From IMG/VR virus record IMGVR_UViG_3300025764_000010, positions 1-37,700 of that record: a stretch of DNA of 37,700 nucleotides; one strand, given 5' to 3'. This document shows positions 1 through 37,700 of the stretch, piece after piece. The DNA comes from a virus (taxonomy: Duplodnaviria; Caudoviricetes). How positions within the stretch are numbered: the first letter of the stretch is position 1; every line of letters starts with the position of its first letter. The notes under the pieces were generated by a model that did no database searches, was not told the DNA's origin, and worked only from the letters and a program-made list of their open reading frames with translations. Position numbers and translations under genes: made by a program.

Positions 1-1
1 C

Positions 2-1708
2 GTTAGTACTGTTCAAACATTGTACTCCGGTTTGCAAGCGAAGTATAACACCATTGCCACGCTTGGAACATGGTTATATGCTCAAGTACAAGCATCTTAT
101 AATAATCTGAAGGCCGCTTTCTTATCCGGAATAAACACTATAATTAGTACCGTCCAGACATTATACTCAGGTTTGCAGGCGAAGTACAATACAATCACTG
201 CGCTTGGAACAAGTTTATTGAGTTCGTGGAAAACACATTGGAGCAATATAACATCTGCCACAAGTACAGCAGCCTCGACTGTCTCAAGTGCTTTGTCTGG
301 TTTACTTTCCAAGGCTCAGTCGGCCTTTAATTCAATTATATCAGCGGCTCTGGGTTTATTGAATTCCTGGAAAACACACTGGAATAACCTTGTAAGTGCT
401 ACTAACTCTGCCGCGTCTACTGTCGCAAGTGCTTTATCTGGTTTACTCTCCAAGGCTCAATCTGCCTTTAATTCGATAATATCAGCAGCTCTATCTCTCC
501 TGAATTCGTGGAAAACCCACTGGAATAACCTGGTAAGTGCTACTAACTCAGCCGCTTCTACTGTAGCAAGTGCATTAAGTGGACTTCTATCCAAAGCTCA
601 ATCTGCCTTTAATTCGATAATTTCAGCAGCTCTATCTCTCCTGAATTCGTGGAAAACCCACTGGAATAACCTGGTAAGTGCTACGAATTCAGCAGCATCT
701 ACTGTCGCAAGTGCATTAAACGGGCTTCTTACCAAGGCTAAAACTGCTTTTAATTCAATTATAGCCGCCGCTCTATCCCTCCTGAATTCGTGGAAATCCA
801 ATTGGAATAACCTTGTAAGTGCTACGAATTCAGCTGCCTCTTCTATAGCAAGCGCATTAAGCGGGCTCCTGTCCAAGGCACAATCTGCCTTCAATTCGAT
901 TATAGCCGCCGCAAACGCCTTACTTACAAAGTGGAAGACCGTATGGAGTAGCCTATCCACGGCCGTGAGTAGTATAGCCGGAACTGTAGTAAGTGCAATT
1001 AGTGGGTTAGCCTCGAAAATAAGCGGGCTTGCTTCGAGCTTTTATAATGCCGGAGCTGCCATAATTGACAATCTCCGTAAAGGGGTAGAGGCTAAAATCC
1101 AAGCAGTTAAAAACTCTATAACTGGTCTGCTCTCATGGATTAGCTCTAATATGCCGCATAGTCCCGCTTTAATGGGGCCTCTTACAAAACTGCCTAATTT
1201 CGCAGCATATATAACAGATCCACTTGCCAAAGCCGTTTCAACTGCAAAAACGACAGCGAAGGGCGTAGGATCATCTATAATAAATACAATTGCAAAAGGG
1301 GTAACATCCGCTGCTAAAACGGTTTACAATGCTGCTTCGTCAGCACTCTCTAAAGTTAGCTCCCTCTTACCCCACTCTCCAGCTGAAGAAGGTCCTTTTA
1401 GTGTCTTGCCCGATTGGGATTCAGTCTTTGTTAAACCGATGTTAAACTCAATTGATTCAGTTAGCAAGTTGTCCACCCCTATGTCAAATGCGCTGACGAA
1501 TGTGAGAAATCCAATTAACTCAAGTATGTCAGCAGGATTCAATAAAATATCAAACGTGGCCAATAATTCATCGGCGCAGGCGAATGTAAACAATACGATT
1601 ACAATCGGACCAAACACACTGTCCAATGACATTGATTTACAAAAAGTGTTTATCCAGTTCCAAAAATGGACAAAACTGCAAGGGTTGCAAAGGGGGTATG
1701 TATCGTGA
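2..1708 (+). CDS. Tail tape measure protein, C-terminal part (5'-truncated by window)
   Basis: Frame is open from base 2. Ala/Ser-rich helical 47-aa repeats with periodic W/F. Two PHSPAxxGP motifs typical of tape measure C-termini. Followed by tail genes. Confidence 0.9.
   Translation, partial: VSTVQTLYSGLQAKYNTIATLGTWLYAQVQASYNNLKAAFLSGINTIISTVQTLYSGLQAKYNTITALGTSLLSSWKTHWSNITSATSTAASTVSSALSGLLSKAQSAFNSIISAALGLLNSWKTHWNNLVSATNSAASTVASALSGLLSKAQSAFNSIISAALSLLNSWKTHWNNLVSATNSAASTVASALSGLLSKAQSAFNSIISAALSLLNSWKTHWNNLVSATNSAASTVASALNGLLTKAKTAFNSIIAAALSLLNSWKSNWNNLVSATNSAASSIASALSGLLSKAQSAFNSIIAAANALLTKWKTVWSSLSTAVSSIAGTVVSAISGLASKISGLASSFYNAGAAIIDNLRKGVEAKIQAVKNSITGLLSWISSNMPHSPALMGPLTKLPNFAAYITDPLAKAVSTAKTTAKGVGSSIINTIAKGVTSAAKTVYNAASSALSKVSSLLPHSPAEEGPFSVLPDWDSVFVKPMLNSIDSVSKLSTPMSNALTNVRNPINSSMSAGFNKISNVANNSSAQANVNNTITIGPNTLSNDIDLQKVFIQFQKWTKLQGLQRGYVS
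20..990 (+). repeat. 141-bp (47-aa) tandem coding repeat in the tape measure gene
   Basis: The TGG of WKxxW recurs at 227, 368, 509, 650, 791 and 932 (exact 141-bp period). LYSGLQAKYNTI starts at 20 and 161. Confidence 0.95.
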
Positions 1709-2046
1709 AAACTCTTGTTTTCGATGGACTGGATATAAATTGTTGGCAAGAAAACGAATATGGTTATAAAATTCAATTCAAAAAAATAGATTTACTTTCG
1801 GGTGAGTATTTTGGGAATCTCGGACCGAAGACAACATGTTTCCCAAAAACATTTAATTGTTATGCAAGTACACAAACCGAATTAGACGACATCATTGGTA
1901 AATTGTTAAGATTCGGGACTTTTGTATTAGATGGCATCAGTTATCTAAATTGTATAATATCCGACTTGGGAAATATAAAAAGAGTATTAGAAAATAATGA
2001 AATGTATACATTTGTACTTACCTTTGATCAGGTTGATCATCAATAA
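1705..2046 (+). CDS. Putative distal-tail-like protein
   Basis: GTG start overlaps the tape measure stop (GTGA). Function inferred from position only. Confidence 0.5.
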   Translation: MKTLVFDGLDINCWQENEYGYKIQFKKIDLLSGEYFGNLGPKTTCFPKTFNCYASTQTELDDIIGKLLRFGTFVLDGISYLNCIISDLGNIKRVLENNEMYTFVLTFDQVDHQ

Positions 2047-2070
2047 TTCATCCGAGGAGTCTAGAAAATA

Positions 2071-2196
2071 ATGCAATCTAAAACAGGCGGAAACACGACA
2101 ATTGAAATCATTTCAAGACGTGCTGATGGATCGGTAAAAGATCATACAATAATCCACGACAGTGGACTGGAGGAAAATGTCAACTGTCACGAATAA
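2071..2196 (+). CDS. Small 41-aa protein (MQSKTGGNTTIEIISRRADGSVKDHTIIH...), not in ORF track
   Basis: ATG downstream of GAGGAG. Fills the gap in the tail operon and overlaps the next gene. Confidence 0.5.
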   Translation: MQSKTGGNTTIEIISRRADGSVKDHTIIHDSGLEENVNCHE

Positions 2197-2548
2197 GGGC
2201 ATGGAGACACTAGCCCGAATGATTAATAATGTAGCTCCTGTGGCTCCATTTGGAAAGATTGCTACAGGCACAAGTTCAATTGTAGAGGACATTGGCAATA
2301 CCGCATTAGGCGCCGAAAATACATTATCCGGAACTGCACGGGTAAACGCGACATGTTCGTTTGAATCCCCAGGGACATCAGTTTGGACATATCTTTTTGC
2401 GTTTTCTGGAGCTGTTAACATCCGCGAAATCGGTATTTTTAATTCGACGGGTGATATGTTTCTTCGGCACGTATTAAATGCAAATAAACCATACTATGAA
2501 GGCGAATCAGTCGAAATAACAATAACTCATAGTCTTGTTAGAGGTTGA
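2177..2548 (+). CDS. Putative tail/baseplate protein
   Basis: GGAGG RBS before the ATG at 2177. VTNKG...IATGT...TALGAE...IREIGIFN pattern resembles phage tail-fibre-attachment proteins. Confidence 0.65.
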   Translation: MSTVTNKGMETLARMINNVAPVAPFGKIATGTSSIVEDIGNTALGAENTLSGTARVNATCSFESPGTSVWTYLFAFSGAVNIREIGIFNSTGDMFLRHVLNANKPYYEGESVEITITHSLVRG

Positions 2549-2552
2549 AATT

Positions 2553-2933
2553 ATGGCACTATCTAAAACAGTAACAGCAATTATATCAAATCAGACAATA
2601 TCCGCGGCCAGCAGTTCTCCCAGTACTGGTATTGATCTGTCCGGATCCGTTGATTTTGGTATCGGATATCAACTGACATTTAGCGGAACAGCTACATTAG
2701 GAGCACGTATTGATCTGTATGCAGACCCGGGCGGTAATTCTATCACATTTACGGTAGGCACTCATGCAGATCCATGCGATGCCGGAGATGTAGCACTCGA
2801 TGCAGGTAGTCAAGTACAGGGATTTTTCCAAATGCAACGTGCTGCAAAATATGTTAAGGCTGTAATCGTTAATTTGGATACTGGGCAAAGTATAACCGCC
2901 GCTAGTCTTTGGGCAATTGTTCAAAGTCCTTAA
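2553..2933 (+). CDS. Hypothetical beta-rich virion protein
   Basis: GAGGT RBS; lies within the tail operon. Confidence 0.55.
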   Translation: MALSKTVTAIISNQTISAASSSPSTGIDLSGSVDFGIGYQLTFSGTATLGARIDLYADPGGNSITFTVGTHADPCDAGDVALDAGSQVQGFFQMQRAAKYVKAVIVNLDTGQSITAASLWAIVQSP

Positions 2934-2944
2934 TCGTAGGATAA

Positions 2945-5900
2945 ATGCAAAATCGATACCTGGCTTGGAAATACAAGCAAGAAGTAATTATTACAGATTC
3001 GAAAACTACCGAAGGGTATCAAGCTTCCCTCTCACTAAATTACAAGCCAGGTATGAGGGGTGATTTCAGAGACATACGCTTTTCTGACAAACTCGGTAAC
3101 CCTTTGTATTATTTTATAGACCCTCCTCAATTCGCAATATCTGCCCGTATATGGGTTAGACTCCCTGCTAATGATACATTAATTTACATGTATTGGGGGA
3201 ATGGGGGCGCTGCAGATGCTAGTAATGGTGCTGCGGTTTTTGAGTTTTGGGACGACTTTAACACCTTAAATCTAAAAACGCAGTGGACTGTAGTCGGGGG
3301 GGCTGCATCTGTAGCAAACTCGATTCTTACTTTATATAGCGATACGAAAAACTGTATGATTCGTAGTACTATAACTTACGGTGCAGAATACGCTCTCGAA
3401 TTTCGGATGAGACGCCACGGTGGAAATAAAACAGTATGTGGATACTGGAGCACATCTCTAAATATGGCATGTTGGGTCGGTACATATGCGCTTCACACCA
3501 TCAATTATAATGACCATATGTATACAAAAGATGGAGTCTCAGCCACCGGAGTAGACGATGGGGTAGACCGTGCGGGATCTACATATTATATTTATGGGAT
3601 TGTAAATGCTGCGAATGCACCTATATTCACGGTTAATTATGAATACCGGGGCACCGTCCTATTAACGCCTCCATCGGGCGATTTACCGATTGGGTTTTAC
3701 TCCGAAATAGCAAAAACATTAGAAATTGATTGGGTAAGAGTTAGAAAATATGAAACTGCTAAACCAGGAATGACACTGGGAAAAAGATGGACGACAAATC
3801 CAAAAACATATCCATGGTTTGACATGCTCGATGGAGTGTCAACTACCGCAATGTCAACCGATGTTGTATGCAAAGATACAACCAGTTGTTTAGCTACTAC
3901 TGAAATGAGCGCGATTACTTTATTGAGGCAAAGGAAATATTATAGACCTGAAAACCGGACCGCGTATAATGGATGGAAATATAAAGGAGATATTAAGGTC
4001 GTTTCGCATGGTGTTGATCAGGCTTCTAATATCCTGCCTGATTTATCAGGGAATGGTAATAATGGTACAATGTCTAATGTGGGGTTGACTGCTGATAATT
4101 TAGGGAATCCATACGGGGCAATGTCGTTTAATGGTATTGATAGTTTAGTAAGTGGTGCACATTCTGATAGTTTAACTATGGGATTATCAGACTTTTCAAT
4201 CCATGCAGTTGTATACCCTGAAAATGTTACTGGCGCTGGATCGACGGCTAAAATGATAATTGATAAAAAATATGAGGATACTAATAATGCTGGATACTAC
4301 TTAAGAATCGAAAATGGAAAATCAACATTTAAAATTGCAAACGGAACAACATCTTATTCACGGGCAAGCAACACTACACTCTCTATAAATACATGGTATG
4401 TTCTTACAGTTGTAGCTAACAGAACAGGAAACTTGTTATTTTACACAAATGGAACTCTAGATCGAATTGTTGATATGTCGGCGACTTCGGGATGGAATTT
4501 AAACAGTAGCGATAGGTTTGGAATAGGTCGCACGGTATCAACTGCGCTTGATCAGTTTGATGGCTTAATCCGAGAAATAATAATATATAAACGTGCTCTT
4601 TCACAAGCCGAAGTGACAGCACTATATAATAATCAGTCAGTCTCCTCTACCGGTCTAGTAGCCGAATGGCAACCATCGGCTTTAGTGCCCGTACGAATTG
4701 ACCTGAAGCCACTCCCTGGCATGACATTAGATTGCAGAGATATCAGATTTTCAGATCCACATAATAAAAAACTCCCATATTACGTTGAATATAACGCCGC
4801 GGCTGGATTTTATTATTGTTTTGTATCAAATCCAACTCAGTGTAAAACGATCCATATATATTACGGAAATGCTGTTTCTAAATCTGAAAGCAACACTTCG
4901 GTTATTAGTACAGTGGATGTAAATGACAATATTAAATTTTATAACCCTGACGTAAAAGGGGCTTACAGTCGATGGAAATATAGAGGAAATATACACATCA
5001 ATACTGAGTCTGGACCCGCAACCGTTCAAATTCCTTTTTATCCTGGGATGGCCGCCGATGGAAGAGACATCCGTTTTTCAGACGTCAATGGGAAAAAGTT
5101 GTCTTATTATCTAGACCCTGATGGAATTCCATCACGTGTTTTTATATTTGATGTGGAACGACAGACACGTGGTTCAATGATCCATTTTTATTACGGGCAT
5201 GCTGTTTCCAAGTCTGAAAGTGATATATCTGTGAGAACTGGATCCGGTGAAGGACAAAATCAATATTTTCAAGTGTTATCCTCAGGGAAATTAAATAAAT
5301 GGAAATATAAGGGTGATCTTGAAATAGACTCCCTTACCCTGGGGGATATTAAAGTCCCTGTTAATATCCCCCTCCTTCCTGGCATGGCAACCGATGGAAG
5401 GGATATCAGATTTTCAGACACGAAGGGAAATGAGTTATCTTACTACATCGACTCGTTAGTACAGACAAATTATGCAATTGCGACTTACCATAATACCCCA
5501 GGCCCAGACTCGGCTTACTGGATCGGTGCTGACTCCACTGGCTACTGGATGTTTTCCGGCGGACATGCAACCAGATTCACCCAGACCGGCACAATTAAAC
5601 GGGTTAGATTTTATGCAACAAATGTATCAGCACTCGATACATTCAAAATTACGATTTGGTCAAAAAACGAATCAACTGGGCTATATACACTTGTCAGCAT
5701 AACTGCAAATTTAAAAACATCAATTGCAGACGGATATAACGATATAGATCTTTCTAATGAAAATGTGTCAGTTACCGAAGGAATGAGTTTTGGGATAATT
5801 TTAGTGAGTACAGGGGCGCACACAGCCTTTATTGCTTCGTCCTCAAGTGGATCTTGGATATTCGGAGAAACAAAATATGCTCGGTCTCCTACGTATACGG

Positions 5901-8900
5901 ATTATGATTGGTCGGCCCAAAGCGAATCTGGAACTGGTAGAACTATCGACATTGATTTTCTAATGGAATCTCCTGATATAATTTTTATAGGCGACTCTAT
6001 ACTCTCAGGTTTTCCACTGGCGACAGCATATACTGATCAGCCAGTATTCGGTGGGTCTGCCAATTCAACGTCAATCCCGTATAAATTAAGAACACTATCC
6101 GGATTAACTTATCAAAATCTGGGGATAAATGGTAATGGATATCCAGATCTTAATACCAGATTCGCAAAAGACATCACCGGTAAACATCCTAAATATGTTG
6201 TGATAGAGGGTGGTCTAAATAATTTAATGTATGGGACTGCAACGACTGGAGCTATCATTTCAGGCACGGAACTCCAGATAACATCCGCCCAAGCCGCCGG
6301 TATTGTCCCTGTAGTCGTTTTAGTTACACCTGCGTACGGAACAAATTATCTCAATGCATCCCAGAGTATGCAGGCAGATGCGGTAAATAATGCGATTATA
6401 GCATATCACGCACTGAATCCCGATTTTATCATAGTGGATGCAAGGGAAGATCTGGGATCATATAATGCACAAACGGGTTGGGCTCTAGATTCACAGTACA
6501 ATTCCAACTCAGATAATGTCCATCTGAATGAAGCGGGGAACGCGGTAGTCGCTCAAAAAATACATGATTCTATACTGGGCTTCCATCCGTCTATAATATT
6601 CTCTTGCTGGGTTCTATGGCCTGCAAACACATCCAAAATTAATTTTTATTATGGTAAGCACAATGTAATCTCAAAAAGTAATGTTTCTGCTTTTAGTGGG
6701 CTTTTGACTGGATATCCTGATTTTTTACCCGCAATCGAGATAGATGGTATTTATCGCAAATGGAAATATAAAGGCGATATTTCAATTACAAACGAAACAA
6801 TCGACGGAGAACAGATCCAGATTCGAATTCCATTTTATCCAGGGATGGCAGTTGATGGGAGAGACATCAGATTTTCTGACACGAAGGGAAATGAGTTATC
6901 TTACTACATTGAATCTTTGATATCAAATGTTTTCATATGTTGGGTCAAATGCACTGTCGGAATTTCAACAATTAATTTTTATTATGGTAATGGTTTGGTT
7001 CTCTCTAGAAGTAACCCCTCAAATGTTTTTGATTTTTGGGATGATTTCTTAACTTTGGATTCCGGGGTATGGTCCACGTTTTCGGGGACACCTACTGCAT
7101 CTAACAGTACCGCTGTGTTGGGTGGAACGGCAACCACAGCAACACGCAGCATAAGAACTTTTGGGAATGATACGATATGTGAAATGAAAATGTATCACCC
7201 TGTCGGGAATAAATCATTGTGTGGGTATTGGGGCGTTGGCAACTTAAGGGAGGTCTGGGAAGGTGGATATGGGTCATTTAATAACGATTATATGCACACA
7301 TACAACGGATCTACACAGACCAATACATCAAGCGGAGTCGACCGCGGCGGATCTACATATTATATTTATGGAATAGCATACCTGTCCACGGGTCCATTAT
7401 ATTACGTTGATTATGGATATGTAGGACAAATTACCACCAATTTGCCTACCGGAAATCTCCCGATTGCATTGTACAGTAATGCCAATTTTGGTAATGTAGT
7501 AGTTGATTGGGTAAGGGTTCGAAAATATTCAATGAACACTACTCAAGTGTTGAGGCATTCACCGCAATTAAATAATCCGATGCCATATATTAATGATAGG
7601 AAAACCAAAACCGTTAGACATTACCTAGCAAAAACAACGTTAGATTATTATGCCGTTCCGTATTCAAACACCGTTTTAAACCATGCTCCCCAATTAAATA
7701 CCACAAGTTATTATAGAGAACCTAGTCCAAATATTATAAGTAGACATGCCCCACAATCCCAGTCTACTCACTATTATTTCGATTATATTAGTATCGGGGC
7801 TTACACTGAAATGCATGGCGGGGAACCGACATTTGTAGAGCGCGTAGAATTAAGTCAATTCTCTCTTATTTCAGTGGATATATCAAGGTCTGTCAACGAT
7901 GCATATATTCAACTGAGTGGAGAGTTTGCAAATGATATGGTTCCGTACGAGGGAGCAATTGTAAAATATTATACAAACGATATAAACGAAGTTAAAACTT
8001 TAGTATTCATAGGAAAAGTTGTAGCTAATAGTCCAACGATTGGATATATGGGAACCACTGTTAATATGATTGCTACTGACAATTCCAGAAATTTGATAGT
8101 GCAACATATTAATTGGAATCACCAAGTGATCTATCTTTCAGACGAAATACCGACATGGTCACAGTGGATAACTGAAATAATATCTACTCAAAACACAGGT
8201 GTTGTAGCTGAAAAAATAATAGATGTTCGTACCCAAAATAAGCAGTTTGTTTTTGACCCCAAAACTACTCGATTCGAAGCTATTAAAAAAATAGCTGGAT
8301 ATTGTAACTATGTACTCAACATAAAACCTAAAATGTATGGGGCTGTAATGCTGCCAGCGTTTTATGCTGCTCCTCCTGAACAAATTGATTCTAATGTAAA
8401 TGGTTTTGATCTACCCCAGCCGGTTGAATTTAATTGGCCGGATTCAACCATTATTGACAAACCTACTATCACAAACGACATTGAAGAAAAATATAATACA
8501 GTTGTTGTATATGGCGTAATCACAAGCTCAGGGGAAACTACCGTGGCTGTCGCTTATACACCATCCGTAGAATATGGGGATATCAAACCACGTGAATTTA
8601 CAATCAATGACAATTCAATCGAAGAAAAGAGCAGCACTGCTGAAATCGAAGCTATAAAATGGTTATTATATTTTTCTTCTCCGAGGGCAACAGTTACGGT
8701 TCGGTTGACCAAACGTTTAGATTTCGAGTTATATCAACGAATACGTTTTGGAAGTGGTTTTGCTAAAGCTTTACAGGACCTAACGTTTACCGAGCAACTT
8801 AAACATGTTGTAGCATATGACCCAAGGGATGAGAGTAATACGAAACATATTGTAGACGTGTCTGGGGTTCCACGTCCGCAGTGGCTTAGAGTTAATGAAA

Positions 8901-9193
8901 TTAAATATCATAAGGAAAATATAGACGAATACATTGAAATAAAAGCCATTACTGATTTCATTTATTCAGTTGAAGACGCCACGGTGAATTATCCATATTC
9001 TACATATATAAGTCCGGGGTATATAAAACCGGTATTAGACGATTCAACGAGTATGACACAGTCTATAGTGAGTAATGCTATAGACAAACAACTTTCCCCG
9101 GAGATATGCACGGTTATATCCATTTCAACTGATGAGAGCACCGCTGTAGTCCAAACCCAAAGTGGAAAACTTATTACGGTGAGACTAAAATGA
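2945..9193 (+). CDS. Giant tail adhesin/hub protein: 5 DUF2341-like modules, LamG/ConA-like domain, SGNH/GDSL hydrolase, C-terminal tail-hub-like region
   Basis: Five WKY(K/R)...(R)DIRFSD...YYG units. LamG motifs DLSGNGNNGT and FDGLIREIIIYKRALSQAEV. SGNH blocks IFIGDS, NLGING, EGGLNN and DNVHLNEAG. Confidence 0.85.
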   Translation: MQNRYLAWKYKQEVIITDSKTTEGYQASLSLNYKPGMRGDFRDIRFSDKLGNPLYYFIDPPQFAISARIWVRLPANDTLIYMYWGNGGAADASNGAAVFEFWDDFNTLNLKTQWTVVGGAASVANSILTLYSDTKNCMIRSTITYGAEYALEFRMRRHGGNKTVCGYWSTSLNMACWVGTYALHTINYNDHMYTKDGVSATGVDDGVDRAGSTYYIYGIVNAANAPIFTVNYEYRGTVLLTPPSGDLPIGFYSEIAKTLEIDWVRVRKYETAKPGMTLGKRWTTNPKTYPWFDMLDGVSTTAMSTDVVCKDTTSCLATTEMSAITLLRQRKYYRPENRTAYNGWKYKGDIKVVSHGVDQASNILPDLSGNGNNGTMSNVGLTADNLGNPYGAMSFNGIDSLVSGAHSDSLTMGLSDFSIHAVVYPENVTGAGSTAKMIIDKKYEDTNNAGYYLRIENGKSTFKIANGTTSYSRASNTTLSINTWYVLTVVANRTGNLLFYTNGTLDRIVDMSATSGWNLNSSDRFGIGRTVSTALDQFDGLIREIIIYKRALSQAEVTALYNNQSVSSTGLVAEWQPSALVPVRIDLKPLPGMTLDCRDIRFSDPHNKKLPYYVEYNAAAGFYYCFVSNPTQCKTIHIYYGNAVSKSESNTSVISTVDVNDNIKFYNPDVKGAYSRWKYRGNIHINTESGPATVQIPFYPGMAADGRDIRFSDVNGKKLSYYLDPDGIPSRVFIFDVERQTRGSMIHFYYGHAVSKSESDISVRTGSGEGQNQYFQVLSSGKLNKWKYKGDLEIDSLTLGDIKVPVNIPLLPGMATDGRDIRFSDTKGNELSYYIDSLVQTNYAIATYHNTPGPDSAYWIGADSTGYWMFSGGHATRFTQTGTIKRVRFYATNVSALDTFKITIWSKNESTGLYTLVSITANLKTSIADGYNDIDLSNENVSVTEGMSFGIILVSTGAHTAFIASSSSGSWIFGETKYARSPTYTDYDWSAQSESGTGRTIDIDFLMESPDIIFIGDSILSGFPLATAYTDQPVFGGSANSTSIPYKLRTLSGLTYQNLGINGNGYPDLNTRFAKDITGKHPKYVVIEGGLNNLMYGTATTGAIISGTELQITSAQAAGIVPVVVLVTPAYGTNYLNASQSMQADAVNNAIIAYHALNPDFIIVDAREDLGSYNAQTGWALDSQYNSNSDNVHLNEAGNAVVAQKIHDSILGFHPSIIFSCWVLWPANTSKINFYYGKHNVISKSNVSAFSGLLTGYPDFLPAIEIDGIYRKWKYKGDISITNETIDGEQIQIRIPFYPGMAVDGRDIRFSDTKGNELSYYIESLISNVFICWVKCTVGISTINFYYGNGLVLSRSNPSNVFDFWDDFLTLDSGVWSTFSGTPTASNSTAVLGGTATTATRSIRTFGNDTICEMKMYHPVGNKSLCGYWGVGNLREVWEGGYGSFNNDYMHTYNGSTQTNTSSGVDRGGSTYYIYGIAYLSTGPLYYVDYGYVGQITTNLPTGNLPIALYSNANFGNVVVDWVRVRKYSMNTTQVLRHSPQLNNPMPYINDRKTKTVRHYLAKTTLDYYAVPYSNTVLNHAPQLNTTSYYREPSPNIISRHAPQSQSTHYYFDYISIGAYTEMHGGEPTFVERVELSQFSLISVDISRSVNDAYIQLSGEFANDMVPYEGAIVKYYTNDINEVKTLVFIGKVVANSPTIGYMGTTVNMIATDNSRNLIVQHINWNHQVIYLSDEIPTWSQWITEIISTQNTGVVAEKIIDVRTQNKQFVFDPKTTRFEAIKKIAGYCNYVLNIKPKMYGAVMLPAFYAAPPEQIDSNVNGFDLPQPVEFNWPDSTIIDKPTITNDIEEKYNTVVVYGVITSSGETTVAVAYTPSVEYGDIKPREFTINDNSIEEKSSTAEIEAIKWLLYFSSPRATVTVRLTKRLDFELYQRIRFGSGFAKALQDLTFTEQLKHVVAYDPRDESNTKHIVDVSGVPRPQWLRVNEIKYHKENIDEYIEIKAITDFIYSVEDATVNYPYSTYISPGYIKPVLDDSTSMTQSIVSNAIDKQLSPEICTVISISTDESTAVVQTQSGKLITVRLK

Positions 9194-10701
9194 CCACGGT
9201 TACAGTTGATGGTGACGGATCCGGAGATTATAACTGTACGGGGGTCGATGACCAAAATGTAATTAATTCTGCGTTGGAGTGGGCTTATACAGACGGTATT
9301 GATTCAGATCCGTCAACTGTGTATTTAAATGGTCCGTGTTCGTATTTAATATCAAATCAATTATATTTCGGGTCCAATACAATTCTCACGGGTGATCCAA
9401 CTGCGACTATTAAAGTTCAGGATTATACATGCGGAAATAACATTCCTTACGGATCACCGGGGGCATCGTGCGTTTTCCCTGATGGGAAATGTGTTATGGC
9501 ACAGATGCCTGGTACAGTCCCGTCAAATGTTGAGATATTCGGTTTTGAAATAGACGGTAACTGTCAAAATCAATATACTAAATTGGGACTCGCCCACGGG
9601 GTACCATCTTCTGCTGGCTCAGGTGTCGAGCGAATGATCGGGTTTTTTGGGTCATCGACTGGTGCAAACGTAAACGGCGTAAAAGTTCACGATATGCACT
9701 TTCGCGATGCGTTTGGCGAATCATTGATCATTAGATTTGGTAAAAATATTCAGTTTTATAATAATAAATGTGAGAACCATCAGCACGAAACAGTTTATTA
9801 TATAGGAGTTGTTGGATCTGGAAACACTATTGATAATAACACGATTCAGGGAATATCCTCAGACTGTATAAGGTGTAGCAATTCTCAGGGAATTGACATT
9901 CATCATAATAGTCTTTCTTCGTATTTAGGACCAAACAACAACGGGGCCGCGTTGCATGGCCAGAGCGGTATTCAAATATGCAACGAATCAAATAAATCAA
10001 TCCTGACTAACTCGATCAATATCCACGATAATATAATTTCAGATCAAGGACTAGCAGGTATTTGGATAGATGACCAACTACGAACAGCGGGCAACACTTC
10101 ACAGAGTGTAACTATTTATAATAACATAATAACTGGGTGTGGGTGGAGTTGCTGGGCTAATTGGGCGTCTGGTATTTCGATCGGTCCCTGGGGTAACGGT
10201 ATTACTATCGAAGCAAATACGATCGATGGTTCCTACCAGGACGGTATTCAAATTTTAAGTGCGATTTCTGCGCCTTCTGCACACATTGTCAATATCAAAT
10301 ATAATAATATAATAAATACACTCGGGAAAAGAAGCGGTTCATCGGGAAGTTCGTTAACTGATGTCGGCTATGGAATATACAGTGCGGTTCTTGACACTGT
10401 AACGATCGTAAATTCCAATAATAATTATTTTATTGGCAATCTAAAAGGAGATTATTTAGGTCAAATCAATACTATTACAGATGAACTTGTAAACGGGCAG
10501 CTGGGCTTGATGATCCCAACGAAGACCAGATATATGTTTTATAGACTTCAGGAAGCAGTTACGGGCGATACTGCTCTTATTTATCCCGCGCCAGGTGGAG
10601 AATATTATCTACTTAAACTGACTCAGAGTGTTGCGAAAGGGGATCAAATGCTTGCTATTCCTGGGGCGAAGGGGGATTTTTACGGGGTGTCAACGAACTG
10701 A
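9190..10701 (+). CDS. Right-handed beta-helix (pectin-lyase-like) protein, disaggregatase-related; probable tail-associated depolymerase
   Basis: N-terminus VDGDGSGDYNCTGVDDQNVINSAL...TVYLNGP...GSNTILTGD...IDGN resembles Methanosarcina disaggregatase-family proteins as I recall them. Many Asn-ladder coils. ATGA-coupled to the adhesin gene. Confidence 0.75.
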   Translation: MTTVTVDGDGSGDYNCTGVDDQNVINSALEWAYTDGIDSDPSTVYLNGPCSYLISNQLYFGSNTILTGDPTATIKVQDYTCGNNIPYGSPGASCVFPDGKCVMAQMPGTVPSNVEIFGFEIDGNCQNQYTKLGLAHGVPSSAGSGVERMIGFFGSSTGANVNGVKVHDMHFRDAFGESLIIRFGKNIQFYNNKCENHQHETVYYIGVVGSGNTIDNNTIQGISSDCIRCSNSQGIDIHHNSLSSYLGPNNNGAALHGQSGIQICNESNKSILTNSINIHDNIISDQGLAGIWIDDQLRTAGNTSQSVTIYNNIITGCGWSCWANWASGISIGPWGNGITIEANTIDGSYQDGIQILSAISAPSAHIVNIKYNNIINTLGKRSGSSGSSLTDVGYGIYSAVLDTVTIVNSNNNYFIGNLKGDYLGQINTITDELVNGQLGLMIPTKTRYMFYRLQEAVTGDTALIYPAPGGEYYLLKLTQSVAKGDQMLAIPGAKGDFYGVSTN

Positions 10702-10981
10702 AAAAAGAGAATTGTATGGGGTAGTTGACAATTACCCCCAGAGAAGGCCGCCAATTATCAATATTGCTGCTATCAAAACTACATCCCATTTGTCCATATT
10801 ATCACTCATTGCATTTTTAAAGCACTTTTGGAAGTAGATATTTTCTCCACACATCATCATTTAATTGTTTTTCGTCTGTATCTTTCTGATCGTCTTTGGA
10901 TCCGATACTAATACCCGCTCTATTGAAATAATATATTATTGATATTCGTTGACACATTATATTTCCTCGTTTCCTTAGGAA

Positions 10982-11557
10982 TCAAGCCGTTCCTGCTTTC
11001 GCCTGCATTAATGCGGTGGCTCTGTTTAGATGTCCAGAACCAGAATTACAGAGTGCTATTACTTTATTCAAATTTTCGGAATTTGTTTTTCCTATTTTTC
11101 CGTCATCTGCGACCAAGACAATATATTTTCCAGCTGAGTTGTAGTCCTTAAGAGCTAACACCCACTCCTTCTGTGCATCCTGATACTTAGGCGAGATACT
11201 GTATTGGTCATTCTCATCTAGTACCCTCTGTGTATCATCAATCATATTTTGTCCGTCAAGGCCAAGTGTGGTAAAATCAAGATTCTTGCCTGCACTTCCC
11301 GCATTTGCCAAATCTGTGCCTATTAATGGTGCGCTTCTGTGGATATATAGACCCCACGCAGCGTCCTGGTATACAGGCTGTGCGGGTGTAGGCGTTACGT
11401 CTGGTGTGGGTGCAGGAGTTACAACCGGATCCGCCGCTGTGGGAGTTGACTGAACTGCGTCGCCTGCTGAAACATTCTTACTTTCTGTATTGTTCCCGAT
11501 ACAGCCAAACAATAGAAATACCAAAATTAAAACAATTAATATAGTAATCTTTTTCAT
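10982..11557 (-). CDS. Secreted/lipoprotein-like protein with Pro/Thr linker
   Basis: MKK plus hydrophobic stretch plus FGC lipobox-like Cys; TPAPTP linker. Confidence 0.7.
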   Translation of the reverse strand: MKKITILIVLILVFLLFGCIGNNTESKNVSAGDAVQSTPTAADPVVTPAPTPDVTPTPAQPVYQDAAWGLYIHRSAPLIGTDLANAGSAGKNLDFTTLGLDGQNMIDDTQRVLDENDQYSISPKYQDAQKEWVLALKDYNSAGKYIVLVADDGKIGKTNSENLNKVIALCNSGSGHLNRATALMQAKAGTA

Positions 11558-11576
11558 GATAAACAACTCCTTCTAT

Positions 11577-11756
11577 TTATTTTCTCAACACGAGGATTAT
11601 AACTTTCTTGCCTTCAAATTCAGACCCGGCATAGGCTATTCCACCTGATTTTATTATAGTTGGAATTTCTGCTTCTATTTCTTTTCTAGGAAATGTTAGG
11701 ACTCCGTGGTCTTCGACTGTATACCGGAGTATTGCATTTGTTCTTGGTCGAGGCAT
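11577..11756 (-). CDS. Small 59-aa protein, possibly DUF2080/AbrB-like; not in ORF track
   Basis: MPRPRTNAILRY...SGGIAYAGSEFEGKKVIILVLRK. GGAG RBS. Fits exactly between its neighbours. Confidence 0.55.
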   Translation of the reverse strand: MPRPRTNAILRYTVEDHGVLTFPRKEIEAEIPTIIKSGGIAYAGSEFEGKKVIILVLRK

Positions 11757-11764
11757 TTAAACTC

Positions 11765-11947
11765 CTAATCTGGGTATTTCTCGAGATATTCTCGGTACTT
11801 TGAGTATACTGCGACTTTTGTCGTTACTGACTGGTGTCCGTTCTGATGACAGGAAACCGAGCCGTCGGTTTCAAGAATTGCACTGATACCCCGGTTCTTC
11901 AGGTCTCTAAACAAGTTCTGTAACCACTGTTCATAACTAAAAGGCAT
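11765..11947 (-). CDS. Hypothetical protein
   Basis: GAGGAG upstream; downstream of the conserved promoter at 12003-12048. Confidence 0.6.
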   Translation of the reverse strand: MPFSYEQWLQNLFRDLKNRGISAILETDGSVSCHQNGHQSVTTKVAVYSKYREYLEKYPD

Positions 11948-12002
11948 TTGTCTTCTCTCCTCTTCTGCAACTGTCCCTACTTTTCTTTTTCTCCTTTTTC
12001 TT

Positions 12003-12048
12003 TCAGTACATAGTATAGTCTTTTATACTATAAATAGTTATCTACAAT
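12003..12048 (-). promoter_or_regulatory. Conserved archaeal-type promoter, copy A
   Basis: Reverse complement matches 21436-21481 at 38/46 positions (ATTGTAGAwAACT-TATA-...CTATACTATGTACTGA). Confidence 0.7.
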
Positions 12049-12099
12049 ATAATGTGTAAAAATTACGGTATGAAGGCAGAAAGCCCAATTGCTTTAGCG

Positions 12100-12477
12100 T
12101 TATTCATTAGCATTAGTCCGAGTGGCTGTATTCCAAGCATCTACTGCACTCCACATCCATAATAAAGGGATCATTAACCAACCTAATATTGGTATCCAGA
12201 GACAAATAGACATCGCAATAATAATAGCGACTCCTTTCTCCTTTTTTCCTACATAAATTAGCCCTAACCCAGGCACTATTGACAAGAAAAAAGCCAAAAA
12301 CGGACTTTTATATGGCATGTCCTTCTCTTTTTTATCGCACGTTGGACAGTTACCGTTTATTAAAAATGACGTGTAAAACTTTTGATAACAACTTTTGCAT
12401 TTTTGTTTAGGCTGTTGTAATCCACATTTTGGACAAGAATCAGTTTCGATTTCGGTGTTACATGCACTACATTTCAC
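12100..12477 (-). CDS. Zinc-ribbon plus TM2-like membrane protein
   Basis: Four CxxC pairs, then KSPFLAFFLSIVPGLGLIYVG (TM2-like) and further hydrophobic helices. Confidence 0.75.
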   Translation of the reverse strand: MKCSACNTEIETDSCPKCGLQQPKQKCKSCYQKFYTSFLINGNCPTCDKKEKDMPYKSPFLAFFLSIVPGLGLIYVGKKEKGVAIIIAMSICLWIPILGWLMIPLLWMWSAVDAWNTATRTNANE

Positions 12478-12482
12478 GATTT

Positions 12483-12734
12483 TCAGCTCCTTTTAAAGAG
12501 AGAGTTATATTCTCTCCTGAAATCTTCTACTGTTCTGACAATTGGCACTTTTCCAGGCCAGCTTATCTTTACCATTCCAAGCAGAAGTTCAAATTCTGCG
12601 CCTTTTGCTTCAAAGGTTCTGATCCCATTAAGGAACCATTCTGAGAATTCAGGGATTGTCTGTTTTTGTGGGTTCTTATTCCACATTCTGTGTTGAACAC
12701 TTATATTTTGTTTCTGTGCTGTTCCCATTTTCAT
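12483..12734 (-). CDS. Hypothetical protein
   Basis: AGGAG RBS; first gene of a leftward unit. Confidence 0.6.
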   Translation of the reverse strand: MKMGTAQKQNISVQHRMWNKNPQKQTIPEFSEWFLNGIRTFEAKGAEFELLLGMVKISWPGKVPIVRTVEDFRREYNSLFKRS

Positions 12735-12796
12735 ATTTGTTGCGCTCCTAATCCTTTGCTATATAATATACTAGGCATTGATAGTATATATAGTTA

Positions 12797-12829
12797 CTTA
12801 CTTAGTTACCACACTAGCTTACTTAGTTA
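12797..12829. promoter_or_regulatory. Direct-repeat operator CTTACTTAGTTA x2 in a divergent promoter region
   Basis: Exact 12-mers at 12797 and 12818 (21-bp spacing), adjacent to TTTATATA at 12832. Confidence 0.55.
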
Positions 12830-12880
12830 AATTTATATATTATGCGTACCTATATATCGTAACTGAACGAAGGAGAATTC

Positions 12881-13021
12881 ATGAAGACAATAAATGTAAC
12901 ATTTGACGACGACGAAATTAATTCGTTAAACTCTAAAAAAGACGAATCCGGCGCAAAAAACTGGCATGATTTCATTTTATTCTCTGCCGGAGTGATAAAA
13001 AAAAAGGACCTGAAAAAATGA
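12881..13021 (+). CDS. Small RHH-like DNA-binding protein (46 aa), not in ORF track
   Basis: MKTINVTFDDDEINSLNSKKDESGAKNWHDFIL shows an N-terminal beta-strand and two helices. AAGGAG RBS. Confidence 0.65.
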   Translation: MKTINVTFDDDEINSLNSKKDESGAKNWHDFILFSAGVIKKKDLKK

Positions 13022-13110
13022 CAAGAGTGTAAAAAGTGAGATCAGTTAAAACTATTTAACTCTATAAACAGGATTATAAACAGCTATTGCATTGAATAAG
13101 AAGGTTTATT

Positions 13111-14325
13111 ATGAAACGAATATTCACAAATCTGGCCATTGTCTTTGCCATGCTTGCGATAATAGGTGTAGTCGCAGCAGGTAGCCAGGACAGCGGAAAC
13201 TCAACTCTAATCAACACCACGAATAATGTGGATACTATGCCTCCTGGTAACTGGACCAGTAACATATCAGACACGACTAACAATACTGATAACGTAACGA
13301 ATGAGACAAATGTAACCAATGTGACAAATGGGACGAATGCCACTAATGCAACGGTTCCTCTGACAAATTCAATATATATCAGTGTTTTGGATGTTGGCGC
13401 GCCTGGTGAAACTGCAAATCAAGAATATGTAAAAATTGCAAATAAAGGAACATCAGCAATAAACCTGAATGGCTGGACAATTAAAGACGCCGACGCAGAA
13501 CATACCTATCTTTTCCCGTCTTACACCTTGAACGCTAAATCTATCGTGACTCTACGCAGTGGATCGGGCACAAATACTGCAAATACGCTGTATTGGAATA
13601 AGTGGTCATTTATCTGGAACAACAACGGGGATACAGCATATTTGTATAATTCTCAAGGAAAATTAGTTTCTTCTAGAGAGACCAATGGAACCAATGTCAC
13701 AAATGGAACCAATGTCACAAATGGAACCAATGTCACAAATGGAACCAATGGAACCAATGTCACAAATGGAACCAATGGCACTAATGCAACAGTTACTCCG
13801 AAACCGACACCTGGCACAGTTATTCCAAAGCCGGTCAACAATGCAACAGTTACTCCGAAACCGATACCTGGCACAGTTATTCCAAAGCCGGTCAACAATG
13901 CAACAGTTACTCCGAAACCGATACCTGGCAAACTTACAATCCCTCTAGCCAATAACGGAGGTAAAATACAGACACCTCCTGTCAACAACGGAGAAGTAAA
14001 GTACGCTAACACAAACAACGAAGGAGTTCAGATTACAGCACTCCACCCATTAAGTGAAGGAGTCGAATACGTGTGTATAACCAATTACAATGATTTCACT
14101 GCACATATTGAAGGCTTCAAGATACATGAAATGGCATGCAATAACACAATTACATTTAAAGACATTGATATTCTCCCCGGCCACACATTGAAAGTATACA
14201 CCGGCAGTCATCCCGATGGGCCCGATGTAGTGGGGACGCACAAATTGCACCATATATATAACCAACACGACACGGTTGAATTAATCTGCGCATGTGAAAA
14301 TATGATCTCGACTTTTGAAATGTAA
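13111..14325 (+). CDS. Secreted glycoprotein with two lamin-tail (LTD) domains
   Basis: Signal peptide. LTD motifs EYVKIANKG..INLNGWTIKD and IWNNNGDTAYLYNSQG. Second LTD at EYVCITN...HDTVEL. Dense NxT sequons. Confidence 0.85.
   Translation: MKRIFTNLAIVFAMLAIIGVVAAGSQDSGNSTLINTTNNVDTMPPGNWTSNISDTTNNTDNVTNETNVTNVTNGTNATNATVPLTNSIYISVLDVGAPGETANQEYVKIANKGTSAINLNGWTIKDADAEHTYLFPSYTLNAKSIVTLRSGSGTNTANTLYWNKWSFIWNNNGDTAYLYNSQGKLVSSRETNGTNVTNGTNVTNGTNVTNGTNGTNVTNGTNGTNATVTPKPTPGTVIPKPVNNATVTPKPIPGTVIPKPVNNATVTPKPIPGKLTIPLANNGGKIQTPPVNNGEVKYANTNNEGVQITALHPLSEGVEYVCITNYNDFTAHIEGFKIHEMACNNTITFKDIDILPGHTLKVYTGSHPDGPDVVGTHKLHHIYNQHDTVELICACENMISTFEM
13681..13930 (+). repeat. Coding repeats: 18-bp ACCAATGTCACAAATGGA (TNVTNG) units and 57-bp (19-aa) Pro-rich units
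   Basis: 18-mers at 13690, 13708, 13726 and 13753. 57-bp units start at 13783, 13840 and 13897. Confidence 0.9.
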
Positions 14326-14336
14326 AAGGTGAAAAT

Positions 14337-14996
14337 GTGACATCAAAAACCCGGATATTTAAATTAATGGTCATAACGCTTTTGGTTATTTTAACTGGAT
14401 GCATGGCCGCAGAAGCAGGGAATAATAGGCAATCAGTAGTAGACGAGGCATATTACTCGTATTCTGGAGTTCATGGGTCTTCATTATCCAGCCCAGTAAC
14501 CTGGAACTACTTGTTAAGTAACGTTGGAGCGTATTGGCATACGAGAGATTATTGGACAGGTCGATATCCCGTTGCCGGTACTATGACAAATGCAAAGGAC
14601 CCCATACTAAGGAACTACTTCATAAGCGGAAACATACCAGCATACGGTCGTTATGGCGGATCCCTGAGGGGAGCACAATGCAAATATTTTGCCAACCTGG
14701 TATTATACCGAGCAGGAGTATCTAACGTTGATCCGATGCCAACCTACAACACCATGCAGGCAAACAGTAAAGCCGGAAATTATGCCAAAGCAGGAGACGT
14801 ACTCTTTATAAATGCATACCACACCGCGATAGTGACAAAAGTTACGGGAAGTTCTAGCGTTGGAACGGTTACTTCAGCCGAAGTGATTGATTCAAACTGG
14901 GTCGGTGGAACTGGTAATGAAATGATAGGAAAGCACACCTTGAGTGGATTAACATCATGGAGGGTATGGAAAGGAGTATCGTATTATAACACCTAA
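14337..14996 (+). CDS. Secreted CHAP/NlpC-P60-like cysteine hydrolase
   Basis: Signal peptide; AQCKYFA (Cys), KAGDVLF...YHTAIV (His) and VIDSNW motifs in CHAP order. Confidence 0.65.
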   Translation: MTSKTRIFKLMVITLLVILTGCMAAEAGNNRQSVVDEAYYSYSGVHGSSLSSPVTWNYLLSNVGAYWHTRDYWTGRYPVAGTMTNAKDPILRNYFISGNIPAYGRYGGSLRGAQCKYFANLVLYRAGVSNVDPMPTYNTMQANSKAGNYAKAGDVLFINAYHTAIVTKVTGSSSVGTVTSAEVIDSNWVGGTGNEMIGKHTLSGLTSWRVWKGVSYYNT

Positions 14997-15004
14997 TTTC
15001 AAAA

Positions 15005-15024
15005 CTTCTTTTTTTCTTTTTTTT
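15005..15024 (+). terminator. Oligo-T archaeal terminator
   Basis: T-tracts immediately after the stop at 14996. Similar tracts near 15450, 20715, 21415, 22490 and 24288. Confidence 0.6.
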
Positions 15025-15082
15025 CCGTGAAAATTTCAAAGTTCGATTATTAATCTTTAAGAGCAAAAAGGAGCTATAAAAC

Positions 15083-15205
15083 ATGGGACTTGTTAAACAT
15101 ATTGGAATTGTTATTTTAGCTATTGTTGGACTGTGTTTGATGGGGGGATACACTGGGTTAAGTCGAATATATACAATTTTGTACAAATATGTTCATCATA
15201 GGTAA
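15083..15205 (+). CDS. Small single-TM protein (40 aa)
   Basis: AAGGAG RBS; MGLVKHIGIVILAIVGLCLMGG. Confidence 0.45.
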   Translation: MGLVKHIGIVILAIVGLCLMGGYTGLSRIYTILYKYVHHR

Positions 15206-15267
15206 AAGAGGATATTGATTTCAGGGAATTAGTCACTCAATTTGGAAATGTTTAAAGAAGAGGTTTG

Positions 15268-15429
15268 ATGTCCTGCCCATACTCCCCATCCTCTAAAAAA
15301 TTAGTGAAATGTGAGCTATATAAAGAAAATTCTGCTGGTTGCAACGGATCAGATGATCCCGATTTTTGCGGAAAATTCCGAACGTTGGAAGAGTATTTGA
15401 TGCCGCTCGGCCCCGTTTATCACAAATAG
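15268..15429 (+). CDS. Small Cys-containing protein (53 aa)
   Basis: GAGGT RBS; MSCPYSPSSKKLVKC...GC...FCGKFR; followed by a T-rich terminator. Confidence 0.5.
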   Translation: MSCPYSPSSKKLVKCELYKENSAGCNGSDDPDFCGKFRTLEEYLMPLGPVYHK

Positions 15430-15492
15430 CCAAAGCCTCTTGGCTTCCGGTTTTTCTTCTTTTTTAATTTTACACAGTTCGAACTCCCCGCC

Positions 15493-15534
15493 CTTGTTTC
15501 CATTGTTAACACTGTGAACAATGATATAATATTA
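15493..15534 (+). promoter_or_regulatory. Palindromic operator plus AT box upstream of the putative lysis cassette
   Basis: cttgtttcCATTGTTaacactgtgAACAATGatataatatta; near-identical to 35470-35511. Confidence 0.75.
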
Positions 15535-15578
15535 CAACATTAATAGAATGATCACGACCCTGAGAAAACAGGGTTATC

Positions 15579-16814
15579 ATGAAAATAATGGAGACGAATA
15601 TGTCAACTCTAGACCTGGCCCCAATTACAAATGGACATCAAACGATTTCGAAAAATATACAGGATGCACTATCATTGGTGGGTGAAAATCAAAGATATGA
15701 GGCACTCCATCTGGCAGCAGGAAACTATCTAATAGATGATTCAATCAAAAAATGTGCTTATAGTATCTTCGGAATAAATTCCGGCTCTGATATTTCCGGA
15801 TGCCAAGACGAAAACGGACACCCTACTACTTTTTTTCAACTGATGCAAGATGCGCCGGTTAAACCATTTGGATGCGACATTGCTGTTTTTGGACCGACAG
15901 AGACCATCGGGGAAAATATAACATTTTCAAATATCGCATATGATGGAAACTGTACCTCCGTCGGTGGGAAACAAAAATACCTGAAAGCGATTACCTGTCC
16001 TGGGAATCATGTTTTGGCAGGAAAAGAGACCGGAAAGAGTTGTCATAATTTCATATCCGCGGTCAGGGCATCGTTTAAAGATTGCGAATTTGGGAATATC
16101 CACGTTTCGAATACAGCAGGTGATGCCTTCCGAACAACCCAGTGGCTGAAGAGTTCGGGGCTTAATATACATGATTGGGTAATTAACCTATGCGGGCACA
16201 GTGGAGTTCTTTTAGAAAATACAACCGACTCTATAGTCGAGAATATCAAGGTCGTTACGAGGGCTAATGGGGCGTTCAGGTGCCAGAATGGATGTTCGGA
16301 TCTGGAAATTAAGAACATCCGTGCAATTGGAACCTCTTTGAATTACAATAGCGGTTTTCAAGTCAGTGGTAATGATCTAAAAATATCAAACTGTACCGTC
16401 GATAGTATGATGGGTTGCGGGATTGAGGTAATTGGACTCGATAATACGGGGATTGAAATTTCAGACTGTGAACTACTGAATAACGGTAGCTTTGCTCTTA
16501 CTAATGATTATGGAGTCGCAGGAATTCTAGTAAATGGTGCTAACGTCCTGATAAAAAACTGTCTTTTTAACGGGAATTATCAGAATGCAATCTCTACCGG
16601 AATATATAGTCCGGACGGAAAACGGTTTACAAAATCTGGATTCGTTATTACAACTGAAAATAATACAATTATTGACACAAAACCGTCTAAGTTTCCAGCA
16701 ACTGGAAATGGGAAGCATATCGCCAACGTCCTGTCTGGACATACGATTACATCTAAAAATAATAGTTTCCTTCCGGAAAAGAACTTTACTTATAATGTTA
16801 AGTTTGTCGATTAA
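15579..16814 (+). CDS. Right-handed beta-helix protein; putative endolysin-like polysaccharide lyase/hydrolase
   Basis: IQDALSLV...LHLAAGNYLID, ITFSNIAYDGN and repeated Asn/Ile coils. No signal peptide. Upstream of small membrane proteins. Confidence 0.7.
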   Translation: MKIMETNMSTLDLAPITNGHQTISKNIQDALSLVGENQRYEALHLAAGNYLIDDSIKKCAYSIFGINSGSDISGCQDENGHPTTFFQLMQDAPVKPFGCDIAVFGPTETIGENITFSNIAYDGNCTSVGGKQKYLKAITCPGNHVLAGKETGKSCHNFISAVRASFKDCEFGNIHVSNTAGDAFRTTQWLKSSGLNIHDWVINLCGHSGVLLENTTDSIVENIKVVTRANGAFRCQNGCSDLEIKNIRAIGTSLNYNSGFQVSGNDLKISNCTVDSMMGCGIEVIGLDNTGIEISDCELLNNGSFALTNDYGVAGILVNGANVLIKNCLFNGNYQNAISTGIYSPDGKRFTKSGFVITTENNTIIDTKPSKFPATGNGKHIANVLSGHTITSKNNSFLPEKNFTYNVKFVD

Positions 16815-16859
16815 TTACGTCAATGTTTCAAATTTTTTCATCTCTTTGAACCCCGATAA

Positions 16860-17162
16860 ATCCCGCAGCCCCCTACTACCGGAACTGGAACTGTAACCGG
16901 AATATTTATTGACAACGCAACCGGTGCGCCCATCGTAGGCGCAGAAGTACCGATAATTGATGCAAACGGAAACACGGTGACTAGTGTCACTGACGGAAAC
17001 GGAAATTTTCAAATTGAACTGCCAGCTGGTGAAAATAAAGTGAATTATATTACTTTCAATGGATCCACAATCAACATTGACGAAATCGTCTTCAGTGTCA
17101 GTATTGGAGAAATGTACGATATCGGGACTGTCGGAGTCGATAGGGTTTTATCAAGGCGGTAA
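16860..17162 (+). pseudogene. Carboxypeptidase-regulatory-like (beta-sandwich) domain without a canonical start
   Basis: GTVTGIFIDNATGAPIVGAEVPI...VTDGNGNFQIELPAG begins upstream of the GTG at 16977. In-frame TAA at 16857. Confidence 0.55.
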
Positions 17163-17163
17163 A

Positions 17164-17343
17164 ATGTGTCAGACTCACGCACGGTTTGAGATTGAAAAAC
17201 AGCAACATGAGATCGTAACAATCTCTTTGGAAAAACGCTGTCGGGTGTGTGATGATCTGGAAATCGACAATGATTTTTCCCTGTTCGGTAGATGTCCTAA
17301 AACAGGAAAGCTACACGCTTTTGATCACATTTGTATATTATGA
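17164..17343 (+). CDS. Small Cys/His (Zn-binding?) protein
   Basis: CRVC...RC...HIC; ATG just after the previous stop. Confidence 0.55.
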   Translation: MCQTHARFEIEKQQHEIVTISLEKRCRVCDDLEIDNDFSLFGRCPKTGKLHAFDHICIL

Positions 17344-17372
17344 TTGTCAAAAAATAAAAAGAGGCAATAATT

Positions 17373-17720
17373 ATGGCGATTAATTTTGTAGTATTGAACG
17401 AATGGCTGACGTTTTTTATTGGCGCGCTGGTCGCCATCTTGACGGCATATACAACCATGCGGGCACAGGGGAAAATCACATATCCCGTGGCTTGGGTTGA
17501 AGCAGGAAAGGCAAAAATTGCTGATGGAGAAGAACAGATAAAAAAACTCACTGAGAACTGCACAATCGCTCAAGATGTTCTGGCAGTTACGGGTAACATA
17601 TCAGCTCAAGAATTGGGGTCAATCCTGACAGTTGCGGAAAAGTACTCAGTCGATGGATTCACCGCACTGGAAGCGCAGAATATCGGGATAATGCTAGTCG
17701 AAGCTGCAAAAAGCAAGTAA
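17373..17720 (+). CDS. N-terminal TM protein, holin-like candidate 1
   Basis: Single hydrophobic helix (WLTFFIGALVAILTAY); GAGG RBS; context. Confidence 0.55.
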   Translation: MAINFVVLNEWLTFFIGALVAILTAYTTMRAQGKITYPVAWVEAGKAKIADGEEQIKKLTENCTIAQDVLAVTGNISAQELGSILTVAEKYSVDGFTALEAQNIGIMLVEAAKSK

Positions 17721-17730
17721 GAGATGAAAA

Positions 17731-18159
17731 ATGACTGATGTCACAATCGATATCGAGGCCATTGGCTCCGTTATTGCCGGGATAGTATCTATTCTCGTTG
17801 CGATTTTTGGGTACCTCAAAACCAAAGGTTATATTGAGATTTGGAGGTCAAAACTCGCAATTCCAGCCGACGTTTCTATGGAACTCACGAAACATAATGG
17901 GGATGCACTTGCAAAACTTCAACTGTCTGATGAAATTATTGATATTTTACAGACACACGCATCGGATGACACGGGGATGATTGACCCGAGCAAACTTGTT
18001 AAAGTTCTGGATAATTATCAACGCATCCACGAACTAGTGACAATGAAACGTCTAATGACCGTGAACGAACAGAATGAAGTATGCGGGATAGTGTTTCAGA
18101 TTTTGGGGGATCACGGGACCACTGAAGAAACCGGATCTGATTTAAAAATACATAAATGA
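17731..18159 (+). CDS. N-terminal TM protein, holin-like candidate 2
   Basis: AIGSVIAGIVSILVAIFGYL followed by basic residues; context. Confidence 0.55.
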   Translation: MTDVTIDIEAIGSVIAGIVSILVAIFGYLKTKGYIEIWRSKLAIPADVSMELTKHNGDALAKLQLSDEIIDILQTHASDDTGMIDPSKLVKVLDNYQRIHELVTMKRLMTVNEQNEVCGIVFQILGDHGTTEETGSDLKIHK

Positions 18160-18262
18160 ATGGAAATCGAAGGGCGCAAACCCACATGCTTTAGCGGTGG
18201 GATAGCCCGTAAACTTCTCCATAGTAATATTTAAATAGATTAGATACGTATATTAGTATCAT

Positions 18263-18418
18263 ATGGTGAATACACATATAATTAATACAGCTAAGAACAG
18301 AACGTATGTTTATATACCTTCGTTTCTGCGAAAAATGTTCGATATAACAACAGAAAGCAAAGTCGATATAACAACAGATGGAAAAAGCATAATCATAACG
18401 CCAAAGAAAAAGGAATGA
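18263..18418 (+). CDS. AbrB/MazE/SpoVT-like DNA-binding protein (51 aa), not in ORF track
   Basis: MVNTHIINTAKNRTYVYIPSFLRKMFDITTESKVDITTDGKSIIITPKKKE fits the swapped-hairpin pattern (V-x-IP...R...I...V-x-I...DG..IIITP). Ends 4 nt before tnpB. Confidence 0.75.
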   Translation: MVNTHIINTAKNRTYVYIPSFLRKMFDITTESKVDITTDGKSIIITPKKKE

Positions 18419-18422
18419 GAAC

Positions 18423-19691
18423 ATGCGAAAAGGAAACTTGTTTAGAATCTATCCAAACGAAGAGCAAAAACAATTGCTTGAACAACATTTTGGTGCGATT
18501 AGATTCATCTATAACAAGCTCCTGCATACTAAAAGTACAGCGTATAGCCAGTGTAGATGCAGTATTTCTAAAAGAGATTTAGCTGACCATATACAGGTGC
18601 TTAAAGAGTGCTATCCTTGGCTCAACGATATTTCTGCTCATTCTCTTCTTTCGGCAAATAATAATTTAGATGTGGCATATCAACGGTTCTTCAAAGGACT
18701 CGGTGCATACCCAAAAGAACATAAGAAGAAAGACAACCATTTCTCATATCAGTATCCAGATGCTTATCAGATTAATCTCACAACATCGGAAGTTTACTTG
18801 CCCAATATTGGTTGGGTTAAAGTTGTCTTCCATAGAGATTTCTTTAGTCCAGAGTTCATAGAAAAGAATATGGTTGTCACGATTGTTAAGAACCAACGTA
18901 TTCTAAAACATAAAGATAATATTGCTTTTCTCCGTACATTAACAGTTTCACGGACAGCTACCGGAAAGTATCATATCAGTATTCTAACTGAAAATGGACT
19001 TGAACTTCCTGAAACTCAACCATATACTCAGTCCGATGTTCTCGGTATAGACCTTGGATTAAAAACATTCGCGGTTTGTTCAAATGGAGATACTATAGAG
19101 AACCCTAGTTTTCTCCGTGAATCGGAAGAACGGCTTATAATGCTACAGAAACGTGTAAGTAAGAAAGTTAAAGGTTCGAAGAATCGAAAGAAAGCCGTTC
19201 GTAAACTTGCCAAAACGCACGAGAAGATAGCTAACCAACGTAACGATTTTCAACACAACGTTTCATTGCAATTAGTACGCGAAAACCAAGCAATTGCATT
19301 GGAAACTTTGAATATCGATGGCATGAAGCAAAACCATTGTCTAGCGAAGTCAGTTGGAGACGTGGGTTGGTATAGCTTTTGTGTTAAAATAGAATATAAA
19401 GCAAAGTGGCAAGGTAAAACGGTTTTAAAGATAGGACAATGGGAAGCCTCCAGTAAAACTTGTCATGTTTGCAGTTATCATAATTCAGAATTAACACTCG
19501 GAGATAGGGAATGGCTTTGTCCCGAATGCAATACAATGCACGATAGAGACATTAATGCCGCTATCAATATCAAAAAATTCGCAATTAGAGATTATCAAAT
19601 TCCGGTAGGGACTACCGGTAAAGCCTATGGACTTGGAAAAAACGACATAACCGCCAAGAATGAAGTAGGAAGCCTCACAGCTTTAGCGTGA
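18423..19691 (+). CDS. tnpB: RNA-guided endonuclease TnpB
   Basis: N-terminal FRIYPNEEQ...FGAIRFIYN. RuvC residues GIDLG, ALETL and DRDINAA all intact. Zn ribbon CHVC/CPEC. Confidence 0.95.
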   Translation: MRKGNLFRIYPNEEQKQLLEQHFGAIRFIYNKLLHTKSTAYSQCRCSISKRDLADHIQVLKECYPWLNDISAHSLLSANNNLDVAYQRFFKGLGAYPKEHKKKDNHFSYQYPDAYQINLTTSEVYLPNIGWVKVVFHRDFFSPEFIEKNMVVTIVKNQRILKHKDNIAFLRTLTVSRTATGKYHISILTENGLELPETQPYTQSDVLGIDLGLKTFAVCSNGDTIENPSFLRESEERLIMLQKRVSKKVKGSKNRKKAVRKLAKTHEKIANQRNDFQHNVSLQLVRENQAIALETLNIDGMKQNHCLAKSVGDVGWYSFCVKIEYKAKWQGKTVLKIGQWEASSKTCHVCSYHNSELTLGDREWLCPECNTMHDRDINAAINIKKFAIRDYQIPVGTTGKAYGLGKNDITAKNEVGSLTALA

Positions 19692-19720
19692 GGTAGTTCA
19701 CCAACGAAAAGGGACAGATC
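19560..19720 (+). ncRNA. Probable TnpB omegaRNA (reRNA) with guide starting about 19702; 5' boundary uncertain
   Basis: Inferred from the known architecture in which the omegaRNA overlaps the tnpB 3' end and right-end hairpin. Confidence 0.55.
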
Positions 19721-19768
19721 GTGTTAATTCAAAAATAGGAAGTAGCGTAAAACCGCGAGGGGACACAA

Positions 19769-19981
19769 ATGAGTGAAATATCAGAATATGATTTACAGAA
19801 AAGAATCGAGGTCTTAGAAAAACAACTTAAAAGCATAAAATATTGGATATTCGGGGTTGAGGTTGCAGTAGTGATTTATTTTTGCGGCCAGTTGTTGTTT
19901 TTTATCGCTTCAACGTCAGACCAACCGCTTCGATCCGTATACCAATTTCGTGATTATATAATTTACTGGTTCACGCATTGA
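19769..19981 (+). CDS. Small coiled-coil plus TM protein
   Basis: LQKRIEVLEKQL followed by a hydrophobic helix. Confidence 0.6.
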   Translation: MSEISEYDLQKRIEVLEKQLKSIKYWIFGVEVAVVIYFCGQLLFFIASTSDQPLRSVYQFRDYIIYWFTH

Positions 19982-20040
19982 GTGGAACTTTAAAAAATAA
20001 AAAGAGATGTTATATAGTTTAAGATCGATTGGATAAGAAC

Positions 20041-20144
20041 AGATAAGATTGAGAGACTTCGTTTCACAGACGGAGCCTCTAAAGGATGTATAACGAATGC
20101 CTAGTCTATACCATACACCACGAGAATATATAATTTTTGATTGG
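20041..20144 (-). ncRNA. Putative promoter plus hairpin sRNA unit 1
   Basis: Paralogous to 20195-20299. Minus-strand AAAAATTATATA box; stem AGAGGCTCCGT..ACGAAGTCTCT. Confidence 0.5.
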
Positions 20145-20194
20145 GTCAATAATAAAAATACATGTTAAATACTTTGAGATTAATAGAGTAAGAA

Positions 20195-20299
20195 AGATAA
20201 GATTGTGAGGCTCTATCTCGGAAACGGAGCCTCTACAGGAAGGTAATTGACTTGCTTAGATTACACTATGTACTGAACGAATATATAAGTTTTGATTGG
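20195..20299 (-). ncRNA. Putative promoter plus hairpin sRNA unit 2
   Basis: Minus-strand AAAACTTATATA box; stem GAGGCTC..GAGCCTC; pyrimidine-rich tail. Confidence 0.5.
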
Positions 20300-20331
20300 A
20301 TATTAATCTCCTGTTGTAAGGAGGCTATCCG

Positions 20332-20712
20332 ATGTCATTGAGTTTTGATATAACTGGATACACTGGATATCTCCCCCTCGGGAATCCCGCGCTTGCAGAG
20401 TACGAAAGTCGGAAACCCGCGTATTTTAGATCCATCGCGAAGGCTAGAGGCTACGAACTCGGAAAAGCTCTCTTACTCCAGAAGCCTAATTGGGCAGGCG
20501 TTAAGCAGCTTGATAGTTCAGAGTGTGCTTACTACCTGATGATGAAGGCTCCCGATGAACTGGAACTCAAGGACGACCTGACAAACCCTTATGATATAGT
20601 AATTAAGGCGATGTCATATGTCCCAGGATTCTTTGATGATGGGGCAGCAACCATCTGCAAAATGAAGGGGTTCAAGGGCATGAAATATCTCAGATACGAA
20701 CCAACAAACTAA
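20332..20712 (+). CDS. Hypothetical protein
   Basis: Strong AGGAGG RBS; T-tract terminator after the stop. Confidence 0.75.
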   Translation: MSLSFDITGYTGYLPLGNPALAEYESRKPAYFRSIAKARGYELGKALLLQKPNWAGVKQLDSSECAYYLMMKAPDELELKDDLTNPYDIVIKAMSYVPGFFDDGAATICKMKGFKGMKYLRYEPTN

Positions 20713-20748
20713 GCTTTCTTTTTTTTTCCTTCTTTTTCTGTGAATGAT

Positions 20749-21005
20749 CCGATACTATCAGAACTGATAGATGGGCTCTAACTTTTCTCGGTGGAACGCA
20801 AAAACAACGAAAAATACTCAAAATTCAAGAACCCTCAAAACTTCTTTTAAAAACAAGTATATATTATATTAATTCCATAACTATACAACATGGCTATTCG
20901 AGAAGATAGGTAAAATGGCCTATATTTTTAGAATTCTTGGTTTTTTTGAGTTTTTTTTCCTACAGACTTTTTCTTGAGGGCATCTATCAGTTCCGATAGT
21001 ATCGG
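20749..21005. repeat. 257-bp non-coding element bounded by 25-bp inverted repeats
   Basis: CCGATACTATCAGAACTGATAGATG (20749-20773) versus the reverse complement of 20981-21005: 24/25 identical. Confidence 0.85.
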
Positions 21006-21198
21006 GCGATCTGTCGACATTAACTATATATTAACGAGCCCTGTTATAATAAAGAGGGTGGCATCGTAAGTTAAAATTTTATATACAAACCTCTTTTCTA
21101 TTTACATGCCTGGTCGAAATATAATAAGGCGAGAATGCGACTATCTATAGACAATACGGCGTATGCCAGCCGTCAAGTCTGGGTCAAAAGGGAATAAA

Positions 21199-21375
21199 AT
21201 GTCAAAATATAACTGTCTTTATTCGTGTCAATGTGGTACTCTCTATATGGGGTATTATTTGGCAGCGGATGACGCCGATGAAGATGTAAGAGATTTGGTC
21301 AAAACTAAAATAAAGTGTAAAAAGTGCGGTAAATTTGCTATCTTGACAGATGTTGTCAAAAAGGATGAGAGGTGA
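21199..21375 (+). CDS. Small zinc-finger protein
   Basis: CQCG...CKKCGK. Confidence 0.6.
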   Translation: MSKYNCLYSCQCGTLYMGYYLAADDADEDVRDLVKTKIKCKKCGKFAILTDVVKKDER

Positions 21376-21435
21376 CTACCAACAGTTAAAACGTGGTGGC
21401 TCCCTGGTTGACATCTTTCTCTTTTTTCGTGTTTT

Positions 21436-21481
21436 ATTGTAGAAAACTTTATATAATAGCGAAGCCTATACTATGTACTGA
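21436..21481 (+). promoter_or_regulatory. Conserved archaeal-type promoter, copy B
   Basis: GAAAAC-TTTATATA (BRE/TATA); 38/46 identical to copy A. Confidence 0.75.
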
Positions 21482-21502
21482 TAAGTTAAGAGGTTGAGAC
21501 AA

Positions 21503-21682
21503 ATGACATACAATTACAAAATTCAAATAAAAACTATAAAAGGCGTGTTTTGTGTGGATACTACTACTCAAAAAATAATCAACGACGACGAAGCAAAAGA
21601 AATCGGGATACGCGAATTAATAAAGGTTGAGAATGGCCTTAAAATGATGGATTTCAGATATAAACTCATTGAGTCCGTATAA
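21503..21682 (+). CDS. Hypothetical protein
   Basis: GAGGT RBS downstream of promoter copy B. Confidence 0.6.
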   Translation: MTYNYKIQIKTIKGVFCVDTTTQKIINDDEAKEIGIRELIKVENGLKMMDFRYKLIESV

Positions 21683-21804
21683 AGGAGGCTTAAATATGGA
21701 ACCTTTGACAAAAAGTCAAAGTGTTTCAGTGGAACAAACTAAATAATATATGATATTCATGAATTACGCACTACAAATAGCTGATAAGTTACGGGGTGTT
21801 GAAA

Positions 21805-21918
21805 ATGTATCATAGAAAAGCAATTGCTTATCTCAATATATTTATATTCCTTTCCATTTTTTTAATCCACATTTATATAATTTTCATATACCAACCGATA
21901 AAAATAACCGGCGTTTGA
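21805..21918 (+). CDS. Small hydrophobic ORF or gene relic sharing its 5' end with the gene at 26970
   Basis: 21794-21851 matches 26959-27016 at 51/58 nt. Confidence 0.45.
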   Translation: MYHRKAIAYLNIFIFLSIFLIHIYIIFIYQPIKITGV

Positions 21919-22418
21919 AAAGATTGAATGAGTTACAAACGAGGTTGACAATGTATTCATCTGAAAATGTCTGTAATCTAATTAAAAAACAACGATGTTA
22001 TCAAAAATTAAATCATTTGCACAAATCCATTTGTATCAAAATCGATAGTGAAGATGACCATGTGATTTCAGTCAAAACAAATTTCACTTATAATAAAATA
22101 ACATCGTGTTTAAATTTTGCGTCGAGTATCATATATCGAACTAAAAATATTGCCCCTACTAAATATGGGAAACTTGATTGTAAAAACCTTAAAACAATTG
22201 AAATGTTTGCCCGAAAAGATCATAAATATAAAACGACCAACGCCAAAACACTTAATAAAAAAACAGTCGAACAACGGCACTTGAGTAAATACTATGAGAG
22301 GAATCGAGAAAAGCTTAACGCTCAAAGTCTGGAACTGTATCATTTGAATAAAGAAAAAATTAACGCTAGACGCCGAGAATTATATAAAGTACATAGAATG
22401 GAAATAACCGGAGTTTGA
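21915..22418 (+). CDS. Hypothetical basic protein
   Basis: ORF with C-terminal YYERNREKL/YHLNKEKI repeats common in viral proteins. Confidence 0.55.
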   Translation: MKRLNELQTRLTMYSSENVCNLIKKQRCYQKLNHLHKSICIKIDSEDDHVISVKTNFTYNKITSCLNFASSIIYRTKNIAPTKYGKLDCKNLKTIEMFARKDHKYKTTNAKTLNKKTVEQRHLSKYYERNREKLNAQSLELYHLNKEKINARRRELYKVHRMEITGV

Positions 22419-22433
22419 GCCCACAAAACAAAC

Positions 22434-22554
22434 AGCTACGTTTATACATAAAACGTAGCTATCCTAAATGATTCCAGCATTATTTTACCTTCTTTTTTTG
22501 AAAATATTAAGTGGTTTAATTGAAAATAGCTACGTTTTACATAAATGTAGCTAT
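22434..22554. promoter_or_regulatory. Two palindromic operators (AGCTACGTTT-N-AAA(C/T)GTAGCT)
   Basis: 22434-22460 has perfect 10-bp arms. 22526-22554 has 12-bp arms with one mismatch, followed by TTTATAT. Confidence 0.75.
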
Positions 22555-22671
22555 ATTAAATTTATATGATTTTGATAATGATTGCATAACAAAGTTTATT
22601 TAGTATAGTCTTCCATTCTGATTAATAACAATTGTAATGCTATTGTAAGATAACCTAACGGGGGTTGAAAA

Positions 22672-22815
22672 GTGAGTAATGCAACTGAAGTAATAACCGT
22701 CGAACCCGAAACAAAAGACAAACTACGGAGTTTAAAACTGTATAAAAAAGAAACGTGGAATGAGGTTATTAAGAGATTAATTGAGAATGTCAAAGATGAT
22801 CCTCTTGTAAAATAA
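22672..22815 (+). CDS. RHH-like / archaeal antitoxin-like protein (47 aa), not in ORF track
   Basis: VITVEPETKDKLRSLKLYKKETWNEVIKRLIE; GGGGGT RBS and GTG start. Confidence 0.75.
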   Translation: MSNATEVITVEPETKDKLRSLKLYKKETWNEVIKRLIENVKDDPLVK

Positions 22816-22821
22816 GAAGGG

Positions 22822-23376
22822 ATGATTTTGGAGGAAACTGGAACCAAAGAATGTAAAAAATGTCATCAACTTTTGCCGATCGATAGTTTTAGACTTAACC
22901 ATAGATGTTTTGAGAACACATGCAAGAAATGCCAGAATATAAGGGACATGCTGCGAAAACGAGAGATTGTCAAAAACAATTTAGTAAATAATCAGAAGAT
23001 GCGAATAACAAAAAGACTTAAACGTGGCACTATAGGGATGTCTAGTTTTACTTACGAAGAACTCTTACGAAAACAGATTTTGTATGCTGAACCTAAATTA
23101 TGTGCTCAAACATACAGATGGGTAGAACCAATAACTGTTCTAATCAAACGATTGATAAAAACATCAAATGTTAATAAAATGTATAATTATAAGACGTTAC
23201 AGATAAAAAGATCAAAATATAAAAATGTTCGCATATCAGTCCCGCCTGATACGAATGAACTTCTAAAACAAATACGTATGACTCTAAAAATTACTGAACC
23301 GAAAATCACTTATGATGAAATAATTTGGAGATTGATCGAAAATGACAAAACCGCGAAACGAGAACAAAACGACTGA
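22822..23376 (+). CDS. Zn-finger plus C-terminal RHH-like protein
   Basis: KECKKC...TCKKC; RISVPPDTNELL...TYDEIIWRLIE. Confidence 0.65.
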   Translation: MILEETGTKECKKCHQLLPIDSFRLNHRCFENTCKKCQNIRDMLRKREIVKNNLVNNQKMRITKRLKRGTIGMSSFTYEELLRKQILYAEPKLCAQTYRWVEPITVLIKRLIKTSNVNKMYNYKTLQIKRSKYKNVRISVPPDTNELLKQIRMTLKITEPKITYDEIIWRLIENDKTAKREQND

Positions 23377-23782
23377 AATTATAGGGCATGTAATATATCC
23401 AACTCCAATAAAAGAAGTTTATGATATATTTTTCTCAAAGCGAAAACAAACAGTGTATGATATCCAGATAGGAGATGCGTGTTTCAATGGCCGCACTCTG
23501 TCGGGGGATGCATTTGACTTACTTTTGGATCTCGGTTGTACACTATCGCCGAAACAAAAAGATTATACAAACACCCGTTCGAAAATCAATGGTGTCTATG
23601 TTCGGACTTTTTACGATTCGATTGAAAAGGAAATCGATGTTCGGTTTAATGCAATTGACAACGACGAACTATATAAAACTAAACACGCAATCGTAGATTA
23701 TGTGTATGAAATGACTAAAGTAAAAGGGGAAGAATCACCATATGAACGTATCCACGACTGTATGGAAGGGGTTGATGAGTAA
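23342..23782 (+). CDS. Hypothetical protein
   Basis: Overlapping ORF in the operon. Confidence 0.6.
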   Translation: MTKPRNENKTTEIIGHVIYPTPIKEVYDIFFSKRKQTVYDIQIGDACFNGRTLSGDAFDLLLDLGCTLSPKQKDYTNTRSKINGVYVRTFYDSIEKEIDVRFNAIDNDELYKTKHAIVDYVYEMTKVKGEESPYERIHDCMEGVDE

Positions 23783-24261
23783 TGATTGAGCACGGAGAGT
23801 TGGAGTCTGTGGGTATATATGAACATGATAATTACGTGCCTGTAAAAATTACAAAGGATGTGATCACACAGATTGCAAATTTGCCAAATGTAATAGTAAA
23901 AATTGATAGGCAACCCAGAACATATCATGGAAAATATTGTATATTTGGGGTTCCGGGCACTCGGTCGACAGTACATAGTATATCGGGGGTGATACGTGTC
24001 CACTTTATAGCTAAAACGACGAGAGAGTTAGATGATAAAATCGATAGAATTAAAACTGAAATGGTTAAACGTGAAATGATTAAAATTCATACTGAATGCA
24101 AATGGATATCGGATAAATCTAAACATAAGGAAATCAGACTAAAGGGATATATCACTTATCCAAATGAGCCCGGACCAAGAAGCACTCTGCTTAATTCTGT
24201 CCCATCTTACTCATATTATATTTTCAAAGACGGTGAGTGTTTAAATGCTAGACGCGAATAG
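23782..24261 (+). CDS. Hypothetical protein
   Basis: TAATG coupling; T-tract downstream. Confidence 0.6.
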   Translation: MIEHGELESVGIYEHDNYVPVKITKDVITQIANLPNVIVKIDRQPRTYHGKYCIFGVPGTRSTVHSISGVIRVHFIAKTTRELDDKIDRIKTEMVKREMIKIHTECKWISDKSKHKEIRLKGYITYPNEPGPRSTLLNSVPSYSYYIFKDGECLNARRE

Positions 24262-24566
24262 TCAACTACCGCCAAACGAAATATTTACTTTCTTTTTTTC
24301 ATTTTACAGTTCCTGTATCCCTCGGGGATCTTGGGGGGATATTTCGGGGAAGACAATTGAGTGAACAACGGATTTAAGAAGAGTAAGCTCGGAGCGATAC
24401 GACCCACTCCAAAGCTGAAAACGAGAAACCTAACTCTAATAGGCTCCTTGACTTCTTATATTTTTCGCATATCTCAAATACAACGGTAAGTTACCGTCAT
24501 ATACTAGTAAATTGCACATAAAAGGTATATTAAATTAACGGACACTAAAATTCTAGCTGGGGTTTT

Positions 24567-24697
24567 CGGGGATATTTCTGGGATATCCTGGGATATTCGG
24601 GGATATTTCTGGGATATCCTGGGATATTCGGGGATATTTCTGGGATATCCTGGGATATTCGGGGATATTTCTGGGATATCCTGGGATATTCGGGGAT
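24567..24697. repeat. 4 perfect 31-bp tandem repeats (CGGGGATATTTCTGGGATATCCTGGGATATT), iteron/centromere-like
   Basis: Units start at 24567, 24598, 24629 and 24660, with a partial unit at 24691. Confidence 0.95.
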
Positions 24698-24969
24698 TCA
24701 TATCATTTTTAATATCTCTTCTTCGGTTTGCGAGTGTTTCACTTTTATATTTTCCAACACATATTTTTTAAATTCTGATTCAGTTAAAATTTCCTCTTCG
24801 AAATCCACTGATATAAAATGATATCCGACCCGGTCGCAATATGGGCACGTGCATTTGACATACATATCTTTTCCTCCTGAATATTAAGTATGTTTCGAGG
24901 AGGCAATATTTATTAGTTTTATTTTGTAAAAATGTACGAATGTTATGATGTTATATGAGTCAACTAATA

Positions 24970-25176
24970 TTATTCAACATTCATTCTTCTTTTATTTTGT
25001 TCGGGTACGTCCGTTTTGGGACCATTGTATTTCATTAGAAATTCAGTTAAAGCTACGCCGACAAGGTCAGACATGCTTCCAAAATCCCCCCTATCCACTA
25101 AATCCTCGACTTGCCTTCTCGTATAGGGGCTGACTGTAGCGCATATAGTGTCTTTGTTTCTTCTTTGTTTTATCAT
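24970..25176 (-). CDS. RHH (CopG/Arc/MetJ) transcription regulator
   Basis: TICATVSP...VEDLVDRGDFGSMSDLVGVAL. Confidence 0.8.
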   Translation of the reverse strand: MIKQRRNKDTICATVSPYTRRQVEDLVDRGDFGSMSDLVGVALTEFLMKYNGPKTDVPEQNKRRMNVE

Positions 25177-25234
25177 AGTTGTACAGGTGTAATGGTATTG
25201 TTATATATACCTTCGCCGCGCGATTGTTAGGACA

Positions 25235-25256
25235 TTGTATCACTATAGTGTTACAA
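25235..25256. promoter_or_regulatory. 22-bp palindromic operator between divergent TATA boxes
   Basis: TTGTATCACTATAGTGTTACAA; TATA-like tracts at about 25201 and 25266. Confidence 0.65.
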
Positions 25257-25321
25257 ACGTTAGTTTTATATATTGTGATGAAGTTCTTACTTTTGTAATA
25301 CAATCAAAGTGGAGAAAAAAA

Positions 25322-25483
25322 ATGGAAGATTCAGTTGGTGTAAGATTTGCGGAATGCGATGTACAGGAACTCGAACTTCTCGTTCGGTCTAAAGTTTTTA
25401 TGAGCGTCAGTGATGCAGTAAGGGATCTTACGCGAAGAGGGCTCCGAGACGAAATGTCGAAACTGAGGTTGAAAGCGTGTTAG
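25322..25483 (+). CDS. RHH (CopG/Arc/MetJ) transcription regulator
   Basis: SVGVRF...LELLVRSKVFMSVSDAVRDL; GGAG RBS before the ATG at 25322. Confidence 0.8.
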   Translation: MEDSVGVRFAECDVQELELLVRSKVFMSVSDAVRDLTRRGLRDEMSKLRLKAC

Positions 25484-25640
25484 TTGGTTCCTGCCAGTGC
25501 AAGAATTGCGGCGGTTTCGTAATCTGGAACCTTCGAGCATGGAAATTTTATTTAGAAACATGGACGGCTGGATATTGTTTAGGATGTGGGTTGACTCGCA
25601 TGATGGAAATTATTGATTATCAAATAGCAGAGGAGGAAGC

Positions 25641-25892
25641 ATGAGTGCACGCTCCTTCGACAAAAAGTCAATTAAAACATTCCTTGACTTTGGAGAATGG
25701 AGGGTAGGATTCTTAGCAAGCCTGGCAAAAGACAACATCCCTGTGAAACAGATGCCGGATGGGTCCATAGTTGCAAAATTGGACGGGTTTTGGAGCGAAA
25801 TGAAACCGGACTTGCAGCAGGAAAACTATGAAGAGTGGGTTCGCTCTTTAAAAGAATTCTCGGAAAGACGCGAAAAAACAACACCGTTATAA
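25641..25892 (+). CDS. Hypothetical protein
   Basis: GAGGAGG RBS. Confidence 0.65.
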   Translation: MSARSFDKKSIKTFLDFGEWRVGFLASLAKDNIPVKQMPDGSIVAKLDGFWSEMKPDLQQENYEEWVRSLKEFSERREKTTPL

Positions 25893-25916
25893 TTTTTTCA
25901 TTGGAAAGGGGTATGT

Positions 25917-26153
25917 GTGGATCGTTCTTTCGAGAATGAGAATATTGTAGAATGCGAGGATTTCGAGGGCGCTGCGTCTAGATACAGGGTAATCCGGAAA
26001 ACGAAAGTAAAGTGCGAAAAATGTCCGGCACATATTGTTATTAAAAATATGAAAGTTGGAAGTCCGGTAAAATGCCCAGGATGTAAAGCCGAATACATCA
26101 TAAAACAACAGATACAGTTTAAGACGGTCATTGAGCTAGTCGGTGTGTCCTGA
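25917..26153 (+). CDS. Small zinc-ribbon protein
   Basis: CEKC...CPGC; coupled to the next gene. Confidence 0.65.
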   Translation: MDRSFENENIVECEDFEGAASRYRVIRKTKVKCEKCPAHIVIKNMKVGSPVKCPGCKAEYIIKQQIQFKTVIELVGVS

Positions 26154-26968
26154 TGGTTTATACAATTGCAGCAAAGTCCATTAAGGAAGCACAATTTAAG
26201 GCTGTAAACTTCATAATAAACAAAGGTAAGTATGCGAAGGACCAGCGGAATGAAAAAGTAAAGTTTGTAAAAAACCTCCTGATTTCCATTGATGCGGACA
26301 ACTGCGAAATTTCCAAAGACCCGTTAACTGCCCGTTGTGGTCTAATATTCGGTGAAAATCTGATCACTGGCCAAAATCCTAAACTCGAAGTTGAAGCTGT
26401 TGATTCAGACGTTCAAGATCCCGAATATAGTTACGGTGCTGAAGCTCATAAAAATGATATGGTAGAGAAAATCATCAGTCTCCTGAAAGAGCATCCTGAG
26501 ACAAGGAGAGCCGTTATACCTCTTTTTAAGCCTGAACATGTTGGGAAAACTGACATTCCGTGCATGATAAACGTCGTTTTCGACGTCGAAGATGATTTCC
26601 TTAACCTGACAATTCTTGGCAGATCTAATGAAGATGTTATAGCCATGCAGAGTGACCTGAAGGGATTTGAGATATTCCTTCGCTGGGTGGCAGGGAGAAC
26701 GGGATATGATGCGGGAAGTATCCTATTACACGTTGTCAATGCGCATATCCGAATAAACTCAGAAGCAGACTTAATAAAAAAGATTCTAAGCGATGGATAT
26801 CGAATGAGTGGAGCACAGCTCGGAGCGCAACACAACGACGCCGCATCCACTCCTGAGGGTATAATACTCAATCCTTTTTCAATCTGTCGTGTGTGTTCAA
26901 AATTCGAAGACTGTAACTGCGAAAATGATAATGTAGGCGAGTGCTCTTGGTTTTCGGAGGGTGTTTAA
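26153..26968 (+). CDS. Thymidylate synthase / dCMP-(hydroxy)methylase family protein
   Basis: PETRRAVI, catalytic IPC, RSNEDVIAMQSD and NAHI motifs. Confidence 0.8.
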   Translation: MVYTIAAKSIKEAQFKAVNFIINKGKYAKDQRNEKVKFVKNLLISIDADNCEISKDPLTARCGLIFGENLITGQNPKLEVEAVDSDVQDPEYSYGAEAHKNDMVEKIISLLKEHPETRRAVIPLFKPEHVGKTDIPCMINVVFDVEDDFLNLTILGRSNEDVIAMQSDLKGFEIFLRWVAGRTGYDAGSILLHVVNAHIRINSEADLIKKILSDGYRMSGAQLGAQHNDAASTPEGIILNPFSICRVCSKFEDCNCENDNVGECSWFSEGV

Positions 26969-26969
26969 A

Positions 26970-27275
26970 ATGCATCCTAGAAAAGCAATTGCATTTCTCA
27001 TTATATTTATATTTCTGATTTCAACCGCTGCGGCAACAAATGTAAAAAAACGTGGATATGATCATGGGTATAAAAATGGTTATAATATAGGAACATACGC
27101 CGGAAAATATGACTGTTTGAAATATGCAGAATCCTCTATACTTAGAGAAGTTACTAACATTGTTGTTTTCCCGGGTTGGTCTGTTTCTTACACAAATGGT
27201 TACAAATCGGGGTATATTGCTGGATTTGGTGCGGGATATCATCCTTCACGATTTGCGTGTCTGCGGAAGGGCTAA
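26970..27275 (+). CDS. Secreted protein with GYxxGY repeats
   Basis: Signal peptide; GYDHGYKNGY and GYKSGYIAGF. Confidence 0.65.
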   Translation: MHPRKAIAFLIIFIFLISTAAATNVKKRGYDHGYKNGYNIGTYAGKYDCLKYAESSILREVTNIVVFPGWSVSYTNGYKSGYIAGFGAGYHPSRFACLRKG

Positions 27276-27276
27276 A

Positions 27277-27993
27277 ATGCCCCCGAAAACGTGCACGAAG
27301 TATGCTGATGAAATAAAGGCGCTCTATTCTCAACTTCAAGAATATCCAGACTCCGAAACATTACAGAAGAAAATTAAACAGAAAGTCGGATCCTGGGAGA
27401 AACTACTTGATATTACCATCTTTATTGCTTCAAATGAACAACGACCGTACACATCAGAAGAGTTAGGTTATCCTACAAGATCAATGTTATTAAAACAGCA
27501 CACGAAAATTAAGCAGGTTGGAGACTTGCATGCTTACTATTCGGGCGGCGGTGTTGCTGGATGGGTTGGGGTCTTAGTAGAGCGGAAAGGCGGGAAGAAA
27601 GGGGCAGAGGATCTATACGGGACACTGATAAACGCCGATAACTGCTCCAGATTCTACAGAGAAATAGATACATTCCAGGCAGATCACCGTTTTACTCAGA
27701 TGGTCGTAATAGCCGAATGTACGCTCACTGAATTTCTACTATACGTTCCTACGTTCAATGGAAACAAACGCAACTATGACCATATAGGGGCCTCTGTTGA
27801 GTCTAGACGGGCGAAGATAAACTCACTCTATATTAGAGGCGTACCGGTTTTGTTCGCAGGAACACGAACCACGGCAATTGAGATGTATAAAGGACTTATT
27901 CGTCAGTGGATCTTAAAAAATTACGTTTCTATCCTGAAACTCGAGGTAGTTTTGGATTATCGAGAGTCATCAATCGGAGAACCGAGGGCATGA
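27277..27993 (+). CDS. ERCC4 (XPF/Mus81-like) structure-specific nuclease
   Basis: SNEQRP, VGD and VERK...EDLYGTL motifs. Confidence 0.75.
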   Translation: MPPKTCTKYADEIKALYSQLQEYPDSETLQKKIKQKVGSWEKLLDITIFIASNEQRPYTSEELGYPTRSMLLKQHTKIKQVGDLHAYYSGGGVAGWVGVLVERKGGKKGAEDLYGTLINADNCSRFYREIDTFQADHRFTQMVVIAECTLTEFLLYVPTFNGNKRNYDHIGASVESRRAKINSLYIRGVPVLFAGTRTTAIEMYKGLIRQWILKNYVSILKLEVVLDYRESSIGEPRA

Positions 27994-29576
27994 TGACCGA
28001 AGACATGACGTCATCTGAATGGCTGAGAAAGCGCTTTAATAAACTCCCTGAAAACAGCGTAGACGGGAAGATAAGCGTAGACGATGAATTGATATCCCTA
28101 ATTATTTCAAACCCCGACCTAGACACACATATAAATATAAATCCAGACCAGGTCGTTTATCCAGCGCTTGTTTATAAAAATTTAATTTTGTGCCTTGGTC
28201 TACTTGATGCAACAGATATTGAGAAAATAATTACGGTCTATGTTGGCGGTACTCTATGGGAACAAATGGACCATACAAGACGGAGGGAAGTAATATCAAA
28301 GGTTTTAGTCGATACTGAAGAAAAGCAGACAAAACCCAAGGACGAAACAAAAAAAGAAGATAGTGACTTTGACGAAAGCGATATTTCAGCAGAAGACAAA
28401 GAAAAGGCAAGGATCGAAGCGATTCGGATTTTACAGACAAGTGACCCAATAAAATATATTTTAGACACCGTGAACCAATATCACGCCGGTGACGCCAAAA
28501 CTGAAGAGGGTATATGTATTTCTATTGCGGGTCAGTCGTGCCTAAACACCGCTGGAATTCAGATAGCAGTTAATGGTGAAAGCGGAAGTGGGAAAAGCCA
28601 CGGTTTAAAAACCCATCTTCATTTAGTACCTTCGAAATATAAAATCGTAACTTCCCTTAGTGCAAAGGCCGCCTACTACATGCAAATGAAGCCAGGGACT
28701 ATAATATTTTCAGATGATACAGTGCCATCAGAGGATATGGAAGAAGTCATAAAAAGGGCAACAACAAACTATCAAGAATTTACGCAACACACAACGGTTA
28801 AAGACGGAAAAATAAATTATTATTTAATCCCGCCTAGAATAAATTGGTATCTTACAAGTGTTGATAGTGCAGTTTCCGAGCAGTTATTAAACCGGCAACT
28901 TACTTTCAATACTATAGACGATTTTTCCCAAAAGAACGCAATTTTTGAAATGCAGAAATTAGAGGCTCTGAGTGGAGAACTAGGCCTTCTTATTATAAAC
29001 GACGATGTTTTGACATGTCGCCGGATTTATGATATTATCAGGTCGAGAACATTTAAGGTGAAAATTCCGTTTGCAGATAGGATAGAACTTACTGATAAAT
29101 CAAACACTCGCACCTTCCCTCTATTTTTAGATATGATAAAAGGATACACTGTTTTCTTTCATGCACAGAGGGATACCGACGACGAAGGGTATTTACTCTC
29201 AACGGAAGGCGATTTTGAAAAAGCAAGGACATTGTTTGAATCACAGACCGAAGGTATCGTATCGAAACTCAACGAAAAAGAAAGGAAGGTAATTGATTAC
29301 ATCGGACAGCATCCACGCTGTACAATTGCCATAATAGCCAACGGGACAAAGTTTAGTTATGCGACTACGAGAACCCTACTAAAGGGCAGGAAGGACAGAC
29401 CGAGTGAAGGGCTTTTAGGAAAGGTAAAGGGATTGGAAATATCAGATGAAACACATACCGTTCACTCTGAACACGAAGGAACGAGTCTGAGCAAGAAGTC
29501 AGAATATTTCATCCTCAATGGAAAATACGATTACTGGAAAGGATTAAACAGTGGATTTATCATGCTCAAAAAGTGA
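27990..29576 (+). CDS. Replicative P-loop helicase/initiator with C-terminal winged helix
   Basis: Walker A GESGSGKS, IIFSDD and QLLNR. C-terminal LNEKERKVIDYI...TIAIIA..TKFSYATTR (wHTH-like). ATGA coupling. Confidence 0.75.
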   Translation: MMTEDMTSSEWLRKRFNKLPENSVDGKISVDDELISLIISNPDLDTHININPDQVVYPALVYKNLILCLGLLDATDIEKIITVYVGGTLWEQMDHTRRREVISKVLVDTEEKQTKPKDETKKEDSDFDESDISAEDKEKARIEAIRILQTSDPIKYILDTVNQYHAGDAKTEEGICISIAGQSCLNTAGIQIAVNGESGSGKSHGLKTHLHLVPSKYKIVTSLSAKAAYYMQMKPGTIIFSDDTVPSEDMEEVIKRATTNYQEFTQHTTVKDGKINYYLIPPRINWYLTSVDSAVSEQLLNRQLTFNTIDDFSQKNAIFEMQKLEALSGELGLLIINDDVLTCRRIYDIIRSRTFKVKIPFADRIELTDKSNTRTFPLFLDMIKGYTVFFHAQRDTDDEGYLLSTEGDFEKARTLFESQTEGIVSKLNEKERKVIDYIGQHPRCTIAIIANGTKFSYATTRTLLKGRKDRPSEGLLGKVKGLEISDETHTVHSEHEGTSLSKKSEYFILNGKYDYWKGLNSGFIMLKK

Positions 29577-29597
29577 TTTACCGCATCGGTTGTCATT

Positions 29598-29863
29598 TTT
29601 TACCACCTTTTACCGTATTTTTACCAAGCGGTTCGTGAACGGGAGACACTATTTTTCTATTTTTACCATTTTTACCATTTTACGGGAGAGAGAGAACGAG
29701 AGAAAAAAAGGGAGAAAATAAATAATTTAGAACAGTAGATAATAGATGCCTCTTAGATATGGTAAAAATGGTAAAAATATATAATAATAATAAATAAATA
29801 AGTATACTGTCAATGGTTTTGATTTTTACCAATGTGGTAAAAATACGGTAAAAGGTGGTAAAA
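29598..29863. other. Putative replication origin: nested perfect inverted repeats built of TTTTACC units
   Basis: 29-bp IR at 29598-29626/29835-29863 and 21-bp IR at 29658-29678/29759-29779. AT-rich tract at 29777-29800. Directly follows the helicase gene. Confidence 0.7.
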
Positions 29864-30002
29864 CAGCATCGGGTGATACAAATGCCAGTTTCTATACAAC
29901 AACCATCTAACACTGAAAAGAATAAAAAAGAAACATTCCTGATGAAATCACGTGAACAAATAACATCTTTCATCATCGTTTGTAATGTAGGAGGAAAAGT
30001 AA

Positions 30003-30236
30003 ATGTTGATGAGCTCTAACATATCCCTTCTCCTTAAAACTCCATCAATGGGATTTCACATCCCTGAAGAAACGATGGAGCCAAATCTCAAAAAAGATAT
30101 ACTCAATTTCCTCCGTATACATCCCGGCACGAACGCCGTCGAAGCCGCTCAGTCGTTCAGAATGAAGTGGGCGGGGTATAAGGCTAGCCACACGGAGGCC
30201 GAGCTGGTAGAGTATTTTAAAATTTGCATGGAATAA
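30003..30236 (+). CDS. Hypothetical protein
   Basis: AGGAGG RBS. Confidence 0.55.
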   Translation: MLMSSNISLLLKTPSMGFHIPEETMEPNLKKDILNFLRIHPGTNAVEAAQSFRMKWAGYKASHTEAELVEYFKICME

Positions 30237-30252
30237 AAATGGGCGGGATAAA

Positions 30253-31074
30253 ATGAAACGATGTACGAAATGTGGGATTGAGAAGGAGGAGAGCGAATTT
30301 TATCGAGATAAATCGAAAATAGACGGACTTAGGTCAAATTGTAAACAATGCGCGGCAGAATCTGATCGTTTATATCGAGTAGAAAATAAAGACTCGATTT
30401 CAATTAAAAATAGAGAATATGAACTAGAAAACCGAGCCGTTCTAAACGAGCTTGATAATGAAAAACGGGCGAGGGCCCCGGAAAAAGAGGCTAACCGACT
30501 AAAAGCATGGCGACATAAACATAAAGAACGTGTTCGTGAATCCGAAATGAGATCGAGCTTAAAATCGGAGCATCCAATGAGACCAACTGCTATCACAGAC
30601 CCCATTCTTATGGGAAAGGCATATGATATGAAGCAAACCGGTATGTGGGCTCGTGACATCGCGGAAAAACTATCCGTGGAGAGCGGGGAGAAAATAACAC
30701 ATATCTCCGTAGCGCGTTTATTCAACGGTCTAAAAGAAGAGCCTATACCAGAACTGTTAGAATCTGATTATCCGTCTTTACAAGATATTAGTTATCTATT
30801 CAACATCAAATTTAAAAAAGAAAAAACGGCGACTGTAATAAGATATCATAATACTACAATGCGACGTGACCTACTCCAGCGGATTTTAACTAAATTTTAT
30901 AAAAAGAACTTCACTTATTACGACGTTAAATATGAATGCAACGATCGAGATACGGATACTGCCTTTTTCAATCATTGGGAATATCTTTTACACTTTCATT
31001 ATATTGAACATATCACAGACACCGAATTTGGATTCTGTGATATTGTAAAACGGTGGCATATGAAATTGTTGTGA
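30253..31074 (+). CDS. Zn-finger plus HTH-like protein
   Basis: KRCTKCG..K..SEF...CKQC finger; GMWARDIAEKLS...SVAR HTH-like segment. Confidence 0.6.
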   Translation: MKRCTKCGIEKEESEFYRDKSKIDGLRSNCKQCAAESDRLYRVENKDSISIKNREYELENRAVLNELDNEKRARAPEKEANRLKAWRHKHKERVRESEMRSSLKSEHPMRPTAITDPILMGKAYDMKQTGMWARDIAEKLSVESGEKITHISVARLFNGLKEEPIPELLESDYPSLQDISYLFNIKFKKEKTATVIRYHNTTMRRDLLQRILTKFYKKNFTYYDVKYECNDRDTDTAFFNHWEYLLHFHYIEHITDTEFGFCDIVKRWHMKLL

Positions 31075-31151
31075 AAGTCAATGTAAGTAAGAAATGCACT
31101 CAAACTAAGAGGATAGACGATTTTGAAATTTGTATGCGATAAAAATAGAAG

Positions 31152-31601
31152 GTGATTGACATCTACTTCACTCCTACTAACATCCCCCAAGAACATCAAA
31201 AACTCCAATACTTCTACACTACCGTAGGCCAAAAACTCAAACCCTATAAAATTATTCTCTCGAAATCGATAAACGAAGACTGGATTTTAATCCATCCGTG
31301 GATTTCAGATACTCCTGCCAATGTCCCAGTGGAAATTCAGCAAATTTCGAAGGCGGAATATACTAAACTTTCTGACATATTCGACGAGATTGAGACTTTA
31401 AACATTCTTGGAATATCGAATCTAAAACAGATCGACGAAGAAATAAAAAGATTGGAATCAAAATTAAACATTCCTAAATTTATCATGAGGCCTTTTCAAT
31501 ATGCTGAAATTATTAAAATATTGAATCGCAGAATCGATAGGTTGACAACTTTAAAAAGTTATTTCAAATCTAATCAACAGATGAGAGTTATTTTTAATTA
31601 A
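31152..31601 (+). CDS. Hypothetical protein
   Basis: ORF in the co-oriented block. Confidence 0.5.
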   Translation: MIDIYFTPTNIPQEHQKLQYFYTTVGQKLKPYKIILSKSINEDWILIHPWISDTPANVPVEIQQISKAEYTKLSDIFDEIETLNILGISNLKQIDEEIKRLESKLNIPKFIMRPFQYAEIIKILNRRIDRLTTLKSYFKSNQQMRVIFN

Positions 31602-31652
31602 TTAGCACATCACAGCGTTAACGTTATAAAATATTAAATCGGTGATTAAAAC

Positions 31653-32003
31653 ATGCTGTTAACGAAGGAACGCGTATGTAATATAATCAAATCAACACGT
31701 AGGTGTGCTAAATTATATAGAAAGGAAAATATAAAAATAAAGGGCATTTGTTCTGCTTTGCTTTCAGAAGATGGGTACGCTATAACAGATTACGTGCATA
31801 TACAAATAAATGTAAAAACCGGAAATATATCTATTCGTCCTACGTTACAGTTTCATGGGAAATTAATTTGTATAAATGGACCAAAACGAAAATACGATTG
31901 CAATGATCTAGAAACAATTGAACTTTTTTCAAAATGGTCGAATAAACATAATGAGAAGTTGAAGCATAGGTATGATTATGTCAGTTCCGACAAAAAGACA
32001 TAG
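31653..32003 (+). CDS. Hypothetical protein
   Basis: GGTGA RBS. Confidence 0.55.
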   Translation: MLLTKERVCNIIKSTRRCAKLYRKENIKIKGICSALLSEDGYAITDYVHIQINVKTGNISIRPTLQFHGKLICINGPKRKYDCNDLETIELFSKWSNKHNEKLKHRYDYVSSDKKT

Positions 32004-32457
32004 AGTACAGGCGCCGATAAACCCCAATATTTTTCACTGGACCGGACAGCGTAAGAGGGCCGTATTATTGATAGCGGAAGGCAAAACACGGCATGCAGCA
32101 ATAGCTATAGACGTTGGGGTACATTATTCTACGTACTGGGATTGGCGCCAACATCCGATTTTCCAAGCTGAATTAAGTCGATTAACTCTTGCAAATGAAA
32201 AAGCAACTCGTGAAGGGCTCCTTAGATTAGCTTTTAGGGCAATTGAAGATAAAATTGGGAATATCGCAGATGATAGAAGTACAGTACTAGAATGGGCGAA
32301 ATTCATTGCTGATCTTCAGGGGTACATGAAGCAGAAAGTAGAGCTCGACGCTAATCTTAACCACTCCGGTTATATTTCCCCCCGCTTGATGACAGAAGAT
32401 GAATTGCAAAAGGTAATAGAAGATGATCTCCGTAAGCTCCTCGCAGCTGACACCTGA
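31972..32457 (+). CDS. terS: Terminase small subunit (HTH)
   Basis: HTH IAIDVGVHYSTYWDWRQHPIF; immediately upstream of and overlapping terL. Confidence 0.75.
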   Translation: MIMSVPTKRHRVQAPINPNIFHWTGQRKRAVLLIAEGKTRHAAIAIDVGVHYSTYWDWRQHPIFQAELSRLTLANEKATREGLLRLAFRAIEDKIGNIADDRSTVLEWAKFIADLQGYMKQKVELDANLNHSGYISPRLMTEDELQKVIEDDLRKLLAADT

Positions 32458-33940
32458 AGCAATCGATAATTACAATAAACGTTATCAATTGCGGGCTAAA
32501 TCAAATCTATTAGATTTCACTACTTTTACTAAGCGTAGTTACCGTGCTAACTGGCACCACGAGTTAATCTGTCAAAAATTAGATCAGTTCGTTTCTGGTG
32601 AAATAAAACGCTTAATTATAAGTGTTCCACCACAATTTGGGAAGTCCGAATTAGTTTCACGCCGCCTGCCCGCGTTTCTGTTTGGTAAGCACCCCGATTG
32701 TAGAATAATATCATGTTCGTATAGTGCCGACCTTGCACAACGAATGAACAGAGATGTACAACGTATTATCGACACTCCTGAATATAACTTTCTTTTCCCG
32801 AACGTAAACCTCAATGAATCGAATGTGCGGACGACATCACAAGGAAACTATCTAAGGAATTCAGATATATTCGAAATCGTCGGGCATGAAGGGGTATACA
32901 GGTCCTGTGGTATTGGTGGCGGTATAACAGGAATGTCGATGGATTATGGCATCATTGATGATTATTTGAAGAATAGGGAAGAAGCCGAGAGTCCGACTAT
33001 AAGAAATAAGATTTACGATTGGTATACCGATGTTTTCAAAACCCGCGAACAGGGTGACTCGTCTATTTTGATCACGGCAACTCGCTGGTCTGAGGATGAC
33101 CTTATAGGCAGGCTCTTAGACCACGCCGCGAAAGATGAGGATGCTGACCAATGGGAAGTAATAACATTACCTGCCCTGTCCGAAGAAGTAAGGCCGAATT
33201 ACGATATAAGAGAGGGACCTGATCTGCCTCTTTGGCCGAGTAAATATACAGAAACCTGGTTAAAAAGACGAAAGGCCAACATGCCTGTATACTCGTGGCT
33301 CTCCCTCTATCAACAAAGACCTTCCGCAGTATCAGGCAACCTCGTACAAAGTGAACAGTTTAAATATTGCACCCTTTCAGATACCATCCTTACGCTCGGA
33401 GATGATAAACGGTATATCCTTGCACAGTGCCGGATCTTCCAAACATGCGATCCCGCCGCAAGTGAGAAAACATCAGCAGACTATTTTTGCTTGGGTACAT
33501 GGGCGCAAACCCCCGATAACAATCTTGCTTTAATCGACCTGATTCATACTCGATTAGAACAGCCAAAGCAGGTTGAACTCTTCGAACAACAATATAAAAA
33601 ATGGCATCCCTTGAAACAGTGGGTAGGGTCAAGAGGGTTAGGTATAGGTCTTTTTCAGACTCTGAAAAGTAACGGGCTTCCAGTTGATGAAATCCATGAA
33701 GATGTTGACAAAGTTTCAAGGTTCATTCCTGCGGCGACGCGGATCGCTACAGGGACGGTTTATTTCTTAGAGAATCTTCCTGGGCTTCATGATTTTGAAG
33801 CGGAACTGTTGGGCTTTCCAAATACAGCGCACGACGACTATGTAGATATTTTAAGTATGTCAGTCGAGGTATTAATTAAATATCCGTTCCAAAATTTCAA
33901 TTTTAGTCTATCCAGCATTGCAACAACAAAACATAGGTAA
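32423..33940 (+). CDS. terL: Terminase large subunit
   Basis: ISVPPQFGKS, GIIDD, TRWSEDDL and LYQQRP motifs; nuclease residues CDPA and HDDYVD. Confidence 0.95.
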   Translation: MISVSSSQLTPEAIDNYNKRYQLRAKSNLLDFTTFTKRSYRANWHHELICQKLDQFVSGEIKRLIISVPPQFGKSELVSRRLPAFLFGKHPDCRIISCSYSADLAQRMNRDVQRIIDTPEYNFLFPNVNLNESNVRTTSQGNYLRNSDIFEIVGHEGVYRSCGIGGGITGMSMDYGIIDDYLKNREEAESPTIRNKIYDWYTDVFKTREQGDSSILITATRWSEDDLIGRLLDHAAKDEDADQWEVITLPALSEEVRPNYDIREGPDLPLWPSKYTETWLKRRKANMPVYSWLSLYQQRPSAVSGNLVQSEQFKYCTLSDTILTLGDDKRYILAQCRIFQTCDPAASEKTSADYFCLGTWAQTPDNNLALIDLIHTRLEQPKQVELFEQQYKKWHPLKQWVGSRGLGIGLFQTLKSNGLPVDEIHEDVDKVSRFIPAATRIATGTVYFLENLPGLHDFEAELLGFPNTAHDDYVDILSMSVEVLIKYPFQNFNFSLSSIATTKHR

Positions 33941-34066
33941 TTCAAAAAAAAAAGGTTACAGAGCCCGAAACGACCAAGAAACGGGTCCCATAGAATACCA
34001 TACAGTAAATCCACTTCAATCATTAATTAATTTCGTATTATATATATTTTATCTTTTTCCTTTTTT

Positions 34067-35428
34067 TTATAGGACTAAAGTAAAGGCGTCTAGTGTTTTC
34101 GGAATATATTTTGAATTGATAGTGTTTAGTTGTCCTCTAGCTTCCATGAGAGATCTGTTTTCTTCGTCTATATCTATTCCTACAAACCATCTGTTTAGTA
34201 GTGTACACGCTTCTAATGTAGTTCCGGAGCCTGCAAATGGATCAAGTATCAAATCTCCTTCTCTGCTGCCCATTGTTATAAGATAAGACATTAATTTAAG
34301 TGGTTTAACAGTTGGATGTTTATTTTCAATATACTTATTTTTCTCAGATTTTGCAGGTTTGGGAACTATTAAACAGGGATATGTTTTCTGTACGTGATCT
34401 GGGAGTTTTGAAGCGAACCACGCGTCAAGGTCGAAGTAGCGGGAAAATGAACCTGAATCATTATACAATCCTGAGAAACCAACATCATTATATTTTCCAT
34501 ATATACCTCCATTTTCTTCACCTAATCCACTTTTGTAAACTTTATTTTTACAATTGGGCCGTCCGCTAGGTTTTGTTATAATTCCGTTATTTAAACAGTC
34601 ATCGGATACTAAAAGATTAGCTGGAAATCGCCCCCCTCCCTCACGATCCACAATATCTCCAGGTCTACCAGGGTCGAACATTCCACCGTCCCCTTCAATC
34701 CCGCCTTTGCCAAATACTCTTTCTTTACTTCTACTAATATTTATGAATCTGTTTATGTCGCCTTTGTCATTGTCATCTTTATAGGGTATCCGACAATCAT
34801 TTAACCAAGTTACTCCGTGCCCATTTGTCAAAGCCTGATCTACGTATGTTTTTTCAGAAAGTGGTTTCATTACTACAATTATAACTTCTAAAGCGGGCTT
34901 TAAATTCATTGTGTACGCGCCGTCAAACTGTTTAGCGGCTTCTGTGGCTGGAGCAGTTATTTCTGTAATCCTGTATCCGGTTTCATCTTCTTGTAATCCA
35001 TAATCACCATAATCCGAAGATTCGGATCTTCCAGTAATTGTAAATGGATTTCTTTTTATTCCAATTACTTCACGTTTAGCCTTGCATTTACGATCAATAG
35101 CTTTTGAAATATTTTGAGACTTCGGAAAGCCGCTTGCATAAGTCCAATAAATACTAGAAAGGTTAACATTGAATCCTGCATCTTCCAACCTGATAATCAT
35201 TCTAGAAAGAACATCTTGCCTTGGAGCACACATAAAAAAACCAAACGCGCCAGGTTTCAACACTCTACAACATTCTTTTAGAGATTCCAGTGAAGGCAAT
35301 GCTTTGTCCCACGATAATCCCATGAATGAATAACCATACGGCGGATCGGTTACAATACAATCAAAAGTTTCATCAGGATATTGTTTTAGAATATCCTTAC
35401 AATCTCCTATATGTATTACATTTTTAAT
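34067..35428 (-). CDS. Beta-class N6A/N4C DNA methyltransferase, probable ATT start
   Basis: GDC...DCIVTDPPY lies upstream of the first ATG. HPTVKP and LDPFAGSGTT at the C-terminus. Confidence 0.85.
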   Translation of the reverse strand: MKNVIHIGDCKDILKQYPDETFDCIVTDPPYGYSFMGLSWDKALPSLESLKECCRVLKPGAFGFFMCAPRQDVLSRMIIRLEDAGFNVNLSSIYWTYASGFPKSQNISKAIDRKCKAKREVIGIKRNPFTITGRSESSDYGDYGLQEDETGYRITEITAPATEAAKQFDGAYTMNLKPALEVIIVVMKPLSEKTYVDQALTNGHGVTWLNDCRIPYKDDNDKGDINRFINISRSKERVFGKGGIEGDGGMFDPGRPGDIVDREGGGRFPANLLVSDDCLNNGIITKPSGRPNCKNKVYKSGLGEENGGIYGKYNDVGFSGLYNDSGSFSRYFDLDAWFASKLPDHVQKTYPCLIVPKPAKSEKNKYIENKHPTVKPLKLMSYLITMGSREGDLILDPFAGSGTTLEACTLLNRWFVGIDIDEENRSLMEARGQLNTINSKYIPKTLDAFTLVL

Positions 35429-35469
35429 TGTAACAGCTCCGTTTTTTTATACACGTTGAACCCTGCTCA

Positions 35470-35597
35470 CTTGTTTTCATTGTTCACAGTGTTAACAATC
35501 ATATAATATTAAATGTATCATATAATAGTTGCAAACTCTCCCAAAATACATACATTTTTATCCAAAAACTATACATTTTATATTGTTCACAGTGTTA
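35470..35597 (+). promoter_or_regulatory. Two copies of the palindromic late operator upstream of the portal gene
   Basis: CATTGTTCACAGTGTTAACAAT at 35478 and ATTGTTCACAGTGTTA at 35582. Confidence 0.75.
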
Positions 35598-35621
35598 TTA
35601 ATCATAATTATAGAGGAATAA

Positions 35622-36872
35622 ATGTCTACACTAAACGCAGCTGTCACAACTCCACAACGCCAAGGCATTAAACTAGCTGCTGCCACTGGAGTCCTGGGAA
35701 AAAAAGAGAACCCGGCTAGTGTTGGAGATTATGTTAATTTTGATACTATAAATCGATTTAATCGATATCCGCAACTTATAAAAAGTACTCCTTATGCATC
35801 AACTGGACTTAAAAAACTCAAGACCTCCTTGACTAAAGGGATGGATTTCGACGGTGACTCACAAGCAGATGTCGATGAATTTAGATCATGGTCCAAGAAA
35901 ACGAATTTCATAGGGCAGGCTCAGACAGTAGGAGGCCACCTTTTCATGAACGGTACTTTCGCGGGAATTTGTAGCGGGAATGTTGACAGACTTAAACTTC
36001 GGCCTCTTTTAATGGGCTATACTACGATCCTTCCCGAGGGTGTTACTTCATGCTCTAACCCTGGGACGATTATGCAGCCGGAGGCAGCACAGTTTATTGT
36101 CAACGAAGGGGGTCTTGGTCAACTTAAAGAAACTTCGTATCCTGCTGAAAATGTGGTTTATGGGGTAATTGACGAATGGGATTCGATACAGTTAGACATA
36201 CGAAACCGAACAACATGCGGACTTTATGGGGAAAGTCTGGTAGATCCTATAGAACTTTCGATTCGTTATCTCCACATTATCAATCAAGGATATGTTGAAT
36301 ATGTAAGAAAATACGGTATGGGTCGCTATTCATATTCATTTCCGTTCATGGAACAATGTTTCGAAAAGGGACTGATGAATTGGGAACAGTTCAAACAGGA
36401 AATATCGACATGGATGGAAGAAAATAAATACCTCGGCCAAAACGAGGACCTCGTAGGCATTGTCAAAGCAACGCCTGTTGATGCCATGGGAAGTCTCGAT
36501 ATCATGCAGTTTAAGAAGTCCTTAGAGACGGACATTCAGATGGGCCTTTTACAGTCGGATATTTCGATGGGTGACTCAAAGGGCAGCACATATGCAGCGG
36601 GTTATGTTTCTGAAAATGCTCGAATGGTTGTTCTGGATTGTCTTCAGCAAACTGAACGAAATGTTATACAAGATTTCATAGACAGACGTTTAGTTCTGCT
36701 TGGTAAAACGCCCGGATCAGTTGAAGTTATTTTCGATGAGTTGAGTATGCCACAGATGGCAGCATCCGAAGTGCTGGAATGGGCGAATACCGGAATCATA
36801 CAAAATGATGAAGCTCGAGAATGGGCAGGTTTCCCCACATCAATAACGAGCAAGTGGCACGAAGTGGCATAA
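35622..36872 (+). CDS. Portal protein
   Basis: About 416 aa, downstream of terL. LYGESLV..I, GSTYA and terminal EAREWAGFP are portal-like motifs. Confidence 0.75.
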   Translation: MSTLNAAVTTPQRQGIKLAAATGVLGKKENPASVGDYVNFDTINRFNRYPQLIKSTPYASTGLKKLKTSLTKGMDFDGDSQADVDEFRSWSKKTNFIGQAQTVGGHLFMNGTFAGICSGNVDRLKLRPLLMGYTTILPEGVTSCSNPGTIMQPEAAQFIVNEGGLGQLKETSYPAENVVYGVIDEWDSIQLDIRNRTTCGLYGESLVDPIELSIRYLHIINQGYVEYVRKYGMGRYSYSFPFMEQCFEKGLMNWEQFKQEISTWMEENKYLGQNEDLVGIVKATPVDAMGSLDIMQFKKSLETDIQMGLLQSDISMGDSKGSTYAAGYVSENARMVVLDCLQQTERNVIQDFIDRRLVLLGKTPGSVEVIFDELSMPQMAASEVLEWANTGIIQNDEAREWAGFPTSITSKWHEVA

Positions 36873-36898
36873 AATGAGTAAATGATGGAGAATTGAAC

Positions 36899-37366
36899 AT
36901 GGTTGTTATTACAGCAGCAAATCTGAAAATGTACCAAGGGACCGTATGGGCAGAAGGAACAACGCACGGCGGGGCTATCAATACATCCGCTGAAATCGCG
37001 GCAAGCGGTGATCAGATAATATTTGACGACGTAACCGACGCACAAAGAGTATCGGGCGTGACAGAATATCGCAAAGTGTTTTTCCGAAACGAAAATGCAG
37101 ATCCCGTCAGTCTAAAAATCTGCATTTCTCAAAACTACACGGCTTCAAATGAAACAATATCAATTGCGCTCGCGGCCACTGCATCAGACGTACAAACTGC
37201 GGCTACCGCTTATTCATATAGTACACCTTCTACCGTGGCAACCGGGTTAGATTTAGGCGCACTTGGAAATAATGCTTCGCAAGGCGTCTGGATTAAACGT
37301 GTTGTGTCTGTGGGGGGTAATGGGTATGCGGTAGACACCATGGCTTTACAAATCGGGATGTACTGA
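36899..37366 (+). CDS. Putative virion structural protein
   Basis: GGAG RBS; FDDV...EYRKVFFRN...GVWIKRVV pattern seen in phage structural proteins. Confidence 0.6.
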   Translation: MVVITAANLKMYQGTVWAEGTTHGGAINTSAEIAASGDQIIFDDVTDAQRVSGVTEYRKVFFRNENADPVSLKICISQNYTASNETISIALAATASDVQTAATAYSYSTPSTVATGLDLGALGNNASQGVWIKRVVSVGGNGYAVDTMALQIGMY

Positions 37367-37368
37367 TT

Positions 37369-37674
37369 ATGTACAGTGCTACTCTATTATACGCAGTTGA
37401 AAATAAAGATAATCCAGATCAAATTTCGGTTACTGTGGAATATAGTAACAGTGACAAAACGTTTAGTCGCCAGTACGATTGGATTTCAAATACTGTCAAT
37501 GAAAAAACAATTGACTTGACAATAAAAGACGAACTCATTAAAATGAATATTGATACTCTAACTATTTTGGAAATTATGCAACCTAGGATCGGTGACAAAC
37601 ATTCGCTTGTAATTGCATCTGATAAAACGGTTACGGTAAAAATCGAGAAAGTTGCGCCAATTAAAACCGGGTGA
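37369..37674 (+). CDS. Hypothetical protein
   Basis: ORF in the late operon. Confidence 0.55.
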   Translation: MYSATLLYAVENKDNPDQISVTVEYSNSDKTFSRQYDWISNTVNEKTIDLTIKDELIKMNIDTLTILEIMQPRIGDKHSLVIASDKTVTVKIEKVAPIKTG

Positions 37675-37700
37675 TGCTCATGACCATTAAATACTGCGAT

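Follow-up and report, generated by a model that had tools for sequence, protein, structure and literature searches.

The window analysed here is one entire virus record, 37.7 kb (37,700 nt) of a tailed virus that encodes a tape measure protein, a 2082-aa tail protein, the small and large terminase, a methyltransferase and tnpB. No capsid gene was detected in these 37.7 kb, and the window is therefore probably a fragment. The stretch at 15493-18159, which the initial annotation had proposed as a candidate lysis cassette, and the related features elsewhere in the window are as follows.

9190-10701, plus strand: second, tail-type disaggregatase-related beta-helix protein, 503 aa, behind the 2082-aa tail protein (PF08480, E 2.5e-12)
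15468-15549, plus strand: promoter-region repeat of 82 nt, 74% identical to 35445-35526, with a 21-bp palindrome at 15502-15522
15600-16814, plus strand (ORF open from 15579): signal-less right-handed beta-helix protein, 404 aa, diverged and disaggregatase-related; predicted methanochondroitin depolymerase
16860-17162, plus strand: start-less, stop-free frame with a Pro/Thr linker and a CarboxypepD_reg-like beta-sandwich (E 1e-8)
17164-17343, plus strand: Cys-rich protein of 59 aa with homologues in relatives, overlooked by the initial annotation
17373-17720, plus strand: TM1, 115 aa, one N-terminal membrane helix and a helical tail; holin candidate
17731-18159, plus strand: TM2, 142 aa, paralogue of TM1; holin or holin-regulator candidate
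31608-31622, no strand: degenerate fourth copy of the palindrome, before the gene preceding the small terminase
35479-35499, no strand: second copy of the palindrome, exact reverse complement of 15502-15522, upstream of the putative portal operon
35582-35602, no strand: third copy of the palindrome, some 20 nt upstream of where the putative portal gene starts, a position conserved in relatives

The sequencing runs containing the 15493-18159 stretch were peat and soil metagenomes, and no RNA run was among those listed. A contig from an independent study showed no differences over 15400-17518, so the layout of the cassette is not an assembly artefact.

The beta-helix ORF at 15579-16814 proved to be real, with a Pfam Beta_helix match (E 3e-8) and a structural model that is beta-helical over the whole chain; a start at 15600 is favoured because the homologues and a ribosome-binding site point there. 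The model, built with 6 sequences (pLDDT 79.7, pTM 0.85), forms one right-handed beta-helix from residue 1 to about 400, outside which the model shows no anchor or trimerisation domain. The absence of a signal peptide was likewise confirmed, the maximal 15-residue hydropathy being 0.64 in the first 50 residues of the enzyme versus 2.2-2.7 in TM1 and TM2. No longer fused form of the enzyme was found, which carries little weight. A PDB sequence search with the single protein returned nothing, direct searches with the enzyme or its close alignment gave no viral or genome loci, and a metagenome scan yielded 4 identical copies and 1 weak match.

The initial annotation had looked to a fold comparison of 15579-16814 for an identification. 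Beta-helix proteins and uronic-acid enzymes were indeed matched, but a tailspike scored nearly as well (Z 32 versus 36). The best structural matches were the mannuronan epimerases AlgE4 (Z 36.3) and AlgE6, an alginate epimerase/lyase (33.0), a phage tailspike depolymerase (32.0) and the lyase RbmB (31.6). The top cellular matches among these act on uronic-acid polymers. At 14-18% identity to all of these, the fold leaves substrate and chemistry open, and the modelled beta-helix alone would not tell an enzyme from a spike. RbmB uses a Lys base (PMC12993940), which has no counterpart in the window enzyme.

Sequence was more informative than fold, and relatives of the enzyme brought out the relationship to disaggregatase. 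The window enzyme itself did not match the PF08480 profile at E 0.01, and P0005 likewise missed it. All eight relatives scanned otherwise matched PF08480 with E values from 4e-16 to 9e-80; seven of them are viral stand-alone copies and the eighth is P0006, which is 52% identical to the window enzyme. Furthermore, the window enzyme aligned over 269 aa with a cellular protein composed of a beta-helix and three DNRLRE repeats (28% identity, E 5e-9), an architecture that we take to be that of disaggregatase; the cellular comparison protein L164 is likened to the Methanosarcina mazei disaggregatase (Dag, PF08480/PF06848) by architecture only. DNRLRE is described as a disaggregatase motif related to CBM96 (PMC9971899), and disaggregatase as a secreted host enzyme that degrades methanochondroitin (PMC12369344).

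Residues were counted in an alignment of 58 domains, 50 of them grouped. Every grouped sequence had H200, N/D223 and R227, and 49 of the 50 had Asp at position 175. Position 201 carried an acid in 42 of 44 sequences outside the window clade (25/25 cellular, 10/11 viral stand-alone, 7/8 tail-type) versus S, C or A in 6/6 within it (S in the window enzyme). In a profile alignment, the rungs with D175, H200, N223 and R227 fell on the AlgE4 segment around Y149-D173, the groove of which is presumably its active site. The active site thus appears mostly kept, with one loss, that of the acid at 201, which may change or abolish activity. Homologues that are 52-80% identical and have intact frames all share D175, R178, H200, R221, N223, R227 and Q254, and an invariant E276 lies in the same groove line. 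Relatives of the window clade carry a C-terminal motif and an intact partner gene, both of which are missing from the clade itself.

The kinship with disaggregatase claimed at the outset is therefore upheld by the PF08480 matches of relatives, the cellular alignment and the groove residues, and by sequence the window enzyme is a diverged member of a disaggregatase-related family. Its beta-helix is homologous to that of Dag and agrees with it in the groove residues apart from position 201, and a DNRLRE module is also encoded by some viral relatives. Unlike Dag, it is virus-encoded, has neither signal peptide nor C-terminal DNRLRE repeats and measures 404 aa versus about 1100; its activity is a prediction. 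Methanochondroitin is the presumed substrate, most cellular PF08480 members being themselves without an established one.

The viral copies fell into distinct kinds in a FastTree phylogeny of 59 domains (393 columns, rooted at the midpoint; domains below 330 residues and 12 later loci left out). The stand-alone viral clade, which includes the window clade on a long branch (0.88), had a support of 0.952; a tail-type clade of 9 (support 0.978) includes the protein at 9190-10701, and a further group is cellular. The tail-type protein is a candidate entry depolymerase, and the existence of this separate paralogue makes a spike role for 15600-16814 less needed. A third kind of viral copy, secreted and membrane-anchored, is part of an accessory module. 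Most cellular members begin with a hydrophobic segment, whereas viral stand-alone members do not. The stand-alone copy of G008 falls within the cellular family (support 0.975) and is 52% identical to the DNRLRE protein; it has no signal peptide, follows a palindrome and is located where the tail module ends, and is likely to represent an independent recapture of a host enzyme into the same slot. In two viruses, a signal-less DNRLRE/CBM96 gene directly follows the enzyme gene.

The two membrane genes had been described as closely following the enzyme. The order is right, but the gap spans 558 bp and holds a decayed frame and the Cys-rich gene. The frame at 16860-17162 is likely a decayed gene in the slot that relatives use for a binding-type partner, an intact homologue lying beside the beta-helix in L199; the same CarboxypepD_reg-like domain also occurs in tail proteins (E 3e-18). 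An assembly error was rejected as the cause of the broken frame, given that the independent contig is identical there, and a read-through tail of the enzyme is unlikely since four homologues stop at the same residue. Homologues of the Cys-rich protein were found behind the beta-helix gene in G001, G010, L186, L187 and L200.

TM1 and TM2 were confirmed as small proteins, each with a single N-terminal hydrophobic helix (hydropathy 2.2-2.7) followed by basic residues. They are paralogues (probability 83.6%, E 8e-6). Relative to the run of the independent study, TM2 has at least 38 differences, and of the 38 listed, 33 fell on third codon positions; TM2 is under purifying selection. Neither protein matched a holin family in Pfam, PHROG or NCBIfam, and fold searches with TM1 were uninformative, with a best Z of 5.8 and no Foldseek match below E 0.001. 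Among the Atlas language-model neighbours were a cluster named 'putative phage holin' (0.81) and others in which LL-H holins make up 11-12% of the members (0.83-0.84). These neighbours are leads only; a third of shuffled proteins score near 0.8. For a third membrane family, paired with TM2 in L191, L192 and L200, the probability of kinship with TM1 was 9.5%, too low to support a relationship.

The palindrome upstream of the enzyme gene has the consensus GTT(A/C)AC(A/G)(C/G)(T/C)GT(T/G)AAC. Allowing up to 2 mismatches, the window contains 5 sites versus a mean of 0.0 in 5 shuffles; the fifth occurrence, at 16459, lies inside coding sequence. The initial annotation had the same palindrome preceding the enzyme and the portal operon, and the 21-bp copy is exact; it is not confined to lysis genes, and 'portal' is a positional label. 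In 11 of 18 records scanned, 9-11 nt separate the end of the palindrome from the opening gene of the capsid operon, a gene that has no family match and is followed by one for a major head protein. In relatives, it also precedes the small terminase and the TM1/portal operon, as well as the enzyme gene in G000, G008, G012, G017 and G019; in G001, a single gene intervenes between palindrome and enzyme gene. When IMG/VR was scanned with the motif only, 4/4 matches lay before terminase, portal, capsid or enzyme operons. In G015, in three proviruses whose hosts have small genomes and in most of the records picked by the enzyme, the palindrome was either absent or could not be placed; its strict form occurred in only 4/12 of the enzyme-picked records, at sites none of which was seen before the enzyme gene. 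By eye, TATA-like words lie just upstream of some palindromes and just downstream of others. A lysis-specific operator was rejected, since the palindrome marks all morphogenesis operons. Being found before several such operons and missing in many records, it is best described as a lineage-specific morphogenesis regulon site. It is likely the binding site of a viral late regulator and would link the cassette with the operons for terminase, portal and capsid, which suggests late timing for the cassette. The TM1 gene moves between two palindrome-linked operons.

Linkage of enzyme and membrane genes was followed from both sides. The TM1 search yielded 14 further loci, with TM1 directly before the putative portal in 13 and behind a beta-helix gene in 1. 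The enzyme search returned 19 loci, namely 6 already-known records, 1 of the secreted type and 12 new ones. Small membrane genes lie within 1.5 kb of the enzyme in 9 of the 12 (8 with TM1/TM2-family genes, 1 with another membrane gene) and are lacking in 2, and 1 record ends at the gene. Linkage is thus seen in 9/11 readable records, or 7/9 after collapsing three near-identical ones.

Among all 24 records with a signal-less stand-alone copy, many of which are fragments and several close kin, 13 had membrane genes linked downstream. These were TM1/TM2-family genes in 11 (G000, G001, G015, G242-G247, G249, G251) and unrelated small membrane genes in 2 (G019, G250). TM1 was located at the portal instead in 8 (G004, G005, G008, G010, G012, G013, G017, G020), the G013 record ending 0.66 kb after the enzyme. 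Three were unplaced (G240, G241, G248); in the fragments G240 and G241, the enzyme gene is not followed by a membrane gene. TM1/TM2-family genes both behind the enzyme and before the portal were found in 0/24 records. The expected synteny thus holds for the 13 linked records, but not for the 8 with TM1 before the portal rather than beside the enzyme. In G008, G012 and G017, the enzyme gene directly follows the tail module, and the G018 provirus record (60% complete) has TM1 and no enzyme. Four complete genomes with the cassette lack the portal family of the window, and the cassette therefore spans virus lineages. The gene run of G001 begins with a papain-family protease and that of G019 ends with a secreted GH46 hydrolase.

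Several lines of evidence bear on the host. The putative portal (35622-36872) has no Pfam or PHROG match, and its label rests on its position after the large terminase in relatives. Its relatives occur in a Methanosalsum genome, in a MAG of the Methanosarcinales and in 26/221 genomes sampled from that order. Among 18 cellular genomes with a related portal, one (G017) had a stand-alone enzyme near the portal, G132 had a weak, distant stand-alone enzyme copy, and TM1 was found in 2. PF08480 matched only Methanosarcina acetivorans among 14 control genomes, and gave no match in the Methanosalsum genome with the portal relative. The eight best matches of tnpB lie in large genomes, each with 5-13 PF08480 matches. 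No CRISPR spacer match to the window was seen in a tnpB-dominated search that scored 2 candidates per genome. Together, portal relatives, PF08480 distribution and tnpB matches point to Methanosarcina as the likely host.

In Type I Methanosarcina, methanochondroitin is up to 170 nm thick, its cohesion has been likened to that of a Gram-positive wall, and it shields the inner cells of aggregates from the virus MetSV (PMC12369344). We lean towards reading the stretch as an exit (lysis) cassette in which a holin releases a methanochondroitin depolymerase, likely in a Methanosarcina host; activity, timing and hole formation are predictions. The enzyme would accumulate in the cytoplasm late in infection. 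TM1 would open the membrane like a holin, with TM2 as its partner or regulator. Once released, the enzyme would cut both the methanochondroitin wall and the aggregate matrix. As a signal-less enzyme needs a membrane breach, it would reach the methanochondroitin layer only after that breach. Proteases beside some cassettes are candidates for passing the S-layer.

Phage holin-endolysin cassettes, with single-helix holins such as the LL-H family (PF09682), offer one close comparison: a signal-less, predicted wall enzyme lies beside small membrane proteins in a morphogenesis regulon, and the membrane genes are interchangeable. Unlike in phages, the enzyme is predicted to be a polysaccharide-active beta-helix and not a peptidoglycan hydrolase, the membrane proteins match no holin family, and the presumed host is an archaeon with an S-layer. 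PeiW, PeiP and PeiR of Methanobacteriales viruses are likewise wall-degrading enzymes of archaeal viruses, as is predicted here, and Pei-type enzymes have been proposed to need a holin (PMC10791045). They are pseudomurein peptidases, whereas the window enzyme has neither pseudomurein-binding repeats nor a cysteine-peptidase domain. The initial idea of a holin-endolysin analogue hence survives in part. Kinship, linkage and the shared palindrome speak for it; the lack of any holin family match and the window enzyme's departures at PF08480 and at acid 201 speak against it.

Three other explanations were weighed. The enzyme might be a dispersal factor only, spilled by some other mode of lysis, with TM1 and TM2 as head-assembly or packaging anchors; the loosened aggregate would let progeny escape and reach shielded neighbours. 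Cells within aggregates resist MetSV (PMC12369344), the portal operon begins with TM1 in 13/14 TM1-picked loci and no holin family matches TM1 or TM2, all of which fit such a role. We nevertheless consider it unlikely, because TM1/TM2-family genes stand behind the enzyme in 11/24 records and in both places in none, because TM1 is missing from the position before the portal in G019 and G000/G001, and because unrelated membrane genes substitute behind the enzyme in G019 and G250. It is less likely again that the family provides exit enzymes while the window clade has lost or changed catalysis, acting as a glycan binder or on another glycan, for example S-layer glycans. The replaced acid (6/6), the long branch (0.88), the missed PF08480 cut-off and the decayed partner frame would be expected of such a clade, yet the seven groove residues invariant in 52-80% identical homologues (D175, R178, H200, R221, N223, R227, Q254) and the invariant E276 in the same groove line argue against it.

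An accessory tail spike in the virion, serving entry through the matrix, appears the least probable role for the beta-helix. Its fold is shared with tailspikes, its gene follows the tail module in G008, G012 and G017, and the partner domain also occurs in tail proteins. A distinct tail-type clade is nonetheless present in the same genomes, the model has no domain for anchoring or trimerisation outside the helix, and the gene in the window, which has a palindrome of its own upstream, is 4.9 kb away from the tail genes and grouped with membrane genes. For the lysis reading, then, stand the kinship, the missing export signal, the repeated linkage, the tail-type clade, the palindrome, the Atlas leads and the host signs. 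Against it stand the lost acid 201, the frequent position of TM1 at the portal, the missing holin match and the tailspike-like fold, along with the partner domain in tail proteins, G018 without the enzyme and the rarity of the strict palindrome in the enzyme-picked set. For tailed viruses of Methanosarcina more broadly, chances seem about even that at least two portal lineages captured the disaggregatase family repeatedly, stripped its export signal, combined it with interchangeable archaeal holins and kept a second, tail copy for entry.

We found no description of such a cassette in the literature; the Medvedeva 2023 methanogen-virus compendium, the Dag gene paper and supplements were beyond the scope of that search. 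The accessible text of PMC10791045, PMC12596118, PMC9796341 and PMC13573593 does not name such a system. According to a 2024 review, no archaeal holin has been characterised (PMC10791045), and a detectable lytic protein was reported in only 10.9% of 129 archaeal dsDNA viruses (PMC12596118). The genes for methanochondroitin biosynthesis are described as not yet identified (PMC12369344). It is an open question how tailed viruses of archaea exit from cells that have neither murein nor pseudomurein, and the stretch supplies named, small and expressible candidates for both halves of an exit system. If the proposed reading is true, TM1 and TM2 would be the first testable holin family of archaeal viruses and the enzyme the first archaeal endolysin that cuts a glycan. 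If active, this single-domain enzyme would lend itself to dispersing or lysing aggregates of Methanosarcina and to studies of methanochondroitin.

The immediate surroundings of the window cassette, which comprises the stand-alone beta-helix enzyme gene and the two candidate holin genes TM1 and TM2, include two features that vary in the sequencing run X5:

14337-14996, gene for a protein that bears a signal peptide and matches CHAP weakly (E 2e-4, below the cut-off)
18161-19702, IS605-type tnpB element, inserted directly 3' of TM2

In run X5, the slot of the signal-peptide gene was skipped or rearranged. The tnpB element was missing from this run and is thus a recent insertion. Elsewhere in the window, a thymidylate-synthase-like gene (26153-26968) is kept in the related virus G001 (72%).

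Inspection by eye revealed a C-terminal motif of ~35 residues common to the enzyme and its binding-type partner gene (L020 7816-9768 and relatives), which is absent from the window copy of the enzyme. The motif is possibly an assembly module of a two-chain enzyme. Homologues of TM1 in five loci (L013, L014, L016, L017 and L018) apparently start at an ACG codon with a ribosome-binding site upstream, and this start might act as a translational throttle.

Related virus records carry further genes in or beside the cassette, or in separate modules:

L146 16559-17407 (G019), gene for a secreted protein of the GH46 chitosanase family (E 9e-37)
L001 7468-8217 (G001), papain-family C1 protease, opening the gene run after the palindromic repeat
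G001 28182-33277, TraG/VirB4-like ATPase (E 2e-5), accompanied by genes for multi-pass membrane proteins and for a secreted beta-helix

The chitosanase-family gene closes the cassette of G019, an archaeal virus. The papain-family protein is a candidate S-layer protease. A DUF1699 gene often lies immediately upstream of the stand-alone beta-helix (G001, G004, G005, G010, L186-L189, L193, L194, L200). The ATPase module, including its secreted beta-helix, also occurs in G009, G014 and L201, and is conjugation-like or a surface module. By eye, virus records G015 and G008 (L020 1-7500 region, L013) contain a putative type IV CRISPR-type (Csf-like) effector set.

Between them, two window regions (24557-24711 and 29598-29863) hold a 10/11-nt tandem array and a nest of perfect inverted repeats (29 and 26 nt), possibly marking an origin or regulatory region. 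Finally, the window encodes another enzyme-like protein:

9190-10701, a further beta-helix related to disaggregatase, encoded downstream of the tail protein

Its counterpart is the N-terminal domain of a 2038-aa tail protein of G001 (45% identity), and we consider it a candidate depolymerase, predicted to serve in entry.

Follow-up and report, generated by a model that had tools for sequence, protein, structure and literature searches.

The virus record analysed here carries a 1,540-bp IS605-family element (18162-19701) in which a small gene of the AbrB/MazE family stands directly upstream of tnpB. We read it as a non-autonomous IS605 element with a captured, self-repressing AbrB that would damp a shared abrB-tnpB promoter, limiting TnpB and its guide RNA alike, and from comparison of the sequences we give this reading a probability of roughly 0.6. 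How IS605 elements restrain their own nuclease is only now being answered, with the 2026 preprint on the regulator Arc, which binds and represses the tnpB promoter of IS605-family elements (10.64898/2026.09.24.754181). That an IS605 element can carry its own repressor is already in print, and the mobile AbrB-fold version in an archaeal virus is a variant of this idea; the abrB-tnpB locus points to an independent second answer, built on another fold.

The window, meaning the entire stretch of DNA that was analysed, is the whole of a 37.7-kb virus record with terminase and tail-like genes (Pfam). We infer that the host is Methanosarcina or its kin, because the named relatives of the TnpB belong to Methanosarcina, Methanolobus and Methanomethylovorans, because an 88% abrB homolog sits in a Methanosarcinaceae genome, and because the best terminase match (43%) is to a methanogen Caudoviricetes. 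Elsewhere in the window, two 155-nt intergenic repeats (72-78% similarity) lie at 19993-20300, both containing a GC-rich hairpin and a TATA-like box and neither matching Rfam, and two 67-nt stretches upstream of two genes (15468-15534 and 35445-35511) are 79% similar, possibly as a shared viral promoter motif.

The boundaries of the element were set by an empty-site joint and by homologous right ends. In a contig of the sequencing run X5, position 18161 is joined to 19702, with 1540 positions skipped at a depth of 22.8 and no duplicated or common letters at the joint; the flanking X5 contigs are 100% identical to the window, and depth is zero across 18206-19143. Element-free versions of the window virus exist. 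The right ends of homologs terminate at TTCAC (19701), and this, with the joint, places the abrB ORF within the element and the start of the predicted guide at 19702. The sequence-only reading had drawn the element from 18168 to 19720, limits that the X5 joint replaces; its placement of the small ORF inside the element and its guide start were right, and the empty site in related viruses that it had suggested looking for is present in X5 and defines both ends. Another X5 contig, at a depth of 6, has its joint between 18161 and 19706, so that 4 nt of the guide seed are missing from it; it may represent an escape allele or a polymorphism. The alignment of a relative virus (L026) to the window ends at 18114, and no empty site was found there. 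The features of the locus are as follows.

18157-18161, plus strand: target or TAM-side flank TGAAT, outside the element and one base off the TGAT of other copies
18162-18214, plus strand: left end, with a 15-nt leader, the predicted guide tetranucleotide CAAA (18177-18180) and a hairpin (18181-18201) with a TTTA loop
18215-18262, plus strand: junction of left end and abrB cassette, with a predicted archaeal promoter and a candidate operator
18263-18418, plus strand: abrB, 51 aa, an AbrB/MazE swapped-hairpin DNA-binding domain without a C-terminal tail
18423-19691, plus strand: tnpB, 422 aa, with D210/E294/D376, a C4 zinc finger and a 26-aa insertion at about residues 140-170
19597-19701, plus strand: predicted omegaRNA scaffold, overlapping the 3' end of tnpB, from folds and weak Rfam matches
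within the same 19597-19701 stretch, plus strand: predicted guide tetranucleotide GAAG (19669-19672), right-end hairpin (19673-19693) and terminal TCAC (19698-19701), from folds and homologs
19702-19721, plus strand: predicted guide CAACGAAAAGGGACAGATCG, in the right flank outside the element
19951-19974, plus strand: TGAT followed from 19955 by a match, with 1 mismatch, to the predicted guide of a sibling element that sits in the counterpart of this gene in other viruses

The TGA of the TGAAT flank is the stop codon of the ORF at 17731-18159. Both subterminal GCTTTAGC hairpins are present, one per element end, with folding z-scores of -3.5 at the right end and -0.9 at the left; the left-end hairpin, for all its low score, is conserved in loci L037, L152 and L154, and the left end has counterparts in these three and in L161. 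The omegaRNA region matches RAGATH-18 (E 0.0086) and Ref70 (E 0.082) in Rfam, both under the gathering score. The hairpins at both ends and the precise insertion, without target duplication and 3' of a short motif, are those of the IS200/IS605 family, and tnpB is present while tnpA is absent, as in the tnpB-only elements of the IS1341 type. Nothing in the window resembled tnpA at better than E 0.19, and a minus-strand frame (18191-18424), considered as ending in a tnpA remnant, was rejected for want of tnpA similarity. At 12071-12100 of the window, at the 3' end of the minus-strand ORF 12100-12477, there is also what looks like a truncated IS605 left end, TGAAGGCAGAAAGCCCAATTGCTTTAGCG, probably left behind by an earlier insertion.

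The tnpB product scores 304.8 bits against the profile NF040570 (cut-off 100), and the top fold match of its model is PDB 8h1j (E 1.2e-26), ISDra2 TnpB. The D-E-D residues that had been recognized from the letters alone hold up on alignment, D210, E294, D376 and the four zinc-finger cysteines being invariant in 26/26 aligned TnpBs; in its sequence features, namely the RuvC D-E-D, the zinc finger and the predicted right-end omegaRNA, the protein resembles an active TnpB. The insertion remarked upon at the same time is real, amounting to 26 aa relative to ISDra2 TnpB and modelled as a helix plus beta-hairpin in the WED region, but it is nothing special: among 25 homologs picked from 120 listed for the alignment of insertion and catalytic residues, 20 have it at full length, 2 have a shorter form and 3 lack it, which makes it a methanogen-clade trait. 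The notion that it is peculiar to the abrB-bearing element was rejected on the same count. The residues through which ISDra2 TnpB contacts its TAM, K76/F77/Q80 (PMC10097598), align to A72/H73/L76 of the window TnpB. In two viral contigs (L004:3790-3984 and L042:3766-4021), CRISPR-like repeats in 3-4 copies of about 37-39 nt, at a spacing of 71-76, lie directly upstream of a TnpB-like gene, which in L042 also has an IS605-type right end.

The 51-aa ORF had been proposed as AbrB/MazE-like, with an HMM search as a check, and that search bears the assignment out: Pfam PF04014 (MazE_antitoxin) matches at 25.0 bits, narrowly above its gathering score of 24.7 (E 1.9e-5), and TIGR01439 (AbrB) at E 1.8e-4, under the model cut-off. 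The top Foldseek rows for the protein model are AbrB/MazE structures, none of them at E<=0.001, and no matches to abrB were found in plasmid or phage collections or, by sequence, in the PDB. The ORF appears to be under purifying selection, with a dN/dS of 0.02-0.09 against 6/6 close homologs tested, and it is co-directional with tnpB, its stop lying 4 nt ahead, as had been claimed.

In MazE/VapB antitoxins a longer C-terminal tail binds the toxin, whose gene is a constant neighbour. The window protein is the DNA-binding domain only, with about 4 residues in the model after its final strand, and the genes downstream of its homologs vary. Because the toxin-binding tail is missing, it is very unlikely that AbrB acts as an antitoxin by binding TnpB and keeping the guide from engaging its target, the mode proposed, from co-folding, for archaeal RHH/MazE-TnpB modules (PMC10691335). 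The gene order is that of a type II pair and the Pfam match is to MazE, both of which speak for such a role; against it, the homologs with 84-90% identity sit before several unrelated genes, and the window TnpB is mobile and has no RuvC-III D-to-H change. A co-fold of TnpB with two AbrB copies scored 0.21, where the mark is 0.32, and counts neither for nor against such binding. Where the sequence-only reading had spoken of an autoregulated or antitoxin-controlled TnpB, the autoregulated half is the better supported, and the antitoxin half is unlikely for a bare DNA-binding domain whose homologs have no TnpB partner.

The origin of the cassette can be approached through free abrB genes. A metagenome scan gave 14 abrB loci: three window-identical copies (L027-L029), which were not counted as independent, seven close homologs (L030-L036), L037 and three distant viral ones. 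L038/L040, which are on the same contigs as L001/L002, were likewise not counted as independent, and two spurious matches, L003 and L141, were discarded. No tnpB lies near abrB among the 14 loci apart from the window-identical copies. For the close homologs, tnpB follows in 0/6 with downstream DNA (L036 has none) and the left-end hairpin precedes in 0/6 with upstream DNA (L033 has none); the small genes that follow them are varied and unrelated, and lie in virus-like DNA close to terminase or replication-like genes. DNA homology between the window and the free cassettes runs from about 18215-18226 to 18415-18421, ending just before the tnpB ATG. Seen from the other side, no abrB was found next to any of 87 close methanogen tnpB loci (tblastn and two HMMs; 77 with at least 450 nt upstream), and no tnpB beside any of 18 abrB-like matches in 16 of 177 Methanosarcinaceae genomes, the spurious L141 being one of the 18. 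The exact left-end pattern was found neither in viral contigs nor, at 3 mismatches, in these 177 genomes. A DNA search with 18162-18480 matched 10/284 Methanosarcinales genomes (GTDB, one genome per species), and none of the 10 has left end and abrB together.

In the host loci L152 and L161, a similar left end and promoter run straight into tnpB, which starts at the window's abrB start position and is not accompanied by tnpA; abrB therefore likely came to lie between the promoter of the left end and tnpB by insertion. The simplest history, on these comparisons, is likely that a viral promoter-abrB-RBS leader entered ahead of the tnpB of a tnpB-only element, with abrB likely captured from other or related viral elements. 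The earlier suggestion that abrB stands in place of tnpA is not supported, since these nearest left ends have no tnpA. With donor cassette, ancestral left end and empty site side by side, the route by which a regulator became coupled to TnpB is traceable.

Upstream of abrB there are a predicted TATA-like TTTAAATA at 18230-18237 and a candidate operator, GATAC-N8-GTATC, at 18243-18260, a palindrome that is not significant (p 0.95); in the wider family, 5/23 upstream regions have significant palindromes, compared with 1/56 and 0/22 in controls. The 30 nt ahead of the abrB ATG are identical to six free abrB cassettes at 22-28 of 30 positions, and further upstream the agreement falls to 6-8/30, the chance level. 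Unlike these conserved 30 nt, the synonymous sites of abrB differ by 51-74% from those of the free homologs. Such likeness of promoter, together with 84-90% protein identity to free cassettes before terminase and other virus-like genes, also speaks for cross-talk, in which AbrB from the element would act on the near-identical abrB promoters of rival virus or plasmid operons and repress them, and their AbrB would silence tnpB; no further abrB copy was found in the window virus, which likewise favours cross-talk, yet we hold it to be quite unlikely. If abrB represses the shared promoter, the reading that we prefer, its operon position before tnpB means that tnpB is affected too, unless tnpB has a promoter of its own.

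The pair recurs beyond the window. A contig comparison covering 8 of 21 listed runs recovered the abrB sequence in related elements of X8 and X11 (study P8), X18 (P14) and X21 (P15), three studies, none of them the possible source of the window. abrB and tnpB lie together on single contigs in X21 (18342-18571, 2 differences), X11 and X18, and also, at the 31-letter limit, in X8; X14 (P11) has a more distant junction of an abrB end and a tnpB start. The left flank is TGAAT in the window, ...TTAT in X8 and ...GAGTTGAT in X18 (TTGAT flank), and the right flank of X11 and X18 (loose ends at 19701) is TATATAATCTACTGGTTCACG, unlike that of the window. The related abrB-tnpB elements in these other studies have flanks that differ, so abrB and tnpB move together: the element is mobile, and the pair is present at several insertion sites. 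The survey of abrB-tnpB linkage that had been called for thus gave a divided answer, recurrence in these four runs and 0/87 among close tnpB loci.

By sequence comparison the pairing belongs to a narrow clade, which speaks for abrB being a passenger, captured by accident with a usable promoter and ribosome-binding site, its protein irrelevant to tnpB levels or to the success of the element. The cassette also varies or decays: in X18, 194 other letters replace 18217-18367, and in L037:1776-2192 the same left end is followed by another abrB paralog, by part of a zinc-finger gene and by an abrB C-terminus that is near-identical, but by no tnpB; the locus is either a decayed derivative or a mis-assembly. 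The 5' cassette is therefore unstable and the region recombines. Moreover, the abrB dN/dS was computed against free homologs and so reflects mostly their history. On the other side, abrB is retained as an intact 51-codon gene even where the tnpB of the copy has diverged by about 7%, and its operon position would expose tnpB to autorepression unless tnpB has its own promoter; we consider the passenger explanation somewhat unlikely.

For the captured self-repressor, the following course of events is proposed. An ancestor with left end, promoter and tnpB, like L152/L161, would have recombined with the viral leader cassette, abrB taking the start position of tnpB and tnpB becoming the second gene. 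By analogy with IS605 biology, a host TnpA would move the element in trans, with TGAT sites as targets, and TnpB, guided by the omegaRNA of the right end, would cut copies that lack the element, which would help the element to persist and to spread between virus genomes in a co-infected cell. A newly entered cell has no AbrB, and a short burst of TnpB is predicted there, until AbrB dimers build up and shut the promoter. TnpB drive among multicopy replicons has a precedent in plasmids (PMC11870625). A bolder version would make the element a virus-specialised RNA-guided gene drive newly wired into a viral repressor circuit, in which the TnpB burst at infection cuts element-free siblings, the element and resident rivals switch each other off, and the whole is a still-mobile precursor of immobilised AbrB/MazE-TnpB modules. 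Mutual silencing is conceivable there because other methanogen viruses have a nearly identical operator and repressor, but the full scheme is in our view unlikely.

Compared to Arc-bearing IS605 elements, the self-repressed element proposed here shares a small DNA-binding accessory gene within the element, arc-plus-tnpB-only forms included, and a regulator most of whose homologs lie beside unrelated genes. Arc, however, is a ribbon-helix-helix protein, and the elements tested are bacterial, with arc often divergent from tnpB and accompanied by tnpA; the window regulator is an AbrB/MazE swapped hairpin, co-directional and directly upstream of tnpB in an archaeal virus. The main text of that preprint (10.64898/2026.09.24.754181) has 0 mentions of AbrB or MazE. 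The archaeal RHH/MazE-TnpB clade likewise has an AbrB/MazE-family gene directly upstream of tnpB, but it is described as non-mobile and as having its catalytic site rearranged (in RIIIr-4, a RuvC-III D-to-H change), and a toxin-antitoxin role was proposed for it (PMC10691335, Altae-Tran 2023), whereas the window TnpB keeps D376 and its element has both IS ends, an empty site and several flanks. With the Methanosarcinaceae IS1341-type loci L152/L161/L154 and with ISDra2 the element shares hairpin ends, a TCAC right end, tnpB without tnpA and a TGAT-like target; it differs in the extra abrB cassette, the 26-aa WED insertion common to the methanogen clade and the TAM-contact residues. C68 of pSSVx, an archaeal viral AbrB that binds its own promoter region, is also a stand-alone AbrB-fold factor without a C-terminal domain, although it lies outside a transposon and its transcriptional effect was given as unknown in that review (PMC5569661). 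Among the papers listed by searches of freely available main texts, none came up that describes an AbrB-TnpB element mobile in methanogen viruses.

The guide tetranucleotide of IS608 pairs base by base with its target. Under this rule the left-end CAAA predicts a target TGnT, and by eye the same rule fits CAAG/TGAC in L037, AATC/TTAG in L152 and AAAG/TTAC in L154, the last being the pairing of IS608 itself (PMC5027513). The right-flank sequence TATATAATCTACTGGTTCACG has an exact match in the virus L163 after GTGAT, an element-free target of the sibling element's guide. From the CAAA prediction, the flanks of X18 and L163 and the fit of the three other loci, the target motif is therefore probably TGAT, with the window's TGAAT and the TTAT of X8 off-consensus. 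The proposed cutting of element-free siblings accordingly stands in part: such siblings exist, as the X5 empty site and the exact L163 target attest, but cutting of the empty allele at the window's own locus is doubtful, because its flank is TGAAT whereas other copies indicate TGAT. A guide-only search gave seven viral matches, none after TGAT or TGAAT, which were treated as chance rather than as real targets. The locus offers concrete guide-target pairs for TnpB-driven competition between archaeal viruses. Next to the element, a 70-aa membrane-like ORF with its leader (19738-19981) forms a widespread module with variable flanks across several runs and viruses, and both known insertion sites lie around it, within about 250 bp of each other.
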